Positions 1-64,000 of a DNA stretch of 64,000 nucleotides are shown here, in pieces. Both the position numbers and the translations under genes were made by a program. The notes under the pieces are model-generated. The model was not told where the DNA came from and did no database searches. It saw only the letters and a program-made list of their open reading frames with translations. Source of the stretch: Candidatus Omnitrophota bacterium (GTDB taxonomy: Bacteria; Omnitrophota; Gorgyraeia; Gygaellales; Profunditerraquicolaceae). How positions within the stretch are numbered: position 1 is the stretch's first letter; each line of letters starts with the position of its first letter. The stretch covers positions 68,554 to 132,553 of the forward strand of contig JAUSED010000008.1 of the NCBI GenBank assembly GCA_030650425.1, written 5' to 3'.

Positions 1-1
1 C

Positions 2-826
2 TTGGATATTAGCAAGCTAAAAATCGTTTTTAACAGCAAGTGGTTTGAAAAAATGAAGGGCCAAGAGTTCGGGATGCTGCTTACCCACTATACAGCTAAT
101 AAAATGCTAGATCGTGAAGATTTTAGTCAGAGAAGGGCTAACAAAAAACCCGTATATATATCTGAGTTTATTTACCCCATACTTCAAGGGTATGATTCGG
201 TAATGCTTAAGGCAGATGTGGAATTAGGCGGGACCGACCAGATATTTAACCTTTTAGTTGGACGCGACCTGCAGGTGGATTTTAAACAACCTCAGCAGGT
301 AGTCATAACTATGCCGCTTTTAGAAGGGACCGACGGCGTCCAGAAAATGAGTAAGTCCTACGCTAACTATATCGGCATAAGTGAACCGACTAAAGAGATC
401 TTCGGAAAGATTATGTCTATCTCCGACGAGCTTATGCTAAAATATTACGAATTATTGACCGATGAAAATATGGATAGTATCAGAAAAATGCATCCTAAGC
501 AAGCCAAGGTAAATTTAGCTAAGCTGATCATCGCGCAATACCATTCAAAACCTGCCGCGGAAAAAGAGGCCGTGGAATTTGAGCGCGTCTTCTCGCAAAA
601 AGAAATACCGCAGGAAATCATCAAGTTTAAAACTGACGGTAAGAAAAAGATTATCATTATTCTTACTGAGAGCGGGCTGGCCGCAAGCGGTAACGAAGCC
701 CGTAGATTAATTAAGCAGGGAGCGGTAACCTTCGATAGCCAAAAAATAGAAAAGGAAGATTTTACGCCCAAGACGAGCGGTATTCTTAAGGCCGGCTCTC
801 GCAGGTTCTTGAAGATTATAATATGA
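2..826 (+). CDS. tyrS: tyrosine--tRNA ligase, C-terminal portion (5' end lies outside the window)
   Basis: KMSKS class-I aaRS signature (VQKMSKSYANYIG); GGTDQ motif; C-terminal S4-like domain (EARRLIKQGAVTFDSQKI). The ORF runs into the window edge. Confidence 0.8.
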   Translation: MDISKLKIVFNSKWFEKMKGQEFGMLLTHYTANKMLDREDFSQRRANKKPVYISEFIYPILQGYDSVMLKADVELGGTDQIFNLLVGRDLQVDFKQPQQVVITMPLLEGTDGVQKMSKSYANYIGISEPTKEIFGKIMSISDELMLKYYELLTDENMDSIRKMHPKQAKVNLAKLIIAQYHSKPAAEKEAVEFERVFSQKEIPQEIIKFKTDGKKKIIIILTESGLAASGNEARRLIKQGAVTFDSQKIEKEDFTPKTSGILKAGSRRFLKIII

Positions 827-1083
827 TCTCCACCCTCATCGGCTTAAGCGCCGCCACCTTAACTATGTTTTCCTTTATCCCGCAGATAGCTAGAGCGCTG
901 CGGACTAAATCTGTCAAAGATGTCAGCCCGGTTACCTTGTTTCAGCTTTCGCTGGGGGTGTGCTTATGGATAATCTACGGGGTTTTACGGAAAGATCCGG
1001 TAATCATAACCGCGAATGTGGTAACTTTAATCAGCCTGGGAATACTCATATTTTTGTTTTTTAAATATGGGAGAGAAAAATGA
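823..1083 (+). CDS. SemiSWEET / PQ-loop sugar transporter (about 86 aa, 3 TM)
   Basis: 86-aa hydrophobic protein with a PQ motif (FIPQIARAL) and the [11 protein letters not shown] / ANVVTL pattern, very close to characterised bacterial SemiSWEETs. Start overlaps the tyrS stop. Confidence 0.8.
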
Positions 1084-1946
1084 AAGGGATAATCTTAGCC
1101 GGCGGTAAAGCTACGCGGCTTTACCCGATTACTAAAGGTATATGTAAACAGCTGCTGCCTATTTACGATAAACCGATGATTTATTATCCGCTTTCGGTTT
1201 TAATGCTGGCTGGGATTAGGGATATTTTAGTTATTTCTACGCTTAAAGATACTCCTCGGTTTCGGGACTTGTTGGGAGACGGGAGGGGCCTGGGGATCAG
1301 ACTTTCTTATGCCGTGCAGCCTGAGCCAAAAGGCATTGCTCAAAGTTTTATTATCGCCGAAGAATTCATCGGCAGAGAGAGCGTTTCGCTTATTTTAGGA
1401 GATAATGTATTCTACGGCCATAATTTAAGCGAGCTCTTGCGGGAGGCGGCCAAGCTAAAAAACGGGGCGCTGGTTTTTGGTTATTATGTTAAAGACCCAG
1501 GCCGTTACGGCGTGGTTGAATTTAATAAAAAATGCAAGGTGGTTTCTATCGCGGAAAAGCCCAGGAAGCCAAAATCAAATTGGGTGGTTTCGGGGTTATA
1601 TTTTTATGATAACAAAGTCGTGGATATTGCCAAGAAACTCAGGCCTTCCAGCCGCGGAGAACTGGAAATCACTTCGGTTAATAATGAATACATCAAACGC
1701 GGAAAACTGAAGGTGCAATTTCTCGGCCGGGGCCACGCTTGGCTCGATACAGGCACCTACGAATCTTTGATTGATGCCTCCATCTTTATTAAGACGATCG
1801 AGGAGAGGCAGGGGTTAAAGATCGGCTGTATTGAAGAGGTTAGCTATCGCATGGGATATATCAATAAAAAACAACTTTTTAACTTAGCTAACCAGATACC
1901 TACAAGCTACGGCGAATATTTAAAGGATTTACTGAAGCAGCAGTAG
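1080..1946 (+). CDS. rmlA: glucose-1-phosphate thymidylyltransferase
   Basis: [16 protein letters not shown]...[17 protein letters not shown], the canonical RmlA/RfbA N-terminus. Length 288 aa. ATGA overlap with the upstream gene. Confidence 0.92.
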
Positions 1947-1953
1947 GGAAGCG

Positions 1954-2012
1954 GCAGTAGGGGACACTTTCCTACGTTCGTTTACTGCTTGTTGGAAAGT
2001 GTCCCCTACTGC
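1954..2012. repeat. perfect 19-bp inverted repeat (GCAGTAGGGGACACTTTCC ... GGAAAGTGTCCCCTACTGC) around a 21-nt loop, immediately after the rmlA stop
   Basis: Read directly from sequence. The arms are exact reverse complements. No downstream U-tract. Confidence 0.9.
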
Positions 2013-2023
2013 TGTCGAAGTCT

Positions 2024-2040
2024 GGAAAATGTCCCCTAGG
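2024..2040. repeat. third, degenerate copy of the same arm (GGAAAATGTCCCCTAGG) 11 nt after the hairpin
   Basis: Matches the right arm at 14 of 17 positions. Lies just upstream of the next start codon. Confidence 0.6.
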
Positions 2041-2048
2041 ATGCTAAA

Positions 2049-2870
2049 ATGAACAAAAAAATCCTTATACTGGGTAAAGGCTTTATCGGCGAGAGGCTGC
2101 AAAGGGCGCTGAATTGCCGGATTTCCGGAAAATTCATAAGATCTTTTGCTGATGCCGATAAAATAATCAGGCAATATAAACCTAGGGTAATCATTAATTG
2201 TATCGGTATAACGGGAAAGAGGAATGTTGATGATTGCGAACTGGAAAAAGACACAACTTTACTGGCAAATAGTTTTGTCCCGTTAATGCTGGCGGAAGCC
2301 GCGCTGCGTAATAATATCAAGCTGGTGCATATCTCTACCGGCTGTATATTTAATTTTGATTACGCTAGAAATAAGCCCATTAAAGAAGAAACTCTGCCGG
2401 ATTTTTTTGATTTATTCTATAGCCGTTCCAAGATTTATTCGGATATAGCGTTAGAAGCGTTAAGTAAGAAATACAATATTTTAATCGCACGCCTGCGTAT
2501 CCCGCTATTAAATGAATCTCATCCCAAAAACCTTCTGGATAAATTGATCAAGTATAAGCAAGTAATCGATATCCCCAATTCCGTAACCTATATCCCTGAT
2601 TTTGTCCGAGCGCTAAAACACTTGATTAAAATTAATGCCAGAGGATCCTATAACATAGTTAATAAGGGAGGCTTGCGGTATCCTAAACTTATGGATATAT
2701 ATAAAAAACATGTTCCCGGTTTTAGTTATGAAAAAATAGATTTCCATAAATTGAGTTTGACTCGCACAAATCTAATTATGTCCACGCGTAAACTTGAAAA
2801 GAGCGGTTTTAAAGTCCGTAAGATTGATTCTGTGTTGGAAGAATGCGTAAAAGAATACCTAAAATCTTAG
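2049..2870 (+). CDS. RmlD-family NAD(P)-dependent sugar-nucleotide reductase (dTDP-4-dehydro-6-deoxyhexose reductase-like)
   Basis: N-terminal Rossmann ILILGKGFIGERL; 273 aa; sugar-nucleotide-binding (RmlD-type) layout; sits between rmlA and rmlB. Confidence 0.55.
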   Translation: MNKKILILGKGFIGERLQRALNCRISGKFIRSFADADKIIRQYKPRVIINCIGITGKRNVDDCELEKDTTLLANSFVPLMLAEAALRNNIKLVHISTGCIFNFDYARNKPIKEETLPDFFDLFYSRSKIYSDIALEALSKKYNILIARLRIPLLNESHPKNLLDKLIKYKQVIDIPNSVTYIPDFVRALKHLIKINARGSYNIVNKGGLRYPKLMDIYKKHVPGFSYEKIDFHKLSLTRTNLIMSTRKLEKSGFKVRKIDSVLEECVKEYLKS

Positions 2871-3886
2871 TCACCGGAGGCGCGGGGTTTATCGCTAGCG
2901 CCTTTGCGCGATCAGTCATTGCGAGGAGCGAAGCGACGAAGCAATCTCCGTTTCTTCAGGTTATAGTTGTCGATAACCTCACCTACGCCGGCGATTTAAA
3001 ACGCCTCGGACGAAAAAGGGGACTGTCCCCGAAGGGGACTGTCCCCTTTTTCTATAAGGTAGATATTTGCGACAAAAAACAAATTGCGCGTATCTTTAAA
3101 AAAGAAAAACCTGATATCGTGGTTAACTTTGCCGCCGAAACCCACGTCGATAGAAGTATCTTAGATGGAGACAAATTTCTCACGACAAATATTCTCGGTA
3201 CACAAAACCTACTGGAAGCGGCCAAGGAATTTGGCATAAGCCGTTTTGTGCATATTTCAACCGATGAAGTTTATGGGGATATAAAAAGAGGCAGGTTTAC
3301 GGAGAATTCTCCTTTAAATCCAAGTTCACCGTATTCCGCGAGCAAGGCCAGCGCGGATTTATTGGTTAAATCATATATCAGGACCTACAAATTCCCAGCT
3401 ATAATCGTCCGTCCTTCCAATAATTACGGGCCTTGGCAATATCCCGAAAAATTAATTCCGGTAATAATTTACAAAGCTATAAAAAATGAAAAAGTTCCTA
3501 TTTATGCCAAAGGCTTGAATGTGCGCGAATGGCTCTATGTTGATGATTGCGCCAGCGCGATTTCAAAAATATTGGAAAAGGGTAAACCCGGTGAAATTTA
3601 TAATATCGGTTCAGGAAACGAATGTAAGAATATCGAAGTGGTAAAGAAAATTCTTGATATTTTGGGAAAACCGCATAGCCTGATTAAATTCGTCCAGGAC
3701 CGTCCCGGCCATGATATCCGTTATTCTCTGGATTCTTCTAAGATAAGAAGAGAACTTGGTTGGTCGCCGGAGATAAGCTTTGATACAGGGATTAAAAAAA
3801 CAGTTAATTGGTATGTCGCTAACTTCTCTTGGCTTGAAACAAAGGCTAAAATTTTAAGAAATTACTGGAAGAAGGTGTATAAATAA
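2843..3886 (+). CDS. rmlB: dTDP-glucose 4,6-dehydratase
   Basis: [12 protein letters not shown]...[11 protein letters not shown]...[12 protein letters not shown]...[14 protein letters not shown], the RmlB hallmarks. Carries an in-frame palindromic segment at 3013-3051. Confidence 0.88.
3013..3051. repeat. 39-nt near-perfect palindrome inside rmlB: A5-GGGGACTGTCCCC-GAA-GGGGACTGTCCCC-T5 (two tandem 13-nt self-complementary units)
   Basis: Read directly. Each 13-mer is its own reverse complement around a central T. Encodes ...[15 protein letters not shown]... in a loop that is only about 4 aa longer than in E. coli RmlB. Confidence 0.85.
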
Positions 3887-4944
3887 TGGCGATTGTCTTA
3901 GTTACCGGTTCTTGCGGTTTAATCGGCTCTGAAACCGTAAGTTTCTTCGCCGAAAAAGGTTTTGATGTTGTGGGAATTGATAATAATATGCGTAAGTTAT
4001 TTTTCGGAGAAGACGGTTCCGTGCTTTGGAACCTAATGCGCATTAAGGCAAAATATAAGAACTACAAACATTATTCCGCGGATATCCGACGAGAAAATCA
4101 AATTAATAAAATATTTAAAAAATATGCTTCAGATATCGCGCTAATCGTCCATGCCGCGGCCCAGCCTTCACACGATTGGGCAGCCAAAGATCCGATGATC
4201 GATTTTGGGGTGAACGCGGCCGGAACATTGATTCTTCTGGAAGCCTTGCGTAAGTTCTGCCCTCAAGCGGTTTTCATTTTTATCTCTACCAATAAAGTTT
4301 ACGGTGATACTCCGAACCGCCTGCCGCTGATTGAAAGAGAAAAGCGTTTTGAGCTTCCGACAGATCATAAATTTTATAAAGGGATTGATGAATCGATGAA
4401 TATTGATCAGTCTCTGCATTCGGTTTTCGGGGCGTCAAAGGTAAGCGCTGATATTATGACTCAGGAATACGGCAGGTATTTTGGGCTTAAAACCGGCATA
4501 TTCCGCGGCGGCTGCCTTACCGGCCCGTTACATTCCGGAGCCCAATTACACGGTTTCTTGTCTTATTTTGTAAAATGCGCAATTACCGGCCGTAAATATA
4601 TGATTTACGGGTATAAAGGCAAACAGGTGCGGGATAATATTCATTCCTACGATTTGGTGAATGCGTTTTATCATTTCTTCAAAGCGCCGCGCTCCGGCCA
4701 AGTATATAACATCGGCGGCAGCAGGCTTGCCAATATTTCCATCTTAGAGGCGATTGATTTGTGCGAAAAAATAAGCGGCAGGAAATTTAATTATGAATAC
4801 GTGGATAAAAACAGGATCGGCGACCATATCTGGTGGATAAGCGACGTCTCCAAATTCAAATCGCATTATCCCGGATGGCAATACAAATTCGGCATAGAGG
4901 ATACGATGCAACAGATTTACCAAGCGCAGAAAGAATTGTTATGA
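3886..4944 (+). CDS. NAD-dependent epimerase/dehydratase (extended SDR, CDP-paratose/tyvelose 2-epimerase-like)
   Basis: [13 protein letters not shown]; [11 protein letters not shown]; [11 protein letters not shown] (YxxxK). 352 aa. Confidence 0.6.
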
Positions 4945-5978
4945 AATATAAAAGTTTACTGATTACCGGCGGCGCGGGTTTTATCGGCAGCAACTTAGCG
5001 GTCTATTTTAAGCGTAAATTTCCGTTTCTTAAGGTGTTTGTTTTAGATAATCTGGTGCGCCGGGGAAGTGAATTTAATTTGCCGCGGCTTAAAGAAAACG
5101 GCATTAAATTTATCCGCGGGGATATTCGGCGTCCTAAAGACCTTGATTTGAAGTTTGAAATAGACTTGATATTGGAATGTTCTGCGGAGCCCTCGGTATT
5201 GGCAGGTTATCAGAATCCAGCCTATATTATTGACACAAATCTGATCGGCACGGTTAATTGCCTTGAGTTGTGCCGCAAGCGTAAAGCGGGGATGATTTTT
5301 CTTTCTACCAGCAGGGTTTATCCTTATGAAAAAATAAACGCGATTAGGCGCCTGGAAACAAAAAGCAGGTTTGAATGGCCGCGTTCTTCCGGTATTGGCG
5401 CGGATTTTTCTCTGACCGGACCAAAGACTTTATACGGCGCGACTAAACTGGCGTCGGAATTCATCCTTCAGGAGTATATTGCCGCATACGGCATCAGAGC
5501 GGTTGTGAATCGTTGCGCAGTGGTTGCCGGACCGTGGCAGTTTGGCAAGGTTGACCAAGGTGTGTTTACCTACTGGATGCTGGCGCACTATTTTAAGAAA
5601 CCGCTTAAATATATCGGTTTTGGCGGGCAGGGAAAGCAGGTGCGCGATCTTTTACACGTTGATGACCTTTGCCGGTTAATTGGCTTGCAGGCAAACATCC
5701 TTTCTCAATTAAGCGGTAATACCTATAATGTCGGCGGCGCAAGAGAGGTAAGCCTTTCTTTGTTGGAGGCCACCGCGCTTTGCCGGCAGATTACCGGTAA
5801 CAAGATTAAAGTAGGACGAAACCCGCGTAACCGGCCGGGAGATATCGCGATATACCTTACAGACAACCAGAAAGTTACCCGGGAACTGAAATGGAAACCG
5901 CAGAAGCCGGCAGCAATGATTCTAAATGATATCTTTAACTGGATTAGAGATAATGAATCACAGCTAAGAGAGCTATAG
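4941..5978 (+). CDS. NAD-dependent epimerase/dehydratase (CDP-paratose 2-epimerase-like), paralogue of the previous gene
   Basis: [18 protein letters not shown]...[14 protein letters not shown]...YGATKLASE. Start taken at ATG 4941 (ATGA overlap) rather than the upstream in-frame extension in the ORF track. Confidence 0.65.
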
Positions 5979-5984
5979 TGAATA

Positions 5985-6725
5985 ATGCTTAAGGATACAC
6001 TCCGCAAGCGTTTTATTGCCGTCGAATCCGACACTCTGGTTATCGAAACAATCCAAACCGAATCAAAAACCCTCCGTCAGCGCCTACGCGTGCTTAGGCT
6101 TAAAGGCACTTGGCGCGCTAATATCCAGAATGAGCTTTGTTTTGATGCTGTCCTGCGTAGGGGTCCGCCGGAGCACTATTCCTTCAAAGGAACTTGGAAG
6201 TTAAACAATAACCAACAGATCGAATATAACTGCGGCGAAGGCCCGGACGTCTTGACCTTCAAAGGCCACTGGGGTATATCTTCGGCTAATCGGCTTGTTT
6301 ATGCTTTGGAAGGCAGTTCAACCTCGCGTTTTGAATTTAAAGTCCAGCTTGAATCGTCAACACTTTATCCTAAAGCAGGCCAGATCCGCTACCGTATTGG
6401 CATAGGCGCGCGGAAAAATCGCCTGACTGCGGCAGGCCAGATGCTTATTCTTTATGGCGAATGGAAGTTTGGCCGCGATTTGGGGTTAATTTTCCAGATG
6501 AATTATGGGCAAGGAAGAGTTAAATCTATTGTTTTTGGGGCAGAGGTGACCTTTGATCACAATAAGCTTATTTTCGCGCTTAGAAATGAGTTTGGCGAGA
6601 CTTTAGGCCTAACCCTTACTATGACGCATCAATTCTTAGAAGATCTTGATACCGAAGCCTTTATCAGGCTGAAATCCCGCCGCAATGAACAGGCAATAGA
6701 AGTCGGAATAACCATTCCTTTTTGA
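5985..6725 (+). CDS. hypothetical protein, no recognisable domain (246 aa; soluble, predicted beta-rich)
   Basis: Clean ORF with coding-like composition. No motif I can assign. Confidence 0.4.
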   Translation: MLKDTLRKRFIAVESDTLVIETIQTESKTLRQRLRVLRLKGTWRANIQNELCFDAVLRRGPPEHYSFKGTWKLNNNQQIEYNCGEGPDVLTFKGHWGISSANRLVYALEGSSTSRFEFKVQLESSTLYPKAGQIRYRIGIGARKNRLTAAGQMLILYGEWKFGRDLGLIFQMNYGQGRVKSIVFGAEVTFDHNKLIFALRNEFGETLGLTLTMTHQFLEDLDTEAFIRLKSRRNEQAIEVGITIPF

Positions 6726-6739
6726 GCAAAAAACACTTT

Positions 6740-6816
6740 ATTCCCAAGGCTTTAATGATATAATATTAATTCTTAATAATGCCGTCATTGTGAGCGATCG
6801 ATTCCATTATAATGAA
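6740..6816 (+). promoter_or_regulatory. AT-rich intergenic region with candidate sigma70-type promoters (TTTATT-N16-TATAAT near 6743-6770; second TATAAT inside the palindrome CATTATAATG near 6806-6815)
   Basis: One of only a few intergenic gaps of about 100 nt. Hexamers read by eye. Confidence 0.35.
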
Positions 6817-6824
6817 GGTTTAAT

Positions 6825-7559
6825 ATGTCAAAACACTATGGTTGGTTACCGGACATTCCGGATAAGCGCGATTTACTCTACAGCGCCATCAAGCCCCGCG
6901 TCAGGCTTCTTCCTAAAGTTGACTTACGCGCAAGCTGTTCGCAAGTTGAACAGCAGGGAAAATTAGGCAGCTGTACCGCCAATGCCCTTGCAGGGAACAT
7001 TGAATATCTGGATAATCTTGTTGATTCAACTTATACCGATGTCAGCCGTCTTTTTATTTATTATAACGAAAGAGAGCTTGAATACACGCAAGATTATGAT
7101 GCCGGGGCATCTTTGCGCGACGGTATAAAAACTTTGAGGAAAACCGGTTATTGCTGGGAGAAAACTTGGCCTTATAAAATCGCCTTATTTGATCAAAAGC
7201 CGCCGCTTCGCTGTTATGAAGAAGCCAAACAGCATTGTATCCAATCTTACCACCGAATTAATAATTTACTGGAGATGCTGGTTTGTTTGAGTCAAGGCTA
7301 TCCTTTTGTTTTTGGTTTTACCGTTTACGAAAGTTTTGAGAGCCTAGCCGTAAAACGCTCCGGCGTGGCGAATATGCCTAAAAGAGGAGAACGCGTTTTA
7401 GGAGGGCACGCGGTGATGGCAGTCGGCTACAATCAGCAAGAGAAGCGTTTTCTGGCGCGTAATTCCTGGGGGAGGCAATGGGGTAAGCAAGGTTATTTCA
7501 CCATGCCTTTTGAATATCTGGAAAGCTTAGCCGCCGATTTTTGGACGATACGGAAATAG
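6825..7559 (+). CDS. papain-like (C1 family) cysteine peptidase, cytoplasmic (no signal peptide)
   Basis: Catalytic-triad context: QGKLGSCTANA (Gln/Cys), GGHAVMAVGY (His), NSWG (Asn-Trp). 244 aa. Confidence 0.7.
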   Translation: MSKHYGWLPDIPDKRDLLYSAIKPRVRLLPKVDLRASCSQVEQQGKLGSCTANALAGNIEYLDNLVDSTYTDVSRLFIYYNERELEYTQDYDAGASLRDGIKTLRKTGYCWEKTWPYKIALFDQKPPLRCYEEAKQHCIQSYHRINNLLEMLVCLSQGYPFVFGFTVYESFESLAVKRSGVANMPKRGERVLGGHAVMAVGYNQQEKRFLARNSWGRQWGKQGYFTMPFEYLESLAADFWTIRK

Positions 7560-7568
7560 AGGAGTAAA

Positions 7569-9579
<2,011 letters not shown>

Positions 9580-9585
9580 GCACTT

Positions 9586-9618
9586 TTGACTTGACAAAAC
9601 GGGTGTTTCTTGTACGAT
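9586..9618 (+). promoter_or_regulatory. sigma70-like promoter: TTGACA (9591-9596) - 16 nt - TGtTACGAT (extended -10, 9611-9618)
   Basis: Read directly. Sits in a 99-nt gap upstream of the regulator gene. Confidence 0.5.
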
Positions 9619-9664
9619 ATGTTCATTAATTGAACTGTTCATTTGTTCAGGTATTGAACATCAT
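9619..9664 (+). promoter_or_regulatory. operator-like array of TGTTCA/TGAACA half-sites (two TGTTCA-N5-TGAAC(A) dyads) between the promoter and the regulator start
   Basis: aTGTTCAttaatTGAACtGTTCAttTGTTCAggtatTGAACAtcat read directly from sequence. Confidence 0.5.
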
Positions 9665-9678
9665 AAGGGAGTAATTTT

Positions 9679-10218
9679 ATGCTTGATGAAAGAGATTTTG
9701 AGCTAATAAATATTATTGGTTCAGAAATTGCCTCCAACCAGCGTGACCTATCCCGCCAAATGAACCTTTCCTTAGGGATGACTAATATGCTTATCCGGCG
9801 GCTTCTTGCCAAAGGATATATTCGTATCCGTCAGTTGAATAAGAAAAAATTTGAGTATATCCTTACACCTGAAGGATTTAAAGAGAAGATGCGTAAATCC
9901 GTAAAATATACCTTAAAGACAATCAATTCAATTGGCCTGATTAAAGAGCGTTTTAATTCTTTATTTAAAGAGATATACGCGAAAGGCGAACGGAGATTTT
10001 TTATCCTTGGCGAGTCTGATTTGACTTTTTTAGTGGAGATGGTCATGCGCGAACTTTCTTTGAAGGATTGTTCTGTTGAGCGGATTAAAGATTTACCGAG
10101 TAATGGGATAAACGGGACTATTCTCGTCTGTCAAGAGGATATTTTTGATAAGATTACGGCTGATAATAAGGTTGATTTGATTCATGAATTGGCCAAGGAT
10201 TTAGTCCTAAAAAACTAA
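9679..10218 (+). CDS. winged-helix (MarR-like N-terminal) transcriptional regulator with a C-terminal domain of unknown function
   Basis: N-terminal 60 aa resemble a wHTH (NQRDLSRQMNLSLGMTNMLIRRLLAKGYI). 179 aa. Confidence 0.45.
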   Translation: MLDERDFELINIIGSEIASNQRDLSRQMNLSLGMTNMLIRRLLAKGYIRIRQLNKKKFEYILTPEGFKEKMRKSVKYTLKTINSIGLIKERFNSLFKEIYAKGERRFFILGESDLTFLVEMVMRELSLKDCSVERIKDLPSNGINGTILVCQEDIFDKITADNKVDLIHELAKDLVLKN

Positions 10219-10235
10219 AATTATTGAGGAGACTT

Positions 10236-11267
10236 ATGCTTAGCCATAAAACTATTTTGATCACCGGCGGGACAGGGTCATTCGGTAAAAAAATGCTCCA
10301 GATTGTGCTTGCGCAGTATAAACCGAAGCGGCTTATCATCTTCAGCCGCGATGAGTTGAAACAATTCGAGATGGCCCAGAAGTGGGGTCCGCATAAATAT
10401 CCATCTCTTCAGTATGTTTTGGGAGATGTGCGGGATAGGGATCGTTTGATGAGTGTATTTAAAGGAGTTGATTATATTATCCACGCAGCCGCCTTAAAGC
10501 AGGTTCCGGCAGCAGAACGCAACCCGGAAGAATATATCAAGACTAACGTTCTGGGGGCGATGAATATTATCGATGCGGCAATCCAATGCAAGGTTAAGAG
10601 CGTTGTAGCTTTGTCAACTGACAAGGCCTGCAACCCGATCAATCTTTACGGGGCGACCAAGCTCTGTTCCGACAAGCTGTTTACGGCAGCAGGGTTTTTA
10701 GCCACAGAAAATGAAACGCGCTTTGCGGTTGTGCGTTATGGTAATGTTTTGGGCAGCCGTGGGTCGGTTGTGCCGTTTTTTAAGGAACGCCTGAAAACAG
10801 GTGTGTTGCCTATTACGGATGAACGGATGACTCGTTTTTGGATCACACTTGACCAGGCGGCTTATTTTGTTTTGGAATCATTAAAACGTATGAAGGGAGG
10901 CGAGATCTTTGTCCCGCGCATCCCTTCGATGAAGATTGTGGACCTTGCCAAGGCCATAGGGCCTAAATGTAAGCTTGAGGCTGTAGGTATCCGCCCCGGT
11001 GAAAAGATCCACGAGACTCTTATCAGCGAGGATGAGGCGCGTAATACCGTAATATTTAAGGATTGTTTTGTGGTTCAGCATAATGCCACGCTGCGTTCGG
11101 ATCTAGCCAAGGGTAAGGGACGGTTATCCCCCGAAGGATTTAGGTATAATTCTGGTGATAACGATATGTGGCTTTCTATCTCGGATCTTAAAAAACTGGT
11201 TGAGCAAGTCGCAGATGATTATGCCATTGAAGATTCCCGTTGGTCAATGGACGATTTACCGGAGTAA
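10236..11267 (+). CDS. pseB: UDP-N-acetylglucosamine 4,6-dehydratase (inverting), PseB/FlaA1/CapD short form
   Basis: TILITGGTGSFGK; YGATKLCSDKL; about 343 aa. ATG 10236 preferred (GAGGAG RBS 6 nt upstream) over TTG 10224. Confidence 0.75.
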   Translation: MLSHKTILITGGTGSFGKKMLQIVLAQYKPKRLIIFSRDELKQFEMAQKWGPHKYPSLQYVLGDVRDRDRLMSVFKGVDYIIHAAALKQVPAAERNPEEYIKTNVLGAMNIIDAAIQCKVKSVVALSTDKACNPINLYGATKLCSDKLFTAAGFLATENETRFAVVRYGNVLGSRGSVVPFFKERLKTGVLPITDERMTRFWITLDQAAYFVLESLKRMKGGEIFVPRIPSMKIVDLAKAIGPKCKLEAVGIRPGEKIHETLISEDEARNTVIFKDCFVVQHNATLRSDLAKGKGRLSPEGFRYNSGDNDMWLSISDLKKLVEQVADDYAIEDSRWSMDDLPE

Positions 11268-11305
11268 AGTTGAGAAATCTACAGGTAGAAAGTTGGTAGC
11301 TGTTT

Positions 11306-12271
11306 ATGAAAGAAGACCGGTTATTTGATCGTAAAGCATTAAAATTAGAATCCTTATCCCAAAGGAAGAGTGATTTGAATGTTTCCATAATCGCGCCGCT
11401 GGATTTTAACTTAAACTTTAAATCAAACGGTGACTTGAAAGAAATTAGTAAGCGGATAATCAGGGCCAAAAAGAAGAAAGCCTCCGTCATCTGGATGATA
11501 GGCGGGCACGTTATCAGGTCAGGGGTACAGCGATATATCATAGATTTGATGGAGAGAGGATATATTTCCTGTTTGGCGATGAACGGAGCCGGGATAATTC
11601 ATGATTATGAATTATCTCTTATTGGGGCAACTACCGAGAGCGTGGCTCAATATATCAAAGAAGGGCAGTTCGGTTTATGGAAAGAAACAGGAGAAATCAA
11701 TAATATAATCAATAGAAGCTACAAGCAGGGACTTGGTTTGGGCGAGGGAGTTGGTAAAGCTATTTACGAAGGCGATTTTCCTTATAAAGAGTTTAGCCTG
11801 TTGGCAGCAGGTTATCGTTTGAAGATTCCGGTAACGGTGCACGTCGGCATAGGTTATGATATTATCCATGAGCATCCTAATTGCGATGGCGCGGCAACGG
11901 GCGCTACTTCTTACCGCGATTTTCTAATCTTTACCAAATTAGTCAGCAATCTGGAAAGGGGAGTAATCATGAATTTCGGGAGCGCAGTAATGGCCCCGGA
12001 GGTATTCTTGAAGGCCTTGAGCATGGCAAGGAACGCTCTCCGCCGGAAGAAGAAGCAAATCAGGCATTTTACTTCAGTTGTCTGCGACCTTTATAATTTA
12101 CCGGCTAAATTTAACAAAGAACCGGATAAGCGCAATCCGGGTTATTATTTCAGGCCGTGGAAGACAATGCTCGTCAGGACAGTAGCTGACGGAGGAAGCT
12201 CTTTTTACGTCAAAGGCTGCCACGCGGATATTCTCCCTGCGCTTTGGAAAGAGATTAATGAAAATTCTTGA
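11306..12271 (+). CDS. deoxyhypusine-synthase-like (DHS-fold) protein of unknown function
   Basis: Segment VIWMIGGHVIRSGVQRYIIDLMERGYISCLAMNGAGIIHDYE matches the DHS core block [41 protein letters not shown]. 321 aa. Confidence 0.4.
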   Translation: MKEDRLFDRKALKLESLSQRKSDLNVSIIAPLDFNLNFKSNGDLKEISKRIIRAKKKKASVIWMIGGHVIRSGVQRYIIDLMERGYISCLAMNGAGIIHDYELSLIGATTESVAQYIKEGQFGLWKETGEINNIINRSYKQGLGLGEGVGKAIYEGDFPYKEFSLLAAGYRLKIPVTVHVGIGYDIIHEHPNCDGAATGATSYRDFLIFTKLVSNLERGVIMNFGSAVMAPEVFLKALSMARNALRRKKKQIRHFTSVVCDLYNLPAKFNKEPDKRNPGYYFRPWKTMLVRTVADGGSSFYVKGCHADILPALWKEINENS

Positions 12272-12734
12272 AATCGACAGTTTGGCAAAGACAATTAAAG
12301 GCCTGAAGGCTTCCGGAAAAAAGGTTGTCCTCTGTCACGGCTGTTTTGACCTTATGCACCCCGGACATATTAAATATTTTCAAGCCGCTAAAAAAATGGG
12401 GGATATTCTTGTTGTAACGGTTACCCCTGATATTTATATTGATAAAGGGCCGGGGAGGCCGGTATTTAACCAGCAATTACGGGTTGAATCAATCGCCGCC
12501 CTTGAATGCGTTGATTATGTAGCGCTAAATCAGTGGTCCACGGCAGAAGAAACCTTGAGGTTATTAAGGCCTGATATATATGTTAAAGGGCAGGAATTCG
12601 AAGGGCTTCAAGATAAGACTGGGAAACTCCAGAAAGAATTAAAAGTTATTCAGGAAGTCGGAGCCGAAATAAGGTTTACTCATGAGGTGGTATTTTCTTC
12701 AACCAGATTAATTAATAATAACCTTAAAAAATAA
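12258..12734 (+). CDS. cytidylyltransferase-like nucleotidyltransferase (HldE/RfaE domain II-like; heptose-1-phosphate adenylyltransferase family)
   Basis: VVLCHGCFDLMHPGHIKYF; 158 aa stand-alone domain. Confidence 0.7.
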   Translation: MKILEIDSLAKTIKGLKASGKKVVLCHGCFDLMHPGHIKYFQAAKKMGDILVVTVTPDIYIDKGPGRPVFNQQLRVESIAALECVDYVALNQWSTAEETLRLLRPDIYVKGQEFEGLQDKTGKLQKELKVIQEVGAEIRFTHEVVFSSTRLINNNLKK

Positions 12735-12735
12735 A

Positions 12736-14268
12736 ATGAAAAACACGCCCAAAAGTAAAATATTATTGCTTGATGATTTAATTAATAAAGTAAAGAGCCT
12801 TAAGGCTTCCGGAAAAGTTGTAGTCCAGAGCCACGGAATCTTTGACTTAATCCATCCCGGAGTGATCGAACATCTTAAATCAGCTAAGGAACGAGGAGAT
12901 GTGTTGATAGCTACCGTTATCACGGATAAAGATGTGCGTAAGGGTCCGGGTAGGCCGATCTTCTCCGGAAATTTAAGGGCAGAAAATGTAGCGAGCCTTT
13001 CTATGGTTGATTATGTTTGCGTGGTAGGTGATGAAACACCTTTTGAATGCGTAAAAAGAATAAAACCGAATATTTTTGCCAAAGGAAAATCAATAAAAGA
13101 TCTTGATAATGAAATTAACAATAAGATATTTGAAGAAGTAAAGGAGCTTTATTTCGGAAAGGTAAGGATCCATGAAACCGGTGGCTTCTCTTTAAGCTCT
13201 TCGGAAATAATCAATAATTTTATTGATATCTATCCTGAAGAGGTAAAAAGCTTTCTGAAAGACTTCTCCAGGAAATACAGTTTTAAGGAGATAAGCAGAA
13301 AGATAAACAGCTTAAATAAATTAAAGATACTTCTTGTTGGTGACGGCATAATAGATGAGTATCATTATTGCGAGGCTATGGGTAGGTCAGCTAAGGCTCC
13401 GCTGGTGGTAAATAAATATATAACCCATGAGATATTTGCCGGAGGCGCTTTTGCCATTGCGAACCATTTGGCGGGATTATCAGGAAACATTCATTTAGTC
13501 TCTTTACTGGGAAACGAACCAGCCAGGGAGGATTTTATTCGCTCCAACTTGAAACCGAATGTAACTACGAAGTTTTTTTACCGTAAAGACGGCTCTACAA
13601 TAGTAAAAAAGAGGTACATAAACCAGTATCAGAACCAAAAACTTTTTGAAGTTAATTACCTAAGCGACTCTTATATTAATGGTGGTTTGGAATCAGGGAT
13701 AATTAAATACTTGAATAGCGTGGCAGCGTCTTATGATTTAATCTTGATTTCCGATTTTGGCCATGGTTTTATTACGAATCGGATAATCGAAGCAATTCAG
13801 GATTCTAAGGTTAAGTTTGCGGTGAATACCCAGACAAATGCCGCTAATGCCGGCTTTAACATGATTACCAAGTATCGTAAGCCGTTTTATGTTTGCTTGG
13901 ATGAACCGGAATTAAGATGGGCAGCGCAAGAGAGATTCGCCGATATTGAATCTGTAGCTAAGAAAATCCTGGAAACCGTCCATGCCTCTAACCTTGTTGT
14001 AACCTTGGGTAAAAGAGGCTCATTTGGGATAAATAATAGAGGCCAGATAAATTATACTCCTATTTTTTCTTCAAAAGTTATAGATACTGTAGGTGCTGGC
14101 GACGCTTTTTTTGCTTTTACCGCGCCTTGTGTTGCTCAGAAGATGCCTCTGGATTTAGTTTCTTTTATCGGAAATGCCGTAGGGGCCTTAGCAGTTCAGA
14201 TCGTTTGTAACAAAAGACCAATTGAAAAATATGAACTCCTTGAGTTTATCCACGCGCTAATGAAGTAG
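12736..14268 (+). CDS. bifunctional nucleotidyltransferase (N-terminal) / PfkB-family sugar kinase (C-terminal); HldE-like with reversed domain order
   Basis: N-terminal VVVQSHGIFDLIHPGVIEHL (paralogue of the upstream gene). C-terminal DTVGAGDAFFAFTA ribokinase/PfkB motif. 510 aa. Confidence 0.7.
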   Translation: MKNTPKSKILLLDDLINKVKSLKASGKVVVQSHGIFDLIHPGVIEHLKSAKERGDVLIATVITDKDVRKGPGRPIFSGNLRAENVASLSMVDYVCVVGDETPFECVKRIKPNIFAKGKSIKDLDNEINNKIFEEVKELYFGKVRIHETGGFSLSSSEIINNFIDIYPEEVKSFLKDFSRKYSFKEISRKINSLNKLKILLVGDGIIDEYHYCEAMGRSAKAPLVVNKYITHEIFAGGAFAIANHLAGLSGNIHLVSLLGNEPAREDFIRSNLKPNVTTKFFYRKDGSTIVKKRYINQYQNQKLFEVNYLSDSYINGGLESGIIKYLNSVAASYDLILISDFGHGFITNRIIEAIQDSKVKFAVNTQTNAANAGFNMITKYRKPFYVCLDEPELRWAAQERFADIESVAKKILETVHASNLVVTLGKRGSFGINNRGQINYTPIFSSKVIDTVGAGDAFFAFTAPCVAQKMPLDLVSFIGNAVGALAVQIVCNKRPIEKYELLEFIHALMK

Positions 14269-14271
14269 GAT

Positions 14272-14850
14272 TTGGATATGAAAAAAGATATAGGAAAATA
14301 CCATAAACGTTTTTTAAAGCTGATCGATTCTATTATAGCCACGGATTGCCGTAATAAAGATATCGATTTTCTTTTCGGCATTGAGATCGCCTGCAATTTA
14401 ATTAAAAAACAATCAAAAAAAAACAGTAAGATCTTTTTTGTCGGAAATGGCGGAAGCGCTGCTATTGCAAATCACGCTGCGATTGATTTTATGAAAAATT
14501 TGGGATTAAGGGCACATTCTTTCAGCGATAGTTCGCTATTAACCTGCATTAGTAATGATTTTGGATACGAATATGTTTTTGCTAAACCAATTGAGTTTTT
14601 TTCTGACAAAGAGGATGTACTAGTTACTATTAGTAGCTCTGGTAAGTCTAAAAATATACTAAAAGCAGTCGAGATTGCGGAGTCAAAAGGCGTTGATATC
14701 ATTACTTTATCAGGGTTTGATTTGAATAATCCCTTGCGCTCAAAGGGCGTTTGTAATTTTTATGTTCCCTCTAAAGAATACGGCCTTGTAGAAGTGGCGC
14801 ATCAATACATTTGTCACTATATCGCGGATATTCTAATGAAGCATAAATAA
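14272..14850 (+). CDS. gmhA: SIS-domain sedoheptulose-7-phosphate isomerase (GmhA-like)
   Basis: IFFVGNGGSAAIANHAAIDF...VLVTISSSGKSKNIL; 192 aa. Confidence 0.75.
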   Translation: MDMKKDIGKYHKRFLKLIDSIIATDCRNKDIDFLFGIEIACNLIKKQSKKNSKIFFVGNGGSAAIANHAAIDFMKNLGLRAHSFSDSSLLTCISNDFGYEYVFAKPIEFFSDKEDVLVTISSSGKSKNILKAVEIAESKGVDIITLSGFDLNNPLRSKGVCNFYVPSKEYGLVEVAHQYICHYIADILMKHK

Positions 14851-14852
14851 AA

Positions 14853-15920
14853 ATGGATAAATTCAAAATAGATAGCCATAAATTAATGTACCACGTGGAT
14901 CGTCTTTCAGATTGGCATGCCGGAAAGAATATCTATCCTATCTACATTGAAGTAGGTCCTTCGGGAGCCTGCAATCACCGTTGCGTGTATTGCGCGCTTG
15001 ACTTTATGGAGTATCAGCCACGCTTCCTTAAAACCGAGATCTTTTTGGAGCGCTTATCCGAATTCGGCGTTAAAGGCGTTCGAAGCATGATGTTCGCTGG
15101 CGAAGGCGAGCCATTCTTGCACAAAGATATAGCCGAGATCGCTGTACATACGAAAAAGGCTGGTATAGATGTCGCATTCACTACGAATGGGACTCTAATG
15201 AAAAGGGATATTGCTGAAAAGATCCTGGGGGTGACGGAATGGATCAAGATCAGCATTAATGGTGCAACAGCCGGTACATATGCCAAAATTCATCGGACAA
15301 CAGAGAATGATTTTCATCGTTTAATCAATAATTTGAAAGAGGCAGTCAATCTCCGGCGCAAGAACAATTATAGTTGTACCATCGGCATGCAGCTTCTATT
15401 GTTACCGGATAATTACCACGAGGCCGTCTCTTTGGCGCGCCTGGCTAGAGATATCGGATTGGATTATTTGGTGATCAAGCCGTATTCTCAGCATCCGCAG
15501 AGTAAAACTAATATTTATAGCAATATTAAATATAGCGATTATTTTTTCCTGCAGGATGAGTTACTTAAAGAGAATACGGCGGATTTTCAGGTTATTTTTC
15601 GTATAAATACAATGAAGAAATGGGACAATGGCCAGAAACCTTATAATCGCTGTATTGCCCAGCCGTTTTGGTCGCATATCGACGCGGGCGGAAATGTATG
15701 GGGTTGCAGCGCGTTCTTGAATGTCGAACGGTTCTTGTATGGCAACATCTATGAACAGACTTTTCAGGAGATTTGGGAGGGTAAAAAACGTTTGGAATCG
15801 CTGCATTGGGTTGAAGGGTACATGGATGCTACCGGTTGCCGTCTGAACTGTAGAATGGATGAGGTGAACCGGTACTTATGGGAATTAAAGATCCCACCAG
15901 AGCATGTGAATTTTATTTGA
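14853..15920 (+). CDS. radical SAM protein (with C-terminal Cys-rich SPASM/twitch-like region)
   Basis: CNHRCVYC (CxxxCxxC); later Cys cluster WGCSAF...GCRLNC. 355 aa. Confidence 0.7.
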   Translation: MDKFKIDSHKLMYHVDRLSDWHAGKNIYPIYIEVGPSGACNHRCVYCALDFMEYQPRFLKTEIFLERLSEFGVKGVRSMMFAGEGEPFLHKDIAEIAVHTKKAGIDVAFTTNGTLMKRDIAEKILGVTEWIKISINGATAGTYAKIHRTTENDFHRLINNLKEAVNLRRKNNYSCTIGMQLLLLPDNYHEAVSLARLARDIGLDYLVIKPYSQHPQSKTNIYSNIKYSDYFFLQDELLKENTADFQVIFRINTMKKWDNGQKPYNRCIAQPFWSHIDAGGNVWGCSAFLNVERFLYGNIYEQTFQEIWEGKKRLESLHWVEGYMDATGCRLNCRMDEVNRYLWELKIPPEHVNFI

Positions 15921-15944
15921 TATTAATATGAAAAAAGGATGTTT

Positions 15945-16787
15945 ATGCCGTTATCGATAGAAGAATTGGAAGTTAAAGCTCGCAAAGTTCGTCAAGAGAT
16001 TTTTAAGATGATCTGTGGCGCAGGCGGCGGGCATATCCCGGCTTGTTTATCCATCGTCGAAATTTTAGTTACGCTTTACAACGGTGTGCTTAGGGTTAAT
16101 CCTGGCGGGCCTCGCGATCCCGGTCGTGATCGATTCATTTTGAGTAAAGGGCACGGCGGTGTCGCGCTTTATGCCATATTGGCGGATAAAGGATTTCTTG
16201 ACCCTCGGCTTTTGTTAACCCATGGAAAGAAAGGAACTATTCTCGGTGGGCATCCGGATATGCATAAGGTCTCGGGGATCGAGGCTTCCACAGGAGCTCT
16301 CGGGCACGGGCTCCCTTTTGGCGCCGGTGTTGCGTTGGCAGCGAAAATAGACGCTAAAGATTATCGCGTATTTGTTCTTGTAGGAGACGGGGAATGCCAG
16401 GAGGGGAGTATTTGGGAAGCCGCGCTTTTTGCGCCTCAAATGAGACTCGATAATCTTACAGTAATTGTGGATCACAACAAGCTGCAAGCTATGGGCAGTT
16501 TAGACGATATTATCGGGTTATCTCCCTTTGCAGATAAATGGAAGGTTTTTGGTTGGGCAGTGGAAGAGGTTGATGGCAATAATATCAGTGATCTCCGCAA
16601 TACTTTTGGCCGGCTTCCTCTGAAGCCTGGCCGGCCAACTTGTATTGTCGCGCATACGCTCAAAGGAAAGGGAATTTCGTTTATGGAGAATGCGCCGATT
16701 TGGCACTATCGGATGCCAAATCCCGAAGAGATGAAGATGGCATGTGCAGAACTAGGATTGGCATTTGAAGATGGAGTTATCGAATGA
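15945..16787 (+). CDS. transketolase, N-terminal (TPP-binding) subunit
   Basis: Split transketolase N half: GHGG...LVGDGECQEGSIWEA. AAGGA RBS 6 nt upstream of ATG 15945. Confidence 0.8.
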   Translation: MPLSIEELEVKARKVRQEIFKMICGAGGGHIPACLSIVEILVTLYNGVLRVNPGGPRDPGRDRFILSKGHGGVALYAILADKGFLDPRLLLTHGKKGTILGGHPDMHKVSGIEASTGALGHGLPFGAGVALAAKIDAKDYRVFVLVGDGECQEGSIWEAALFAPQMRLDNLTVIVDHNKLQAMGSLDDIIGLSPFADKWKVFGWAVEEVDGNNISDLRNTFGRLPLKPGRPTCIVAHTLKGKGISFMENAPIWHYRMPNPEEMKMACAELGLAFEDGVIE

Positions 16788-17704
16788 GGAATGCTTACTT
16801 ATCGGCGTTATATGATTTAGCGAAAGAGAATAAAAATATAATGGCGTTGATTTCTGATAACGGCGCGATTGTTTATGATCAATATCGTGCGGATTTTCCT
16901 GAACAGTATCTTAACTGCGGGATTTCTGAAGCAAATATGGTCGGGGTTTCCGCCGGATTAGCGTCGTGCGGTAAGATCCCTTTTGCGTATACGATCGCGA
17001 ACTTTATAGTGTATCGCGCGTTTGAGCAGATCCGTAATGACGTCTGTCTTCAAAAAATGAATGTTAAATTAGTCGGAATTGGCGTTGGTTTTGTGTATAG
17101 CATTTTGGGGCCTACGCACCATACAACGGAAGATATCGCGTTGATGCGGGCGCTGCCGAATATGACTATTTTCTCTCCGTGTGACCCGCGAGAGGCGAAA
17201 AAGGTTACTTATGCCGCTGCTCAAATCAATGGCCCGGTTTATATCCGCCTGGCAACCGGCGGGACTCCGAAGGTTTATGAAAAAGATTATGATTTTCAGG
17301 TCGGCAGAGGCGTTGTCTTAAGAGAAGGCCGTGACCTAACAATGATTTCGACCGGTAGTATTTTGCTGGAGGCCTTGCAAGCGGCTGACCAGCTAAAGGC
17401 AGAGGGCGTAGGTGTACGGTTTATCAATATGCATACATTAAAGCCAATGGATCAGGCGATTATTCTAAAAGCCGCACGGGAGACAAGCCGTATTCTGATC
17501 GTTGAAGATCAAAATTTACAGGGAGGATTAGGTTCGGCGGTTGCCGAAACTTTGGCTGATAATGCAGTCGTCTGTAGATTCAAACGTTTAGGCTTACAAG
17601 ATGTTTTTACGGAAGGCTATGGTTCGTACCAGGATTTAAAGGAAATTAACGGGATCGCGAAGAAAAATATTAAGGATGCCGCTAAAGGCCTGTTGGAGGC
17701 GTAA
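16784..17704 (+). CDS. transketolase, C-terminal (pyrimidine-binding/transketolase C) subunit
   Basis: Split transketolase C half. ATGA overlap with the N subunit. Confidence 0.8.
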   Translation: MRNAYLSALYDLAKENKNIMALISDNGAIVYDQYRADFPEQYLNCGISEANMVGVSAGLASCGKIPFAYTIANFIVYRAFEQIRNDVCLQKMNVKLVGIGVGFVYSILGPTHHTTEDIALMRALPNMTIFSPCDPREAKKVTYAAAQINGPVYIRLATGGTPKVYEKDYDFQVGRGVVLREGRDLTMISTGSILLEALQAADQLKAEGVGVRFINMHTLKPMDQAIILKAARETSRILIVEDQNLQGGLGSAVAETLADNAVVCRFKRLGLQDVFTEGYGSYQDLKEINGIAKKNIKDAAKGLLEA

Positions 17705-17705
17705 G

Positions 17706-18371
17706 ATGGGACAATTATTGAATATTATCACTCCGCTGCATACAAGAACTAAACGTAATTATCTGGAACGTATGCAGAATGAAAAAGTATATTGTTCAGA
17801 AGTCGCCCGAAAATATGGAAAAGATTTCTGGGATGGCGACCGGCAGTTTGGTTATGGAGGATATAAATATGACGGCCGCTGGTCAGTTGCCGTGGAGGCG
17901 TTAGCCAGGCAGTATGGATTAAAGACGGATGCCCGTATTTTGGATGTCGGCTGCGGCAAAGGGTTTATGCTCTATGAGTTTAAAAATATTTTAAAGGATT
18001 GTACCGTCAAAGGTTTTGATATCTCCCATTATGCCGTTAAAAACGGCAAAGAGGAAATCAAGGAAGATTTATTCTGCCATAAAGCGGAAGCGGCGCCGTA
18101 TCCTTTTAAAGATAAAGAATTTGATTTGGTTATCTCCACGGGTACATTGCATAATTTGCGGGTTTATGATTTAAAGCAGGCGCTTCAGGAAATTGAGCGC
18201 GTTGGAAAGAATAAGTATATTTTGGTTGAAGCCTTCCGTAACATAGAGGAGCTTTTTAATCTTCAATGCTGGGCGTTGACCTGCGAACTGTTTTTCCGTC
18301 CCGAGGAGTGGGTCTGGTTATTCCAGGAATTCGGCTATACCGGAGATTATGAATTTATCTACTTTGAATAA
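17706..18371 (+). CDS. class I SAM-dependent methyltransferase
   Basis: ILDVGCGKGFMLYEF (motif I GxGxG); LVISTGTLHNL. ATG 17706 used, not the overlapping upstream extension. Confidence 0.7.
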   Translation: MGQLLNIITPLHTRTKRNYLERMQNEKVYCSEVARKYGKDFWDGDRQFGYGGYKYDGRWSVAVEALARQYGLKTDARILDVGCGKGFMLYEFKNILKDCTVKGFDISHYAVKNGKEEIKEDLFCHKAEAAPYPFKDKEFDLVISTGTLHNLRVYDLKQALQEIERVGKNKYILVEAFRNIEELFNLQCWALTCELFFRPEEWVWLFQEFGYTGDYEFIYFE

Positions 18372-18380
18372 AAGAAAAAA

Positions 18381-19463
18381 ATGAAGAAAGAAGCCAGCCT
18401 TTTATATACTAAAATGAAGATTTTCCATTTTAAGGATAAAATCGATTCTTTGACTCGGAATAATCCTTTGATTATGCCTCCCTTGCATATTCGGATAAAG
18501 CCGACGAATGCCTGTAATCATAATTGTACTTATTGCGCTTATCGGGTGGATAACCTGCAACTTGGTAAAAACATGGAGACAAGAGATTCTATTCCGAAAG
18601 AAAAGATGCTCGAGATAATCGAAGATTTAAGGGAGATAAAAGTTAAAGCTGTTACTTTTAGCGGCGGAGGCGAGCCTTTTTGCTATCCCTATCTGTTTGA
18701 CGCGGTATTAAAGCTTATTAAATCAAAGATTTCCTTTGCTTCGCTAACTAACGGTTCTCTGCTCTCGGGAGATATTGCCGAACTCTTCAGCCGTTACGCT
18801 ACTTGGGTAAGGATTTCTATTGACGGCTGGGATGATAAGAGTTATTCCATCTACCGCCGGGTGCGCGAGGGCGAATTCAGTAAAGTTATACATAATATCA
18901 AGTGTTTTAAAAAAAATAGAGGAAGATGTTATTTAGGGGTGAGTATTGTTGTTAATAAGCATAACGCTCCCCATATATATGACCTTGTGATGCTTTTACG
19001 CGATAGCGGCACTGATAGCGTGAAGATATCGCCTTGTATTATCAGTAACAGTGGAAAAAGCAATAATGCTTATCATAGCAGTCTTTATAAAACAGTTAAA
19101 GGCCAAATTGCTAAGGCATATAGTAGGTGCGCTAAAAAAGGATTCGAGATTTTTGATTCATATCATACCCAACTGGAAAGTTTTGCCAAGTCTTACCATT
19201 GGTGTCCTTATTTACAGATTCTTCCGGTGATAGGAGCTGATTTAAATATCTATCCATGCCAAGATAAAGCATATAATCTTGATGAGGGATTGGTTGGTTC
19301 GATAAAAAAGGAAAGATTCAAGGATTTTTGGTTTTCAAATAAAAACAAGTTTTTTAAGGTAAATCCTGCAAAGGTTTGCAATCATCACTGCGTTGCAAAT
19401 GAGAAAAATAAGATGATTCTGGAATATTTAAATACGGACGCTAAGCATTTATTTTTCGTTTAG
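18381..19463 (+). CDS. radical SAM protein with C-terminal Cys-rich (SPASM-like) region; paralogue of 14853-15920
   Basis: CNHNCTYC; C-terminal CPYLQ...CQDKAYN...CNHHC. Confidence 0.7.
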   Translation: MKKEASLLYTKMKIFHFKDKIDSLTRNNPLIMPPLHIRIKPTNACNHNCTYCAYRVDNLQLGKNMETRDSIPKEKMLEIIEDLREIKVKAVTFSGGGEPFCYPYLFDAVLKLIKSKISFASLTNGSLLSGDIAELFSRYATWVRISIDGWDDKSYSIYRRVREGEFSKVIHNIKCFKKNRGRCYLGVSIVVNKHNAPHIYDLVMLLRDSGTDSVKISPCIISNSGKSNNAYHSSLYKTVKGQIAKAYSRCAKKGFEIFDSYHTQLESFAKSYHWCPYLQILPVIGADLNIYPCQDKAYNLDEGLVGSIKKERFKDFWFSNKNKFFKVNPAKVCNHHCVANEKNKMILEYLNTDAKHLFFV

Positions 19464-19492
19464 GGCTCTAAATCTATGGAGAACGGGGTTCA

Positions 19493-20371
19493 GTGAGGAA
19501 GGTTATTCTGCTTGGGCATACTGGTTTTGTCGGGTCTCATTTATATAAGTCACTGGTCCAAACTTTACCTGAAGTGCCGCTTGTAGGATCTTCATTCCCG
19601 GAGCTTGACCTGACGCGATCCGAAAGCGTTGGTATATTAAAGGCGTTATTCGATCGGCATACAGTGGTTATCCTTTGTTCAGGCATTAAGCGGCAGTTTG
19701 GCGATAGCCCGGATATCTTTGAAAAAAATGTTGCGATGTGTTTGAATGTTGTCCGGGCGTTAGAGGTATCGCCGGTTGCCAGGATGGTCTTTTTTAGTTC
19801 TATGGCTGTTTATGGGGAAGACATCCATAATATTGGCATTGATGAGAATACGCCCATATGTCCACGATCTTACTACGGCCTTGCGAAATATGTAGGGGAA
19901 CTTGTTTTCGAACGTATCTTCAGCCGTCAGAATGGTTCTTACGTGGCTATACGCCTGCCGGTTATTTATGGTCCTGGGGATGGAGGCAATACCTATGGCC
20001 CGGCCGGGTTCTTGAAAGCTGCGATGGAGGGCCGGGTAGTCACGCTATGGGGCGATGGGGAGGAGCTAAGGGAGTTTATATTTATTGATGATGTTGTCGA
20101 AATTGTTAAACGCCTCTTGACGGTTGAGTATCAAGGTGTTGTGAATGTTACTGCCGGTAAAAGTTACTCGTTTAGGGACATTTTGAATATTCTTGATCGA
20201 CTTTTGCCGCAAGGCGTTCAAGTGGCATCGCGGGCTCGTTCCAAGGATAAGGTGGATAATGCCAGCTGTAACGCCAAAATTCAGCAGTGGACGGGTGGGT
20301 TTGTTTTTACGGCTCTTGAGGATGGTATTCGAAAAATGTTTGAAGTCGAAAAGTCGCGTGTTAAACCGTAG
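19493..20371 (+). CDS. NAD-dependent epimerase/dehydratase family protein (possible NDP-sugar 4-reductase or heptose 6-epimerase-like)
   Basis: VILLGHTGFVGSHL; YGLAKYVGE; GTG start. Confidence 0.55.
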   Translation: MRKVILLGHTGFVGSHLYKSLVQTLPEVPLVGSSFPELDLTRSESVGILKALFDRHTVVILCSGIKRQFGDSPDIFEKNVAMCLNVVRALEVSPVARMVFFSSMAVYGEDIHNIGIDENTPICPRSYYGLAKYVGELVFERIFSRQNGSYVAIRLPVIYGPGDGGNTYGPAGFLKAAMEGRVVTLWGDGEELREFIFIDDVVEIVKRLLTVEYQGVVNVTAGKSYSFRDILNILDRLLPQGVQVASRARSKDKVDNASCNAKIQQWTGGFVFTALEDGIRKMFEVEKSRVKP

Positions 20372-20385
20372 CAGGCAGGTCTTCT

Positions 20386-21582
20386 ATGTTGCTTTGCAGG
20401 GCATGTTATTCCGAGAGCGTTTTCCCAATGCTTGATGTTGGATTGCAACCGTTGAGTAATCGGTTTGTTTGTATAAAAGGCGAAGAGGAGCCGCTTTTTC
20501 CTTTTAAGTGGAATTTATGCCGGCGTTGCGGGCTCGTTCAGTTTGATACTTCTGTGCCGGCTGATGAACTTAAGCCGCGTTTCAATTGGATCACCTACAG
20601 CGAACCCGAAGACCATTTAGATGATATGGTGGATATGCTTGAGGAATTACCTGGAATGACAACAAATTCGCTTCTTATGGGTGTGAGCTATAAAGATGAT
20701 ACAACGCTTCGCCGTTTTGAGAAGAAAGGCGTAACGCGCACAATTCGTATTGATCAAGCGGCTGACCTCGGCATTACGGATAGGTGCGCTGGAATAGAGA
20801 CACTGCAGAATCGTATTATTCCAGAGCGAATGCTCGAGGTTTCCGCTAAATATGGGCGGGTTAATATGGTTATTGTCCGCCAGGTGCTTGAGCATGCGGA
20901 GGATCTAAGGGCTTTTTTAAATGGTCTCAAAGAATTAATTGCGCCCGGCGGTTATGTTGTTATTGAGGTCCCTGATTCTTTACGCGCGATTGAACGTTGT
21001 GACTATACGATGCTTTGGGAGGAGCATGTTGTATATTTTACCCCATCAACCTTTCGCCGTTGCCTTAATGAGGCGGGATTCAATGTGGTGAATTTTATCG
21101 TTTATCCGTATACCTTTGAGGACTCTTTGGTTTGTGTTGCCCAGATCGGAAAACATGGCGGGGTGCAGCAAAAGGAAGAGGTGAAAAAGGCTTTGTTAGA
21201 TGCGGAACATTTCGCGAAAGAATTCAAGGGTTATGGTATTAAATTCAAAAATGCGCTGGAAGCATTTTATCGGGAAAAGGGTAAAATTGCCATATTTGGA
21301 GCCGGACACCAGGCCTGCGGCTACGTTAATTTTTTTGGCCTCACGGATCTGATCGACTTTGTGGTAGATGACAATCCTAATAAAAAGGAGCTTTTTATGC
21401 CGGGTTCGCAATTACCGATTCTGAGTTCCCGGGCTTTGTTGGAACGGGATATTAAACTATGCCTGTTGACGATTAATCCCATTCGCGAAGAGAACGTATT
21501 ATTACGTAATTGCGCTTTTGTTGGTCAGGGGGGCCAGTTTAGGTCCATTTTTTTGTCCAGCCGTCACGCATTTAAGTGCTAA
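20386..21582 (+). CDS. NDP-hexose C-methyltransferase family protein (TylC3/NovU-like: Zn-ribbon + class I MT + C-MT C-terminal domain)
   Basis: N-terminal CRAC...CRRC zinc ribbon; MT core VIEVPD; C-terminal Rossmann-like region (IFGAGHQA). 398 aa. Confidence 0.55.
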   Translation: MLLCRACYSESVFPMLDVGLQPLSNRFVCIKGEEEPLFPFKWNLCRRCGLVQFDTSVPADELKPRFNWITYSEPEDHLDDMVDMLEELPGMTTNSLLMGVSYKDDTTLRRFEKKGVTRTIRIDQAADLGITDRCAGIETLQNRIIPERMLEVSAKYGRVNMVIVRQVLEHAEDLRAFLNGLKELIAPGGYVVIEVPDSLRAIERCDYTMLWEEHVVYFTPSTFRRCLNEAGFNVVNFIVYPYTFEDSLVCVAQIGKHGGVQQKEEVKKALLDAEHFAKEFKGYGIKFKNALEAFYREKGKIAIFGAGHQACGYVNFFGLTDLIDFVVDDNPNKKELFMPGSQLPILSSRALLERDIKLCLLTINPIREENVLLRNCAFVGQGGQFRSIFLSSRHAFKC

Positions 21583-21591
21583 GGAGGTTTG

Positions 21592-22101
21592 ATGGTTTAT
21601 AAAAAGATAAATGACGAAGTTTTGTATTCTGATGAGCAGATCGTTACGGTGAGCGCCTCTGACCTTGCGTTTTTGAAAGAAGCCGCTACGCACAATGTGC
21701 GTAAACGAATTCGTTTATGCACCCATACCGGGGTAAATGATAAAGTCCATGAAATGTTCATTGTCCATATGAAGGGCGCCTATGTTCGTCCGCATAAAAT
21801 TTTAGGTAAGAGTGAGTCATTCCAGGTTCTTGAGGGCGAGGTTGACGTTATTTTGTATGCCGATGATGGCCGCCTGACGCGGGTTATTAAGATGGGGGAT
21901 ATGGCTTCTGATAAGGCGTTTTATTATAGGCTTCCCGAGTCGGTCTTCCATACGCTTCGCGTCCGTTCCGAGGTGGTTTGTTTTAAGGAGGTCACGCTTG
22001 GCCCATTTATCTCTAATGGTACGATTTTTGCGCCGTGGTCGCCAGACCAGAATGATCTTTCTGGTGTGGCGAAGTTCTTAGAGAAGCTTAACGAGGCATA
22101 G
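21592..22101 (+). CDS. cupin-fold protein (possibly WbuC family)
   Basis: Small beta-rich protein with His-containing motifs (HTGVNDKVHEMFIVHMKG) between two C-methyltransferase genes. AGGAGG RBS. Confidence 0.35.
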   Translation: MVYKKINDEVLYSDEQIVTVSASDLAFLKEAATHNVRKRIRLCTHTGVNDKVHEMFIVHMKGAYVRPHKILGKSESFQVLEGEVDVILYADDGRLTRVIKMGDMASDKAFYYRLPESVFHTLRVRSEVVCFKEVTLGPFISNGTIFAPWSPDQNDLSGVAKFLEKLNEA

Positions 22102-22147
22102 ACTTTTAAAAGACTAGGGGAAACAGAGTAAATAAAAAGGAAAAAAG

Positions 22148-23398
22148 ATGAAAAAAGAATATTATAAAAGATCTACCTGCCGTCTATGTGATTCAACAAG
22201 GGTTTACTCCGGAGTAAAATTTGAGGCGACTCCGCCCGGCGATACTTTTGTAACACAAGCGGAGATTAACCGGGCACAAAAGAGATATCCTATTGATGTT
22301 TGTCTCTGCGAGGATTGCGGCAGTATTCAGCTTTTAGATGTGGTAAACCCAGAGATTCTTTATGGCCCTTATCTTTATCAGACATCCATCTCTCTGGGGT
22401 TGCCTGAGCATTTTCGCAGGTATGCAGATGAGGTTTTGGCTGCGGTAGCCATTAAGCCGGGCAGCCTGGTTATTGATATCGGCAGTAATGACGGGACCCT
22501 TTTGCGGTGTTTTCAGGAAAGAGGTATGAAGGTATTGGGGATAGATCCCGCGTCGGCGGCGGTTAAGACTGCCCTTGCAAGAGGGGTTGATACGATTCAG
22601 GCGTTCTTTGACCGAAACCTGGCCAGGAAAATACGCAGCGAGCGGGGAGATGTCGGGATCGTAGCTGCTAATAATGTGATTGCTAATGTTGATGCGCTGG
22701 GGGATTTCGTAGACGGCATCAGAGAACTTATTGAGCCTAACGGATATTTTGTGATGGAAACCGGCTGCGGGGCGTCCCTTCTTGAGAAACGATTAATTGA
22801 TGTGGTCTATCACGAGCACCTTTCTTATTTTACAGTAAAACCTTTGGAGGGTTTCTTTCGTCGGCATGGGATGAAGATTATTGATGCGTATTGGATTCCC
22901 TCTAAAGGGGGTTCGATTCGTTGTTTTGTTCAAGCGGATAAATCTTCGGCCATTCCGAAGCCGTCGGTTAGGGAGATGATTTATATGGAAGAAGATAAAG
23001 GCATTGGCACTATGGATTCGCTCCGCAAGATGGGCGTGTTTATCACGGAAAGAAAAAAAGGGTTAACATCTCTTCTTGATGGTCTTCGGGCGCAGGGAAA
23101 GACGATCGTTGGTTACGGCGCTTCTGTTGGCGTGACCACGCTCTTGTACCTCTTTGGTTTGGATAAGTACCTGGATTATCTGGTTGATGATGATGCAACG
23201 CGATTTGAGCGTTTTTCTCCCGGGCAGCATATCCCGGTGTATTCGTCGGTTGTCCTTAATGAAAAAAACCCCGATTATGTCCTTATTTTAGCGTGGCGCT
23301 ATACAGACCCGATTATGAAACGCCACGAAAAATATATCCAGCAGGGAGGAAGGTTTATTTCACTTTTGCCCGAGTTAAAGATTTTCGGTGTTTCTTAA
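22148..23398 (+). CDS. NDP-hexose C-methyltransferase family protein (TylC3-like), second paralogue
   Basis: CRLC...CEDC zinc ribbon; VIDIGSNDGTLL motif I; same architecture as 20386-21582. Confidence 0.55.
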   Translation: MKKEYYKRSTCRLCDSTRVYSGVKFEATPPGDTFVTQAEINRAQKRYPIDVCLCEDCGSIQLLDVVNPEILYGPYLYQTSISLGLPEHFRRYADEVLAAVAIKPGSLVIDIGSNDGTLLRCFQERGMKVLGIDPASAAVKTALARGVDTIQAFFDRNLARKIRSERGDVGIVAANNVIANVDALGDFVDGIRELIEPNGYFVMETGCGASLLEKRLIDVVYHEHLSYFTVKPLEGFFRRHGMKIIDAYWIPSKGGSIRCFVQADKSSAIPKPSVREMIYMEEDKGIGTMDSLRKMGVFITERKKGLTSLLDGLRAQGKTIVGYGASVGVTTLLYLFGLDKYLDYLVDDDATRFERFSPGQHIPVYSSVVLNEKNPDYVLILAWRYTDPIMKRHEKYIQQGGRFISLLPELKIFGVS

Positions 23399-23419
23399 TG
23401 ATTTTTTGGAGGGAGTTAC

Positions 23420-24571
23420 TTGAAGAAGGCAAAAAGTTTTTTAGAGTTTTATGGTGAGCATAATATTTCTCCTGTTCGGCAGGATTTATCCGATTATCTG
23501 AAGCATCGCCTCCGGAGAGAATGTTTGTATAGGCACTTAGGTTTATTACCGAGTTATTTTACAGGAAAGAAGATTTTGGAATTCGGCCCGGGAGGCGGAT
23601 TCAATTCCCTTATTATTGCGGATTTTGGTCCAAGACAGTATACTTTAGTGGAAGGGAATCCACAGGGAGTAAGGGAGATAAAGGCTAATTTTAAAAAGCA
23701 TCCTTTATTAAATTTTGGCCGGTTCAAGGTAGTTCACTCTAAGGTAGAGGATTATTCAACCAAAGAATTATTCGATATCGCTATTTGTGAATGCATGGTT
23801 CCTCATTCCAAGAATCAGGCGGTCATCTTGAATAAGCTGGATTCTTTATTGCTCCCGAAGGGAGTTATGATTGTGACTTGCGAAGATGAAATATCTTCTT
23901 TTTATGAATTTATTAAGCGGTATTTTGCCTTTCAGCTCGTAAAGGATGTTGTCGGTTTTGAAAACAAGGTTTCTATTTTGGTTGAGGCATTTGAGCGCCA
24001 TAAGAAAACCTTACTCGGTAGCAGCAGGTATACCCGTGATTGGGTTATAGATACTTTTTTAAACGAAGCGGTTTTTAATCCGTTATTTTCCATTAAGGAT
24101 TGCCTTGCCTCTTTGGGGAAAAAATATCTGGTTTACCATACCTCTCCGATGATTTTTACCGATTATCGATGGTACAAATCTATCCCTGAAGATCGCAAAA
24201 GTTTTAATAATTATGTCATAGAGGAATTTGATACAATCCGGCATAATTTATTTTTTACGAATAAAAATTTTAATAAGCGCACAAAAATTAAGAACGATAA
24301 GTTATCTAAGCTTTGCTGGCAAGCCAGGAGGTTAATTTATCTTAATGAAATGAAAGGATTGGATGTAAAAAAAAGCATGCTTGAGGTTATTTCCGGATTA
24401 ATATCTAATTTAAAAGACACAGACAATGACGTCCTTGGGTCTCTAAGGGATATTCGGGAACTCTTGAAGATGAAAATACAAGTTAAGGATATCAGTCAAA
24501 AGTATCCATTGTTTATAAAAGCCTTTGGAAAAGTGTCACAATACATAAGCCTGATAAAAAATCATGAATAA
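23420..24571 (+). CDS. putative SAM-dependent methyltransferase (class I-like) with a long C-terminal extension
   Basis: ILEFGPGGGFNSLIIA motif I. TTG start with GGAGGG RBS. Confidence 0.45.
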   Translation: MKKAKSFLEFYGEHNISPVRQDLSDYLKHRLRRECLYRHLGLLPSYFTGKKILEFGPGGGFNSLIIADFGPRQYTLVEGNPQGVREIKANFKKHPLLNFGRFKVVHSKVEDYSTKELFDIAICECMVPHSKNQAVILNKLDSLLLPKGVMIVTCEDEISSFYEFIKRYFAFQLVKDVVGFENKVSILVEAFERHKKTLLGSSRYTRDWVIDTFLNEAVFNPLFSIKDCLASLGKKYLVYHTSPMIFTDYRWYKSIPEDRKSFNNYVIEEFDTIRHNLFFTNKNFNKRTKIKNDKLSKLCWQARRLIYLNEMKGLDVKKSMLEVISGLISNLKDTDNDVLGSLRDIRELLKMKIQVKDISQKYPLFIKAFGKVSQYISLIKNHE

Positions 24572-25310
24572 ACATATTCTGATTATTGGCGGTACCAGGG
24601 GGTTGGGTAAAGTATTGGTTAAGAATCTTTTAAAAAAGAAATACGTTTTGTCTGTAGTTGGCCGAACAGCCGCCTTCTCCCGGCGCGCTCACCCCGGGAT
24701 AGTTTATTGGCCATATGATTTACGGCATACCCAAAATATCCCCAGGCTTATTTCGCGTATTTTAAAGGCAAAAGGCAAGCTTGACAGCATCGTTTTTCTG
24801 CAAAGATTTAGAGGACAGGGAGACGCTTGGCAGGGAGAAATAGATGTTAGTCTGACCGCAACTAAGATTATTATTGATAGCGCGGCAGGGCATTTTAATA
24901 AAAAAGGGAATAAGACAATTGTGATTGTAAGCTCTATTGCGGGCTCATTAATTGTAGAAGACCAACCTTTAAGTTACCATGTGGGGAAAGCAGCCTTGAA
25001 CCAGATGGTCAGATTTTATGCTGTTAAGTTAGCCGTAAAGGGAGTGCGGGTTAACGGGGTCTCTCCGACATTGGTCCTAAAGCCCGAGTCAAAACAGTTT
25101 TATTTAAAGGATAAGGGCCTCTACAATTTATATAAGGCGGTCCACCCTTTAAATAAAATAAATACGGCGGAAGAAGTAGCCGATATTATTGAATTCCTTA
25201 TGCATGACAAATCCAGGGCAATTTCCGGTCAAAACATTGTTGTTGACGGAGCCTTATCTTTGCAGGGACACGAAAGCCTGGCTGTAAAATTAAATAATTT
25301 TGGGGAATAA
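24564..25310 (+). CDS. short-chain dehydrogenase/reductase (SDR)
   Basis: ILIIGGTRGLGK; YHVGKAAL (YxxxK). Confidence 0.7.
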   Translation: MNKHILIIGGTRGLGKVLVKNLLKKKYVLSVVGRTAAFSRRAHPGIVYWPYDLRHTQNIPRLISRILKAKGKLDSIVFLQRFRGQGDAWQGEIDVSLTATKIIIDSAAGHFNKKGNKTIVIVSSIAGSLIVEDQPLSYHVGKAALNQMVRFYAVKLAVKGVRVNGVSPTLVLKPESKQFYLKDKGLYNLYKAVHPLNKINTAEEVADIIEFLMHDKSRAISGQNIVVDGALSLQGHESLAVKLNNFGE

Positions 25311-25333
25311 AGGTTGGTTAAACGGCGGAGGTT

Positions 25334-26587
25334 ATGCAAAATCTCCATAAAAGGATAAATTTGATTAGGAAGATTTATTTGTTGAGTAAAAAAATTTGTT
25401 TCTTCATTTTGGCTATGCCTTTTATTATGGTTATGTCAATATTACGGCCGTTTATCTTAGTACGTTTAGGGCTTGTTGATATTGGGCGCTTTGGTGGCGT
25501 GTATGACGCCGAATGGTATTTGGCTGAACGGGCTGCGGGTATTCATCAAAAAAGAAGTTTTGATCTATTTTTTTTCTTTCGCTCTACAGGGATTATCTCT
25601 AATCAGTTTTGGGAAAAATTATGGAAACGGACATTAAATGTTTTTCCTTTTTGGCGGCTTGGGTACACTTTATATACATTATGCCATAAATTTCAGGTGC
25701 TTCATGTACATATTATACCCCTGGATGATGTCAGGCCAATTTATGGAAAAGAATATAAGGGATTTATAACACATCATTGTATTTTAAAGCATTACCAGCC
25801 CCCTGTTTTATTTACCCCTGAGGAAGAATTATTGGGGAAAGACGCTTTGGAGCATTTTGGTATTTCGCAGAGCAAGCCTTTTATATGTTTTCATGCAAGG
25901 GATTCTGCTTATTTGGAAAGGATAGCGCCTAATTGCGATTGGCGGTATCACGGTTATAGAGATTCGGATATTAAAAATTATATTCCGGCGGCAGAAGAAC
26001 TGATGCGCCGCGGTTATTATACCGTCAGAATGGGGGTTTTTGTAAAAGAGAAGTTATCTCTTGAAAATCCTTTGTTTATCGATTATGCCATGAATGGCAA
26101 GCGGACAGAATTTTTGGATATATATTTGGGAGCAAAATGCCGTTTCTTTGTCTGTTCTGATACCGGCATATCTATGGTCCCTGAAGTTTTTAGGAGGCCG
26201 TTGGTCTATGTAAACTGGGTGCCTTTACTACGCTGCCCCGCATTCTATGTCCATAATGCTTTATTGATTCCTAAAAAGTTTATTTTAAAAAAAGAAAAAC
26301 GCGAGCTGACATTTCGGGAGATTATTTTTTCACCAATAGGAAGCACGTTTGAAAAGGGAGTTTTTGACCGGATGGGGATAGAGTTAATAGAGAATACGCC
26401 GGAGGAAATTACAGCTGTAGCCTTGGAAATGGATGAACGTTTTAATGGTAGATGGAAAACAACAGATGAAGATGAGGAGTTGCAGCGGCGTTTTTGGAAA
26501 CTTTTTGAGTCGTACGAATTAAATAATCCCGGCGTTAGAATAGGCGCTGAATTTTTACGCCAGCACAAATATTTATTGGATAATTAA
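25334..26587 (+). CDS. putative GT-B-like glycosyltransferase of uncharacterised family (TIGR04372-like), paralogue A
   Basis: CRFFVCSDTGISMVPEVFRRPLVYVNWVP, a GT-B C-terminal-like block shared with the next gene. Confidence 0.35.
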   Translation: MQNLHKRINLIRKIYLLSKKICFFILAMPFIMVMSILRPFILVRLGLVDIGRFGGVYDAEWYLAERAAGIHQKRSFDLFFFFRSTGIISNQFWEKLWKRTLNVFPFWRLGYTLYTLCHKFQVLHVHIIPLDDVRPIYGKEYKGFITHHCILKHYQPPVLFTPEEELLGKDALEHFGISQSKPFICFHARDSAYLERIAPNCDWRYHGYRDSDIKNYIPAAEELMRRGYYTVRMGVFVKEKLSLENPLFIDYAMNGKRTEFLDIYLGAKCRFFVCSDTGISMVPEVFRRPLVYVNWVPLLRCPAFYVHNALLIPKKFILKKEKRELTFREIIFSPIGSTFEKGVFDRMGIELIENTPEEITAVALEMDERFNGRWKTTDEDEELQRRFWKLFESYELNNPGVRIGAEFLRQHKYLLDN

Positions 26588-26595
26588 TAACCCTT

Positions 26596-28188
26596 ATGGC
26601 GATTGTTAAGAAAATTTATTTATTTTTTAAGCATCAGGCCGATGATCTTCAAGAAGGCGGCCTGTGCGTCTTTTTTAGAAAAGTTAAAAAGTTTCCGCAA
26701 CTCTTCCTCTTGCGGATTTTTGCTCCGTTGGCGGTTAAGTGGGGTATTCATTGGCCAAAGGCGTATCTTTTTATGGCCTATAAGTTTATAAAACAATATA
26801 AGACTACGCGTGTAAGCCATCGCGTAAATAGAAAAGAATTAGAAGCCCTTTCCGAGAAGTCTATAAATTATATGAAGAAATATATTGGATATAAACCAAT
26901 CGCGGCTAATTTATCTGACTGGATTAACGCAAACAATGGATTGAGTTTCTTTCTCTGGGATAAGGGCGATATTAATGAAACGATTCAAAGTATAAATAGA
27001 GTCATGGAGATACAAAATACAATATGCCGAGAGCATCAATTGGATAAATTGGATATCGTTTTTATCCCGCGGGCATTTGCGATAGGGGCAATCGGTCCTT
27101 ATGAGAATGTTTACTCATATATTAAGGCAGGAATCCTTGGCCTGCGTCCTCCTCAAAAGATGATTCTGCTGCTGGAGCCCGACGCGCAAGTTAACAACAG
27201 GCATTATTTAAATTATTTTAAGCAATACATTTCAATTATAACGGATACCAGGCTTATTGAGCTGCTTTCTCCTTTAGAGAAGTTTTTGGCTGTTCCTTTG
27301 GGTTTAATTATGCCTATTTACGGGAAAGGCTTTATAAGCCATCTTTCTTTTGGTTTAATTCAAGAGCAATGGCATAAAGAGAAGCGCACGCCGTTGCTCA
27401 CTCTTTTAAATACAGATCGCCAACGCGGCTGGCAGCATTTAATATCTTTGGGGGTTCCTCAGGGGGCCTGGTTTGTGTGTTTGCATGTAAGAGAATCGGG
27501 ATGGCGCGATGAGGGGTCTATTTCAGAAGATTACCGGAATGCCGACATCAATACCTACATACCGGCGATAAAGGCGATTACTTCTGCCGGCGGTTGGGTT
27601 ATTCGTATAGGTGATCCGGGGATGAAGCCATTGCCTGAAATGTCTCAGGTTATTGATTATGCGCATAGTAATATTAAAAGCGATTGGATGGATGTGTTTT
27701 TATGCGCAGAATGCCGGTTTTTTATCGGGACATCTTCCGGGCCATTTACTTTGGCGGTAGCCTTTGGAGTCCCTGTTTTGGTAACGAATCTGCTGCCCGG
27801 GCATGCCCTATATCATCTATCCAGTAAAGATCTATTTCTTCCGAGGCTTTGCTGGTTAGAAGATGAAAAACGTTATCTTAATTTTAGAGAGTTAATCGCT
27901 CCACCGGTAGGAATGGCCAGTTCAAAAACTTCTTTTGAGAAACTGCATCTTAATATTGTGCCTAATGATGCCGAGGAAATTAAGGATTTAGTTATAGAGA
28001 TGTTAGAAAAATGTGCTGGCAAATTAAAATATAGCGATGAAGAAGAAAATTTACAGAGATGTTTTAAAATGATGGCTGCCGAATGCGGCAAACTTTACGG
28101 TGACGAAAGGATCGTTTGTAATGCGCGCATAGGAAGATATTTTTTATCTCGACATGCGCCACTCTTATGGAGGGGACAAAATGATTGA
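26596..28188 (+). CDS. putative GT-B-like glycosyltransferase of uncharacterised family (TIGR04372-like), paralogue B (530 aa)
   Basis: CAECRFFIGTSSGPFTLAVAFGVPVLVTNLLP, paralogous to the preceding gene. Confidence 0.35.
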   Translation: MAIVKKIYLFFKHQADDLQEGGLCVFFRKVKKFPQLFLLRIFAPLAVKWGIHWPKAYLFMAYKFIKQYKTTRVSHRVNRKELEALSEKSINYMKKYIGYKPIAANLSDWINANNGLSFFLWDKGDINETIQSINRVMEIQNTICREHQLDKLDIVFIPRAFAIGAIGPYENVYSYIKAGILGLRPPQKMILLLEPDAQVNNRHYLNYFKQYISIITDTRLIELLSPLEKFLAVPLGLIMPIYGKGFISHLSFGLIQEQWHKEKRTPLLTLLNTDRQRGWQHLISLGVPQGAWFVCLHVRESGWRDEGSISEDYRNADINTYIPAIKAITSAGGWVIRIGDPGMKPLPEMSQVIDYAHSNIKSDWMDVFLCAECRFFIGTSSGPFTLAVAFGVPVLVTNLLPGHALYHLSSKDLFLPRLCWLEDEKRYLNFRELIAPPVGMASSKTSFEKLHLNIVPNDAEEIKDLVIEMLEKCAGKLKYSDEEENLQRCFKMMAAECGKLYGDERIVCNARIGRYFLSRHAPLLWRGQND

Positions 28189-29593
28189 GCCAAAGAATAG
28201 GTTAAAACGTTTAATTAATATTTATCTGGGATTGTTTGTTCTCTTGAGCCTTTTTGCAGTAGTGTACACCGTTTTTACAAACTATGCTGCGCATGAAAAA
28301 ATTCTCAACAAATCTTTAATCGCAACTCTTTCTTTTGCTATTGTCACGGCAGCGCTGTTTTTTTTGGACGCGAAAAAGAGAGCCAATGCCGCGTTAATGC
28401 ATTTTTCGATACTTTTCTCTCTATTTTTAATCAATCTGTTGTTTGAAATTCCGTTAGATCAAGGCAACATTGAACGCGCGGCAAAGCGCACAGGCATTAA
28501 ATGGGATAAAAGAAATAAATATGAGGTTGTAGATGCTCTTAGGAAAAAGGATATTACGGCATTTCCTACTGCATTTTTTCCGGCTTTTGTCGGCGAGGAG
28601 GGTTTCTTTACGGAGAAATTCGGGCTTAAATTGGATAACCTTTTTCCGCTAAGCGGAGTTGCCAATGTTGAAACGGTGCTATCCAATGAAACCGGGGAAT
28701 GGATAATTTATAAGTCGGATAGATATGGATTTAACAATGACGATAGTGTTTATGAAAAAAGCGGCCGGCCTATTCTTATTGTGGGTGATTCTTTTGCGCA
28801 AGGCATAAGCGTTCCTCAAAAAGATAGTGTTGCCGGTAATCTTTTACATAGAGGTTACAAAGCTATCAGTTTGGGCACAGGAGGCAGCGGGCCGCTAATT
28901 GAACTGGCCGCAATAAAAGAGTATGGGCCTTATCTAAAACCTAAAATAATATTGTGGTTCTATTATGAAGGGAACAATTACCTCCATTTACCTAAGGAAT
29001 ATAGGTATCCTGCGTTGAACAAGTATCTTGAGAAGGGATATTCGCAGCACTTAATTAATAGACAGCCGGAGATAGATCAATTTTGGGCCGATTTTTTTGC
29101 TAAAGCAGAAAAATACCTTAAAAACGAAAAGGAGAGTGTTGTATTCTGGAGGAAGGCAAGCTCCAAGAAGCTGCTTAAGGGCTTAATTCTAAGAATGGTT
29201 ACATTACACAATATCAGAAAGATTGCAGGGGTTTCAAGGCATAGCTATCTTTTTGAAGGGGTAGATAGGTCGGGTTTTGACACAACGGAGCCAATGTTCA
29301 GGAATGTTATGAAAATAGCTAAGGAGGAGGCGGAGGGCTTAGGCGCCAAACTATATTTTGTATATCTCCCGAACTATGCAAGTTTTTTTAACCAGAAAAT
29401 TCTGCTATCGCCAAGTTCCCAGACAGTCCGGAAGATTATAGCTGAATTGGATATCCCTGTTATTGATTTTTATAAATGCTTAAAGGATACCGGAGATCCG
29501 AACGAGTTTTTTCCGTTTCGGCTAGGCGGCCATTATAGCGTTAAAGGGTATAATTTATTAGCGAATCTTATTGAAGAGGAGGCGTTAAAGTGA
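28181..29593 (+). CDS. membrane-anchored SGNH/GDSL-type hydrolase or acyltransferase
   Basis: Two N-terminal TM helices, then ILIVGDSFAQG (GDS block). GGAGGGG RBS before ATG 28181. Confidence 0.5.
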   Translation: MIEPKNRLKRLINIYLGLFVLLSLFAVVYTVFTNYAAHEKILNKSLIATLSFAIVTAALFFLDAKKRANAALMHFSILFSLFLINLLFEIPLDQGNIERAAKRTGIKWDKRNKYEVVDALRKKDITAFPTAFFPAFVGEEGFFTEKFGLKLDNLFPLSGVANVETVLSNETGEWIIYKSDRYGFNNDDSVYEKSGRPILIVGDSFAQGISVPQKDSVAGNLLHRGYKAISLGTGGSGPLIELAAIKEYGPYLKPKIILWFYYEGNNYLHLPKEYRYPALNKYLEKGYSQHLINRQPEIDQFWADFFAKAEKYLKNEKESVVFWRKASSKKLLKGLILRMVTLHNIRKIAGVSRHSYLFEGVDRSGFDTTEPMFRNVMKIAKEEAEGLGAKLYFVYLPNYASFFNQKILLSPSSQTVRKIIAELDIPVIDFYKCLKDTGDPNEFFPFRLGGHYSVKGYNLLANLIEEEALK

Positions 29594-30549
29594 GGTTAAC
29601 GTTTCATTCAAGATCGCAAGCCATTAAGAATTGTTGGCGATTTATAAAAAGGGCAATTTTTTTTATCCAAAGCAAGCTAAGTAAGTTTATTATATGGTCA
29701 TCACAAATAACGAAAACCGAATTTAGGTTAAGGAATGAGATCAACCGCTATTATGATGATTTTTATTTGCGTAAAGATTTTTCGGAATATATCTCAAGAA
29801 TTTTTAATGGAAAATTGATTCATCTTGATGTGGGTTCACGAGGAGGTTCTTTAGAAATTACCAAAAAATATTCGAAATTTATGGAAATAATAATGTGCGA
29901 ACCTGAGAAGCGGGAAGCTAAAAAATTACGAGAAGAAGGATTTAAGGTAATTGATATGCCATTATCGAAGGATTGCCAAGAAGCGACCTTTTTTGAAACT
30001 CGTATGCCCGCCGGTTCTTCTATTTATAGGCCGCAAGGCCCTTATTTAGATTTTTATGATACTGAGCCGGATTGCTCTTTTCGCTATGAAATTATTAATC
30101 AGCGGGTTATTAACTGTTCTACTCTTTCGAAAGAGCTTTCTAATCTGGGAGTTTTAGATCTTGATTTCTTAAAAATAGATACCCAGGGGGCGGAATTAGA
30201 TGTCTTGATGGGATTAGGAAAATATCGGCCCTTAATTATGCAGGTGGAAATTGAATATTTGCCTTTATATCATAATATGCCAAATGCTTATCAGGTTTGT
30301 CAGTATCTTTTTGAATTAGGCTACATACCTTTTACACTGACATCGCATAATGCCAGGGCCTTATGCCCTATTTGGGGGGATGGCTTTTTTATGCCTAGTT
30401 GGGTAGACCCTAAGGGGATTGAGTTAATTCAAGCCAGAGAAGAAAAGTATATTGCATTAATGCTTATGTTTGGGCAGTTAACTATACTTAAATTTGTTAA
30501 TGAGAAGATTAAGCTGCGCAACGCTAGTTTTATTAAATCATTTAATTAA
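29590..30549 (+). CDS. FkbM-family methyltransferase
   Basis: LDFLKIDTQGAELDVLMG, the signature FkbM block. GTG start overlapping the upstream stop. Confidence 0.65.
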   Translation: MRLTFHSRSQAIKNCWRFIKRAIFFIQSKLSKFIIWSSQITKTEFRLRNEINRYYDDFYLRKDFSEYISRIFNGKLIHLDVGSRGGSLEITKKYSKFMEIIMCEPEKREAKKLREEGFKVIDMPLSKDCQEATFFETRMPAGSSIYRPQGPYLDFYDTEPDCSFRYEIINQRVINCSTLSKELSNLGVLDLDFLKIDTQGAELDVLMGLGKYRPLIMQVEIEYLPLYHNMPNAYQVCQYLFELGYIPFTLTSHNARALCPIWGDGFFMPSWVDPKGIELIQAREEKYIALMLMFGQLTILKFVNEKIKLRNASFIKSFN

Positions 30550-30558
30550 GAGATACAT

Positions 30559-32370
30559 ATGTTTTCTTCAGCAAGAAAAATATTAAGTTTATTGACGATC
30601 GGCGGCCGAAAGAAATTCTTTTGGTTAATGGCGGCTACTATTGTTATGGCTTTCCTTGATATGATTGGGGTAGCTTCAATATTTCCATTTTTAAGCTTGA
30701 TTTCTAATCCCGAAGCAATTCATACAAATTTAAAATTAAAATGGGTTTATGATACATTTCAATTTACAAACAAAGATAGTTTTCTTATAACTTTGGGTGT
30801 ATTTTCATTTGCTCTTTTGGTAATTAACAACGTTCTTCGAGCCAATATAGCAATGGCATTGCTTCGGTTTACCTGGTATATACGTTATGTTATTTCAAAA
30901 GATTTATTTTCAAAGTATCTTTTTGAACCATATGTATTCTTTCTTAATCGAAATACTTCAGAGCTTACGGCTTATTTGGCTTCAGAGGTGGCTCGGGTTG
31001 TAAGCAGCGTACTTATTCCGGCTGTGCAAGTATGCGCGCAATTTTTGCTTGTTTTGTTGATACTTGTGTTACTAATAATAGTTAATCCGATTATAGCAGT
31101 AGTTGTTTTTATGGTTATTGGCGGCGGGTATGCCATAATTTACGTTTTTACGAAAAAGCGGCTTTCACAAACTGGAAAGAACCTATCAAGGTACAGTAAA
31201 GAAATATTTAAAGCCCTTAATGAAACTTTTGGGGGGATAAAAGAGATTAAACTTTCAGGAAAAGAAGCAGTGTTTATAGAAAAATTTTCTATTCCTACTA
31301 AAAAAAGCGTTAACTGTTATTGCTCTCAATTTTTGATTTCTCAAGTCCCTAAATATGCTTTTGAAGTTTTAGCATTTGGAGGGATATTATTTATTGCGGT
31401 TTATATTGCAATTATTAAAAAAGAACCTCAACAAGTTTTTCCTCTTGTGGGCTTGTACGCGCTAGCCGCATACCGTTTATTTCCTGCGATGCAGCAAGTG
31501 TTTAGCGAACTTACTTCAATACAGTTTGGGTATACCGCATTTGAAAATGTGTATCAAGATTTTCATAATCGTACAAGAAGAAAACACGAAGAAAGAATAG
31601 TTCCTGCGCTAGCGTTGCCTTTTTTAAACGGTATTGAATTTAGAAATTTGGCATTCACTTATCCCAACGCACAAAAACCCGTTATTGAAAATCTTAATTT
31701 CATTATTAAGGCAAATACAACTGTCGGCTTAGTGGGGGGGTCAGGAGCGGGCAAGACTACAATGGTTGATATTTTACTTGGTTTATTGCGCCCCCAAAAG
31801 GGAGAACTCGTTGTAGATGATACGATAATCAGTGACGATAATCTTTTTTCATGGCAGGCTAATATTGGTTATGTTACTCAACATATTTATTTGTGTGATG
31901 ATACTATTACCCGAAATATCGCTTTTGGCGTCCCGGATCAAGAGATTGACCATCAGGCTGTAAAGCGCGCGGCCAAGTTAGCGAATATCGATGATTTTGT
32001 CGTTAATGAGCTTCCTTATGGTTATGATACGGAAATTGGCGAGCGGGGCGTGCGTCTTAGCGGAGGGCAAAGGCAGCGGATAGGTATTGCCAGGGCAATG
32101 TATTACAACCCATCATTACTGGTGTTTGATGAGGCGACAAGCGCGCTTGACGGAATTACGGAAGGAATTATCTTAGAAGCAATTCACAATTTAGCGCATC
32201 AGAAAACTATTATCATCATTGCGCATAGGTTTAGCACGGTTAAAGAGTGTGACGTAATTTATATGCTGGAAAGGGGAAAAATCGTTGGGCAGGGTACGTA
32301 CGCGCAGCTTTTAGATGACAATGAACAATTTCGTCAAATGGCCAAGGTAACTTTAAGAAAGAACGATTAG
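30559..32370 (+). CDS. ABC transporter, fused permease/ATPase (type-1 exporter)
   Basis: Six-helix TMD followed by Walker A GGSGAGKTT, signature LSGGQRQR, Walker B LLVFDEATSALD. Confidence 0.88.
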   Translation: MFSSARKILSLLTIGGRKKFFWLMAATIVMAFLDMIGVASIFPFLSLISNPEAIHTNLKLKWVYDTFQFTNKDSFLITLGVFSFALLVINNVLRANIAMALLRFTWYIRYVISKDLFSKYLFEPYVFFLNRNTSELTAYLASEVARVVSSVLIPAVQVCAQFLLVLLILVLLIIVNPIIAVVVFMVIGGGYAIIYVFTKKRLSQTGKNLSRYSKEIFKALNETFGGIKEIKLSGKEAVFIEKFSIPTKKSVNCYCSQFLISQVPKYAFEVLAFGGILFIAVYIAIIKKEPQQVFPLVGLYALAAYRLFPAMQQVFSELTSIQFGYTAFENVYQDFHNRTRRKHEERIVPALALPFLNGIEFRNLAFTYPNAQKPVIENLNFIIKANTTVGLVGGSGAGKTTMVDILLGLLRPQKGELVVDDTIISDDNLFSWQANIGYVTQHIYLCDDTITRNIAFGVPDQEIDHQAVKRAAKLANIDDFVVNELPYGYDTEIGERGVRLSGGQRQRIGIARAMYYNPSLLVFDEATSALDGITEGIILEAIHNLAHQKTIIIIAHRFSTVKECDVIYMLERGKIVGQGTYAQLLDDNEQFRQMAKVTLRKND

Positions 32371-32376
32371 GGAAAT

Positions 32377-34521
32377 ATGGCGGTTAATTCAAGGAAAAAA
32401 ATTTTAATTACAGGCGCGAGCGGAGTTTTAGGCAGCAACCTCACGTTTTTCTTTAAAGATTATTTTGATGTTATCGGAGTTTATCATTCGCATCCTGTTT
32501 CTATGGCTGCGGCAGAAATGGTTCAGGCGGACCTTTGTGATGCGAGAATAGTTACAGGCTTGGTAGTAAAGTATAAACCAGATGTTATTATTCATTGTGC
32601 CGCGCAGGTGGATGTAGATGCCTGTGAGGAGAATCCTAAGCTTGCGCATCGAAAGAATGTGGAGATGACGCGTAATATTGTTAATGCCATAAGAAACCGG
32701 AAGGCCAAATTAGTTTTCATTTCAACGGATCTTGTTTATGGCCCATCAAACAGGCCTCATAAAGAAGAGGATGTTCTTTTGCCATGCAATGAATATGGCC
32801 GCACCAAAGTTTTGGCGGAGGAAGTTGTCCTCAAGAGAAAAGGCGCACTTGTTTTAAGAACAAATTTTTTTGGATGGAGTGTTGGTGGAAGAAAGAGCCT
32901 TGGGGAATGGGTGATTGAATCTTTGAGCCAGAATGTTCGAATCCAGGGGTTTAAAGATGTCCATTTTTCTTCTATCTATACGTTTGATCTAGCGGAAATT
33001 CTAAGTCGGTGCTTACGAAAGAATTTAAGCGGAGTGTTTAATCTGGGATCAGCCACTTCTTTATCTAAATATGAGTTTTTGAGAAGTATAGGGAATTCTC
33101 TATCTCTCAACGTCTCTTTGGTTGATAAGATCTCTGTTGATGATTTACCTTTACGCGCGGCGCGCAACAAGAATACCATAATGGATATCCGCAAAATCTC
33201 TATGGCGCTGGGTATAAAACTTCCTACTCTGGAAGATTCTCTTGAGCACTTTGTGGTTCATTATCGTAAAGGGATGTCTCGAGTAATTTGTGGGTCAGAG
33301 GCCTGTTATCCCGAATTAGACTATATTCCTTACGGACGGCAGTGGATTGATGAAGAAGATATTAACGCGGTTGTTCAAGTGCTTAAATCGCCCAATTTAG
33401 CTCAAGGCCCAAAAATTATTGAGTTTGAGTATGCTCTTGCGCAATATGCTGGCGCGGAATATTGCGCGGCGCTTAATTCAGGAACATCCGCCCTTCACGC
33501 GGCGTGTCTTGCTATTGGCATTAAGAAGGGCGACGAAGTTATCACGTCCGCGAATACTTTTGTGGCATCGTCCAATTGTGTTGTTTATTGCGGGGGGACT
33601 CCTATTTTCGCGGATATAGACCTTAAAACATACAATCTTTCTCATCTTGATGTTGAAAAAAAGATTACAGCAAGGACCAAAGCTGTTATTCTTGTTCATT
33701 TTGCCGGGCAGAGCTGTGATATGCAGGTTCTTTGTTCAGTGGTGCGTAAAAAAGAAAAGCAATTTGGACGAAAAATCTATATTATCGAAGATGCTTCTCA
33801 TGCTTTGGGGTCTTGTTATAAGAAGGCCCCGGTAGGAAATTGCCGGTTTTCAGATATGGCGGTTTTAAGTTTTCATCCGGTTAAACATATTACAACTGGG
33901 GAAGGAGGAGCTGTTTTAACGAATAGCAAAGAGATGTATCGCAAGGTCTGTTATTTTCGTTCTCATGGGATCACCGGATTCCCAGAGGAACTCACGAATC
34001 AACCAGAGGGATTTGAGGAAGTGCGCAATAGAGGGCTAATGAAAAAACCATGGTATTATGAACAGCTTTATCTTGGGTATAATTATCGCATCACCGATAT
34101 TCAGTGTGCTTTGGGTATATCTCAACTACGTAAATTAGCCATGTTTAAGGAGCGCCGCCGGCAGATTTGGGATTTTTATAATCGTTGTTTTAAAAATGAA
34201 GGACTTTTAGTTATTCCTTATGAAAGTCAGGATGCGGATAGTAATTTTCATCTGTATGTGGTATTGATTGATTTCGTGGCTCTAAATAAAACCCGGACAG
34301 AAGTAATGCTGGCATTAAAAGATTTTGGCGTCGGTACCCAAGTTCACTATATTCCGGTGTATACACATCCATTTTATCGCGATCGATTTAACGGGACTTG
34401 GGGAGATTGCCCTAATGCTGAAAAATATTATAAAAAATGTCTTTCTCTTCCTATTTTTCCAGCAATGAAAGATAGGGATGTCAGAAAAGTAATTGAGTCT
34501 ATTTATAAGGTCCTAAATTAG
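32377..34521 (+). CDS. fusion protein: RmlD-like NAD(P) reductase domain (N-terminal) + DegT/DnrJ/EryC1 PLP-dependent sugar aminotransferase (C-terminal, PseC-like)
   Basis: N-terminal ILITGASGVLGSNL...FISTDLVYG...YGRTKVLAE. C-terminal IIEDASHALGS, FHPVKHITTGEGGAV, SNFHLYVV. 714 aa. Confidence 0.7.
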   Translation: MAVNSRKKILITGASGVLGSNLTFFFKDYFDVIGVYHSHPVSMAAAEMVQADLCDARIVTGLVVKYKPDVIIHCAAQVDVDACEENPKLAHRKNVEMTRNIVNAIRNRKAKLVFISTDLVYGPSNRPHKEEDVLLPCNEYGRTKVLAEEVVLKRKGALVLRTNFFGWSVGGRKSLGEWVIESLSQNVRIQGFKDVHFSSIYTFDLAEILSRCLRKNLSGVFNLGSATSLSKYEFLRSIGNSLSLNVSLVDKISVDDLPLRAARNKNTIMDIRKISMALGIKLPTLEDSLEHFVVHYRKGMSRVICGSEACYPELDYIPYGRQWIDEEDINAVVQVLKSPNLAQGPKIIEFEYALAQYAGAEYCAALNSGTSALHAACLAIGIKKGDEVITSANTFVASSNCVVYCGGTPIFADIDLKTYNLSHLDVEKKITARTKAVILVHFAGQSCDMQVLCSVVRKKEKQFGRKIYIIEDASHALGSCYKKAPVGNCRFSDMAVLSFHPVKHITTGEGGAVLTNSKEMYRKVCYFRSHGITGFPEELTNQPEGFEEVRNRGLMKKPWYYEQLYLGYNYRITDIQCALGISQLRKLAMFKERRRQIWDFYNRCFKNEGLLVIPYESQDADSNFHLYVVLIDFVALNKTRTEVMLALKDFGVGTQVHYIPVYTHPFYRDRFNGTWGDCPNAEKYYKKCLSLPIFPAMKDRDVRKVIESIYKVLN

Positions 34522-34545
34522 GCCCTTTATAAAAGGGGGTAATCG

Positions 34546-36156
34546 TTGAGGGTTCTTTTGGTAGTTCCTGATTATGGAACTAGGAAGTATTTTATGCCGG
34601 TAGGCATTATGTATGTTTCTGCTTATTTAAAACAACAGAAGCATGATGTTATTTGCCTTAATCAAAATCATTATCCAGCTGGCCGTCTTAAAGAGTTGTT
34701 GCAAGAAATGCCTTTTGATGTGGTTGCGACCGGAGGACTTTTTGTCGATATTGTTATTTGTCAGAATGTTATTCGAACCGTTCGAGAATACGATCCCAAC
34801 ATAAAAGTGATTTTGGGAGGAGCTATTGCTTCTGCTGACCCGGAGTTTATTATGGGAGAATTGAAGCCGGATTTTTTAGTGATTGGTGAAGGAGAACGGA
34901 CAGCGGATTTACTTTTGAAGGCATTAGAAAATAGAACGTCTCTACGGCAGGTCAATGGTATTGGATTTATCGAAGAGGGAAAGTTGGTAAAAACGCCTCC
35001 GACTTCCTTGATTAAGGATCTTGATACTCTTCCTTTACCGGATTACGAAGGATTTGAATATAATGATTATTTAGATCGAGTTTCTTCGCGTAATCCACAA
35101 CTTTGCTCTATTCGAGGTAATGATCATATGGTAAGGATGGCTCCTGTGTTCTCTAGCCGTGATTGTGTAGCTAAGTGCACGTTTTGCTACCGGCTCATGG
35201 GAGGCAAGTACCGTCTTCGTTCCATTCGCAATGTTATTCGTGAGATTCATTATTTGGTAGATCGTTACAAGGTCAATGAAATTTCTGTTCTTGATGAGAT
35301 GTTCGTGACAGGGAAAGATCGAATTCAGGAGTTTTGTGAGGCTATCAAACCGCTGGGGATTCCTTGGCAGTGTCAGTCGCGAGTGACGGCGGTTAATGAT
35401 GAGATTTTAATAATGATGAAAGAATCGGGATGTTATTTTATTAGTTATGGTTTTGAGAGCGGAAGCCCGACCGTCTTAAAAAGTATGCGCAAGGGAGTTT
35501 CGCCGGAAAGTATGGAGCGGGCGATCAGGTCTACGCAAAAGGCTCGGATGGCGATTCAGGGAAATTTTATTTTTGGTGATCCGGCAGAGACGATGGCCAC
35601 AGCTAGAGAAACAATTCAATTCTCGAGAAAATTTGAGCGCCTTTTTTTGGGGTATGGATTTATTTTTCCTTATCCAGGAACGGAACTTTATAGCAGGCTG
35701 GTCTTACAGGGAAAGATGCCTGATCGGCGGTTATTTTATGAATGCCCCGGGCATAAGTTTTATAATATGACGAACCTGTCAGATATTGATTTTCAGGTAT
35801 TAGTTATGAAGGTCCGGGTTGAACAATTTCGTCGTAACTTACTTTCATCAGGCAAAATTCTCAGTTTAAAGAAAAAGGAGAAGGGTTGGTATTTAATTGA
35901 TTTTCGTTGTCACCATTGCGGCGGTGACAACCCTGGGTGCCTGATGGAGTCTTCCGGGAAGAATATAATAATATGTAAATATTGTTATCAACGGAATGGA
36001 TTTGATCGTGCTGACATCAGGTTTGGAGATGCCCGGGCATTTATCAAAAAGATTCTTTTCTTTTATGTGATGTCGATTCCGGGTTCCTTGTTTTTTTTTA
36101 AGGCTCGTTGTTACTTACGCAATATGAAGGCATGGTTAAAAAAAGGATGTGTATAA
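34546..36156 (+). CDS. cobalamin-binding (class B) radical SAM protein
   Basis: N-terminal B12-binding-like domain (VLLVVPD...GGLF); CVAKCTFC; extra C-terminal Cys (CHHCGG...CKYCYQ). Confidence 0.65.
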   Translation: MRVLLVVPDYGTRKYFMPVGIMYVSAYLKQQKHDVICLNQNHYPAGRLKELLQEMPFDVVATGGLFVDIVICQNVIRTVREYDPNIKVILGGAIASADPEFIMGELKPDFLVIGEGERTADLLLKALENRTSLRQVNGIGFIEEGKLVKTPPTSLIKDLDTLPLPDYEGFEYNDYLDRVSSRNPQLCSIRGNDHMVRMAPVFSSRDCVAKCTFCYRLMGGKYRLRSIRNVIREIHYLVDRYKVNEISVLDEMFVTGKDRIQEFCEAIKPLGIPWQCQSRVTAVNDEILIMMKESGCYFISYGFESGSPTVLKSMRKGVSPESMERAIRSTQKARMAIQGNFIFGDPAETMATARETIQFSRKFERLFLGYGFIFPYPGTELYSRLVLQGKMPDRRLFYECPGHKFYNMTNLSDIDFQVLVMKVRVEQFRRNLLSSGKILSLKKKEKGWYLIDFRCHHCGGDNPGCLMESSGKNIIICKYCYQRNGFDRADIRFGDARAFIKKILFFYVMSIPGSLFFFKARCYLRNMKAWLKKGCV

Positions 36157-36162
36157 AATATC

Positions 36163-37479
36163 ATGAATCTTCAAAAATCGCAGGAGTGCCAAAATAAAGC
36201 CCGTAAATTAATACCCGGTATGACACAGCTTTTGTCCAAACGGCCGGATATGTTTTCGCTTGGTGTGTGGCCAACGTATTACAGTAAGTCCAAAGGCGCG
36301 AAAGTTTGGGATTTAGACGGTAATGTTTATATTGATATGAGTATTGCTGGTATTGGGGCTAATATTCTTGGTTACGCTGATCAGGATATTAATGCCGCGG
36401 TAATTGACGCGATTAAGAACGGTTCAAGTTCATCGTTGAATTGTCCGGAGGAAGTTGATCTTGCGGAAGAATTGTGTAGTTTGCATCCTTGGGCGCAGAT
36501 GGTCCGTTTCGCGCGTAGTGGCGGCGAGTCTATGGCGGTTGCGGTGCGTATTGCGCGGGCGCATACCGGCCGTGATCTTGTGGTGATTTGTGGTTACCAC
36601 GGCTGGCATGACTGGTATCTAGCCGCTAATCTTGGTACCGAGAACGCTTTGGGAGAGCATCTTATTCCTGGATTAAGCCCAACCGGCGTGCCAAAAGCGC
36701 TTAAAGGCACAACGTTAACATTTAAATATAATGATATCGATAGTCTTAAAACGGTGATTGCCGCGCATAAGGGTGAGGTTGCGGCTATTGTTATGGAGCC
36801 GGTGCGTAATATCCAGCCTACGCAGGGTTTTTTGCAGGGTGTTAGATTGCTGACTGATCAGGCAGGCGCTATATTTATTTTTGATGAAATTTCATCAGGT
36901 TTTCGTTTGAATTGTGGTGGGGCGCATATTCTTTACGGGGTTGATCCGGATATAGCAGTTTTTTCAAAGGCTTTGGGCAATGGTTATCCTATTGCGGCTA
37001 TTATTGGCCGTGCCTTCGTTATGGAGTCGGCGCAGAAAAGTTTTATCAGCAGCACGATGTGGACGGAACGTATTGGCCCTGTTGCGGCATTGGCAATGAT
37101 AAAGAAGTTTCGCGCTTTTAAAGCGCACGAGCATCTAATGGAAATAGGGAGGTTGGTCCAGAAGGGTTGGGAGGTTGTTAGTAAGCGTCATGGCTTGCCG
37201 GTTAAGATTTCTGGAATCTATCCGCTTGGTCATTTTGTTTTTGATGATCAGGATCAGCCGGTTATGAAAGCATTTTTTGTGCAGGAAATGCTGGCGAAAG
37301 GATTTTTGGCATCGAACGTTTTTTATTCCATGTTAGCGCATACCAAAGAAGATGTTGAGGCATATTTGATGGCGGCGGATGAGGTGTTTGGGCGCATTAG
37401 GCAGTTAAAAGATAGCGGTAGACTGCGCTCCGCGCTGAAAGGCGAGCCGTCAGCTTCGGGTTTTAAGCGGATGACTTAA
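36163..37479 (+). CDS. class III aminotransferase (glutamate-1-semialdehyde 2,1-aminomutase-like)
   Basis: GSA-aminomutase-like layout with FDEISSGFR. 438 aa. Confidence 0.75.
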   Translation: MNLQKSQECQNKARKLIPGMTQLLSKRPDMFSLGVWPTYYSKSKGAKVWDLDGNVYIDMSIAGIGANILGYADQDINAAVIDAIKNGSSSSLNCPEEVDLAEELCSLHPWAQMVRFARSGGESMAVAVRIARAHTGRDLVVICGYHGWHDWYLAANLGTENALGEHLIPGLSPTGVPKALKGTTLTFKYNDIDSLKTVIAAHKGEVAAIVMEPVRNIQPTQGFLQGVRLLTDQAGAIFIFDEISSGFRLNCGGAHILYGVDPDIAVFSKALGNGYPIAAIIGRAFVMESAQKSFISSTMWTERIGPVAALAMIKKFRAFKAHEHLMEIGRLVQKGWEVVSKRHGLPVKISGIYPLGHFVFDDQDQPVMKAFFVQEMLAKGFLASNVFYSMLAHTKEDVEAYLMAADEVFGRIRQLKDSGRLRSALKGEPSASGFKRMT

Positions 37480-38367
37480 ATGACCGATAGATTAGTTCTT
37501 GGCACTGTTCAATTGGGCATGCCATATGGTATTAGCAATAAAACTGGAAAGCCGGATTTTAATAGTGCATGCGATATGATTAAAACGGCTTTTGATCAAG
37601 ATATTGCATGTTTTGATACCGCCCAGGCTTACGGGGATAGCGAAGAGGTTTTGGGAAGAGTCTTTGCTAAACTTAAGGTAGGCGCGCAGGTAAAGGTTTA
37701 TAGTAAATTGCATCCGCGGCTTGATTTGCATGACGAAGACGCCGTTAGGCAATCAGTTGAGGATTCTTTGCGCAAGCTTAATATGGACCAGCTTGAAGGT
37801 TTGTTGTTGCATGGCGAAGATGGGATACGATTTTGGGATGAAGGGTTGGGCAATGTGTTGAGGGGATTGGTTATCCGGGGGAAAGTGAAGTTGATCGGTG
37901 TTTCGTTTTATACTCCAGAAAAAGCCCTTGATGCTTTGGATGTTGACGGAATCGACATGATACAGGTGCCAGCCAATATATTTGACCGTCGGTTTGAGGA
38001 TGCCGGTGTCTTTAGAAAGGCTCAAGAGCGCGGTAAAGAAGTTTTTATACGTAGCGTGTTTCTTCAGGGCCTTCTTCTGATGGAACCGGAGGCTATCCCT
38101 GAGAAGGTGTGGCTGGCAAGAAGAGCGGTGGCTGAGTTCGCAAAGCTTGCTTCTGTGTGGCGGTTAGATCGTAAAGAGCTGGCCTTAAGATATGTGTTGA
38201 GCAAATGGCGGTATGCGCGGGTAGTCGTTGGAGCAGAAACTGCGCAGCAGGTGGCAGAAAACGTCAAGATCGCTATTCAAGATTTACCCCAGGAATGCAT
38301 GCATCAAATTGATAAGGCATTTAAAAGAGTAGAGCAGAAAATTATTAACCCCGCTGAATGGGCGTAA
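37480..38367 (+). CDS. aldo/keto reductase
   Basis: LVLGTVQLGMPYG; DTAQAYGDSEEVLG. Confidence 0.7.
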   Translation: MTDRLVLGTVQLGMPYGISNKTGKPDFNSACDMIKTAFDQDIACFDTAQAYGDSEEVLGRVFAKLKVGAQVKVYSKLHPRLDLHDEDAVRQSVEDSLRKLNMDQLEGLLLHGEDGIRFWDEGLGNVLRGLVIRGKVKLIGVSFYTPEKALDALDVDGIDMIQVPANIFDRRFEDAGVFRKAQERGKEVFIRSVFLQGLLLMEPEAIPEKVWLARRAVAEFAKLASVWRLDRKELALRYVLSKWRYARVVVGAETAQQVAENVKIAIQDLPQECMHQIDKAFKRVEQKIINPAEWA

Positions 38368-38391
38368 AAATATCGGAGGCAAAAAGTTATC

Positions 38392-39771
38392 ATGAAAGAG
38401 AAGGTTGTTTTATTTTATCCGAGTTTCACAGGCAGCGGTAAATATCATTGGGCGCCATTCCCCTATATTTATTTAGGGCCTTTCTTGGAGAAGGAGGGGT
38501 TTGAAGTCCGGGTGATTGACGCCCGCGTGGATTCGCAATGGAGAATCGTTCTTAAGCGCGCCTTGGACGGTGCCCTTTGCCTAGGGGTTACCTCAATGAC
38601 TGGGCCGGATTATAATGATGCCGTCGAGGCTACGCGTATTGCCAAGGCGATAGATTCTTGGTTCCCTGTGATCTGGGGAGGCCCCCAGGCAACGGATCAG
38701 ACCAGCCTTATCGCGGATATTGCCAGCGTCGATGTAGTGGTCAGGGGGCAGGGAGAGATTGTTTTACGGGAATTTGTTCAGAGGCTTGCTGCGGGCAAGC
38801 CGTATAATGACCTGAAGGGGATTGTGTATAAACACGGGGGAGTTGTTTACGAAAATAAGCCGGCCGAACCGATCCCGTTTGATTATGATATTTTTGAAGG
38901 TTGGCATCTTTTGGATATTGAAAAATACCGTTCCCCGAACAATATTGTTGCTATTTTTACAGCCAGAGGTTGCCCGTTCTCCTGCACTTTTTGCACTACC
39001 GGGGCAAAATCATATTCTGAGCGCAGCTTTGAACAGGTTCAAAGACAGGTTCTATATGTTGTTAATGACCTTAAGTTTGACAACATTTTCATTCAGGATG
39101 GGACTTATTTTTTTAATAAGGACAGGGTTCTAAAAATAGCTCGTTGGTTTGTTGACGTTAACCTGAATATTAAGTGGAAGGCCAAGGCGCGTGCGAATAC
39201 GTTGTTCATCTATTCTGATGAAGAAATGCGCCTATTGAAGAAGTCAGGCCTTGTTTCGATATTCTTTGGAATGGAGTCAGGCTCTGATAAGGTATTGAAG
39301 AATATGAATAAGAATATTAAATCACAAGACGCGGAAAGAAGCGCTAAGATTTGCCGCAGCCATGGCATAGAATTTTATGCATCGTATATGTTCGCTACGC
39401 CTTATGAAACAGTTGAAGACCTTAAAGCTACGATTGAGAGTATGAGACGCATTAAGCAAGTTAATCCAGATGCAGTCATCCAAAATTGTATTTATCTGCC
39501 GCTTCCGGGGACGCCGATGTATGAGCAGGCGCGAGCCTGCGGGTTTGTCCCTCACCTGACTATTGAGGAATGGGGGAACCGGAAGGTAGCGACACACTTT
39601 GATTCAAAAGATTTGGTTACTTGGATTCCCGAAGATATCCTACAGGAGTATATCAAGGTTTATTCACAGGAATTCACGGGTTATAAAAATCTGTGGGAGC
39701 GTGAACTCGATGGTTCATATAAATCGGTATTTAATTCGCCTTCTGGCTCAGAAATGGAGGCTGAAGGTTAA
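38392..39771 (+). CDS. cobalamin-binding (class B) radical SAM protein
   Basis: VVLFYPSF...; ARGCPFSCTFC. Confidence 0.7.
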   Translation: MKEKVVLFYPSFTGSGKYHWAPFPYIYLGPFLEKEGFEVRVIDARVDSQWRIVLKRALDGALCLGVTSMTGPDYNDAVEATRIAKAIDSWFPVIWGGPQATDQTSLIADIASVDVVVRGQGEIVLREFVQRLAAGKPYNDLKGIVYKHGGVVYENKPAEPIPFDYDIFEGWHLLDIEKYRSPNNIVAIFTARGCPFSCTFCTTGAKSYSERSFEQVQRQVLYVVNDLKFDNIFIQDGTYFFNKDRVLKIARWFVDVNLNIKWKAKARANTLFIYSDEEMRLLKKSGLVSIFFGMESGSDKVLKNMNKNIKSQDAERSAKICRSHGIEFYASYMFATPYETVEDLKATIESMRRIKQVNPDAVIQNCIYLPLPGTPMYEQARACGFVPHLTIEEWGNRKVATHFDSKDLVTWIPEDILQEYIKVYSQEFTGYKNLWERELDGSYKSVFNSPSGSEMEAEG

Positions 39772-40310
39772 TGGATACGCTGATAGGAGAGAGGATATAT
39801 TTTAAGAAGCTTGATCCGGATGGGCTTTCGTCATCCTATGTATCTTGGATGAAAGATACAGGGGTTGTGCGGTTTTTGGATAACCCTACTGGAGATTTCA
39901 ACGAAGTCCGCCTAAAAGAATTTGTCTCTAAGATGAATGCAAGCGGACGGGACTATCTTTTTGGTATTTTTTTGAACAAGGATTCCAGACATATCGGTAA
40001 TATTAAGCTGGGTAATGTTCATTCTGTTCATCGGTTCGCTGACCTTGGTATTATTATTGGAGCAAAAGACTGCTGGGGGAGGGGATACGCTACGGAGGCC
40101 GTTTGCCTTTTGACAGATTATGCTTTTGGGCCTTTAAGATTGCGTAAGGTGATTGCCGGAATGTTGGCCGTTAACCAGGCCTCGTACAAAGTTTTTTTAA
40201 AGGCAGGATATCGCGAGGTTGGCCGTTATGCTAAACATCGGCTGGTAAATGGTGTTTTTGTTGATTCTATTATTGTTGAAAAGTGTGCGGATGGGGCAGT
40301 ACCTGGTTAA
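39771..40310 (+). CDS. GNAT-family N-acetyltransferase (candidate PseH-like)
   Basis: GNAT A-motif region GIIIGAKDCWGRGYATEA. 179 aa. Sits beside the Pse genes. Confidence 0.6.
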   Translation: MDTLIGERIYFKKLDPDGLSSSYVSWMKDTGVVRFLDNPTGDFNEVRLKEFVSKMNASGRDYLFGIFLNKDSRHIGNIKLGNVHSVHRFADLGIIIGAKDCWGRGYATEAVCLLTDYAFGPLRLRKVIAGMLAVNQASYKVFLKAGYREVGRYAKHRLVNGVFVDSIIVEKCADGAVPG

Positions 40311-40326
40311 TAAGAAGTGGTGAGAT

Positions 40327-41055
40327 GTGAAGCCGTTAACTGTAGCGATTATTCAGGCGCGTAATGGTTCAACGCGCCTTCCTGGCAAGGTAATGCGCTG
40401 TGTGAATGAGCGCCCGATGGTTATCTGGGTTGTGGACCGTGTTCGAGCAGCTACTTTAGTTGATGAAGTGGTTGTGGCGACAACAGTTGATGCGCAAGAT
40501 GACGCTATGGCCGAGATGCTTTCTGATTCCGGAGTTAGGGTTCTGCGTGGTTCGACGCATGATGTTCTGGATCGGTATTATGTTGCGGCCCGCCAGGTTA
40601 GCGTAGAGAATATTGTTCGGATCACCGCGGATTGCCCTTTGATTGACGCGAGGGTCATCGACGATGTGGTGGGTCTTTTTTTAAAAAGCGGATCTGATTA
40701 TACATGCAATATCATGTCCAGGACTTATCCCGATGGGCAGGATGTGGAGGTTTTTTCTTTCGGTTCTCTGGAGCGGGCCTGGCAAGAAGCTAAAACACCA
40801 AGAGAGCGCGAGCATGTGACGATTTATTTCAGAGAGCATCCGGAGTTCTTTAAGATATCAAATTTGAAGTATGAGCATGAGTGGGGGCATATGCGTTGGA
40901 CGCTTGATTATGCGGAAGATTTTGCTATGATTGAAGAGGTCTTTAGGGCCTTTAAAGGCAGGGAATTAGAAGTTTCTATGGAGGAAATCGCGGCGTTTCT
41001 GCAGAAGAATCCGCAGGTCTGTGCTTTAAACCGTAAATATGCGGTGCAGGGTTGA
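40327..41055 (+). CDS. SpsF/NeuA-family cytidylyltransferase (candidate CMP-nonulosonate synthetase)
   Basis: AIIQARNGSTRLPGKV. 242 aa. GTG start. Confidence 0.6.
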   Translation: MKPLTVAIIQARNGSTRLPGKVMRCVNERPMVIWVVDRVRAATLVDEVVVATTVDAQDDAMAEMLSDSGVRVLRGSTHDVLDRYYVAARQVSVENIVRITADCPLIDARVIDDVVGLFLKSGSDYTCNIMSRTYPDGQDVEVFSFGSLERAWQEAKTPREREHVTIYFREHPEFFKISNLKYEHEWGHMRWTLDYAEDFAMIEEVFRAFKGRELEVSMEEIAAFLQKNPQVCALNRKYAVQG

Positions 41056-42047
41056 TGAAAGTTGCTATTTTGACTGAGGGCGGGAGAGCAAGAGGGCTTG
41101 GGCACGTGGTTCGTTGCCTTTCTTTACGGTTTGCTTTTTTGGAGTCTGGAGCGGAATGCGAGATGTTCATTGATGGGGACGATGCCTTGGGCAGCGTTAT
41201 GTCCGGCGCGCCTTGGCGTTGCTTGCATTGGGTAAGTGACGCGGAGATAATACGCGCTGTTGTTGGCGCCGCGGACATAGTTGTCATTGATTCCTATCTT
41301 GCTGCCCAGAATGTTTATGATGTAGTAGCGGAGAGTAAAAAATTAGCGATGTTTTTTGATGATACGCGCCGGCTGTTATATCCTTGCGGGTATGTGGTTA
41401 ACGCAAGTGCCGAATCTACAGGAACCGGATATCCGCCGCGGCAGGGTGTCAAATATTGCTTGGGGCCAGATTACATTTGTTTACGTCGTGAATTCTGGGA
41501 TCTTACTCCTTTCTTAGTTAGGCCGGATATTAAAAGGGTTTTCTTATCTTTTGGTGCGGTTGACAGTAAGAATATTCTTGGTCGCGTTTTAGGCGCATGC
41601 GTGAGCGCGCGCCCTGATTTGACATATCTGGCTGTGGTTGGGCCGGCGACCAGGAAAGGTCTTTCGTTATTGGAGGCCTACGAAAATGTTCAGTCAGTAG
41701 AATTTCTAAGAGATGTTTCGGTTAATAGGCTTATTAGCGCGATGCAAAGCGTTGATGTTGCGGTGAGTTCTTGCGGGCAGACTATTTATGAACTGGCTAA
41801 AACAGGTGTGCCATCTGTAACGGTGAGAGCCCATGAAAATCAGTACCTGACTTGGCAGATGATGGTAAGTTCAGGCGCTGTATGTGATGGCGGGGCTGTC
41901 AATGAAACACTGGAAGGCAGAGTGTTAGCAGCTCTGCAGGCAATGCAGGCCCCATCACTTAGGCAAGTCTGTCAAGATTCAGGTTGCCGCTTAGTAGACG
42001 GCCAAGGCGCTCGCCGTATCGTGAGCATACTTTTAAAAGGGAAGTAA
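41055..42047 (+). CDS. pseG: UDP-2,4-diacetamido-2,4,6-trideoxy-beta-L-altropyranose hydrolase (PseG/SpsG-like)
   Basis: KVAILTEGGRARGLGHVVRCLSL, the PseG-type N-terminal motif. GT28-like C-terminal half. Confidence 0.65.
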   Translation: MKVAILTEGGRARGLGHVVRCLSLRFAFLESGAECEMFIDGDDALGSVMSGAPWRCLHWVSDAEIIRAVVGAADIVVIDSYLAAQNVYDVVAESKKLAMFFDDTRRLLYPCGYVVNASAESTGTGYPPRQGVKYCLGPDYICLRREFWDLTPFLVRPDIKRVFLSFGAVDSKNILGRVLGACVSARPDLTYLAVVGPATRKGLSLLEAYENVQSVEFLRDVSVNRLISAMQSVDVAVSSCGQTIYELAKTGVPSVTVRAHENQYLTWQMMVSSGAVCDGGAVNETLEGRVLAALQAMQAPSLRQVCQDSGCRLVDGQGARRIVSILLKGK

Positions 42048-42048
42048 T

Positions 42049-43083
42049 ATGGAGCAAGGACCTTTCATTACGATTAACGGGCATCAGGTCGGGCCAGATT
42101 TTCCCGTCTATATCATCGCGGAAATAGGAATCAACCATAACGGTTGTCTTTCGACGGCGCTTGAGATGGTGCGTGTTGCCAAATCGGCAGGGGCGGATGC
42201 TGTTAAAGTTCAGATTCTTACCGCGGATCGTTGTTACAGCCGGAATAGCCCTTCTTATGCTATTTTTAAGAAAGCGGAGCTAACACATGACGATTGGCGT
42301 CTTGTGTTTAAAGAGGCTCAGTTGATCGGAATTGATTGTTTTGCGACATTCGTTGATGTCGCGGACCTGAAGGATTTTTCTGATCTCGTTAAGCCTGCAG
42401 TGAAGATTTCATCCAGCTGTATCACAAATATGCCTTTGTTGGAATATGTGGCAAAGTTAGGTGTGCCGGTCTTGGTCTCTAGCGGAATGAGCGATTTGGA
42501 GGAGGTACGGGAGGCGGTGCGGGTGTTACGCGCGGGCGGACAAAAGGATATCGCGCTTTTTCATTGTACATCGCTTTATCCTGCTCCTATTGAGGCATTG
42601 AATTTACGGGCGATCAGAACCATTGCTAGTGAATTTTCGGATATTCCTGTGGGATATTCTGATCATTCCGCAGGGATAATGGCCTCTGTTCTGTCGGTCG
42701 CGCTTGGTAGCGTTTTGGTCGAGAAACATTTTACTTTGAATAAACAGATGGAAGGCCCTGACCATCATTTTTCAGCTGATCCACAAGAGATGATTGAATT
42801 AGTGACAGCAATTCGTTCGGCTGCGGCAGCATTGGGCCGTGCAGAGAAGGCGCCTGATTCCCAAGAGGTTGCTGCGCGTGGCCACTTGCGCAGGACCATT
42901 GTCGCTTTGCGGGATATTTCAGCTGGAGAGGCCCTTACGCCAGAAAATACGGGATTGAAAAGGTGTGGCTCTATAGGGCTGGCGCCCGGAGAATTAGCAA
43001 ATGTTCTTGGGCGTGTTTTACGCTCTTCTATCAAAAGGGATGACCCGATCACTGAGCGTTTATTCTTGGAGAGTAGTGTATGA
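42049..43083 (+). CDS. pseI: N-acetylneuraminate-synthase-family enzyme (pseudaminic acid synthase PseI-like)
   Basis: YIIAEIGINHNG; TIM-barrel plus C-terminal SAF domain. 344 aa. Confidence 0.75.
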   Translation: MEQGPFITINGHQVGPDFPVYIIAEIGINHNGCLSTALEMVRVAKSAGADAVKVQILTADRCYSRNSPSYAIFKKAELTHDDWRLVFKEAQLIGIDCFATFVDVADLKDFSDLVKPAVKISSSCITNMPLLEYVAKLGVPVLVSSGMSDLEEVREAVRVLRAGGQKDIALFHCTSLYPAPIEALNLRAIRTIASEFSDIPVGYSDHSAGIMASVLSVALGSVLVEKHFTLNKQMEGPDHHFSADPQEMIELVTAIRSAAAALGRAEKAPDSQEVAARGHLRRTIVALRDISAGEALTPENTGLKRCGSIGLAPGELANVLGRVLRSSIKRDDPITERLFLESSV

Positions 43084-44090
43084 AAAAGAAGGTGCTGCTT
43101 ACTTCTTTCGGGGGCGTGTGGTCACTGGCTTTTTATGAGGATTTTTTGAAACGCGGAGATTACCGGGTTTTTTTTGCAGACGTTGATTCGCGCGCCCGCG
43201 CGCGATGTTTTGTGAAGGATTTTTTAACCCTTTTATCTCCCGGTGATCCGCATTACGTTGATGACCTCTTTGCTATTTGCCGCCGTAACGATATTCGATT
43301 TGTTATTCCCGGGGCAGACGAAGAGGCATTAAGGCTTATGCCGGAGCGCGCTCGTTTTGAACGTGCTGGCATTCTTCTGGCTGTTCAAGATATGGAGACG
43401 GCTTTGTGTTTTTCGTCTAAGTCAAGGATGTACGATTTTCTGCGGAAAAAGGGATTTCCTGTGCCATTCTATAAACGTTTCAAGACGAAACAGGGGTTTG
43501 AAGATGCTCTCTTGTCAGCAGAATATCCTGCGCGGCCTCTATTAATAAAGCCTGATAACGGACGAGGGGGCCGGGGGGTAATTTTGTTGTCGCAGCGGGC
43601 ATTTCCAAATAAAGATCAGTTGCAAATAATGGATAGTGCAGCGTTTCGTCAAATGATTGATGATGAACAGGAATATATACTCATGGATTACTTTGAGGCG
43701 GATACGTATGATATGGATGTATTGACTTACGAAGACGGCAGCGTATTTTTTGGGCTGCGTAAAAGATTTGCCAATGTATCTAAGGTTTTTATGGGTAATA
43801 TATTTGAAAGGCATGAACGGATTGAGGAGCTCTGCCGGAAACTTTATAACGTGTTACCGACACGCTACCTTATTGATTACGATATCATTGTTCCTGAGGG
43901 CCGGGAGCCTTTTTTGATGGAAGTCAATCCTAGGCCTAGCGGTAGCACGATATCCTATCTTCCTTTTGGGTATAATTTATATCATATTTTAATGCAGACA
44001 TACTTAGATAAAAAAAAGACAGTGCCGGATGGGTCGTATATCGGTAGGACAGCGCATGCGTTCCATCGTGTTTTGAAGGATGCGAGGTAA
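43080..44090 (+). CDS. ATP-grasp domain protein
   Basis: ATP-grasp layout; LIKPDNGRGGRGV; EVNPRPSGS. Confidence 0.55.
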   Translation: MKKKVLLTSFGGVWSLAFYEDFLKRGDYRVFFADVDSRARARCFVKDFLTLLSPGDPHYVDDLFAICRRNDIRFVIPGADEEALRLMPERARFERAGILLAVQDMETALCFSSKSRMYDFLRKKGFPVPFYKRFKTKQGFEDALLSAEYPARPLLIKPDNGRGGRGVILLSQRAFPNKDQLQIMDSAAFRQMIDDEQEYILMDYFEADTYDMDVLTYEDGSVFFGLRKRFANVSKVFMGNIFERHERIEELCRKLYNVLPTRYLIDYDIIVPEGREPFLMEVNPRPSGSTISYLPFGYNLYHILMQTYLDKKKTVPDGSYIGRTAHAFHRVLKDAR

Positions 44091-44096
44091 GTAAGT

Positions 44097-44837
44097 ATGG
44101 CTGAACAAATTCTGATTGTAGCAGCTCATCCGGATGATGAAGTGATAGGTTGCGGGGGAGCGATCGCTTGGCATTCCGCACGTGGAGATTATGTTCGGAT
44201 GATAATTATGGCGGATGGCGTAACATCAAGAAGCTACAATCCCGATATTCCGGTGCCTCGCGCAGAGGAGTTGTTGGTTTATCAGCAGGCTATTGAGCGT
44301 CGTAAAACCGAGTGCCGGGACGCGGCATCCCTTCTCGGCGTCAAGAAAAACGCTGTTTATTTCTTAGATCTGGCGGATCAACGTTTGGATACATATCCGT
44401 TTCTTGATTTGGTAAAACATATCGAGAAGGTCAAGGGGATTTTTTCTCCGACGCTGGTTTACACACATTTTTTCGGCGATCTTAATTTGGACCATCGTTT
44501 GACTGCTCAGGCTGTGTTGACCGCGTTCCGTCCGCGATTAGGAACTACTGCGGCAGTGAAGCTTTTTGAGGTCTATGAGACAACAAGAATTTCTAATCAG
44601 GCAGGTTATGGTGATTTTGTTCCGGATTATTTATTGGATATTTCGCCGTTTTGGGAGCTTAAGCAGAAGGCTCTTAGTGTTTATGTGAGTGAGAGTTGCA
44701 AGTATCCTCATTTCCGTTCTGTCCAGGCCTTGAGGGAACGGGCTGCTTTTTGGGGGGAGCGATCCGGCGTAAAATATGGAGAGGCTTTTTTGACCCGTTA
44801 CGCAGCTAGTGAGGAAATAGCTTATGGGAAAAGGTAA
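44097..44837 (+). CDS. PIG-L/LmbE-family N-deacetylase
   Basis: ILIVAAHPDDEVIGCGG signature. Confidence 0.8.
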   Translation: MAEQILIVAAHPDDEVIGCGGAIAWHSARGDYVRMIIMADGVTSRSYNPDIPVPRAEELLVYQQAIERRKTECRDAASLLGVKKNAVYFLDLADQRLDTYPFLDLVKHIEKVKGIFSPTLVYTHFFGDLNLDHRLTAQAVLTAFRPRLGTTAAVKLFEVYETTRISNQAGYGDFVPDYLLDISPFWELKQKALSVYVSESCKYPHFRSVQALRERAAFWGERSGVKYGEAFLTRYAASEEIAYGKR

Positions 44838-45327
44838 GGTGTCTTTAACAGGCGCGATAGGAGGCGGTGTACGTTTAAGGCCGGCTCGGGAAAGTGACGC
44901 GGAGTTTCTTTTTAAGCTGCGTAACGATCCTGAGGTTAGGCGCAGCGCCTTTAATGAGAAGCCCCTTGTATGGGAGGAGCATTTAAGTTGGATGGCAAAT
45001 AAATTGGCATCGCATAAGACAACCATCTTCATTGCCGAAGTGGAGGGGCAGCCTGCGGGCCAGGTGCGTTTCGATCTCGAAGAAGAGGGGGCGGTTGTGG
45101 ATATTACTTTAGCGCAACATCTGCGTGGTCGCGGGCTCGGGACGATTCTTCTGGAGCAAGGGGTCGGTCATTTTATTACGATGATGCCGGGAGTTAGTAT
45201 TGTGGCTTATGTGAAGAAAGAAAACACCCCGTCGTTGAGATGCTTTAAGAAGGCGGGATTCAGGGATGAGGGGGCTGTTATTATTCAGGGAACATCTTGT
45301 CACCGGATGCTTTTTTTATCTGATTAA
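44824..45327 (+). CDS. GNAT-family N-acyltransferase
   Basis: GNAT motif A LRGRGLGTILLE. 167 aa. Overlaps the deacetylase stop. Confidence 0.65.
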   Translation: MGKGKVSLTGAIGGGVRLRPARESDAEFLFKLRNDPEVRRSAFNEKPLVWEEHLSWMANKLASHKTTIFIAEVEGQPAGQVRFDLEEEGAVVDITLAQHLRGRGLGTILLEQGVGHFITMMPGVSIVAYVKKENTPSLRCFKKAGFRDEGAVIIQGTSCHRMLFLSD

Positions 45328-45363
45328 ACGGTTTTATTTAGTTGTAATAGGTTGGTGTCAAAA

Positions 45364-47031
45364 ATGAAAAAAAAGAATATTTTATTCGTCCATCTTCCTT
45401 CTTTGTCTGTTAAGTACATTGTTGAATCAATGAAGACGAAGAGTACTCAGGAGGTAAACTTAAGTTTTCCGCTGGGAATCTTGTATCTTTCATCGTATTT
45501 AAGAGCCAGCTGCGGTGCGGTCGGACGGGTAGCCATGCTTGATTATCCGTTGTATGTAAGGCAGGGCATCTCGAAGTATGAGTCGATTGAGGATTTTATC
45601 CTGAAAGAAGCGCAAAAACATATCGATTTTAAACCGGACATTATTGCATTTTCTCTTATGTTTTCTGCTTCCCATCAATTTTTCAAAATAGCAGCGCAAA
45701 CATTGAAATCGCTCTATCCTAATTCGATAAGCGTTGTTGGGGGAATCCACGCGACAAATATTTCTGATTTTCTACTTGATCAGAATTGTGCGGATTACGT
45801 GATCCGCGGCGAAGGAGAAGAAGCTTTTTCAAAAATGGTGGAATTATTAGCGCAGAACTTGCCTATAGACCTGGAAGGCGTTTACTCAAAAGCCAGCCAT
45901 AGCCTGCCTGTGCGGGATAAGATGACAGGATTTATTCAGGATCTGGACTCCTTGCCTTTCCCTGATTGGTCATTGTTGGAAATGGACAATTATTTGCTTT
46001 CAGACCAGAGGCGGTATACTGATAAAATTCTAGATAAACGCATGGCCACACTCATAACAACTCGTGGTTGTCCTTATAGGTGCAGTTTTTGTTCGGCGCA
46101 TACGGTCCATGGCAGGGTGATGAGATATCGTTCCATAGAGGATATTATAGAGGAGATAAAAACCCTGTATGAGCGTTATGGCGTGAATATTTTTGTGCCC
46201 TTCGATGATCTCTTTACCGCGAAAAAAGAACGGGCTTTATCGCTGTTGAGAAACATAAAAGCTCTTAATATCCCTCGTATGGAGGTGCAGTTCCCCAACG
46301 CACTGCACGTGAATACTTTGGATAACGACATTTTGGATTTGATGATTGAATGCGGAGTTAAGGTATTTAATCTGGCCATTGAGACGGGCACAGAGTACAT
46401 GCAGAAGAAGATTAATAAGCATTGCGATCTCAATAAAGCGCGAATGATTATCGATTATTGCCGAAAAAAAGGGATGATGGTCCGCTGCAATTTCATTCTT
46501 GGTTTTCCCGGGGAAACCAAGGAAATGATGAGCGAAAGCACGCGGTATATGAAAACTATCAGGCCGGATTGGTATAATTTATATATGGCCACACCCCTCA
46601 TCGGCACAGAGATGTATGATCAATTCGTGGAAAAAGGATATATCGTAGATTGTGAGGATACCTGGAATCAGGCTTTGGTTCAGAACCGAGCTTTTGACAC
46701 AGACGAAATTTCAGCAGTTGATTTGAAACGTTTTATTGACCGAACAAATATCGAGTTGAATTTTTTAAATAATAACAATTATCTGGAAGGAAAGTTTGAT
46801 CGGGCAACTTTATTATTTTATGATATTGTTAAACATTACCCGTTTCAAATATTCTCTTATTACGGGTTGTATCTTTCGTACAGAGGAAAAAAAGATTATG
46901 CGGGCGCAGACGGTTTCTTGAAGAAGATGGAAGATGTTATTGTCTCGGATCACCGCGCGGCCGAACTTTATAATAAGTACAATGATTTATTCCCCGAAAA
47001 CATTATAAACAGAATTGGGAGGTTCGTATGA
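45364..47031 (+). CDS. cobalamin-binding (class B) radical SAM protein
   Basis: ILFVHLPS...; TTRGCPYRCSFC. About 555 aa. Confidence 0.7.
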   Translation: MKKKNILFVHLPSLSVKYIVESMKTKSTQEVNLSFPLGILYLSSYLRASCGAVGRVAMLDYPLYVRQGISKYESIEDFILKEAQKHIDFKPDIIAFSLMFSASHQFFKIAAQTLKSLYPNSISVVGGIHATNISDFLLDQNCADYVIRGEGEEAFSKMVELLAQNLPIDLEGVYSKASHSLPVRDKMTGFIQDLDSLPFPDWSLLEMDNYLLSDQRRYTDKILDKRMATLITTRGCPYRCSFCSAHTVHGRVMRYRSIEDIIEEIKTLYERYGVNIFVPFDDLFTAKKERALSLLRNIKALNIPRMEVQFPNALHVNTLDNDILDLMIECGVKVFNLAIETGTEYMQKKINKHCDLNKARMIIDYCRKKGMMVRCNFILGFPGETKEMMSESTRYMKTIRPDWYNLYMATPLIGTEMYDQFVEKGYIVDCEDTWNQALVQNRAFDTDEISAVDLKRFIDRTNIELNFLNNNNYLEGKFDRATLLFYDIVKHYPFQIFSYYGLYLSYRGKKDYAGADGFLKKMEDVIVSDHRAAELYNKYNDLFPENIINRIGRFV

Positions 47032-48119
47032 AAACATCTGGGTTTACGGAGAAACTATACGGTGGATTCCAATTTAAATATTCGATTGATAGCCTTCCGC
47101 TACCGGATGGGTTCATCCGTTATCACCAGGATAATTTCTCTAGATATTTTCTATTACCCAAAGAAGAATTTAAGGGCAAGGCTATACTGGAGACTGGCTG
47201 CGGGCCGGGAAAGCACGCTGTGGCGTTGGCATTGCTGGGCGCACAGGTTACAGCAGTGGATCTGTCGGATGACAATGTTGAGAGAGGCAGGAGATTAATA
47301 GAATATTACAAATTCTCGAATCTTAACTTCTTAAAGCATGATCTCATGCAGCCTCTTTTACTGGAAGCTAATTTTGATCTGATAAGCATTCATAATTGGA
47401 TTCAGCATTCGTTAAATCCGGGGCTTGTCTTGAAGAACTTGACGGCTTTGCTAAAGCCGGGAGGAAGATGCTATATCAGTTGCTATCATGCTAATACATT
47501 CAGATTTTTCATCACCCAGATCGCGCGCTCATTGCTTATTCCCGGAGATTTTGAACAAATGCAGCAATTGGTTATGTTCGTTTTCCCCAGCGGATTCCGG
47601 GGATTTTCCAACCCCGATGATATATATTTTGAGAATATCTTTGATGATTTTCTTGTGCCGTATTGCCATACAACGACATATCCGATGCTTCTGTCCGTTA
47701 TGCAGGGGCTGGGGTACAGGGCTATTACGCAGGCCCCCGAGATAGGGGAGATATACGGCTACGATAATATTGCTTTGCGCATGGGCTTTGAGAAACAGGG
47801 CAATGTTAAGGTTAGTGATAAGGTGGCTTTTGATTGTTCAGTTGACGAATTTGACCGCGGATGCCCGGATATAGTTAAAGAGTCTATAAAATTGGCTGAA
47901 GAGGTCATCGCTTCTGTGAAGAAAGAAGGCGACCGAGAAAAAATCATGTTTTTTTGCTTAGGACTCTATCGGTTGAGAGCCGAAACTTGCGCAGAGAATA
48001 ATATGGGGCTAAAACACGGCTTGTTGCAGCAATACTTGAATATGGTGCTTTCAGGTAACATTAAGGCACACTCTGTTTTTTACGAAATGAAAGATTTTTA
48101 TGCAACCCCACAAGGATAA
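47028..48119 (+). CDS. class I SAM-dependent methyltransferase
   Basis: ILETGCGPGKHAVALA...VDLSDDNV...LKPGG. Confidence 0.7.
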   Translation: MKTSGFTEKLYGGFQFKYSIDSLPLPDGFIRYHQDNFSRYFLLPKEEFKGKAILETGCGPGKHAVALALLGAQVTAVDLSDDNVERGRRLIEYYKFSNLNFLKHDLMQPLLLEANFDLISIHNWIQHSLNPGLVLKNLTALLKPGGRCYISCYHANTFRFFITQIARSLLIPGDFEQMQQLVMFVFPSGFRGFSNPDDIYFENIFDDFLVPYCHTTTYPMLLSVMQGLGYRAITQAPEIGEIYGYDNIALRMGFEKQGNVKVSDKVAFDCSVDEFDRGCPDIVKESIKLAEEVIASVKKEGDREKIMFFCLGLYRLRAETCAENNMGLKHGLLQQYLNMVLSGNIKAHSVFYEMKDFYATPQG

Positions 48120-48122
48120 CTT

Positions 48123-50060
48123 ATGTGCGGTATAGCGGCAATCTTTAGCCTTGATGGAACTCCGGTTAAGGATGCGCGGTTAAGGGCCGAACGGATGAAA
48201 AAATTGCTTTATCATCGCGGTCCGGATAGCTGCGGTGTTTATGTTTCTCCTGACGGCGCCTGCGCCCTTGCGGTAACGCGCTTGGCTATAGTTGAACCCG
48301 GAAATACCCTTTCTCAGCCGTTGGCTACGGCCGACGGCAAGTGCGTGCTGGCGTTTAACGGGGAAATATATAACTATCTTGAAATGCGGCAATATCTGCA
48401 GTCGCGCGGGGTGCGCCTGCGGACCAAAATGGATACCGAGATTTTGCTTGAAGGGCTGCGTTTGGAAGGAGAGTCTTTCCTTGAGCGGCTTGACGGGATG
48501 TGGGCATTTGCTTTTTATAATGCGGCGGACAGGTCGCTTCTCTTAAGCCGCGATGTGCTGGGAGAGCGGCATCTGTTTTATCGTGTGGAGGGCAATGAAC
48601 TTATCTTTGCTTCCGAAGTAAAACCATTGCTTGCGGACTCATCGTTAACATTCAAGCTTGATTTTGAAAGCTTTTTGACTTCGTTGCAATATTTTGCTCC
48701 AGCTCCCGGCAAAACCATGGTGCGGGGTATCGAAAGGCTGCGGCCAGGTTATAATATTCAACTTAAGCAGAATGTTCCACCGAGGTTTTATTTACATCGC
48801 AAGCTGCATCCTGAGAAGTGGTTTGGCTTTTTTGATAAGGAGCCTTCTTTTCAAGAGGTTACCTCTCGTTTTGAAGACCTTTTTTTATCAGTTTGCAAGC
48901 GGCGTTTCCCGCGAGAGGTCCCGTTTATGTCCACATTAAGCGGCGGGATTGATAGCACGGCGATATGTATATTTCTCAGTGAATATGGAAAAGTGCCTGT
49001 TCGGACTCTTTTTGGAGAAGGGCCGCGTAAGCAGAATTATGCATCTGGAGAAATGACCGAATATGAGGCCAGCCTTTTTACTTCTCGTAAACTAGGGACT
49101 TCTCATAGTTATATAAATTTTGATTGTTCTGAATATGTGGATGTCTTAATCCATCTTGCGGGTAACGCTTTTGACGGGATTTATGATAACGGTACGGCAA
49201 TGTATGAGATGTTAGCGCGGCATGCCCATAAGAACGGCGCCAAGGTGCTGCTTTTTGCCGAAGGCCCAGACGAGTTTTTGGGTTATCCGAAAGATCTTCG
49301 CGCGTACACAGCAGATAGGCTTTATCATCGCAACAAGATTTTTTTTAAGATTATGCATTTTTTGTCGTCTCATACATCAGGCCGGCGTTTGCTAGAGAAA
49401 ACTGGATTTGCTCAGGCTATTATCCCAAACGGAATTTCGTATAAGCCTTTCCGGTTTTCTCCTATTAATAAAAGCTGGGGGCGCGCGGATATGCTTAAGC
49501 TTGTGAGCCATTCTCAATTTAATCTGGTCCGGGATCATTATGGCGTGGCAGCGCCTCAATATGATGATATCAGGCATAGGCTTGACTTTGCACAAATGCG
49601 AGCGTTGTCATACGCGGCTTTTAGCCTGCCTGATATGTATAATTTGAGAATAGATAAAGGGAATATGAATACCTCCGTAGAGGCGCGTCTTCCTTACCAG
49701 GCGCCGGAAATGGTGGAGTTTTTAGTAGCGCTTCCTTCTGTTTATCGGTTTGGCAAGGGGGTGACGACAAAATATATTCTTCGCGAGGTTGTTCGTAAGC
49801 ATATTGGTCCAGAGATCGCGTACCGTAAAAAAAGGGGGTTTGCTTTACCTCTTTGGGATCTTCCTCATATTTATAAAGCAATGGGTTATGATGAGATTTT
49901 ACGCGCTACTCCGGTATTTGAAGAATATTCATTTTCTAAGGGATTGAGGGAATTTATCTTGCGCGAAGAAAATAAGAGTTTTGTCTGGCCGTTCTATGCC
50001 TTGGCCAGGGTTCATGAACAGCTGGAAAAAAAATTGTACCTTAAGAATATTGATGGCTAA
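48123..50060 (+). CDS. asparagine-synthase-family glutamine amidotransferase (AsnB-like)
   Basis: MCGIAAIF (N-terminal Cys nucleophile); SGGIDST PP-loop. 645 aa. Confidence 0.85.
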   Translation: MCGIAAIFSLDGTPVKDARLRAERMKKLLYHRGPDSCGVYVSPDGACALAVTRLAIVEPGNTLSQPLATADGKCVLAFNGEIYNYLEMRQYLQSRGVRLRTKMDTEILLEGLRLEGESFLERLDGMWAFAFYNAADRSLLLSRDVLGERHLFYRVEGNELIFASEVKPLLADSSLTFKLDFESFLTSLQYFAPAPGKTMVRGIERLRPGYNIQLKQNVPPRFYLHRKLHPEKWFGFFDKEPSFQEVTSRFEDLFLSVCKRRFPREVPFMSTLSGGIDSTAICIFLSEYGKVPVRTLFGEGPRKQNYASGEMTEYEASLFTSRKLGTSHSYINFDCSEYVDVLIHLAGNAFDGIYDNGTAMYEMLARHAHKNGAKVLLFAEGPDEFLGYPKDLRAYTADRLYHRNKIFFKIMHFLSSHTSGRRLLEKTGFAQAIIPNGISYKPFRFSPINKSWGRADMLKLVSHSQFNLVRDHYGVAAPQYDDIRHRLDFAQMRALSYAAFSLPDMYNLRIDKGNMNTSVEARLPYQAPEMVEFLVALPSVYRFGKGVTTKYILREVVRKHIGPEIAYRKKRGFALPLWDLPHIYKAMGYDEILRATPVFEEYSFSKGLREFILREENKSFVWPFYALARVHEQLEKKLYLKNIDG

Positions 50061-52008
50061 AGCGGGATTTTCTATGTTAGAGCGGCGTATCATTATCTTT
50101 GAACGTTGTTATGGTTGGGCGTTTTGGTTTTTAATTTGGAATATCATACTGGGGCGGCGGGCCTACGTGGTAGATCCGTATTGGGCATATCATCATGTTC
50201 GAACGCCTATTCGGGGTTTTCCACATTCTTTGCCCGCATTTGTTAAAATAATGGTTAAGACCGGCTGGGTTAAGGTTTTAACCGTTGAAGAGTTGGGATG
50301 CCGCAGACATATTATTGAGGCGACGGAGCAAGCTGTGCGTTATTGTGAAAAGGCCGGAGATGTTTTTCAGGCCGAAGTCCGCAATAAAGATTTTTTAAGT
50401 TTCTATAAGGCTATTTTGGGCGATGCGGTGGTTGAGCGAACGATTAAGAAATCGGTGTGTAATGCCTTGGCTGAGTTTTTGTCTGTAAGGCTTTTGTTGA
50501 AGGCGCTTAGGAAGTGTTTTGGATCAAAAGAGTTTATGTTTATTCCGGCTTATAATGCGAGGCAGTATTTATTTTTTGAAAAGATATGGCCTAAATTGGA
50601 GCCTGATCATCCGGAGGCCGCGTTTAGATTCTCTCGGTTGACTTTGTGGTTTGATACCGTAGCATTTGGTTTTATTTTGTGTATGGATATCGGACGAGGT
50701 TTGGTCAAAGCGTTCATATTGTTCGCAAACAGGATCTGCCGGCGCGGACTTGTTCCGAGAGATGCCGTATGCGGCGTTTCTTTAGTTTCACTTGCCCGGC
50801 AGATAGGCGATGCCCAGAAATCTCTTAGCTTTCTTGTTGATGGCGCGCTGATCCGCCGAGAGGATACGATTATTTTCAATTACGCGAAGTGCGGCCCTCG
50901 AAAGAAGGCGTTTTTGTCCCGGAAGTTCCCAAACATTGTGCATATGCAAGACGCGGGCATAAGCTGGAGTGATTTTTTAACCTGCTTGAATGGCGCGCGT
51001 TCGGCGTTAAGAGGTTTTTCTTTAGGTGTGGGGATTGTTTATAAGGATTTGTCTTTGGTAATGGAGAATTATTTTGTCTGGAAGCAGATCGGAGAACGCA
51101 TTAGGCTTAGAAACTTTGTGACCCATTGCGACTTTGGCGCTTCGCAACTCGGGCGTAATTTGGCTTTGCGTGAGAAAGGCGTGAGGACATGGTTGTTTAT
51201 GGATTCTGCTAATCAGTCCTGTAATTTTATGACTGACAACAATGTTATGGGCGCGCAGCATCCTTTTTGGTGCTATCTGGACTATGATCATTTTGTTGCC
51301 TGGACCCCTTTTTTAGCGCAGTATTTTGCTTCGCATCCGGGTAGCGCCAAGCAGTTTCACGTAACCGGATGTTTTTGGGCAGACTATATTCAACCAAGGC
51401 GCGATGCCTTTAAGGCGCTCTCCATGGGATTACAAGAGCGGCTAAAGAGAAAGAAGGTTGTGGCGGCCTTTGACTCGACCTATTCAAGAAAAGGGATGAC
51501 TTCTTATCAGGAGGGGATTGCTTTTGCGCGGCATATTCTTGCGTTAGCTGATCTGAGCGATGATCTGCTTATCTTGTGGAGAGAGAAAATTACGCGTAAG
51601 TTACATTATAAGCTGGACGATATGAGCGCGGATGAACTTTTGGCTGTGTATGCAAAAATGGATGCGCATCCTCGGATTATTAACGTAACCAGAACATTAA
51701 CCGCAGGGGATATGATTGCTGTTTCCGACCTTGTTATTTCTTTTCCGTTCACATCTACCAGTCTGGAGGCGTTAAGCGCCCATAGAAGAGCGATTTGGCA
51801 TGATCCGTTAGCTTTTTATCGCAGGAATATTTATGATGATCGGCTGGTTACGCATGGCTGGAATGAGCTTCAAGATTTAGTTGTTCGGTTACTGCGGGGA
51901 GAGGAGCTGTCATTTGGGGAGGCCGAATCGAAGGTTAGGGATCCTTATTCTGACGGCCATGCGACGAATCGGTTTAGGAGATTATTATTGCAGTCGGAGC
52001 GTGATTAA
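50053..52008 (+). CDS. large hypothetical protein with GT-B-like C-terminal block (candidate glycosyl/glycerophospho-transferase or polymerase)
   Basis: No N-terminal match; C-terminal LTAGDMIAVSDLVISFPFTSTSLEALSAHRRAIWHD resembles the TagF/GT-B donor-binding region. Start at ATG 50053 overlapping the asnB stop. Confidence 0.35.
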   Translation: MAKAGFSMLERRIIIFERCYGWAFWFLIWNIILGRRAYVVDPYWAYHHVRTPIRGFPHSLPAFVKIMVKTGWVKVLTVEELGCRRHIIEATEQAVRYCEKAGDVFQAEVRNKDFLSFYKAILGDAVVERTIKKSVCNALAEFLSVRLLLKALRKCFGSKEFMFIPAYNARQYLFFEKIWPKLEPDHPEAAFRFSRLTLWFDTVAFGFILCMDIGRGLVKAFILFANRICRRGLVPRDAVCGVSLVSLARQIGDAQKSLSFLVDGALIRREDTIIFNYAKCGPRKKAFLSRKFPNIVHMQDAGISWSDFLTCLNGARSALRGFSLGVGIVYKDLSLVMENYFVWKQIGERIRLRNFVTHCDFGASQLGRNLALREKGVRTWLFMDSANQSCNFMTDNNVMGAQHPFWCYLDYDHFVAWTPFLAQYFASHPGSAKQFHVTGCFWADYIQPRRDAFKALSMGLQERLKRKKVVAAFDSTYSRKGMTSYQEGIAFARHILALADLSDDLLILWREKITRKLHYKLDDMSADELLAVYAKMDAHPRIINVTRTLTAGDMIAVSDLVISFPFTSTSLEALSAHRRAIWHDPLAFYRRNIYDDRLVTHGWNELQDLVVRLLRGEELSFGEAESKVRDPYSDGHATNRFRRLLLQSERD

Positions 52009-52021
52009 ACAGAATTATCTT

Positions 52022-53872
52022 ATGAAAAGAGTTGTAATAGCAAAGAATATTGACAAAAATACATTAAAGATGATTAGGGATCATCTTCCCGGGGGTAACG
52101 ATGAAAGGATCTATCTGGTATTTGGTAATCCAGATATTCATAACCTACATTCTTTAGAGGCATTGGGCTTTAAAGAGCAGTGCTTGCCTGCGCATGATGA
52201 ACAATACCGGGATAACTTTTTACGTGAATATATTGATCTTATAGGCAGCATAGGCAAAGAAAATAATATTCTTGAGTGGTGGGCAACGGATATAGCTTCT
52301 AAAAATCGTTTTACTTCCAGGATAACGGAGTTGTTATCTCATTTTTTAGACATTGTACAGACAGCCAAGGATAAGCCATTCGGGATTATGGTAGTGGTAA
52401 ATCCGGATTGGGCAATCGTTTCTTCTCTAAAGAAAGCCTGCCTAAAAGATGGCATTGGTTTTATTGCAGGTAATGGTTTTGCAGTGGAAAAAATTTTCAG
52501 TTTTACAGCTTTAAGGTTAAGAAGCCTGGCCTCTGTTATACGTAATTTTGGGAAGATAGGCATTAGATCTATCTATTGCCGTTTTATACTAGGGAAGAAG
52601 ACGCAATCCTCTGTGAAGGATAGCGGGCCATATTATGTGGTTAAGACATTCATCTACAACAGTTCTTTTTCCGAAGGGCATGATTATAAAGATAGCTTTT
52701 TCGGAAAACTACCGTATATATTAAGCAAAAACAGAAAAGTGCTCATTTTTGCTTCCGTACTCGGAAGCTATCGTTACTGTCTGCAAGAGATAAAAAAATG
52801 TAATTCGTTTAGGATTATTCCCGTAGAATATTTTATTACCTTTTTGGATTTAATTTCAGCTTTCAAGGCATTTATCTTGTCTAGGGTGGTTATAAGCGAT
52901 AAATATATGCTTAGCTGTGAAGTAGCGGGTATAATACGAAATGAGTTGGAGCGGACATGGAATGGAATACAGTATTACCAACTGTTCCATTACTGGGCTT
53001 TAAAGCGGCTGCTAAGCGGGGTAAGGGTGGATACCTTTCTTTTGACTTATGAGAATAATCCGTGGGAGAAGATGTGCATAGCCGCGTTAAGGCAGATATC
53101 GCCGGACACTTTTATCATAGGCTATCAACATACAATTGTTTCTCAGGCTTCGGCGAATATGTTCCCCAGCCGTTATGAAAATGGCATTATGCCTTTTCCT
53201 GATAAGATAGTGACGGTTGGCGAGGCCACTAAGAATATTATGCAGCGATACGGGAATTTTGGGGATGTTTCAATCCGCGCTTCATGCGGCCTCAGGTTTG
53301 AGTATCTTTTCGATCTAGGCCGGCTTGAGAGGAAAAATAATGGGAATATTCTGCTTGCGCTTGAAGGCATAAAAGATGCGCATAAACTAGTGGCTTATGT
53401 TCTCAGAGAGCTGGGAGGAAAAAGTAAGTACAACGTTAGAATCAGGACTCATCCCGCGCTTCCCTGGCAATATTTTCAGAGTAGGTGTAGATTTGACCTG
53501 GCGAAATACTCCAATTTTCATCTTTCGCCTGGAGGATTAGTAAGGGCCGACATGGAGTGGGCAGATACAGTTATATACTGGGGAAGCACTATCGCTGTTG
53601 AAGCGCTTAACCTTGGCAGGCCCGTAGTTCACTATAACACAGGCTCTATCTTAAATTATGACCCTTTATTTGAATCCTCCGATTTTAAATGGGTAGTAAA
53701 CGAAAATGTCAGTTTGACCGTTATCCTTGAAAAGATAAATAGTCTGGATGATCAGGAGTTTACTTCTGGCTGGAAAAAGGCAAAAACATATTTGGACGAC
53801 TATTTCCATCCGATCACCGAAGAAAATATGAAAGAATTTATAAAAGATGCCTCGTCAATTGGGGCAAAGTGA
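52022..53872 (+). CDS. large hypothetical protein with GT-B-like C-terminal block (second candidate transferase)
   Basis: ADMEWADTVIYWGSTIAVEALNLGRPVVHYNTG, a GT-B-type block. ATG 52022 chosen after the upstream stop. Confidence 0.35.
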   Translation: MKRVVIAKNIDKNTLKMIRDHLPGGNDERIYLVFGNPDIHNLHSLEALGFKEQCLPAHDEQYRDNFLREYIDLIGSIGKENNILEWWATDIASKNRFTSRITELLSHFLDIVQTAKDKPFGIMVVVNPDWAIVSSLKKACLKDGIGFIAGNGFAVEKIFSFTALRLRSLASVIRNFGKIGIRSIYCRFILGKKTQSSVKDSGPYYVVKTFIYNSSFSEGHDYKDSFFGKLPYILSKNRKVLIFASVLGSYRYCLQEIKKCNSFRIIPVEYFITFLDLISAFKAFILSRVVISDKYMLSCEVAGIIRNELERTWNGIQYYQLFHYWALKRLLSGVRVDTFLLTYENNPWEKMCIAALRQISPDTFIIGYQHTIVSQASANMFPSRYENGIMPFPDKIVTVGEATKNIMQRYGNFGDVSIRASCGLRFEYLFDLGRLERKNNGNILLALEGIKDAHKLVAYVLRELGGKSKYNVRIRTHPALPWQYFQSRCRFDLAKYSNFHLSPGGLVRADMEWADTVIYWGSTIAVEALNLGRPVVHYNTGSILNYDPLFESSDFKWVVNENVSLTVILEKINSLDDQEFTSGWKKAKTYLDDYFHPITEENMKEFIKDASSIGAK

Positions 53873-53879
53873 GAATAGG

Positions 53880-54962
53880 ATGCGAGAGAACAAAAAAATA
53901 TTAAAGGCTGGTATAATCGGTTACGGTTATATGGGTAAAATTCGTAAAAAGATTATTGAGTCTTCGGCGGTCCTTAAACTCGAGGGAATATGCGATATAA
54001 ATAGAGAGTTGATTACCGTTGATCAGTCTGTTAAATGCAAGATCTATGATTCTTATAAGAAACTAATCGCGTCGGATATCGACATTGTTTTTGTCTGTAC
54101 GCCTAATTCATTTTCCCCTCAGATCGTGGTTGACAGCTTGCGGGCTGGCAAACATGTTTTCTGTGAGAAACCTCCCGGAAGGACGCTTGCGGATGTAAAA
54201 CTGATCATAGAGCAGGAGAAAAAGCGCCCGGAACTTAAACTGATGTTTGGTTTTAACCATAGATATCATCCGGGAATACTCGAGGCCAGGACTATCGTTG
54301 ACAGCAAGAGATTTGGTAAAATCTTATTTTTAAAAGGGACATACGGAAAATCGGGAGGCAGGAACTATCTTCAGTCTTGGCGTAACCAAAAAGAGGTAGC
54401 AGGGGGAGGCATACTCCTTGATCAGGGAATACATATGCTTGATTTGTTTCGTTATTTCTGTGGTAATTTCAGTGAGGTAAAATGCTTTCTTTCGAAGATG
54501 TTCTGGGATACTGATGTCGAAGATAACGCCTTTATTTTTCTCCGCAACAGGTTTGGGCAGGTCGCTACCCTCCATTCTTCAGCTACATTGTGGAAACACT
54601 GTTTCAGGATAGAGATATTTCTTGAGGATGCTTACCTTATAGTATCTGGTCTTTTGTCCAAAACAGGAAGCTACGGCAGGGAAACTCTCACTATCGGCCG
54701 GAGGCAATTTGAAGACGAAACTTTCGCTTTGGGCAATCCGCGGGAAGAGGTGGTGTATTTTGACCAGGATTTATCTTGGGAGGCAGAAGTAACCAAGTTT
54801 ATCGACTATATTACCAATGATAATAAGGTGGATAATAGCTCTTCTTATGACGCGCTAAAGGTAATGGAGATAATAGAACGGGCGTATAAGAACAATTCAG
54901 TCAAAGGTTGCCCTAATCTGGCGGGAAAAGGAGATCGATTCCATGAAAAACGTAGTAATTAA
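53880..54962 (+). CDS. Gfo/Idh/MocA-family NAD(P)-dependent oxidoreductase
   Basis: KAGIIGYGYMGK; HVFCEKPP. Confidence 0.8.
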   Translation: MRENKKILKAGIIGYGYMGKIRKKIIESSAVLKLEGICDINRELITVDQSVKCKIYDSYKKLIASDIDIVFVCTPNSFSPQIVVDSLRAGKHVFCEKPPGRTLADVKLIIEQEKKRPELKLMFGFNHRYHPGILEARTIVDSKRFGKILFLKGTYGKSGGRNYLQSWRNQKEVAGGGILLDQGIHMLDLFRYFCGNFSEVKCFLSKMFWDTDVEDNAFIFLRNRFGQVATLHSSATLWKHCFRIEIFLEDAYLIVSGLLSKTGSYGRETLTIGRRQFEDETFALGNPREEVVYFDQDLSWEAEVTKFIDYITNDNKVDNSSSYDALKVMEIIERAYKNNSVKGCPNLAGKGDRFHEKRSN

Positions 54963-55971
54963 TGAGACCGGAAAGGCGTCTGAGTTTAAGCCGGATGTAA
55001 TATTTGAAAAATACCTGAAGCTGGCTGAAAAAGATGTAAGGGATGAATTTAGTCAGAAAAGAAACCTGGCACTCTCAAATTGTCCTGCCTGCAGGTCGAA
55101 AAAGAAAAGAATCGTTTTTTCCCATTTTGGGTTTGAATATGCGGAGTGTTTGGCTTGTGACAGTGTCTATATGAACCCGCGTCCCCTAGACGCAAAGATT
55201 AAAAAACACTACCTTGAATCGGCTTCAGCCAGTTTTTGGCGGAATACGCTTTCAAAAAAGACTGAAGGTAAAAGAAAAGAAAAGATTTACGAAAAACGAT
55301 TCCAGTGGTTCAGTGATATTGCCCAAAACCACTTACCTTGCGCCACCACGATTGCTGATTTTAATTCAAAAGACCCGGAATACACCAAGGAATTCCTGCA
55401 AAACGGTTATTTTAAGCGCAAAATAGTGATTAATCCATATTTTAATATCTTAGCGTTGGATAAGTTTAACGTAGACGCAAGCAGCTACCCGGTGATAGAA
55501 GAGCTTGCTGATTCGCTTGAGGATAGAGGGATGGTTGATGTTGCCTGTGCGTTTGAAGCTATAGATTGTTTTGCGGATGTTGAGCTCTTACTTAAGACTA
55601 TTAATGCTTTGCTATGCAAGGGCGGCTTGTGTTTTGTGACTACTATTTCAATCAGTGGGTTTGATCTTCAGGTTTTGTGGGGAAATTCAACGAGTATATT
55701 CCCGCCTGACAGGATTAATGTCTTTTCCCGAAAAGGACTTGAGCTATTGTTTAAACGGCATGGTTTTGATATAATAGAATATAGTACGCCCGGTTTCCTG
55801 GATTTAGATATAGTTAAAAACGCGCTAAAGAAAGATTCATCTATTGAACTGCCAAGATTCGTCAGGACTATTCTTAAGAATGGCGATGATCAAGTCTATC
55901 AGGATTTTCAGGAGTTTTTGCAGTTAAGCAAACTCAGCTCATTCGTTAGAATAGTGCTTAAGAAAAAATAA
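54943..55971 (+). CDS. putative methyltransferase with N-terminal Zn-ribbon (CPAC...CLAC)
   Basis: Zn-ribbon followed by a Rossmann-like MT-like core. 342 aa. Confidence 0.4.
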   Translation: MKNVVINETGKASEFKPDVIFEKYLKLAEKDVRDEFSQKRNLALSNCPACRSKKKRIVFSHFGFEYAECLACDSVYMNPRPLDAKIKKHYLESASASFWRNTLSKKTEGKRKEKIYEKRFQWFSDIAQNHLPCATTIADFNSKDPEYTKEFLQNGYFKRKIVINPYFNILALDKFNVDASSYPVIEELADSLEDRGMVDVACAFEAIDCFADVELLLKTINALLCKGGLCFVTTISISGFDLQVLWGNSTSIFPPDRINVFSRKGLELLFKRHGFDIIEYSTPGFLDLDIVKNALKKDSSIELPRFVRTILKNGDDQVYQDFQEFLQLSKLSSFVRIVLKKK

Positions 55972-55981
55972 GAGGAGAAAT

Positions 55982-56584
55982 ATGGCATACGTCGAGCAGT
56001 ATCTAAAAGAGGTAACGGAAATAGCGCAGGGCATAAACGTAGTTGATATTGAAAAAATAATAAAAGTATTACTGCAAGTAAAACAAGATAATGGCCGTAT
56101 TTTCTTTTTGGGAGTGGGCGGCAGCGCAGGGAACGCATCGCATGCGGTAAACGATTTCAGGAAACTTGCTGGATTTGAGGCGTATTCGCCTGTTGACAAT
56201 GTATCTGAGCTTATGGCTAGGACAAATGACGAGGGTTGGGATACGGTTTTTTCGGAATGGCTAAAAGGTAGCCGTTTGCGTAAAGAGGATGCGGTTTTTG
56301 TTTTTTCAGTCGGGGGCGGTAACGCTGAAAAAAACATAAGCAAAAATCTGGTGACGGCGCTTGAATATGCCAAATCGGTCAAAGCAAAAATTTTAGGTAT
56401 CATAGGCAGGGATGGCGGATTTACTGCTCAGGTCGCGGACGCCTGTGTTATAGTTCCTACGGTCAATTCCAACACGGTTACTCCTCACTCCGAGGCTTTC
56501 CAGGGTGTGATATGGCATCTGATAGTATCAGACTCCAGGCTTAGAGTTGTTGAGAACAAATGGGAGTCCTTTAACAAAAAATAA
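55982..56584 (+). CDS. SIS-domain sugar-phosphate isomerase (second GmhA-like copy)
   Basis: IFFLGVGGSAGNASHAVNDF...VFVFSVGGGN. Confidence 0.7.
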   Translation: MAYVEQYLKEVTEIAQGINVVDIEKIIKVLLQVKQDNGRIFFLGVGGSAGNASHAVNDFRKLAGFEAYSPVDNVSELMARTNDEGWDTVFSEWLKGSRLRKEDAVFVFSVGGGNAEKNISKNLVTALEYAKSVKAKILGIIGRDGGFTAQVADACVIVPTVNSNTVTPHSEAFQGVIWHLIVSDSRLRVVENKWESFNKK

Positions 56585-56596
56585 GGAGTTGAATAA

Positions 56597-57283
56597 ATGG
56601 CGATCTTCTTGGATACGGGAAATATTAAAGAGGTAGAAAGATTCATGAAAATGGGTATTATCCGCGGTGTGACTACTAATCCGACCATATTGTTTAAGGC
56701 CGGGGTAACGTCAGGTAATCAAGGAATTAAGTCTAGGTCTATTGAGATCTCGAAGATAATAGCGCCCTATCCTTTGTCTGTCGAGGTCACGACTAACGAT
56801 TATGACAAGATGATCGAACAGGCTCAGGAATATTCAGGATGGGCTAAGAATATTAACGTGAAGATCACTATCCACGGCCCAAAGGGCGAGACCGAAAACC
56901 TTGAAGCTATACACGAGCTTTCATCAAAATATAAGATGAGCATTAACGCGACCGCTATGATGAGCGCCCAGCAATGCTTGCTTGCTGCAATGGCAGGCGC
57001 TGAGTATGTGTCTATTTTTGGAGGTAGGGTTAATAATATGGGCTATAATTCTTGTTCCGAGATCAGCAAGCTCAGGGTTGTGCTTGACAGGCAGCAGTTA
57101 ACCTCAAAGATTATAGTAGGTTCTACTAGGGAGGTTCTTAATATCATAGAGTGGCTGGAGGCTGGCGCGGATATTGTCACCGTTTTGCCGGAGATACTTA
57201 ACGGCATGATTGTTCATCCTTATTCAAAGGAGACTGTGCAGATGTTTCTGGAAGACGCAGCCAAGACAGAAAGGTTGCTCTAA
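56597..57283 (+). CDS. transaldolase-family protein (Fsa/TalC-type)
   Basis: IFLDTGNIKEV...GVTTNPTIL, the Fsa/TalC N-terminus. 228 aa. Confidence 0.8.
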   Translation: MAIFLDTGNIKEVERFMKMGIIRGVTTNPTILFKAGVTSGNQGIKSRSIEISKIIAPYPLSVEVTTNDYDKMIEQAQEYSGWAKNINVKITIHGPKGETENLEAIHELSSKYKMSINATAMMSAQQCLLAAMAGAEYVSIFGGRVNNMGYNSCSEISKLRVVLDRQQLTSKIIVGSTREVLNIIEWLEAGADIVTVLPEILNGMIVHPYSKETVQMFLEDAAKTERLL

Positions 57284-57297
57284 AAAAGGGGATTAAG

Positions 57298-58086
57298 ATG
57301 CTTGCTATGGAAAAAAGAAGATTGGTTTTAAGGACAAAATTGAGAAGTCGCAAACTGGTTTTTGCGGCTTGGACATCGCTCTATCATCCTTCAATAACGG
57401 AGATCTTCAGCCATTCCGGGGTTGATTTTGTAGGGATAGATATCGAGCATAGTACTATAAGCCAGGAACAGTCTCAACGCATCATCGCAACAGCCCAGGC
57501 ATCAGATTCATTATGCCTGCCAAGGGTAGCGTCGCATAATATGGAAATGATAAAACGGTTGTTGGATTCCGGGGCTGACGGTATCATAGTCCCTATGGTT
57601 AATACTGCGCGGGAAGCCCGGGAGATCGCATCCTGGTGTAAATATCCGCCGCAGGGAAAGCGCAGTTTTGGAATTTCCCGCGGGCAGGGTTACGGTTTTG
57701 ATTTTGACAGGTATACAAAAAAATGGAATTCTGTTTCTTCGCTGATAGTCCAGATAGAATCTATTACCGGAGTTGAGAATATTGAAGATATCCTTGGCAT
57801 AGATGCTGTAGACGCAGCAATGGTAGGCCCTTATGATCTCTCAGGTTCACTTAATATTCCCGGAAAAATTGACCACCCAAAAATCCGCGAAGCGGCAAAA
57901 CGGGTTATTGCCGCGTGCAGGAAAGCCGGTAAAGCCTGTGGCACGCAGATCATAGATCCCGATGCCAGACAGATAAAAAATGCCTTAGATCAGGGGTTTA
58001 CTTTTATTGTCCTTTCCTCAGATGTTTTTTTACTCTGGAAATGGGCGCAAAGGATGCGTGGGTATACCCGTATGAATAGAAAATAA
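57298..58086 (+). CDS. HpcH/HpaI-family class II (pyruvate/2-keto-3-deoxy acid) aldolase
   Basis: IVQIESITGVENIEDILGIDAVDAAMVGPYDLSGSL block. 262 aa. Confidence 0.65.
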   Translation: MLAMEKRRLVLRTKLRSRKLVFAAWTSLYHPSITEIFSHSGVDFVGIDIEHSTISQEQSQRIIATAQASDSLCLPRVASHNMEMIKRLLDSGADGIIVPMVNTAREAREIASWCKYPPQGKRSFGISRGQGYGFDFDRYTKKWNSVSSLIVQIESITGVENIEDILGIDAVDAAMVGPYDLSGSLNIPGKIDHPKIREAAKRVIAACRKAGKACGTQIIDPDARQIKNALDQGFTFIVLSSDVFLLWKWAQRMRGYTRMNRK

Positions 58087-58089
58087 AAA

Positions 58090-58743
58090 ATGAACCATAA
58101 GGTTATTGTTTTTGATTTTGACGGCGTAATCGTTGAATCGAACGGTATCAAGCACGATGCTTTTTCCAGTATTTTTCGCCGCTACCCAAAATATTACAAA
58201 ACTATGATGTCGTTTCATTACGAACACAATCATCTGCCTCGCCAGGATAAATTCAGGTATCTGGTGAAGGAACTAATGGGTAAAACTGACTGCGAGGATG
58301 ATGTTGCCAGCCTTACTTATGAGTTTGAGGGTTTAACGCGGCAGCGAATCATTTCCTGTCCATATGTTGCGGGGGCTAGGGAATGCATAGATTATTTCTC
58401 TGATCGTCTTCCATTGTATATAGTTTCAGCCACGCCAGAAGCGGAATTAATGATTATACTTGAGGCTCGGGACATGATTAAGAAGTTTAAGGGAGTGTAT
58501 GGCCCTCCTATGACAAAGAGCCATGCTTTTAAAACGATAATTGGGCAAGAACAGGTTGCCGCCTTTCAGGTTTTGTTTGTCGGAGATAGCATTGAAGATT
58601 ATTCTGTCGCGAAAGAAGCGGGAATTTATTTTGTAGCAAGAAAAACTAAAGAAAATTCATTCGATGCGCATATACCTATTTGTAATAATCTAAGCGAATT
58701 AAAGGATTTGATTCTTGATGGTTCGAAGCCAGCATGGCGATAG
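58090..58743 (+). CDS. HAD-superfamily hydrolase (phosphatase)
   Basis: VIVFDFDGVIV (DxD motif I); LFVGDSIEDY. Confidence 0.7.
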   Translation: MNHKVIVFDFDGVIVESNGIKHDAFSSIFRRYPKYYKTMMSFHYEHNHLPRQDKFRYLVKELMGKTDCEDDVASLTYEFEGLTRQRIISCPYVAGARECIDYFSDRLPLYIVSATPEAELMIILEARDMIKKFKGVYGPPMTKSHAFKTIIGQEQVAAFQVLFVGDSIEDYSVAKEAGIYFVARKTKENSFDAHIPICNNLSELKDLILDGSKPAWR

Positions 58744-58753
58744 GAGGTACGAA

Positions 58754-59533
58754 TTGTCTGAATACATTTCAGGTCTTTTTGGTTTAGAAGGTAAGACTGC
58801 TGCTGTTATTGGGGCCGGCGGATATCTTTGTAGTGAAATGTCCAAAGCATTCTCTAAGGCCGGAGCTAGGGTGGCCGTCATTGATAAAAACCTGGAAAAT
58901 GCTAAAAAGGTTTCTGAAGCTATCCGCGCTTTTGGCGGTGATTCCATAGCTTTGGATATAGACGTCACACAAAAAGGAAGCCATGAAAAGGCGCTTGAAA
59001 CAGTGCTTAAGAAATTCAAGACTATAGATATCCTGGTTAATGGCGCGGGGATAAATGCTCCTACTAAGTTTTTTGAGATAAGCCTGCAGGAATGGGAGGG
59101 TATTATTGCCGTTTGTCTTACCGGCACCATGCTTGGTTGTCAGGTTTTCGGCGGCCAAATGGTAAAAGAGAATAAGGGGTCCATTATTAATGTATCATCT
59201 GCTTCGGCTGGGCCGCCGCTTTCGAAGGCGTTTACCTATTCCGTAGCTAAGTCCGGGGTAAAAAATCTTACCCAGAATCTGGCCCGCGAATGGGCTCCTT
59301 ACAATGTAAGGGTTAATGCTCTTTGTCCGGGATTTTTTCCGACCGAATGGAGTAAAAATAATTTTATTGACGTACACAGAGAAAAGGCTATATTAGAACA
59401 TACTCCAATGAAAAGGTATGGAAGGCCTGAAGAGTTAGTAGGAGCAGTGCTTTGGCTTTCTTCTGAGTCTGCCAGTTTTGTCACGGGCGCAGAGATAAAA
59501 GTGGATGGCGGATTTTCCTGCATGACTATATAG
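58754..59533 (+). CDS. SDR-family oxidoreductase (FabG-like)
   Basis: KTAAVIGAGGYLC; YSVAKSGV (YxxxK). TTG start with AGGAGG RBS 6 nt upstream. Confidence 0.7.
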   Translation: MSEYISGLFGLEGKTAAVIGAGGYLCSEMSKAFSKAGARVAVIDKNLENAKKVSEAIRAFGGDSIALDIDVTQKGSHEKALETVLKKFKTIDILVNGAGINAPTKFFEISLQEWEGIIAVCLTGTMLGCQVFGGQMVKENKGSIINVSSASAGPPLSKAFTYSVAKSGVKNLTQNLAREWAPYNVRVNALCPGFFPTEWSKNNFIDVHREKAILEHTPMKRYGRPEELVGAVLWLSSESASFVTGAEIKVDGGFSCMTI

Positions 59534-59540
59534 TTTACTT

Positions 59541-60305
59541 ATGAAAAAAAATGTTGCTGGGAAAATGGTGGTTATCACAGGCGGCAGCCGGGGCATAGGC
59601 GCTGCGATCACCAAGGCATTTTGGGAGGCCGGAGACTATGTGCTTGTCGGAGCAAGAAGATCCAACGATTTTCTTAAAGGCTTCGGAAGGAGGGTTCGTT
59701 TTAAAAAGATTGACGTGCGCTTTGAATCAGAACAGGCGGCCTTAGCGGGCACAGCCATAAAATGGAGAGGCCGAATAGATATATTTGTAAATTGCGCGGG
59801 ATTTTCCGATTGGCGCTCTGTGGATAAAGTTGATGAAAAATTCTGGAGCACAATGATCGACACGAACCTAAAGGGGGTATTTTGGGGCTGCAAGGTTGCT
59901 TCCCTCTGCCTGCCTAAAGGCGGCTGTATCATTAATATCTCAAGCCTCGCCGGAAAACGCGGCAGCGCAAACAACTCCGTTTATTGCGCGTCAAAATTTG
60001 GTGTTAATGGAATAACGCAGTCGTTGGCGAAAGAGTTGGGTCCCAGAGGGATCAGGGTAAATGCGCTATGCCCTGTCTATGTTGAGACTGAAGCCTTACA
60101 TAACGCGCTTGGCGATGAGCTATCTCCGTCAGGAGGAAAGAATATAAACGTTTTCTTGAAAGATTTTGCTAAAAGTAATGCGGCGCTGAGGCGTTTGCCT
60201 AGCGCTGAAGAGATAGCGCAACTTTGCGTTTTCTTGGCATCGGATAAAGCCTCGGCAATTACCGGCCAGTGCATTAATGTTGACTGCGGAGTTTTGCCGC
60301 AATAA
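59541..60305 (+). CDS. SDR-family oxidoreductase (FabG-like)
   Basis: MVVITGGSRGIGAAI; YCASKFGV. Confidence 0.75.
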   Translation: MKKNVAGKMVVITGGSRGIGAAITKAFWEAGDYVLVGARRSNDFLKGFGRRVRFKKIDVRFESEQAALAGTAIKWRGRIDIFVNCAGFSDWRSVDKVDEKFWSTMIDTNLKGVFWGCKVASLCLPKGGCIINISSLAGKRGSANNSVYCASKFGVNGITQSLAKELGPRGIRVNALCPVYVETEALHNALGDELSPSGGKNINVFLKDFAKSNAALRRLPSAEEIAQLCVFLASDKASAITGQCINVDCGVLPQ

Positions 60306-60319
60306 TTAAAGAGGAGAAT

Positions 60320-61093
60320 GTGCGCAAACGAAAGGTAGTAGGCGTAATACCCGCGCGGATGGAGGCATCGAGGTTTCCGGGAAAACCGCTGGCGATGATA
60401 CTCGGTTTGCCGATGATCGAGCATGTGCGCAGAAGAGTTTGCCTCTCCGATGTATTTGACGATATTTATGTAGCGACATGCAACAAAGAGATATTTGATA
60501 CGGTTAGGAAAAATGGCGGCAAGGCCTTAATGACAGCGAATACCCATCAACGTTGCACGGATAGGGTAGAAGAAGCGGTCCGTGAAATCGACGCCGACAT
60601 CGTAGTCATAATCCAGGGGGACGAGCCCCTGCTCGATCCGCATATCTTCCATAGCTTAATTGAGCCTATGTTGAGAGATAATTTTCTAAAATGCGCTAAT
60701 CTCTTATCGGTTATAAATGAGAAAAGCGACCTGGCGGATACCGATATAGTAAAGGCTGTTTTGGATGAGCAGGGTTTTGTGATGTATTATTCAAGGGCGC
60801 CGATTCCTTACCTGCGCGCGGATAAATCTCGCCCGATGTATCGTCAGACAGGATTATCGGTTTTCACAAAAAAATTTATTCAGCTATTTTCTAATTTGGC
60901 GCCTACGCCCCTTGAAAAAGCAGAATCTGTTGATTTTTTACGTATCCTTGAGCACGGTTACGAAATTAAAGGTGTCCTCTATAATAATATGACGGTTGGC
61001 ATAGACCGTCAGGATGATATTCAAAAAGTGGAAACCATCCTAAAAGCCGATCCAAAACAGTTCGGCATATATGAAAATATATTAAAGATATGA
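60320..61093 (+). CDS. 3-deoxy-manno-octulosonate cytidylyltransferase-like (CMP-Kdo synthetase family)
   Basis: VVGVIPARMEASRFPGKPLAMILGLPMIEHV matches the KdsB N-terminus. GTG start with AGGAGA RBS. Confidence 0.7.
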   Translation: MRKRKVVGVIPARMEASRFPGKPLAMILGLPMIEHVRRRVCLSDVFDDIYVATCNKEIFDTVRKNGGKALMTANTHQRCTDRVEEAVREIDADIVVIIQGDEPLLDPHIFHSLIEPMLRDNFLKCANLLSVINEKSDLADTDIVKAVLDEQGFVMYYSRAPIPYLRADKSRPMYRQTGLSVFTKKFIQLFSNLAPTPLEKAESVDFLRILEHGYEIKGVLYNNMTVGIDRQDDIQKVETILKADPKQFGIYENILKI

Positions 61094-62013
61094 AAGCGAA
61101 GATATTTGTTGCCTTGTCTTCATTTGCGGAATTTGGAAACGAGCCCTTGAAGCTATTTGAGGATAATGGGTTTGAATACTCCCTTAATTCTCTGGGAAGG
61201 CGCCTGATACAGCAGGAAATCGTCCAGCTGGGAAAAGACTGCGAAGGGATTATCGCGGGGGTTGAACCTTATGACGATTATGTGTTGGAGAGGATGCCGA
61301 AACTACGTTGTATAAGCCGCTGCGGCGTTGGAATAGATAATATAGACCTGGGGAAGGCAAAAGAAAAAGGGATTACCGTCAAAAATACCCCCGATATTGT
61401 AACCCTGCCTGTAGCTGAGTTGACGATAGGTATGATCTTTGATTTGTTGCGGAAGATATCCTATCACACTAATCTGATGAAAGCGCGCCAATGGCGGAGA
61501 AAGGCAGGCAGTTTGCTTTCAGGCAGTAAAATCGGAGTCTTGGGGTTAGGGAGGATAGGGAAAAAAGTATCTGAAATGCTCGTTGGTTTGAATGCCGTTG
61601 TTTACGGAGCCGATTTATCTCCAAACACTTCCTGGGCAGCGAAGAATAAAGTTGAAATTGTTTCTAAGGATTTTATATTAAGGGAATGTGATATCATAAC
61701 TATTCATATTGCATCACCGGAGGGGGAGGAGTTTATTCTTAGTAAAAAAGAAATCGAAGCTATGAAAAAAGGGGCTTTATTGATCAATACCTCCAGAGGT
61801 AAATTTCTTGATGAAACAGCCTTATGCGCTGCCTTGGAGTCAAATCATCTAGGCGGAGCTGCGTTAGATGTGTATTCCCAGGAGCCTTATGCTGGGCCTT
61901 TATGCGATATGGATAATGTTGTGTTAATCCCCCATCTAGGCAGTTTCACCAGAGAATCAAGAAATCAAATGGAAATAGAAGCCGTTAAAAATGCAATCAA
62001 TTTTCTTAAGTAA
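61090..62013 (+). CDS. D-isomer-specific 2-hydroxyacid dehydrogenase (NAD-binding)
   Basis: IGVLGLGRIGKKV; catalytic and NAD-binding domain layout. Confidence 0.8.
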   Translation: MKAKIFVALSSFAEFGNEPLKLFEDNGFEYSLNSLGRRLIQQEIVQLGKDCEGIIAGVEPYDDYVLERMPKLRCISRCGVGIDNIDLGKAKEKGITVKNTPDIVTLPVAELTIGMIFDLLRKISYHTNLMKARQWRRKAGSLLSGSKIGVLGLGRIGKKVSEMLVGLNAVVYGADLSPNTSWAAKNKVEIVSKDFILRECDIITIHIASPEGEEFILSKKEIEAMKKGALLINTSRGKFLDETALCAALESNHLGGAALDVYSQEPYAGPLCDMDNVVLIPHLGSFTRESRNQMEIEAVKNAINFLK

Positions 62014-62041
62014 ATTTCAAGCAGTATATTTTAAACTAAGC

Positions 62042-62698
62042 ATGTTTACGAAAAGCTTGCGGAATATTCCTGCGCAAACAAGCAAAGAAATAAATATGTT
62101 CAAGATAATTCTTGATCAATATCTAGATAGGCCTATTAAAATTTTTGAATGGGGGAGCGGATGCAGCACAATTTATTATTCAAAGTATTTAAAATCTAAA
62201 AATGCGAATTTCCAGTGGCATGCGGTTGATAATAATAAGCCTTGGTATGAAAAGGTATTAACTGATATAAAAAAAGAAAATCTGATCTCTCATATCCATC
62301 TATATTTGAAAGAATTCTTGCCATTTTGGCAGAAGCCGGGATGGGGCCAAATACCGCCTCCCTGCGCTGTTTTTAGCCCGAAGGAAGATAATGAATGGGC
62401 TTATATTCGTCTGCCTCAAGAGATGAATCAGAAATTTGATATCATTATTATTGACGCAAGGTTTCGCAGGCATTGCGTTCAGATTGCCAAGCAGGTACTC
62501 GCCCCCGGTGGGGTTGTGATTATGCATGACGCGCATAAACCGCATTATCACCAGGGATTGGAGGGTTTTCCTTTAAGGAGTTTTTACGATACTGGTTCTT
62601 GGTATCCGTTTCAAGAAAGACCCAATCAAGTTTGGGTGGGCAGTATGAAAAATCAAATTATTTTTGACGTACTAAAATCATTCGAGAAGGCTGTATGA
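62042..62698 (+). CDS. putative SAM-dependent methyltransferase-like protein (start uncertain)
   Basis: IFEWGSGCSTIYY (GxGxG-like); IIIDARF...GGVVIMHD. The ORF track extends upstream to 61991 into the previous gene, so the start is uncertain. Confidence 0.35.
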   Translation: MFTKSLRNIPAQTSKEINMFKIILDQYLDRPIKIFEWGSGCSTIYYSKYLKSKNANFQWHAVDNNKPWYEKVLTDIKKENLISHIHLYLKEFLPFWQKPGWGQIPPPCAVFSPKEDNEWAYIRLPQEMNQKFDIIIIDARFRRHCVQIAKQVLAPGGVVIMHDAHKPHYHQGLEGFPLRSFYDTGSWYPFQERPNQVWVGSMKNQIIFDVLKSFEKAV

Positions 62699-64000
62699 TG
62701 AAAGTCTTGCTTATTAATCCCCCGATGTTGGTAGATGAAAAACCGAAATTTCCTTCTTTTGGCATGGCCTATATTTATCATGCCTTACGGTCAGCTGGTT
62801 ATGAAACGGCCTTGCTGGATATTGACGCTTATCGCTACCCTAAAGAATACGTTCTTGACTTTATCCGGGCGAATCAACCGGATGTAATTGGTCTAGGCGG
62901 CCTGGTCACGGTTTACCCTTATTTGGCCTGGCTGGTCCCGGAGGCCCGGAAAATATTCCCGGATATTAAAATAGCGCTTGGAGGTCCGGTAGCCTCATCG
63001 TTAAGAGAAAGGTGTTTTGAACGGTTAGCCGTTGATTTTATTGTTGTCGGGGAAGGCGAACTAACTGTTGTCCAGTTATTAAATGCCTTGCAGGGCAAGG
63101 AAAATATACTTCAGGTGAATGGAATAGGATTTAAAGATAGCGGAAAGGTTATTTTTACAGAACCCAGGCCCTTGATGCCGGATCTCTCAGGGGTGCCTTT
63201 TTTTGATGATACGATCTTTCCGATGGAAGATTTTCTTAAGCGGAGCTCCGGGGTTTTCCAGATTCACGTCCAACGGGGATGTCCGTCTAATTGCACTTTT
63301 TGTTTTAACGCCTTCCGTGTGGTGAGCCGAAAGGTGCGTTATCGGCCTGTCTCGCATATTCTGAGGGAGTTAAAATCGTTTAAAGAGAAATATAAAGAAA
63401 AAATAAGTCTTTTTGCGCTCGCAGGTGAATGCGTCACTATGAACAGAGAATGGCTGAGAGATTTCTCCCAAGGCCTAATTGAGGCCGAATTAAACATCAA
63501 TTATCGTGTTACCTCCCGCGTTGATACGATCGATGAAGAAAGATTGGAGTGGCTGCGCAGAAGCGGCTGCTCAACAATCTCTTTTGGGCTTGAATCCGGC
63601 AGCAGCGATATCCTAAGAATTATGCGGAAAAACTCTACGCCGGAGAAAGGCCTCCGCGCTGTTCATTTGGCGCGGAAGTATATCCCGCACGTTGAAGTTT
63701 CCATTATGCTGGGATATGTGGGAGAAAATCGGAAAACCTTGGATGAGACAGTATCTTTTTGCAAAAAGCTGGGCATCCGTCCGGTTATTTTTTATGCGAC
63801 ACCTTTTCCGGGTACGGAACTCTATTCCATGGCGCTGCAAAAAAGACGTATTCTTGACGAAGAAAGTTATCTGATGGGCCTGGATAAAAAGGTTATTTCT
63901 GCGTTGAACCTGAATTTAACCGATATGGAAGATAAGGATGCGCGCTCCTTAATCATTGCGGCCCATAAAGAAATTGAGAGATATTATTTTGTACGCAGCC
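62698..64000 (+). CDS. cobalamin-binding (class B) radical SAM protein, 3' end outside the window
   Basis: Open frame from ATG 62698 to the window edge with no stop. VLLINPP... B12-binding-like N-terminus; QRGCPSNCTFC. Not in the ORF track because it is unterminated. Confidence 0.7.
   Translation, partial: MKVLLINPPMLVDEKPKFPSFGMAYIYHALRSAGYETALLDIDAYRYPKEYVLDFIRANQPDVIGLGGLVTVYPYLAWLVPEARKIFPDIKIALGGPVASSLRERCFERLAVDFIVVGEGELTVVQLLNALQGKENILQVNGIGFKDSGKVIFTEPRPLMPDLSGVPFFDDTIFPMEDFLKRSSGVFQIHVQRGCPSNCTFCFNAFRVVSRKVRYRPVSHILRELKSFKEKYKEKISLFALAGECVTMNREWLRDFSQGLIEAELNINYRVTSRVDTIDEERLEWLRRSGCSTISFGLESGSSDILRIMRKNSTPEKGLRAVHLARKYIPHVEVSIMLGYVGENRKTLDETVSFCKKLGIRPVIFYATPFPGTELYSMALQKRRILDEESYLMGLDKKVISALNLNLTDMEDKDARSLIIAAHKEIERYYFVRS

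What the first reader, a model, noticed from the sequence alone, without database searches (positions are those of the whole stretch)
12258..14850. Heptose-nucleotide module with a reversed-order HldE-like fusion and a duplicated nucleotidyltransferase domain
In proteobacterial HldE the PfkB kinase is N-terminal and the adenylyltransferase C-terminal. Here the 510-aa protein has the nucleotidyltransferase first (HGIFDLIHPG) and the PfkB kinase last (DTVGAGDAFF). It is preceded by a separate 158-aa paralogue of the nucleotidyltransferase domain (HGCFDLMHPGH) and followed by a GmhA-like isomerase. Two nucleotidyltransferase domains may mean two differently activated (heptose?) sugars, or one inactive regulatory copy.
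Basis: partly seen in the sequence, partly recalled or inferred. Interest (0 to 1): 0.6.

Follow-up and report, generated by a model that had tools for sequence, protein, structure and literature searches.

The report
Heptose-like operon with a crippled nucleotidyltransferase domain
This stretch of an uncultured Omnitrophota genome encodes a sugar-nucleotide (probably heptose) pathway in which the enzyme domain fused to the kinase has lost a key catalytic histidine, while a separate, intact copy next door most likely does the chemistry; the arrangement recurs across many bacterial and archaeal phyla and none of its proteins carries a functional name in the sources searched.

Summary
ORFs 12258-12734 (158 aa, nucleotidyltransferase "NT1"), 12736-14268 (510 aa, NT2 then PfkB kinase) and 14272-14850 (GmhA-like SIS) exist with the quoted motifs.

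The reversed order is not special. Of the 150 best 50%-identity clusters, 141 are NT then PfkB and none is the reverse. Viral contigs carry this order too.

The distinctive feature is different. In this clade the fused NT2 has HPG[V/I/M] instead of HxGH, in 118 of 118 close relatives. The stand-alone NT1 keeps HPGH and is the most conserved part (74% mean identity). NT1 always accompanies NT2 (32 of 32 genome loci) and is sometimes fused to it. A deoxyhypusine-synthase-fold "GSU2086 family" gene sits just upstream in 26 of 27 loci.

The kinase is closest to the heptose kinase HldA, and the isomerase to GmhA. True GmhB is fused or adjacent in relatives. All HldE/GmhA model scores are far below the curated cut-offs, so these are paralogues, not LPS-core orthologues.

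Best reading: a self-contained NDP-heptose-type cassette in which NT1 is catalytic and NT2 is a conserved pseudo-enzyme domain. I rate it a new variant of a known kind, interest about 0.5.

The parts
11306..12271 (+). GSU2086-family protein (321 aa) with a deoxyhypusine-synthase-like NAD-binding fold; the constant upstream partner of NT1
   Evidence: NF052581 scores 395.6 bits against a cut-off of 250. The AF2 model has pLDDT 86.5 and pTM 0.88. The best PDB folds are LOR/SDH 3c2q, the AgrE/ArgZ C-terminal domain and deoxyhypusine synthase, at TM about 0.5. It lies directly upstream in 26 of 27 type-A loci and in 0 of 43 type-B loci.
12258..12734 (+). NT1: stand-alone cytidylyltransferase-fold nucleotidyltransferase (158 aa) with intact HPGH (nt 12357-12368) and an FSST motif; the presumed catalytic transferase
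   Evidence: PF01467 1.3e-16. rfaE_dom_II scores 109.8 bits against a cut-off of 181.5. It is 75-80% identical across phyla. Mean pairwise identity of 74% is the highest in the cassette. It falls in a clade with the HxGH-type fused NT domains.
12736..13230 (+). NT2: N-terminal nucleotidyltransferase-fold domain of the 510-aa fusion; HxGH is degenerate to H40-P-G-V43 (nt 12853-12864) and the family's DKTGK loop is lost, while FSxSSS is retained
   Evidence: PF01467 1.9e-10. The second His is V/I/M/L in 118 of 118 close homologues, against HxGH in 114 of 117 distant family members. It is under purifying selection at 62% identity, the same as the kinase.
13327..14268 (+). PfkB-family sugar-phosphate kinase domain of the fusion (aa 198-510), with GAGD catalytic motif D450-D456 (nt 14083-14103)
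   Evidence: PF00294 1.3e-24. The best NCBIfam hit is rfaE_dom_I at 124 bits (cut-off 345), against 45 for ribokinase. The best PDB sequence hit among kinases is HldA 4e84. The best structural hits are HldA, E 8e-22 to 2.5e-20, TM 0.77-0.82.
14272..14850 (+). GmhA-like SIS-domain ketose-phosphate isomerase (192 aa, TTG start)
   Evidence: SIS_2 4.7e-14. TIGR00441 gmhA scores 100 bits against a cut-off of 209. The top 13 of the 15 PDB hits are phosphoheptose isomerases, best 1x94 at 1.4e-22 (the last two are the GmhA paralogue DiaA); GNGGS and the C-terminal His are kept, and the catalytic Glu position is Asp. It is fused to NT-PfkB in P0136.
14853..15920 (+). Radical SAM/SPASM enzyme (rSAM_A), a conserved cassette member of unknown reaction
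   Evidence: PF04055 plus PF13186. No NCBIfam hit is above cut-off. It follows SIS in 21 of 32 type-A and 16 of 43 type-B loci.
15939..17704 (+). Split transketolase (N-terminal subunit 15939-16787, C-terminal subunit 16784-17704), the presumed supplier of the ketose phosphate (sedoheptulose-7-P)
   Evidence: Transketolase_N 5.5e-35, Transket_pyr 1e-31 and Transketolase_C 3e-27. It recurs in both cassette types in bacteria and archaea.
17676..20371 (+). Class I methyltransferase (17676-18371), second radical SAM enzyme (18381-19463) and SDR epimerase/reductase-like protein (19493-20371): the conserved tailoring end of the cassette
   Evidence: Pfam results and NCBIfam, with none above cut-off. 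The same genes in near-identical order occur in archaeal loci L016 and L065 and in bacterial loci L012, L013, L024 and L030.
9679..11267 (+). MarR-type EPS regulator (9679-10218) and PseB, UDP-GlcNAc 4,6-dehydratase (10224-11267), immediately upstream; a PseB homologue is a frequent neighbour of the cassette elsewhere
   Evidence: TIGR04176 scores 52 bits against a cut-off of 88. TIGR03589 PseB scores 472.8 against a cut-off of 407.75. PseB adjacency is seen in many loci of both types.

Best explanation
The region is the core of a self-contained, horizontally mobile cassette (window 11306-20371). [quoted passage not shown]

Proposed flow:
1. The split transketolase supplies a ketose phosphate (sedoheptulose-7-P).
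2. The GmhA-like SIS protein isomerises it to the aldose 7-phosphate.
3. The PfkB domain of the 510-aa protein phosphorylates C1.
4. A GmhB-type phosphatase, not encoded in this window, removes the distal phosphate.
5. The stand-alone NT1 (HPGH intact) transfers the nucleotidyl group.

The NT domain fused to the kinase (NT2) has lost the second histidine of HxGH (HPGV here) and another family-specific loop. It nevertheless evolves as slowly as the kinase. I read it as a catalytically impaired pseudo-enzyme domain kept as a structural, docking or ligand-sensing partner. It may pair with NT1 as the two cytidylyltransferase domains of ethanolamine-phosphate cytidylyltransferase (ECT) do.

The deoxyhypusine-synthase-fold GSU2086-family protein travels with NT1 as a two-gene unit. 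It occupies the position that an SDR enzyme holds in sister cassettes, so it probably carries out an NAD-dependent tailoring step on the sugar.

Shown:
- Domain identities and their order.
- The motif loss and its phylogenetic distribution.
- Gene co-occurrence.
- The fusions.
- Nearest relatives by sequence and by fold.

Inferred:
- The substrate.
- That NT2 is inactive.
- That NT1 and NT2 interact.
- The role of the GSU2086-family protein.
For: Domain calls and reversed order.

The family is large and consistently NT then PfkB. There are 1079 clusters at E<1e-30, and 141 of the best 150 have this order.

Loss of the second HxGH histidine is clade-specific and complete:
- 118 of 118 close homologues have HPG[I/V/M/L].
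- 114 of 117 distant members keep HxGH.
- All 43 type-B genome loci keep HxGH.

That loss coincides with an extra intact NT:
- Solo NT1 is present in 32 of 32 type-A loci and 1 of 43 type-B loci.
- The GSU2086-family gene is directly upstream in 26 of 27 type-A loci and in 0 of 43 type-B loci.

Fusion proteins link the parts functionally:
- NT1-NT2-PfkB occurs as a single polypeptide in P0026, P0027, P0036 and P0064.
- HAD(GmhB-like)-NT-PfkB (P0129) and NT-PfkB-SIS (P0136) also exist.
- The HAD next to the cassette in archaeal locus L065 is a bona fide GmhB (NF006506 202 bits against a cut-off of 178).

NT1 resembles the functional HxGH-type fused domains far more than it resembles NT2. It scores 150-223 bits against those domains and 90-118 against NT2, and the tree agrees.

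Mean identity among type-A loci is NT1 74%, NT2 62%, PfkB 62% and GSU2086 65%. NT2 is therefore constrained, not decaying.

Mutagenesis in a related nucleotidyltransferase supports the inference. The second-His mutant H31A of C. ammoniagenes FAD synthetase has kcat <0.1 against 17 min-1, yet still binds ATP:Mg (Kd 43 against 30 uM) (PMC3509593). The two histidines are described as critical for catalysis across the superfamily (PMC6060094).

Nearest relatives:
- The kinase is nearest HldA by sequence and by fold.
- The isomerase is nearest GmhA.

In Geobacter sulfurreducens, GSU2086 lies between hldE and gmhA, and the three Tn-seq phenotypes match (-3.1, -3.2, -3.7; PMC5585712).
Against: - No biochemical data exist for any member.
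- All HldE, rfaE_dom_I, rfaE_dom_II and gmhA equivalog models are hit at roughly a third to three-fifths of their curated cut-offs. The substrate could therefore be another ketose phosphate.
- The HldC sugar-binding 'TNG' motif is 'HG' in the whole family.
- No GmhB/HAD-IIIA gene and no GT9 heptosyltransferase occurs in the 64-kb window.
- Two NT2-type loci (L022, L028) show no NT1 or GSU2086 gene within the sequence held. NT2-only systems may therefore exist, or the partner may lie elsewhere in those genomes.
- The NT1-NT2 pairing could not be tested. The AF2 model of the triple fusion has pTM 0.55, and the Foldseek list showed only kinase hits.
- The trees are neighbour-joining without support values.
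Confidence: 0.55

Rival explanations
1. Both nucleotidyltransferase domains are active, and the module makes two differently activated sugars, or activates one sugar with two different nucleotides. NT2 would use a variant active site that dispenses with the second histidine.
For: NT2 is strongly conserved, including the GPGRP and FSxSSS nucleotide and phosphate loops. Loci with two intact HxGH transferases exist (L030, L066), so two-transferase systems do occur in the family. L022 and L028 have an NT2-type fusion with no NT1 in the locus.
Against: The second His of (T/H)xGH is the residue whose mutation abolishes catalysis in related enzymes (PMC3509593). The substitution is to aliphatic V/I/M/L, which cannot replace an imidazole. 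The His loss is tightly coupled to the presence of an intact extra NT. L028 has also lost the SSS motif. P0043 and L035 dispense with NT2 altogether by fusing NT1 directly to the kinase.
Confidence: 0.12
2. The cassette does not make a heptose. The transketolase, SIS isomerase, PfkB kinase and transferase would build another higher-carbon or unusual sugar nucleotide, for example an octose from a hexose-6-P acceptor. The lincomycin GDP-octose route does this with GmhA/GmhB-like enzymes (recalled knowledge).
For: All heptose-specific equivalog models score far below cut-off. The sugar-contact motif TNG of HldC is HG here. The catalytic Glu position of GmhA is Asp. A dedicated transketolase is part of the cassette. 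No heptosyltransferase is nearby.
Against: The nearest characterised relatives of all three enzymes are the heptose enzymes. The adjacent phosphatase in L065 passes the curated threshold for the beta-heptose-1,7-bisphosphate phosphatase. Transketolase's ordinary product is sedoheptulose-7-P (established biochemistry). Enzymes from archaea, viruses and eukaryotes tested by Tang et al. 2024 all made ADP-heptose (PMC11461863 and PMC11573728).
Confidence: 0.25
3. NT2 is merely a decaying relic of a duplication with no remaining role, and the module is otherwise an ordinary HldA/HldC-type system.
For: Catalytic His is lost. Natural variants lack NT2 (P0043, L035). L028 shows further motif erosion.
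Against: NT2 is retained at full length in more than 118 clusters across bacterial and archaeal phyla. Its mean identity is 62%, equal to the kinase domain. New clade-specific residues are themselves conserved (QSHG, DDExPF, NNF).
Confidence: 0.05
4. The module is simply this organism's LPS-core ADP-L-glycero-D-manno-heptose pathway, that is, an orthologue of HldE/GmhA with shuffled domains.
For: The closest named families are HldE and GmhA. In Geobacter the GSU2086 gene is embedded between hldE and gmhA and has an envelope-type phenotype.
Against: Scores are roughly a third to three-fifths of the equivalog cut-offs. The genes sit in a 64-kb variable glycan island with rhamnose, fucose and pseudaminic-acid genes, radical SAM enzymes and methyltransferases. 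The cassette is also found in archaea and Patescibacteria, which lack LPS. No HldD equivalog or GT9 gene is present.
Confidence: 0.05

Closest known systems
[quoted passage not shown]
   Same: The two folds are the same: a PfkB kinase and a cytidylyltransferase-fold transferase. They are the nearest sequence and structure relatives. The partners are also the same, a GmhA-like isomerase and, in relatives, GmhB.
   Different: The domain order is inverted. The fused transferase lacks the second HxGH histidine. An additional free-standing transferase is present. Scores are far below the curated thresholds. The NXXE motif of the kinase reads DEPE, and the TNG motif reads HG. The genomic setting is a variable glycan island, not an LPS-core locus.
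The three heptose nucleotidyltransferase (HENase) architectures of Tang et al., Science 2024: monodomain NT, didomain kinase/NT, tridomain isomerase/kinase/NT (known here through PMC11461863 and PMC11573728)
   Same: The family here includes mono-, di- and tri-domain forms (NT1; NT-PfkB; NT-PfkB-SIS P0136). It occurs in bacteria, archaea and viral contigs.
   Different: The accessible commentaries do not mention several forms seen here: a pseudo-NT domain, an NT-NT-kinase form, a GmhB-NT-kinase form, or the GSU2086-family partner. Neither NT1 nor NT2 has the STTR5 arginine; position 5 is F or L.
Tandem cytidylyltransferase enzymes: ethanolamine-phosphate cytidylyltransferase (ECT/Pcyt2, PDB 3elb) and Plasmodium CCT
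   Same: Two paralogous CT-fold domains occur in one system. ECT is among the best PDB sequence hits for NT1, and both of its domains align. In the triple fusions, NT1 and NT2 are in one chain. Unequal catalytic roles of the two ECT domains are reported (Tian et al. 2014, cited in PMC6060094; recalled).
   Different: Both ECT domains keep HxGH, whereas NT2 here does not. The two domains here are usually separate polypeptides, and one is fused to a kinase. The pseudo-dimer geometry could not be verified.
GSU2086 (Geobacter sulfurreducens) and the deoxyhypusine synthase, LOR/SDH and AgrE C-terminal domain fold group
   Same: The window protein passes the NF052581 threshold. The fold matches NAD-dependent enzymes of this group. 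The Geobacter gene lies between hldE and gmhA and shares their Tn-seq phenotype.
   Different: Sequence identity to any solved structure is only 13-16%. No reaction is known for the family. The name is only a locus tag.

Membership tests
HldE, bifunctional heptose-7-P kinase / heptose-1-P adenylyltransferase (NF008454) | Whole-protein score at or above the curated cut-off (521 bits) | tested here: not met
   The fusion scores 155.5 bits and NT1 91.6 bits.
HldE, bifunctional heptose-7-P kinase / heptose-1-P adenylyltransferase (NF008454) | Kinase N-terminal, transferase C-terminal | tested here: not met
   Fusion aa 189-491 align to model positions 4-299. The NT domain lies at aa 19-160 of the fusion.
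HldE, bifunctional heptose-7-P kinase / heptose-1-P adenylyltransferase (NF008454) | Both activities in one polypeptide (intact HxGH in the fused transferase domain) | tested here: not met
   The fused domain has H40-P-G-V43. The intact HPGH is in the separate 158-aa protein.
Heptose-7-phosphate kinase domain (TIGR02198, rfaE_dom_I / HldA) | Score at or above 345 bits | tested here: not met
   The score is 124.1 bits. It is nevertheless the best PfkB subfamily, against 44.8 for ribokinase.
Heptose-7-phosphate kinase domain (TIGR02198, rfaE_dom_I / HldA) | HldA is the nearest solved structure; catalytic GAGD aspartate present | tested here: met
   HldA 4e84 and 4e8y give E 8e-22 to 2.5e-20 and TM 0.77-0.82, ahead of ribokinases at E 6e-17 or worse. 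DTVGAGD is at aa 450-456.
Heptose-1-phosphate adenylyltransferase domain (TIGR02199, rfaE_dom_II / HldC) | Score at or above 181.5 bits | tested here: not met
   NT1 scores 109.8 bits and NT2 84.8 bits.
Heptose-1-phosphate adenylyltransferase domain (TIGR02199, rfaE_dom_II / HldC) | HxGH and (F/L)xxGxSTT nucleotide motifs | tested here: inconclusive
   NT1 has HPGH plus VVFSST. NT2 has HPGV plus FSLSSS. The HldC sugar motif TNG is HG in both.
GmhA, sedoheptulose-7-phosphate isomerase (TIGR00441) | Score at or above 209.45 bits | tested here: not met
   The score is 100.4 bits.
GmhA, sedoheptulose-7-phosphate isomerase (TIGR00441) | GNGGS phosphate loop, catalytic Glu and C-terminal His | tested here: inconclusive
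   GNGGS and the C-terminal His are present. The catalytic Glu position aligns with Asp. The top 13 of the 15 PDB hits are GmhA; the last two are the GmhA paralogue DiaA.
Cytidylyltransferase-like superfamily (PF01467) | Pfam gathering score of 21 bits | tested here: met
   NT1 scores 61.4 bits and NT2 41.5 bits.
PfkB carbohydrate kinase family (PF00294) | Pfam gathering score of 25.8 bits | tested here: met
   The score is 87.5 bits.
GSU2086 family (NF052581) | Score at or above 250 bits over the full length | tested here: met
   395.6 bits, aa 7-315 against model positions 2-300 of 301.
Unnamed reversed-order NT-PfkB family, 'type A' subclade (defined here) | Collinear NT then PfkB of about 510 aa; HPG[V/I/M/L]; solo NT1 and a GSU2086-family gene immediately upstream | tested here: met
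   The window matches all features. The same holds in 32 GTDB species loci across more than 10 phyla, including Methanoperedens.
ECT-like tandem cytidylyltransferase pseudo-dimer (works-like comparison) | The two CT-fold domains pack as an intramolecular or heteromeric dimer | tested here: inconclusive
Any of the above | Enzymatic activity, substrate and nucleotide specificity | not testable with these tools
   This needs in vitro assays.

The most novel reading that the evidence does not exclude
The GSU2086-family protein and NT1 form a previously unrecognised two-gene unit that defines a new branch of NDP-heptose (or higher-sugar) biosynthesis. In this reading, a deoxyhypusine-synthase-fold NAD enzyme replaces the usual SDR tailoring enzyme and acts on the sugar phosphate or NDP-sugar. 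NT1 is tuned to its product. The kinase-linked NT2 has become an obligate pseudo-enzyme subunit, either an ECT-like heterodimer partner or an allosteric sensor that couples kinase and transferase. The cassette has spread by horizontal transfer between bacteria and archaea.
Probability: 0.3. Interest if true: 0.7.

Novelty: new variant of a known kind. Interest (0 to 1): 0.5.

Why it matters
NDP-heptoses are LPS and glycan building blocks, and they are innate-immune agonists sensed by ALPK1. Recent work showed their biosynthetic enzymes are far more widespread than thought, but left their roles outside LPS unexplained.

This locus belongs to a large family that none of the sources searched annotates with a function and for which I found no biochemical study. 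It has at least 141 clusters at 50% identity, in bacteria, archaea and viral contigs. The family has the opposite domain order to HldE.

Within the family, a well-defined clade offers a clean natural example of pseudo-enzyme evolution inside a metabolic fusion protein. The catalytic domain is duplicated, one copy stays active and free-standing, and the other is retained without its catalytic histidine.

The locus also ties an abundant protein family to sugar-nucleotide metabolism. The GSU2086 family gave 8000 hits (the search's candidate cap) and has a deoxyhypusine synthase fold. No hit carries a functional name in the sources, and I found no study of its reaction. This gives a concrete, testable entry point for its function.

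Tried and rejected
1. Small ORF as a truncated pseudogene. Rejected: it is full length, keeps HPGH, and is the most conserved cassette protein.

2. PfkB domain as a ribokinase or fructokinase. Rejected.

3. Split of NT1 and the fusion as an assembly or frameshift artefact at the A-rich junction (12725-12745). Rejected: the two are separate genes in 32 of 32 type-A loci, with variable spacers. The fusion frame is +1, which a simple -1 slip cannot reach.

4. NT1 as a recent tandem duplicate of NT2. Rejected: they are the most divergent pair in the family. NT1 groups with the HxGH-type fused domains.

5. GSU2086-family protein as the missing GmhB. Rejected: true GmhB sits next to it in L016, L027 and L065. 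HAD adjacency is equally rare in both cassette types.

6. Search for GmhB in the window. Nothing was found.

7. A deep MSA for the triple fusion with NT1 rows. The alignment tool placed NT1 sequences on NT2 (A3 and A4), so A5 without NT1 rows was used.

9. Tang et al. 2024 (Science). Not held; only two commentaries were read.

10. A literature search for a deoxyhypusine-synthase-like protein in heptose operons found nothing beyond the Geobacter Tn-seq table.

11. The E. coli HldE sequence used as an outgroup was recalled from memory. It behaves as expected: 272 bits to HldA and 141 bits to HldC. It was not otherwise verified.

Full report
**What is there.** The window is a 64-kb, single-strand glycan-biosynthesis island. 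Its proteins match a Candidatus Omnitrophota MAG (288-kb contig) at 100% identity. At the stated coordinates there are three tightly packed ORFs:
- 12258-12734 (158 aa)
- 12736-14268 (510 aa)
- 14272-14850 (192 aa, TTG start)

Pfam assigns them as follows:
- Small ORF: PF01467 (1.3e-16).
- 510-aa protein: PF01467 at aa 34-159 (1.9e-10) followed by PF00294 PfkB at aa 198-488 (1.3e-24).
- Third ORF: SIS_2 (4.7e-14).

Against the curated HldE model, the kinase half of the model (positions 4-299) aligns to aa 189-491 of the fusion. The transferase half (positions 322-469) aligns to the small ORF. The observation, including the reversed order and the duplicated transferase fold, is therefore correct and far beyond chance.

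**The reversed order is common.** An exhaustive profile-free search of 1.84 billion cluster representatives found 1079 clusters at E<1e-30. Of the best 150 clusters, 141 have NT then PfkB, 9 are kinase-only fragments, and none has the HldE order. Members occur in many bacterial phyla, in archaea (Methanoperedens, Nitrosotalea) and in IMG/VR viral contigs. The headline feature of the finding is thus a property of a large family. In the sources searched, members are named only generically ('PfkB family carbohydrate kinase', 'rfaE bifunctional protein').

**What is distinctive: a crippled fused transferase and an intact free one.** The PDB alignments show that the fused domain reads HGIFDLIHPGV, where HldC, TagD and ECT have HxGH. 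The small ORF reads HPGH.

Across homologues the pattern is sharp:
- All 118 NT2 domains among the 120 closest clusters (65% or more identity; Omnitrophota, Brocadia, Elusimicrobiota, Proteobacteria, an archaeon) have HPG[I/V/M/L].
- 114 of 117 distant family members (30-45% identity) keep HxGH.

In 80 GTDB species loci, two cassette types separate cleanly.
- 'Type A' (32 loci besides the window): GSU2086-family gene, then solo NT1 (HxGH), then NT2 (HPGx)-PfkB, then SIS. Solo NT1 is present in 32 of 32 loci. The GSU2086-family gene is directly upstream in 26 of 27 loci with enough flank.
- 'Type B' (43 loci): a single HxGH-type NT-PfkB preceded by an SDR gene (25 of 36). No GSU2086-family gene is present (0 of 43), and an extra NT occurs once.

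Informative intermediates exist:
- L030 has GSU2086 + NT1 added to a type-B fusion that still has HPGH.
- L035 and P0043 have NT1 fused directly to a type-A kinase, with NT2 absent.
- P0026, P0027, P0036 and P0064 are single-chain NT1-NT2-PfkB proteins.
- Two NT2-type loci (L022, HPGS; L028, HPGI with the SSS motif also eroded) show no NT1 within the DNA held.

**NT1 is the functional-looking copy.** NT1 scores 150-223 bits against the HxGH-type fused domains of type B, but only 90-118 bits against NT2 of its own clade. In a neighbour-joining tree all family NT domains group apart from HldE-II, HldC and the Thermoplasma protein 3glv. NT1 forms a tight clade nested among type-B domains, and NT2 forms its own clade on a long stem.

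NT1 is 75-80% identical across phyla. Mean pairwise identity among 26 type-A loci is NT1 74%, NT2 62%, PfkB 62% and GSU2086 65%. NT2 is therefore not decaying; it is as constrained as the kinase.

The motif table shows that NT2 has lost the second His and the family-specific DKTGK loop. It has gained its own conserved residues (QSHG, DDExPF, NNF). It keeps the GPGRP and FSxSSS loops.

In a related nucleotidyltransferase (C. ammoniagenes FAD synthetase), mutation of the second HxGH histidine drops kcat from 17 to <0.1 min-1 while ATP:Mg binding persists (PMC3509593). The two histidines are regarded as critical across the superfamily (PMC6060094). I infer that NT2 binds ligand or partner but does not catalyse nucleotidyl transfer, and that NT1 does. 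This is inference; no assay exists.

**Which pathway.** The evidence points to a heptose-type route.
- Kinase: the best NCBIfam subfamily is heptose-7-P kinase (124 bits, against 45 for ribokinase). The best solved relatives by sequence and by fold are B. cenocepacia HldA. The catalytic GAGD motif is present.
- SIS protein: the top 13 of its 15 PDB hits are GmhA (best 1.4e-22), the last two being the GmhA paralogue DiaA. GNGGS and the C-terminal His are kept, but Asp sits at the catalytic Glu position.
- Rosetta-stone fusions tie in the remaining steps: GmhB-like HAD-NT-PfkB (P0129) and NT-PfkB-SIS (P0136).
- The HAD adjacent to the archaeal type-A cassette passes the curated threshold for beta-heptose-1,7-bisphosphate phosphatase (202 against 178 bits).
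- A split transketolase, whose normal product is sedoheptulose-7-P, is a conserved cassette member in both types. So are a SPASM radical-SAM enzyme, a methyltransferase, a second radical-SAM enzyme and an SDR.

The window cassette (11306-20371) has the same gene content as the Methanoperedens and archaeal loci L016 and L065, apart from GmhB, which is absent from the whole window.

Against a strict heptose assignment:
- Every heptose-specific equivalog model is hit at roughly a third to three-fifths of its cut-off: HldE 155 of 521, dom_I 124 of 345, dom_II 110 and 85 of 181.5, gmhA 100 of 209.
- The HldC sugar motif TNG is HG.
- No GT9 heptosyltransferase or HldD equivalog is present.

I therefore call it an NDP-heptose-type pathway with about 70% confidence. 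I keep 'another ketose-derived sugar' as a live rival.

**The upstream partner.** ORF 11306-12271 passes the NCBIfam 'GSU2086 family' threshold (395.6 against 250). The family is abundant (8000 hits, the search's candidate cap), 67-70% identical across phyla, and uniformly labelled hypothetical. Its AF2 model (pLDDT 86.5, pTM 0.88) matches the NAD-dependent deoxyhypusine synthase, LOR/SDH and AgrE C-terminal fold group at TM about 0.5 and 13-16% identity.

It always accompanies NT1 and sits where type-B cassettes have an SDR. This suggests, but does not show, an NAD-dependent tailoring step. In Geobacter sulfurreducens the eponymous gene lies between hldE and gmhA, and the three share a Tn-seq phenotype (PMC5585712).

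**Mechanism proposed.**
1. Transketolase supplies the ketose-7-P.
2. SIS isomerises it to the aldose-7-P.
3. The PfkB domain phosphorylates C1.
4. A GmhB encoded elsewhere in the genome dephosphorylates C7.
5. NT1 makes the NDP-sugar.
6. The GSU2086-family protein, the radical-SAM enzymes, the methyltransferase and the SDR tailor it.

**Comparison with what is known.** The system works like HldA/HldC/GmhA/GmhB but fails the membership tests for each equivalog family. It fits within the mono-, di- and tri-domain HENase scheme of Tang et al. 2024, known here only through commentaries. It adds forms not mentioned there:
- The inverted order.
- A pseudo-NT domain.
- NT-NT-kinase and GmhB-NT-kinase fusions.
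- A deoxyhypusine-synthase-fold partner.

The tandem-CT logic resembles ECT and Plasmodium CCT.

**Verdict.** I rate it a new variant of a known kind, with moderate interest of about 0.5.

Noticed in passing
window 55982-62013: A second ketose-derived sugar module. It comprises a second, weaker GmhA-like SIS protein (55 bits), a transaldolase/FSA, an HpaI-type pyruvate aldolase, a HAD_2 phosphatase, two SDRs, a KdsB cytidylyltransferase above cut-off (264 against 255 bits) and a 2-hydroxyacid dehydrogenase. It looks like a variant CMP-ulosonic-acid pathway that uses an aldolase in place of KdsA.
   Followed up: partly
window 10224-11267, 32377-34521, 40327-45327: A pseudaminic-acid-type nonulosonic acid pathway is scattered through the island. 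It includes PseB (473 against 408), an RmlD-like-PseC fusion of 714 aa (473 against 423), PseF/KdsB-like, PseG-like, NeuB/PseI-like and PseH-like genes, an ATP-grasp enzyme and a deacetylase. PseB homologues are also frequent neighbours of the NT-PfkB cassette in other genomes.
   Followed up: partly
window 34546-36156, 38392-39771, 45352-47031; 20386-21582, 22148-23398: Three B12-binding radical-SAM methyltransferase-like genes and two sugar C-methyltransferases (Methyltransf_13/14), with a WbuC cupin between them. This is an unusually heavy load of methylation and radical chemistry for one glycan island.
   Followed up: no
window 6825-7559: A papain-family (C1) cysteine peptidase domain protein sits between the dTDP-rhamnose-type and GDP-fucose genes. 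This is an odd neighbour in a sugar-nucleotide operon.
   Followed up: no
window 25334-29593 and 49981-53872: Five large ORFs (417-675 aa) have no Pfam hit, apart from a faint YfhO match. No glycosyltransferase at all was detected in the 64 kb. These ORFs may be novel membrane polymerases, transferases or flippases.
   Followed up: no
P0129, P0136 (representative clusters); L066 7243-10636: Further architectures occur in the family: GmhB-like HAD-NT-PfkB (699 aa) and NT-PfkB-SIS (764 aa). A gammaproteobacterial locus has HAD, NT-PfkB, SIS and then a second intact small NT.
   Followed up: partly
L030 1565-4553; L035 7033-9542; P0043: Apparent evolutionary intermediates. L030 has GSU2086 + NT1 upstream of a type-B fusion whose own NT still has HPGH. 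L035 and P0043 have NT1 fused directly to a type-A kinase with NT2 missing; P0043 comes from a 2.2-kb contig and could be a chimera.
   Followed up: partly
L081, L083-L100, L110 (IMG/VR viral contigs): Viral contigs encode full-length reversed-order NT-PfkB proteins (29-35% identity) with intact HxGH and GAGD motifs. No type-A (HPGx) form was seen among the 14 full-length viral proteins checked (L081-L110).
   Followed up: partly
L016 (Candidatus Methanoperedens sp. BLZ2), L065 (uncultured archaeon): Archaeal copies of the whole type-A cassette are 65-68% identical in protein sequence to the Omnitrophota one. They have the same gene content plus GmhB. This implies inter-domain horizontal transfer of the cassette.
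   Followed up: partly
window 12720-12745: The NT1 stop and the fusion start lie in an A-rich run (TTAAAAAATAAAATGAAAAAC), with 1 nt between the stop and the ATG. Elsewhere the same junction is an in-frame linker in the triple fusions. This suggests that fusion and fission of these genes happens easily.
   Followed up: partly
window 1-64000: Every ORF of 200 aa or more among those of at least 120 aa (58 ORFs) is on the + strand; only 7 short minus-strand ORFs (124-154 aa) are listed. GC skew is positive in every 2-kb bin, from 0.05 to 0.27. The window begins with the 3' end of a tyrosyl-tRNA synthetase gene.
   Followed up: no

What the first reader, a model, noticed from the sequence alone, without database searches (positions are those of the whole stretch)
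11306..12271. Deoxyhypusine-synthase-like protein inside a sugar locus
The ORF carries a block (VIWMIGGHVIRSGVQRYIIDLMERGYISCLAMNGAGIIHDYE) that aligns residue-for-residue in pattern with the conserved core of deoxyhypusine/homospermidine synthases (…[34 protein letters not shown]…). DHS-family enzymes transfer an aminobutyl group from spermidine using NAD. In a glycan cluster this raises the possibility of a polyamine-derived (aminobutyl) sugar modification, or a new substrate for the fold.
Basis: partly seen in the sequence, partly recalled or inferred. Interest (0 to 1): 0.6.

Follow-up and report, generated by a model that had tools for sequence, protein, structure and literature searches.

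The report
Uncharacterised DHS-fold enzyme of heptose pathways
This gene encodes a very widespread, strongly conserved enzyme of unknown function that shares the fold of deoxyhypusine synthase but is not one, and that acts as an unrecognised extra component of the bacterial pathway making activated seven-carbon sugars (heptoses).

Summary
The ORF (11306-12271, +, 321 aa) and the quoted block are real. The similarity to deoxyhypusine synthase (DHS) is genuine but remote. Pfam DS scores 19.6 bits (cutoff 27) over residues 47-102 only, and ArgZ-like_C_2nd scores 30 (cutoff 27). A pLDDT 96.6 model hits only LOR/SDH-ArgZ/AgrE cyclodeaminases and DHS (Foldseek E 2e-9 to 1e-5, TM about 0.5, 11-16 % identity).

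The protein belongs full-length to NCBIfam NF052581, "GSU2086 family protein" (396 bits), which has no assigned function. The family occurs in at least 514 species across many phyla and some archaea.

The gene is bound to a heptose-nucleotide pathway:
- An RfaE-like PfkB kinase lies within 4 kb in 49 of 62 loci.
- GmhA-like SIS, RfaE-II-like nucleotidyltransferase or HAD phosphatase genes are adjacent.
- Natural fusions exist to each of these four enzyme types.
- The other family branch neighbours LPS heptosyltransferase II and a genuine heptose-7-P kinase.
- In Geobacter the operon is gmhB-hldE-GSU2086-gmhA, and GSU2086 insertions share the phenotype of hldE and gmhA insertions.

It is therefore a fifth activity. 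My inference is a dinucleotide-dependent, redox-neutral epimerase or isomerase acting on a heptose. The aminobutyl-sugar idea has no support.

The parts
11306..12271 (+). The target: a GSU2086-family protein (321 aa) with the DHS / LOR-SDH-type Rossmann-like fold. Residues conserved in both family branches (at least 49 of 52 sequences in A2, counting E for D at 185): H68, H99, D100, E102, T109, E111, H179, D185, D205, E232, K236, D261, R283, R291. Invariant in its own branch only (81/81): H188, H190, C193, K286, T287, H306.
   Evidence: (NF052581 395.6 bits against cutoff 250, residues 7-315).
12258..12734 (+). Standalone RfaE-domain-II-like nucleotidyltransferase (158 aa) with an intact HxGH motif (HPGH). 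Its start overlaps the target's stop by 14 bp.
   Evidence: (TIGR02199 110 bits, below cutoff 181.5). Adjacent to the target in 21 of 62 loci.
12736..14268 (+). Fusion (510 aa) of a degenerate nucleotidyltransferase-like domain (HPGV instead of HxGH) and an RfaE-domain-I-like PfkB sugar-phosphate kinase. The kinase is the most constant partner of the target.
   Evidence: TIGR02198 124 bits, below cutoff 345; kinase within 4 kb in 49 of 62 loci; target-PfkB fusion P0139.
14272..14850 (+). GmhA-like SIS sugar-phosphate isomerase (192 aa).
   Evidence: TIGR00441 100 bits, below cutoff 209; within 4 kb in 31 of 62 loci; SIS-target fusion P0123.
14853..15920 (+). Radical SAM/SPASM enzyme. It belongs to the accessory tailoring set that travels with the cassette in Omnitrophota, Methanoperedens, Planctomycetota and Desulfovibrionaceae.
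   Evidence: 46-63 % identity for the copies directly downstream of the cassette; 22 of 62 loci.
15939..17704 (+). Split transketolase-like ThDP enzyme (N part 15939-16787, C part 16784-17704). Accessory, and recurrent downstream of the cassette.
17676..19463 (+). Class I SAM methyltransferase (17676-18371) and a second radical SAM enzyme (18381-19463). Accessory, and conserved with the cassette in many loci.
   Evidence: methyltransferase up to 65 % identity, radical SAM 56-63 % in the cassette-linked copies.
10224..11267 (+). Genuine PseB (UDP-GlcNAc 4,6-dehydratase, inverting), 38 bp upstream. It is a neighbour in this window but not a recurrent partner.
   Evidence: TIGR03589 473 bits, above cutoff 408; found near the target in only 1 of 80 loci.

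Best explanation
The ORF encodes a cytoplasmic enzyme of the GSU2086 family. This family is a third, functionally uncharacterised branch of the superfamily that holds deoxyhypusine/homospermidine synthases and the LOR/SDH-type (ArgZ/AgrE) ornithine cyclodeaminases.

Shown: it is not a DHS. It is an integral fifth component of a GmhA / HldE-kinase / GmhB / HldE-adenylyltransferase-type pathway that turns a ketoheptose phosphate into a nucleotide-activated heptose. It does not replace any of those four enzymes.

Inferred: both characterised branches of the superfamily hold a dinucleotide (NAD+, or a nickel-pincer analogue in some cyclodeaminases) as a non-consumed cofactor, oxidise the substrate transiently and reduce it again. 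The Gly-rich loops after strands beta1, beta2, beta3, beta4 and beta6 and the H-D-x-E motif are retained here. On that basis the protein most likely binds such a cofactor and carries out a redox-neutral conversion, an epimerisation or isomerisation through a keto intermediate, of the heptose phosphate or NDP-heptose. That is the kind of job the unrelated SDR enzyme HldD does in E. coli. The conserved R283, R291, K236 and K/R71 would hold the sugar phosphate(s), and the His/Asp/Glu cluster would act as acid-base catalysts or as a metal site.

In this window the product would feed a heavily tailored glycan (radical SAM enzymes, a ThDP enzyme, methyltransferases).
For: - Family: NF052581 at 395.6 bits, full length.
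- Fold.
- Shared motifs: the HDxE and G..T motifs are shared with ArgZ ('VHDIE...GT').
- Gene context: the RfaE-I-like kinase lies within 4 kb in 49 of 62 loci with sufficient flanks, SIS in 31, nucleotidyltransferase in 32, and the 285-aa HAD in 16.
- Natural fusions: SIS-X, X-CTPt, HAD-X, X-PfkB and DUF89 phosphatase-CTPt-X. X is therefore an extra activity.
- Other branch: the branch with the highest family-model score neighbours LPS heptosyltransferase II (141 bits, above 134.6) in 35 loci and a genuine heptose-7-P kinase (395 bits, above 345).
- Geobacter: the operon is gmhB (GSU2084), hldE (GSU2085), GSU2086, gmhA (GSU2087). Tn-seq electrode-growth defects are -3.1, -3.2 and -3.7 for hldE, GSU2086 and gmhA.
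- No HldD nearby: no bona fide HldD occurs in any of the 160 fetched loci or in the window. In E. coli, hldD is the gene that sits beside the heptosyltransferase genes waaF and waaC (established knowledge).
- Active site: conservation is very high (55-70 % identity across phyla and archaea), and all conserved polar residues lie at the C-terminal ends of the strands. That indicates one active-site cleft.
Against: - No cofactor, substrate or reaction has been observed, so the chemistry rests on analogy with two distant relatives (11-16 % identity).
- Six conserved His and several Asp/Glu look like a metal site and could indicate non-redox chemistry.
- The C-terminal half has no detectable sequence similarity to DHS or ArgZ, so retention of the NAD pocket is unproven.
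- The Tn-seq phenotype of GSU2086 could be a polar effect on gmhA.
- Genome-wide presence or absence of HldD in carriers of this family was not testable. In two Chloroflexota loci a GalE/HldD-like SDR follows the cassette.
- 13 of 62 loci (for example Fervidibacter) show no pathway partner nearby.
Confidence: 0.5

Rival explanations
1. A metal-dependent, non-redox enzyme of the same pathway. The ADP-binding cleft of the DHS-like fold would bind ADP-heptose or a heptose (bis)phosphate. The His/Asp/Glu cluster would hold a metal that catalyses hydrolysis (phosphatase or pyrophosphatase, proofreading or recycling) or an enediol-type aldose/ketose or C2 isomerisation of heptose-7-P.
For: - The conserved set H68, H99, H179, H188, H190, H306, D100, D185, D205, D261, E102, E111, E232 plus R283, R291, K236 resembles a metal-plus-phosphate site.
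- Type-A cassettes such as the one in this window have no phosphatase gene nearby; the nearest HAD is 46 kb away.
- All folds in this superfamily bind ADP-containing ligands (established knowledge).
Against: - It is fused to, or adjacent to, HAD and DUF89 phosphatases and to a SIS isomerase, and Geobacter has gmhB and gmhA in the same operon. It is therefore not simply the missing phosphatase or isomerase.
- No hydrolase of this fold is known.
Confidence: 0.2
2. A non-catalytic nucleotide-binding partner, a regulatory or scaffolding subunit that senses NAD(H) or ADP-heptose, attached to the heptose kinase.
For: The tightest link is to the kinase, by adjacency and by fusion. Tandem duplicated forms exist (P0126, P0146).
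Against: About 14 polar residues are conserved in at least 49 of 52 sequences down to 35 % identity, all at strand ends. That pattern is typical of catalysis. Conservation equals or exceeds that of most of the catalytic partners.
Confidence: 0.08
3. Same role as the best explanation, but with a nickel-pincer nucleotide (NPN/NPAD) in place of NAD+, as in the TIGR00300 ornithine cyclodeaminases.
For: - The nearest structural relatives (3c2q, the TIGR00300 family) are named NPN-dependent by NCBIfam.
- The literature reports an NPAD-dependent ornithine cyclodeaminase, and sugars as substrates of another nickel-pincer enzyme.
- The H-D-x-E motif is shared, and there are conserved His residues that could ligate Ni.
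Against: None of the annotated recurrent neighbour clusters is a LarB, LarC or LarE gene. AgrE was crystallised with NAD+ (6lrg). No literature links nickel-pincer cofactors to heptose.
Confidence: 0.07
4. One reading: a DHS-type aminobutyl transferase that moves a spermidine-derived group onto a sugar through a lysine-imine intermediate.
For: The fold is DHS-like. An invariant K286 lies in the beta5-beta6 connector of this branch. D100 lies where DHS has E137 in the N-terminal alignment (my mapping, unverified).
Against: - All DHS and homospermidine-synthase models are far below their cutoffs.
- K286 is lost in the other family branch.
- No alignment pairs K286 with K329.
- No polyamine genes were found among the annotated recurrent neighbours.
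- No amino group is expected on the heptose intermediates of this pathway.
Confidence: 0.03
5. An NAD+-consuming adenylyl donor enzyme (heptose-1-P + NAD+ -> ADP-heptose + NMN) that stands in for the nucleotidyltransferase in the HAD-X-kinase cassettes.
For: The type-C cassettes (HAD-X-PfkB) never have an RfaE-II-like nucleotidyltransferase within 4 kb.
Against: In the other arrangements X coexists with, and is even fused to, an intact HxGH nucleotidyltransferase. There is no precedent in this fold.
Confidence: 0.03

Closest known systems
NCBIfam NF052581, 'GSU2086 family protein' (named after Geobacter sulfurreducens GSU2086; no function assigned)
   Same: Full-length match well above the cutoff (395.6 against 250), and the same heptose-gene context.
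   Different: The window protein belongs to a divergent branch. That branch has K286, C193 and T287 invariant, and pairs with sub-threshold paralogues of GmhA and RfaE plus radical SAM/ThDP tailoring genes. The branch that scores highest on the model (448 bits) sits with genuine LPS-core genes.
LOR/SDH-type ornithine cyclodeaminase domain (ArgZ/AgrE C-terminal domain, PF21570; TIGR00300; PDB 3c2q, 6juy, 6lrg)
   Same: It is the best structural match (E 2e-9, TM about 0.52). PF21570 is just above its gathering score. The 'G..H..G' segment, the 'H-D-x-E' motif and the following 'G.T' are shared. It probably also uses a non-consumed dinucleotide cofactor.
   Different: Only the first 87 of 213 profile positions match. 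TIGR00300 scores 17 bits against a cutoff of 411. The N-terminal Saccharop_dh_N domain is absent. The context is sugar phosphates, not arginine or ornithine.
Deoxyhypusine synthase / homospermidine synthase (PF01916, TIGR00321; PDB 1dhs, 7cmc, 8put)
   Different: Identity is 11-16 %. The profile hit is below threshold and covers about 55 residues. The catalytic Lys329/His288/Trp327 context is not recognisable. There is no eIF5A or polyamine context.
HldD (RfaD), ADP-L-glycero-D-manno-heptose 6-epimerase (an SDR, TIGR02197)
   Same: It is proposed to be functionally analogous: the fifth enzyme of the ADP-heptose pathway, encoded next to heptosyltransferase genes, using a bound nicotinamide cofactor for transient oxidation.
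   Different: The fold is entirely different, so there is no homology. The analogy is an inference from gene context and is not shown.

Membership tests
Deoxyhypusine synthase (PF01916 / TIGR00321) | Profile score at or above the curated cutoff, over most of the profile. | tested here: not met
   PF01916 scores 19.6 bits (gathering score 27) and matches only profile positions 19-75 of 288. TIGR00321 scores 22.4 against 304. The other DHS and homospermidine-synthase equivalogs score 15-20 bits against cutoffs of 338-500. The C-terminal half finds nothing.
Deoxyhypusine synthase (PF01916 / TIGR00321) | Catalytic lysine (human K329) that forms the enzyme-imine intermediate. | tested here: inconclusive
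   K286 is invariant in the window's branch (81/81) and lies in the same beta5-beta6 connector. It is E, V, Q, T or R in the other branch. Alignments to human DHS are not significant and do not pair K286 with K329. A coordinate superposition could not be run.
Deoxyhypusine synthase (PF01916 / TIGR00321) | DHS-type three-layer Rossmann-like fold with an NAD pocket. | tested here: met
   Fold: Foldseek E 7e-8 (8put), 4e-7 (7cmc) and 8e-6 (1dhs), probability 1.00. The pocket itself was not inspected. Only the conserved Gly-rich loops (G66, G94, G183, G225, G304) speak for it.
Deoxyhypusine synthase (PF01916 / TIGR00321) | Functional context of polyamine or eIF5A metabolism. | tested here: not met
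   All annotated recurrent neighbours are heptose-pathway or glycan genes.
LOR/SDH-type ornithine cyclodeaminase (PF21570 + PF04455; TIGR00300) | Curated profile cutoffs and the two-domain architecture. | tested here: not met
   PF21570 scores 30 bits (gathering score 27) but covers only positions 1-87 of 213. TIGR00300 scores 17.3 against 410.8. No Saccharop_dh_N domain was found.
LOR/SDH-type ornithine cyclodeaminase (PF21570 + PF04455; TIGR00300) | Shared active-site-region motif H-D-x-E ... G-T after strand beta2. | tested here: met
   Alignment to ArgZ residues 473-541. H99, D100, E102 and T109 are conserved in 51-52 of 52 sequences.
GSU2086 family (NF052581) | Full-length score above the curated cutoff. 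| tested here: met
   395.6 bits against 250, residues 7-315 on profile positions 2-300 of 301.
GSU2086 family (NF052581) | Genomic association with heptose-nucleotide pathway genes. | tested here: met
HldD-type ADP-heptose 6-epimerase (functional class, TIGR02197) | SDR fold and score above the TIGR02197 cutoff. | tested here: not met
   No SDR model matched, so the protein is not a member. Only a functional analogy is proposed.
HldD-type ADP-heptose 6-epimerase (functional class, TIGR02197) | Epimerase activity on ADP-D,D-heptose with a bound NADP+. | not testable with these tools
   This needs biochemistry, or complementation of an E. coli hldD mutant.

The most novel reading that the evidence does not exclude
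The GSU2086 family is a previously unrecognised class of heptose-modifying enzyme. It would be a DHS/cyclodeaminase-fold protein that uses NAD+, or a nickel-pincer cofactor, as a hydride shuttle to epimerise the heptose. It would supply, or diversify, activated heptose in hundreds of bacterial and some archaeal lineages in place of the SDR epimerase HldD. That would be the first sugar substrate for this fold.
Probability: 0.3. Interest if true: 0.8.

Novelty: new variant of a known kind. Interest (0 to 1): 0.6.

Why it matters
ADP-heptose biosynthesis is regarded as a closed five-enzyme pathway. It is an antibiotic-adjuvant target, and it is the source of an innate-immune signal (ADP-heptose and heptose-1,7-bisphosphate).

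A sixth, very widespread and strongly conserved protein is genetically bound to this pathway, is physically fused to its enzymes, and in Geobacter shares their mutant phenotype. Either a step has been overlooked, or a non-homologous replacement for a known step exists. It would also give the DHS/cyclodeaminase superfamily, which so far acts only on amines, its first sugar-phosphate member.

The hypothesis can be tested directly with commercially accessible substrates and an E. coli hldD complementation assay.

Tried and rejected
- **DHS profile alignment:** hhalign of two family alignments against my recalled human DHS sequence gave only the N-terminal block at E 0.35-0.49. The recalled sequence is self-consistent for K329, H288 and W327. 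A forced extension had an obviously unreliable register.
- **C-terminal half:** a profile of residues 170-321 searched against PDB sequences gave only chance hits to RNase A and FANCM.
- **Wasted search:** a search with an 84-residue fragment of Sulfolobus DHS, meant to build a DHS profile, returned a single partial protein.
- **Phosphatase replacement:** I considered that the protein replaces the GmhB phosphatase. I rejected this as the general role because it is fused or adjacent to HAD and DUF89 phosphatases and coexists with gmhB in Geobacter.
- **Catabolic role:** one Chloroflexota plasmid places the cassette beside a sugar ABC transporter, deoC and Gfo/Idh/MocA genes. That context does not recur.
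- **Possible HldD in the operon:** the SDRs following the cassette in L060 and L067 are GalE-like and below the HldD cutoff.
- **Other dead ends:** The look-up of encoding contigs for the window protein gave only a 4.3 kb contig. The AgrE structure paper and the NPAD cyclodeaminase paper are not held. Literature searches linking DHS-like or nickel-pincer enzymes to heptose found nothing.

Full report
**Observation.** The ORF exists exactly as described: 11306-12271, + strand, ATG start, 321 aa. The quoted block is residues 61-102. The window matches a Candidatus Omnitrophota MAG protein at 100 % identity (P0001). It is one long co-directional glycan operon. It contains GDP-mannose dehydratase and fucose-synthase-like genes, a genuine PseB, many methyltransferases, radical SAM enzymes, aminotransferases and an ABC exporter. 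The target's stop overlaps the next gene by 14 bp, and a consensus scan found no terminator-like sites between the genes.

**Is it a deoxyhypusine synthase?** At the sequence level it is related only marginally.
- Pfam DS scores 19.6 bits (gathering score 27, E 6e-4) over residues 47-102 only.
- ArgZ-like_C_2nd (PF21570) scores 30 bits, just above its cutoff, over residues 45-131.
- All NCBIfam equivalogs for DHS, homospermidine synthase and the related guanidino-polyamine synthase score 15-22 bits against cutoffs of 300-500.
- PDB sequence searches align only residues 23-109 to ArgZ, AgrE or a Sulfolobus DHS at E 0.02-0.4.
- A profile of the C-terminal half finds nothing real.

Structure prediction from a diverse 52-sequence alignment gave pLDDT 96.6 and pTM 0.93. 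Foldseek against the PDB then returned LOR/SDH (3c2q, E 2e-9), AgrE and ArgZ (E 2e-8 to 7e-7), and archaeal, protist and human DHS (E 7e-8 to 3e-5). All 50 listed hits belong to these two groups. So the fold assignment is right, and the family assignment is not.

**What family is it?** NCBIfam NF052581, 'GSU2086 family protein', matches full-length at 395.6 bits against a cutoff of 250. The family has no assigned function.
- It is large: all 8000 candidates scored in the 90 %-identity cluster search were significant.
- 1423 50 %-identity clusters match at E <= 1e-10.
- At least 514 GTDB species carry it, in Omnitrophota, Desulfobacterota, Nitrospirota, Nitrospinota, Planctomycetota, Armatimonadota, Chloroflexota, Acidobacteriota, Elusimicrobiota and Methanoperedens-type archaea, at 54-83 % identity to the window protein.

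Two branches can be told apart. The window's branch has K286, T287, H188, H190, C193 and H306 invariant (81/81). The other, 'HYRPxxNV', branch lacks K286 and scores even higher on the family model (448 bits). Conserved in both branches, in at least 49 of 52 sequences, are H68, H99, D100, E102, T109, E111, H179, D185, D205, E232, K236, D261, R283 and R291. All of these lie at the C-terminal ends of the six parallel strands or at the starts of the following helices in the model. That points to a single active-site cleft.

**What does it work with?** Four independent lines tie it to a heptose-nucleotide pathway.

1. *Neighbourhood.* Among 62 loci with at least 1.5 kb of flank on both sides:
   - an RfaE-domain-I-like PfkB kinase lies within 4 kb in 49;
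   - a GmhA-like SIS isomerase in 31;
   - an RfaE-domain-II-like nucleotidyltransferase in 32;
   - a 285-aa HAD hydrolase in 16.

   Three arrangements recur:
   - Type A: X-NT-[NT*-kinase]-SIS-radical SAM..., as in this window, in Methanoperedens, Nitrospirota and others.
   - Type B: [NT-kinase]-X-SIS-radical SAM, in Planctomycetota and Desulfovibrionaceae, including the annotated Solidesulfovibrio plasmid.
   - Type C: HAD-X-kinase(-SIS), in Chloroflexota, Acidobacteriota, Gemmataceae and Armatimonadota.

2. *Fusions.* Natural proteins join X to SIS, to the nucleotidyltransferase, to HAD, to PfkB, and to DUF89 phosphatase plus nucleotidyltransferase. Tandem X-X forms also exist. Because X is fused to every one of the four classical enzyme types, it does not substitute for any of them.

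3. *The other branch.* In 80 metagenomic loci its neighbours are DUF3108 (44 loci), a GT9 enzyme that passes the heptosyltransferase II cutoff (35 loci) and a kinase that passes the heptose-7-P kinase cutoff.

4. *Geobacter sulfurreducens.* Published annotations give gmhB (GSU2084), hldE (GSU2085), GSU2086 and gmhA (GSU2087). In a Tn-seq study, insertions in hldE, GSU2086 and gmhA gave the same electrode-growth defect (-3.1, -3.2, -3.7; PMC5585712). A polar effect on gmhA cannot be excluded.

**Mechanism (inferred).** The classical pathway has five enzymes, and the one missing from all these cassettes is the SDR epimerase HldD.
- No bona fide HldD was found in the window or in any of the 160 loci. 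The probe was a validated E. coli HldD sequence.
- The nearby SDRs are sub-threshold for HldD.
- In E. coli, hldD is the gene that sits beside the heptosyltransferase genes waaF and waaC (established knowledge). The second family branch occupies the same niche.

Both characterised branches of the superfamily use a dinucleotide as a recycled hydride acceptor: NAD+ in DHS and AgrE, and a nickel-pincer adenine dinucleotide in some cyclodeaminases (PMC13524815). The Gly-rich loops that line the dinucleotide site in this fold, and the H-D-x-E motif shared with ArgZ, are conserved here.

I therefore propose a redox-neutral epimerisation or isomerisation of the heptose, at the phosphate or the NDP-sugar level, through a transient keto intermediate. 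R283, R291, K236 and K/R71 would bind phosphate, and the His/Asp/Glu cluster would serve as acid-base catalysts or as a metal site.

I put about 0.9 on 'dedicated extra enzyme of a heptose-nucleotide pathway' and about 0.35 on 'cofactor-recycling epimerase/isomerase'. The main rival is non-redox, metal-dependent chemistry in the same pathway.

An aminobutyl transfer from spermidine finds no support. DHS membership fails. The only candidate lysine is not family-wide and cannot be aligned to K329. None of the annotated recurrent neighbours is a polyamine gene.

**Novelty.** The family is catalogued, but I found no publication on its function. It represents a third functional branch of the DHS/cyclodeaminase superfamily, with a new substrate class (sugar phosphates), and an unrecognised component of heptose biosynthesis. 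I rate it 'new variant of a known kind', with interest 0.6.

Noticed in passing
window 12258-12734 and 12736-14268; loci L001, L003, L005, L013 compared with L018, L025, L030, L061, L029, L032, L037: Each cassette has exactly one nucleotidyltransferase domain with an intact HxGH motif. Where a standalone copy exists (HPGH or HIGH), the copy fused to the kinase has degenerated to HPGV or HPGI. Where only the fused copy exists, it keeps HxGH. The domain order NT-kinase is the reverse of E. coli HldE.
   Followed up: partly
window 14853-19463; L003, L008, L018-L034, L030, L082: A tailoring set travels with the cassette between Omnitrophota, Methanoperedens archaea, Planctomycetota and Desulfovibrionaceae. 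It comprises a radical SAM/SPASM enzyme, a split transketolase-like ThDP enzyme, a methyltransferase and a second radical SAM enzyme, at up to about 55-65 % identity between lineages. This suggests a horizontally mobile pathway for an unusual branched or extended heptose. The product is unknown.
   Followed up: partly
L084-L163 (metagenome loci of the second family branch): A DUF3108 protein (about 287 aa) lies directly upstream of the GSU2086-type gene in 44 of 80 loci, usually preceded by a GT9 heptosyltransferase. DUF3108 may be another uncharacterised LPS-core component.
   Followed up: no
L082 (Solidesulfovibrio carbinolicus plasmid pDCAR1), locus 8673-13522; window 10224-11267: The cassette sits next to nonulosonic-acid genes. 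On the plasmid these are a NeuB-family synthase, pseF and an acylneuraminate cytidylyltransferase. In the window it is a genuine PseB. This hints that the heptose derivative and a pseudaminic-acid-type sugar end up in the same glycan.
   Followed up: no
L083 (Chloroflexota plasmid), locus 180-10585: Here the HAD-X-kinase-SIS cassette directly follows deoC, a sugar ABC transporter and two Gfo/Idh/MocA oxidoreductases. That looks catabolic or like salvage. The context was not found in the other type-C loci.
   Followed up: yes
window 6825-7559: A papain-family (C1) cysteine protease homologue (244 aa) is embedded among the nucleotide-sugar genes. That is an odd place for a protease.
   Followed up: no
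window 25334-29593: Three consecutive large ORFs (417, 530 and 479 aa) have no Pfam match at E <= 1e-6. They may be novel glycosyltransferases or polymerases.
   Followed up: no
window 32377-34521: A single 714-aa protein fuses an RmlD-like reductase/epimerase domain to a DegT/DnrJ/EryC1 sugar aminotransferase domain.
   Followed up: no
window 48123-53872: Three consecutive, slightly overlapping ORFs of similar size (645, 675 and 663 aa) may be paralogues. They were not annotated.
   Followed up: no
window 1-64000: Essentially every substantial ORF is on the + strand, and GC skew is positive in all 32 two-kb bins. No tRNA genes and no Rfam matches occur in 64 kb.
   Followed up: partly
L042, L046, L063 (Fervidibacter) and other Armatimonadota or Planctomycetota loci: In 13 of 62 loci the gene has none of the heptose-pathway partners within 4 kb. 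In Fervidibacter it follows an Abhydrolase_7 / glucuronoyl-esterase-like gene.
   Followed up: partly

Follow-up and report, generated by a model that had tools for sequence, protein, structure and literature searches.

A split transketolase-like enzyme with a rebuilt substrate pocket in a glycan locus of Candidatus Omnitrophota, a possible sugar-tailoring carboligase

The window (the whole stretch of 64,000 nucleotides analysed) comes from a Candidatus Omnitrophota MAG, and the features discussed here are itemized in Table 1. Two adjacent genes, TK-N and TK-C, together encode a split transketolase (TK)-like enzyme. The open reading frame of TK-N starts at 15939 or 15945, giving a protein of 282 or 280 aa; the latter is likely the true start because AGGA lies 5 nt upstream of it and the identical database protein (carrying the NCBI name transketolase) has 280 aa. 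TK-C codes for 306 aa, and its start overlaps the stop of TK-N by 4 nt (ATGA), indicating that the two are translationally coupled.

Table 1. Coordinates of the transketolase pair, its neighbours and the separate transaldolase cassette
Feature	Coordinates	Strand	Assignment and remarks
GSU2086-family protein, DHS/LOR-SDH-like fold	11306..12271	+	First gene of the sugar-activation block; NCBIfam NF052581, 395.6 bits (cut-off 250)
Stand-alone nucleotidyltransferase, RfaE domain II-like	12258..12734	+	CTP_transf_like 1.3e-16
Fused nucleotidyltransferase and PfkB sugar kinase	12736..14268	+	CTP_transf_like and PfkB; HldE domains in reverse order
SIS_2 ketose-phosphate isomerase, GmhA-like	14272..14850	+	SIS_2 4.7e-14
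Radical SAM/SPASM enzyme	14853..15920	+	Directly upstream of TK-N; Radical_SAM and SPASM; candidate maker of the acceptor carbonyl
TK-N	15945..16787	+	ThDP (PP-domain) subunit of split transketolase-like enzyme; Pfam Transketolase_N, E 5.5e-35
TK-C	16784..17704	+	Pyr and TKC domain subunit, remodelled substrate pocket; Transket_pyr 1e-31, Transketolase_C 3e-27
Class I SAM methyltransferase	17707..18371	+	Directly downstream of TK-C; Methyltransf_31/11/25
Radical SAM enzyme conserved with the TK pair	18381..19463	+	Radical_SAM and Fer4_12
Further tailoring genes: SDR, C-methyltransferase, WbuC cupin, C-methyltransferase	19493..23398	+	Pfam and NCBIfam
10-gene cassette	53847..62013	+	GFO oxidoreductase, MT, SIS_2, transaldolase, HpcH aldolase, HAD, 2 SDRs, KdsB-type CMP-transferase, 2-hydroxyacid dehydrogenase
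SIS_2 domain protein, GmhA type	55982-56584	+	Below equivalog cut-offs
Transaldolase	56597-57283	+	TAL_FSA 2.9e-35

The domains of the pair are those of the transketolase superfamily (PF00456, PF02779 and PF02780, all above their cut-offs), with PP on one gene and Pyr and TKC on the other. The nearest solved structure for both subunits is itself a split TK, that of Carboxydothermus hydrogenoformans (6YAK chain A with 244 bits for TK-N, and 6YAJ with 248 bits for TK-C), and the two-subunit (N and C) transketolase recognized in the first-pass annotation is thus upheld. The best NCBIfam TK model (NF004559) scores 259 bits with TK-N and 242.8 bits with TK-C, the subunits being scored separately against a full-length cut-off of 488; scores with the remaining NCBIfam TK models are far under the cut-offs. 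A DXP synthase would be a single chain of ~620 aa scoring above the dxs cut-offs. Here there are two chains, and the scores with TIGR00204 (37.6 bits for TK-N and 176 bits for TK-C, with a cut-off of 466) are lower than those of the TK matches. The E1 matches to both chains are weaker. By sequence, the Pfam, NCBIfam and PDB matches all place TK-N and TK-C in the TK family.

Residues are numbered here as in E. coli TK. TK-N keeps the equivalents of H26, H66, H100, G114, L116, D155 (in GDG), E160, D183, N185 and H261, while TK-C keeps R358, E411 and H473, so the five catalytic histidines (H26, H66, H100, H261 and H473) are all present; they are conserved in every member of the family. In canonical TK the sugar phosphate is bound by R358, S385, H461 and R520, and D469 is the ligand of the C2-OH. 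From this set R358 alone is kept in the window enzyme. H461 is replaced by G, D469 by L and R520 by T, the S385 loop has one residue fewer and contains no Ser, and L382 is replaced by N. Family-specific changes near the active site occur in TK-N as well (R91G, Q98G, I189A and G262Y). Among the 13–14 non-identical members of the family position 461 is G, 469 is L and 520 is T, G or V, with deletion of the S385 loop and with the further changes L382N, R91G, I189A and G262Y. The H, D and R, like R358 and S385, are kept in the same alignment by the canonical split TKs, i.e. those of C. hydrogenoformans and of loci L020, L022, L024, L026, L028, L032 and L034. As judged from this alignment, the part of the pocket that holds the sugar phosphate is rebuilt alike in every close relative.

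The acceptor range of E. coli TK has been switched by changes at S385, D469 and R520 (PMC10787763). Engineering the same enzyme for the use of pyruvate needed H100L, with H473N occurring in other pyruvate-accepting variants (PMC10787763). Both H100 and H473 are kept in the present family, and a hydroxylated C2 donor is thus favoured. Retention of R358, a canonical phosphate ligand, leaves room for a phosphorylated substrate.

The TK pair lies within a 60-kb glycan locus transcribed from a single strand, which bears out the setting among NDP-sugar genes described in the first-pass annotation. The locus includes RmlA/B/D, Gmd/Fcl, PseB, NeuB and two CMP-sugar synthetases. It also carries seven genes for radical SAM enzymes, of which three are B12-dependent, and genes for C-methyltransferases, TIGR04372 glycosyltransferases and an ABC exporter. 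Immediately upstream of TK-N is the gene of a radical SAM/SPASM enzyme whose closest relatives among solved structures are BlsE (7vob) and DesII (8hzv), both of them radical SAM enzymes of sugar nucleotides. Its orthologues (55–78% identity) occupy the same position in L001, L011, L012 and L017, and an extended NDP-sugar SDR is found there in L002, L005, L009, L010, L013, L014, L015, L050 and L051, giving totals of five loci with the DesII/BlsE-like enzyme and nine with the SDR. We read this exchange as a putative non-orthologous displacement of a single oxidising step.

Downstream of TK-C the methyltransferase probably starts at the ATG at 17707, which is preceded by GGAGG. Its orthologues (61–70% identity) follow TK-C in 13 related loci, making 14 with the window; in L011 the gene comes after an inserted B12-radical SAM gene, and in L016 it is on the opposite strand. 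The radical SAM enzyme beyond it has orthologues (57–67% identity) in nine related loci, and in L050 and L051 a Pfam Radical_SAM gene of matching size takes its position. The order of the further tailoring genes is the same in L011 and partly so in L001, L012 and L017.

On the other side of the TK pair is a block of genes for sugar activation. This begins with a member of the GSU2086 family, which in Geobacter sits between hldE and gmhA (PMC5585712). The AF2 model of the protein (pLDDT 78) gives Foldseek matches to the LOR/SDH protein 3c2q, to deoxyhypusine synthases and to the ArgZ C-domain, and the gene is conserved at 57–68% identity in L002, L005, L009, L016, L048 and L049. The stand-alone nucleotidyltransferase scores 109.8 bits with rfaE_dom_II (cut-off 181.5), and the range over the nucleotidyltransferase domains of the block is 85–110 bits. 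The fused nucleotidyltransferase–kinase matches the HldE models far below their cut-offs (124 bits with rfaE_dom_I, where 345 is required); it is found by identity in ten related loci (65–66% in L048 and L049), and by domain match in L050. The final gene of the block encodes an isomerase that scores 100 bits with the gmhA model (cut-off 209) and has orthologues of 47–57% identity in L002, L009, L012–L014, L048 and L049, with a SIS_2 gene in the same position in L050. Thus the isomerase and the fused enzyme fall short of the GmhA and HldE equivalog cut-offs, and the latter departs from the kinase-then-transferase order. By cut-offs and domain order they are related to GmhA and HldE, and are not orthologues of them. 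Both of the SIS isomerases noted previously in the window (the present one and that at 55982) do contain SIS_2 domains of GmhA type, each below the equivalog cut-offs.

The TK pair is found in about 17 distinct related loci. Their hosts belong to at least four bacterial phyla (Omnitrophota, Planctomycetota, Margulisiibacteriota and Nitrospirota), with one contig labelled as archaeal; all are uncultivated, and the module is present in the complete genomes CP070797.1 and CP070780.1. The order is generally that of an oxidoreductase (NDP-sugar SDR or DesII/BlsE-like radical SAM enzyme) followed by TK-N and TK-C, and then usually the methyltransferase and radical SAM enzyme. The neighbour of the module is usually an HldE/GmhA-like heptose-activation block or a GT9-like (heptosyltransferase-family) gene. 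In none of the approximately 17 loci examined is there a pentose-phosphate or other housekeeping context around the pair. The earlier suggestion that the split TK is specific to a pathway is well served by this persistent association with sugar-tailoring genes.

The transaldolase and the second SIS gene are located 38 kb from the TK pair, within a cassette of ten genes. The transaldolase scores 145 bits with fsa_talC_mipB, below the cut-off of 246. In FsaA numbering its catalytic residues are K85, E59, N107, S129 and F131, where E. coli FsaA has Q59, L107, A129 and Y131. From studies of TalB and FsaA the lysine forms the Schiff base, and the set E/N/S/F marks transaldolases while Q/L/A/Y marks FSA. 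By this catalytic signature the enzyme is a transaldolase and not a fructose-6-P aldolase, which corrects the Fsa/TalC-type label given to it previously. The KdsB-type protein of the cassette (60320) scores above its subfamily cut-off. The gene order of the cassette is the same in L044/L045, L046 and L047, and it is conserved on its own, without any TK, in Chloroflexota, Thermodesulfobacteriota and Margulisiibacteriota. It probably makes a CMP-activated 3-deoxy-ulosonic acid; a search of the literature for a transaldolase/HpcH/KdsB cassette found nothing. A single carbon-shuffling unit made up of TK, transaldolase and the two SIS isomerases, as proposed earlier, is not supported, since the transaldolase and the SIS gene at 55982 belong to this separately conserved cassette. 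The 2-hydroxyacid dehydrogenase (61090) was considered as a source of hydroxypyruvate for the TK, and was rejected on the same grounds.

The interpretation that we favour, with a probability of about one half, is that TK-N and TK-C are the alpha and beta chains of a TK-family ThDP enzyme that has turned from the pentose-phosphate pathway to become a sugar-tailoring carboligase, adding a C2 unit to a keto sugar. In this scheme the activation block would generate a nucleotide-linked heptose or a close relative. The enzyme encoded upstream of TK-N (the DesII/BlsE-like radical SAM enzyme in the window, the extended SDR elsewhere) would oxidise one of the sugar hydroxyls to a carbonyl. TK would form dihydroxyethyl-ThDP from a hydroxylated ketol donor, either hydroxypyruvate or a ketose, and would then add the C2 unit to the sugar carbonyl to give a hydroxyacetyl-branched or two-carbon-extended sugar. 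This would be modified by the methyltransferase and the second radical SAM enzyme before incorporation into the surface glycan. Of the two products suggested in the first-pass annotation, a branched or higher-carbon sugar formed by two-carbon transfer fits better, while a dedicated pool of sedoheptulose-7-P sits poorly with the loss of the sugar-phosphate residues. The order of the genes is compatible with TK action on an NDP-sugar and on a sugar phosphate alike, and cannot separate them.

Two alternatives keep the enzyme at the level of sugar phosphates. It could carry out an ordinary TK reaction (such as F6P + G3P to E4P + Xu5P, or Xu5P + R5P to sedoheptulose-7-P (S7P) + G3P) as a dedicated precursor supply, feeding S7P to the GmhA-like isomerase and HldE-like kinase/transferase. 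The TK adjoins these genes in the window and in nine related loci, R358 and all the catalytic residues are kept, and the two NCBIfam scores with one transketolase model add up (259 + 243 bits) to a value near the cut-off of 488. In L048 and L049 a transaldolase is in the same operon, and the two enzymes could turn F6P into S7P. Plain supply of S7P is nevertheless unlikely, as H461, R520 and S385, three canonical phosphate ligands out of four, are replaced family-wide together with D469. The TK is moreover placed among tailoring enzymes: most loci have it flanked by the oxidoreductase and the methyltransferase, and in L003, L048 and L049 it immediately follows a radical SAM enzyme. In L001, L003, L011 and L051 the TK module is present without isomerase, kinase or transferase, lying behind a conserved pair of radical SAM and GT9-like genes, and this argues that TK acts after the sugar is activated. 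Alternatively the C2 unit might be transferred to an unusual or longer aldose phosphate, for instance to a hexose-6-P or heptose-7-P with formation of an octulose or nonulose phosphate, or to a deoxy aldose or a methylated one. The kinase, the nucleotidyltransferase and the SIS isomerase would then activate what is formed. The lincomycin octose route (LmbR/N/P/K/O) follows the same logic, and the block in L048 and L049, with its transaldolase and GmhB-like phosphatase, presumably matches the Lmb order of reactions. TK reactions yield ketoses, and the operon also codes for a ketose-phosphate isomerase, an anomeric kinase and a nucleotidyltransferase; the widened pocket (H461G, D469L and I189A) with R358 could fit a longer phosphorylated chain. 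We consider this rather doubtful too, given the four loci in which the TK module lacks the isomerase/kinase/transferase block, and the Margulisiibacteriota and Magnetominusculus loci where the kinase/transferase is present with no SIS gene nearby. Where there is a dedicated supplier of ketose phosphate, as in the block of L048 and L049, it is the transaldolase, and supply there need not depend on TK.

Chemistry of the DXS or E1 kind, in which pyruvate would be decarboxylated and an acetyl or hydroxyethyl group transferred to a keto sugar in the manner of YerE or the AviB1/B2-type E1 pairs, seems improbable. TK-C does score 176 bits with the DXS model and both chains have weaker E1 matches, and in L005, a locus of Margulisiibacteriota, the TK family is accompanied by a genuine E1 alpha/beta pair and by a YerE-like enzyme, so that such chemistry is evidently in use there. 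However, TK is the best match throughout, the fact that L005 has an E1 pair of its own suggests that the TK does something else, and the H100 and H473 altered in pyruvate-using E. coli TK are both retained. A housekeeping transketolase lying in a glycan locus by chance is very improbable. Split TKs do serve as the pentose-phosphate enzyme in some anaerobes and archaea (PMC7661550), and on one side of the cassette in CP070797.1, a complete Omnitrophota genome, there are housekeeping genes (RuvABC, MetK, PFK and FBA). Against this, the neighbourhood is repeated in about 17 distinct loci of distant phyla, the substrate-binding residues are lost family-wide, and the pair is accessory in Planctomycetota and other large-genome hosts, with a second TK-like pair on the L009 contig. 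A housekeeping role and plain S7P supply are both unlikely because the pocket is rebuilt, the sugar-tailoring module is fixed and a pentose-phosphate context is lacking.

A carboligase acting on a keto sugar has its closest parallel in the split-gene TKs of miharamycin and amipurimycin biosynthesis in Streptomyces, for which transfer of a hydroxyacetyl group to a keto sugar has been proposed, with the function still pending according to a 2025 review of ThDP enzymes (PMC12247030). A further 13 Streptomycete split TKs were predicted by Krug et al. 2024 (PMC12247030). These too are two-gene TKs in a sugar-biosynthetic cluster, beside a putative keto-sugar-making oxidoreductase, and such a neighbour is found in 14 loci of the present family as the NDP-sugar SDR or DesII/BlsE-like radical SAM enzyme directly upstream of TK-N. 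The likeness described here is one of gene context and proposed reaction. The Streptomyces enzymes belong to actinomycete nucleoside-antibiotic clusters and would act on a nucleoside-linked high-carbon sugar, whereas the present family occurs in cell-surface glycan loci, where its constant company is HldE/GmhA-like or GT9-like genes together with radical SAM enzymes. The C. hydrogenoformans split TK has the same division of domains (PP on one chain, Pyr and TKC on the other) with cofactor and catalytic residues in common. It is active as a TK and keeps H461, D469, R520 and the DLSKS loop, in contrast to the G, L, T and shortened loop of the window enzyme.

Branching of NDP-keto sugars by ThDP enzymes of the YerE type and AviB1/B2 (E1) type occurs in O-antigen or antibiotic sugar pathways (PMC12247030). 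There the ketone of a nucleotide-linked deoxy-keto sugar is attacked by a ThDP-bound acyl anion equivalent, the same logic as is proposed for the TK, and both types are found beside the TK family in L005. They belong to decarboxylase-type and E1-type superfamilies, their donors being pyruvate or longer 2-oxo acids, while the window enzyme is of TK type and still has the histidines by which the C1 hydroxyl of a ketol donor is held. Another pathway-specific split TK with non-canonical substrates is SqwGH, a 6-deoxy-6-sulfofructose transketolase (PMC11659671). This is catabolic, however, acting on free sulfo-sugars with G3P as the acceptor, with no link to nucleotide sugars. Finally, the activation block resembles the ADP-heptose pathway (GmhA, HldE, GmhB and HldD) in its GmhA-like isomerase and its HldE-like kinase and nucleotidyltransferase domains. 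It differs in scoring below the equivalog cut-offs, in the reversed HldE domains, and in having an extra stand-alone nucleotidyltransferase and the uncharacterised GSU2086-family protein.

Formation of C–C bonds on sugars by ThDP enzymes is known for the YerE and E1 types, and for a TK it is a proposal confined to the two Streptomyces antibiotics. Literature searches for TK with nucleotide sugars or heptose, O-antigen or Leptospira rfb gave nothing relevant, the phrase 'split transketolase' gave nothing, and searches on Omnitrophota and the pentose-phosphate pathway gave nothing usable. The TK clade is well defined, with a clear active-site signature and fixed neighbourhood, and is abundant in metagenomes across several phyla. 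The signature provides a sequence rule by which such enzymes can be separated from the pentose-phosphate TKs, all databases at present applying the one label 'transketolase'; in the metabolic reconstruction of small-genome lineages such as Omnitrophota the gene could be miscounted as evidence for the pentose-phosphate pathway. The clade also offers a tractable set of enzymes for in vitro testing, and a natural TK taking ketones or bulky acceptors, if confirmed, would be of interest to biocatalysis. More tentatively, this might be the first TK-type enzyme to act on a nucleotide-activated sugar, adding a hydroxyacetyl or C2 unit to an oxidised ADP-heptose-like intermediate. The product would be a branched or nine-carbon sugar not described before. 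After methylation and remodelling by radical SAM enzymes it would be displayed on the cell surface in some archaea and in several bacterial phyla that are uncultivated. The clade is thus a pointer to higher-carbon or branched surface sugars of uncultivated microbes.

The split transketolase (TK) proposed in the first-pass annotation is borne out by domain matches to both of its subunits, TK-N and TK-C (see table). For TK-N, a start at 15945 fits the 280-aa length of an identical database protein and is preceded by AGGA 5 nt upstream; its stop codon overlaps the start of TK-C (ATGA). Among solved structures, both subunits come closest to the split TK from Carboxydothermus hydrogenoformans, an enzyme that has been characterised biochemically (PMC7661550); human TKT comes next.

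Both subunits were aligned with three reference enzymes, namely Escherichia coli TktA (used for residue numbering) and the TKs of humans and C. hydrogenoformans, and with 40 split TKs from other genomes. TK-N keeps the ThDP/Mg motif (GDG, N185), E160, D183, G114 and L116, and the catalytic histidines H26, H66, H100 and H261 are retained. TK-C keeps the cofactor-activating E411, together with H473 and R358. In the window TK-C and in all its close relatives (13 non-identical C subunits), Gly stands in for H461, Leu for D469, Thr, Gly or Val for R520 and Asn for L382, and the DL(S/A)xS loop bearing S385 becomes a shorter DNGA. TK-N carries the substitutions R91 to Gly, Q98 to Gly, I189 to Ala and G262 to Tyr. 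The eight canonical split TKs that were aligned alongside, that of C. hydrogenoformans among them, retain H461, D469 and R520 throughout, and also the S385 loop, except for a Ser-to-Ala change at 385 in two. In canonical TK the substrate phosphate is held by R358, S385, H461 and R520, while the C2 hydroxyl is bound by D469. Given these roles, the pattern of retained and replaced residues predicts that the ThDP-side chemistry is intact, with both histidines that bind a ketol donor's hydroxyl still in place, and that the distal sugar-phosphate pocket is gone. As read from the alignment, the active site does not match the one in pentose-phosphate transketolases. In engineering studies S385, D469 and R520 govern the acceptor range, and the use of pyruvate as donor needed H100L in an engineered TK and H473N in other variants (PMC10787763).

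Related loci were gathered by look-ups of TK-N homologues (64–78% identity), a TK-C scan of one genome per species and two look-ups of the GSU2086 family, and were annotated by comparison with the window proteins. This gave about 17 distinct loci (numbered with the prefix L), hosted by Omnitrophota (including the complete genomes CP070797.1 and CP070780.1), Planctomycetota MAGs, Margulisiibacteriota, Candidatus Magnetominusculus and one further contig whose protein is labelled Methanoperedens by NCBI. TK-N adjoins TK-C in all of them, and a pentose-phosphate context was seen in none. Downstream of TK-C an orthologue of the window methyltransferase (61–70% identity) is present in 13 loci; the exceptions in its placement are L011, where it follows an inserted B12-radical SAM gene, and L016, where it lies on the opposite strand. 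Orthologues of the radical SAM gene at 18381 (57–67% identity) occur in nine loci, and at the equivalent position L050 and L051 have a Radical_SAM gene equal in size, matched by Pfam only.

The position immediately 5′ of TK-N is occupied in nine loci (L002, L005, L009, L010, L013–L015, L050 and L051) by an extended NDP-sugar-type SDR, GalE/LegB/RmlB/HldD-like with every score below cut-off. In five loci, including the window, the same position is taken by an orthologue of the radical SAM/SPASM gene at 14853; the solved structures nearest to the product of that gene are BlsE and DesII, both radical SAM enzymes that act on sugar nucleotides. From gene content, this alternation appears to be a non-orthologous displacement, offering two ways to one oxidising step.

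Farther upstream lie two alternative front ends. In some loci with a sugar-activation block an SDR stands in place of the GSU2086-family protein and small nucleotidyltransferase; in L048/L049 the block opens with a transaldolase of its own and a HAD phosphatase resembling GmhB. The other front end, a pair of genes with 74–80% identity among four loci, was not found in the window. The GSU2086-family protein is 65–85% identical across bacteria and archaea, and in the TK loci its gene lies beside HldE-like and, usually, GmhA-like genes; in Geobacter it lies between hldE and gmhA (GSU2085–2087; PMC5585712). Its AF2 model matches only the deoxyhypusine synthase/LOR-SDH/ArgZ C-domain fold (TM ~0.5).

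Table. Features of the window and of related loci (window positions unless a locus is named)
Feature	Coordinates	Strand	Content or match
TK-N	15939/15945-16787	+	Transketolase_N, E 5.5e-35
TK-C	16784-17704	+	Transket_pyr 1e-31; Transketolase_C 3e-27
Radical SAM/SPASM	14853-15920		
GSU2086-family protein	11306-12271		NCBIfam NF052581; also in L002, L005, L009, L016, L048, L049
Sugar-activation block			GSU2086-family protein and small nucleotidyltransferase, fused nucleotidyltransferase/PfkB kinase, usually GmhA-like SIS
Second front end	L001 56-1003; L003 4051-5878; L011 6273-8101; L051 6067-7997		~300-aa radical SAM and GT9-like (heptosyltransferase-family) pair
10-gene cassette	53847-62013	+	GFO oxidoreductase, methyltransferase, SIS_2, transaldolase, HpcH/HpaI pyruvate aldolase, HAD phosphatase, two SDRs, KdsB-type cytidylyltransferase, 2-hydroxyacid dehydrogenase
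Transaldolase	56597-57283		
B12-binding radical SAM (three)	34546-36156; 38392-39771; 45352-47031		
Pseudaminic-acid-type pathway	10224-11267; 32377-34521; 39771-43083		PseB (above equivalog cut-off), fused RmlD-like reductase and DegT aminotransferase (714 aa), GNAT, CMP-transferase, Epimerase_2-like, NeuB
Papain-family (C1) peptidase homologue	6825-7559		
Two large overlapping ORFs	49981-53872		675 and 663 aa
Other glycan genes	window		dTDP-rhamnose-type and GDP-fucose-type genes, two CMP-sugar synthetases, two TylC3-type C-methyltransferases, WbuC cupin, two TIGR04372 glycosyltransferases, ABC exporter
ThDP enzymes of L005	L005 12875-14945, 19216-20843		TK pair, separate E1 alpha/beta pair, YerE-like TPP enzyme

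The window also encodes both SIS_2 proteins noted previously, as well as the short TAL_FSA protein. The last had been described as an Fsa/TalC-type transaldolase; its catalytic residues give the signature of a transaldolase, not of FSA. It has homologues across phyla at 72–91% identity. The earlier proposal that it works jointly with the TK is not upheld, since it belongs to a separate 10-gene cassette, the order of which is identical in Chloroflexota, Thermodesulfobacteriota and Margulisiibacteriota (L044/L045, L046 and L047). The cassette is independent of the TK module. Its KdsB-type cytidylyltransferase scores above the subfamily cut-off, and the whole resembles a pathway that would yield a CMP-activated 3-deoxy-ulosonic acid while bypassing KdsA and NeuB. 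A literature search returned no description of a transaldolase/HpcH/KdsB cassette.

As a glycan locus the window is very rich. All its sizeable ORFs lie on the + strand, and the GC skew is positive along the full 64 kb. Of the seven radical SAM genes present, three are B12-dependent; so much radical chemistry in a single sugar cluster is exceptional. A pseudaminic-acid-type nonulosonic acid pathway is also encoded, followed by ATP-grasp, PIG-L deacetylase, second GNAT and AsnB genes that suggest a heavily decorated derivative. To find the papain-family peptidase homologue among sugar genes is unusual; it is 67% identical to L011 4474-5205 in another Omnitrophota MAG, where it lies beside an HTH_24 regulator and PseB. 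The two large overlapping ORFs gave no match in a Pfam search, and could be glycosyltransferases or Maf-like proteins.

A housekeeping role for the TK is very unlikely. The dedicated pool of sedoheptulose-7-P envisaged in the first-pass annotation is also unlikely, because the phosphate pocket is predicted to be lost, because the TK module also occurs without any sugar-phosphate enzymes, and because the sole locus type with a dedicated supplier of ketose phosphate employs a transaldolase for it. A real alternative has the TK acting on an aldose phosphate, either unusual or longer, and extending it, the product then being activated by the isomerase, kinase and transferase; the retention of R358 in TK-C and the logic of the operon are both compatible with this. 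The best-supported reading, built on family membership, residue pattern and synteny, is C2 transfer in four steps. The activation block would make a nucleotide-linked heptose-type sugar, in which the oxidoreductase encoded upstream of TK-N would create a carbonyl. With a hydroxylated ketol as donor, the TK would then attach a dihydroxyethyl (hydroxyacetyl) unit, and the methyltransferase and second radical SAM enzyme would complete the sugar. In this reading the choice of donor, the level at which the substrate stands and the site of attack are inferred.

[quoted passage not shown] The window clade has a clear residue signature. Its setting differs: it is located in surface-glycan loci of uncultivated, mostly anaerobic lineages, where it keeps company with genes of heptose type and with radical SAM enzymes. 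SqwGH is another split TK recruited to a special pathway (PMC11659671). Branching enzymes of the YerE and E1 types are functional analogues from other ThDP superfamilies. The Margulisiibacteriota locus L005 has both of these in addition to the TK pair, and thus three types of ThDP carboligase within one sugar cluster. Seven other split TKs (L019, L021, L023, L025, L027, L030 and L031; 37–44% identity to TK-C), from Bacillota, Verrucomicrobiota and Rickettsiales MAGs and Selenomonas ruminantium, have Gly, Ala or Asn at the position of H461 and, in all but one, Leu at D469. That of L023 sits between Gmd- and RmlB-like genes, and all are uniformly annotated 'transketolase'. Non-canonical split TKs may therefore be widespread, and the phenomenon broader than the window clade. 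Sugar branching of the TK type has already been proposed but is unproven, and the window clade would be a variant of it in a new setting.
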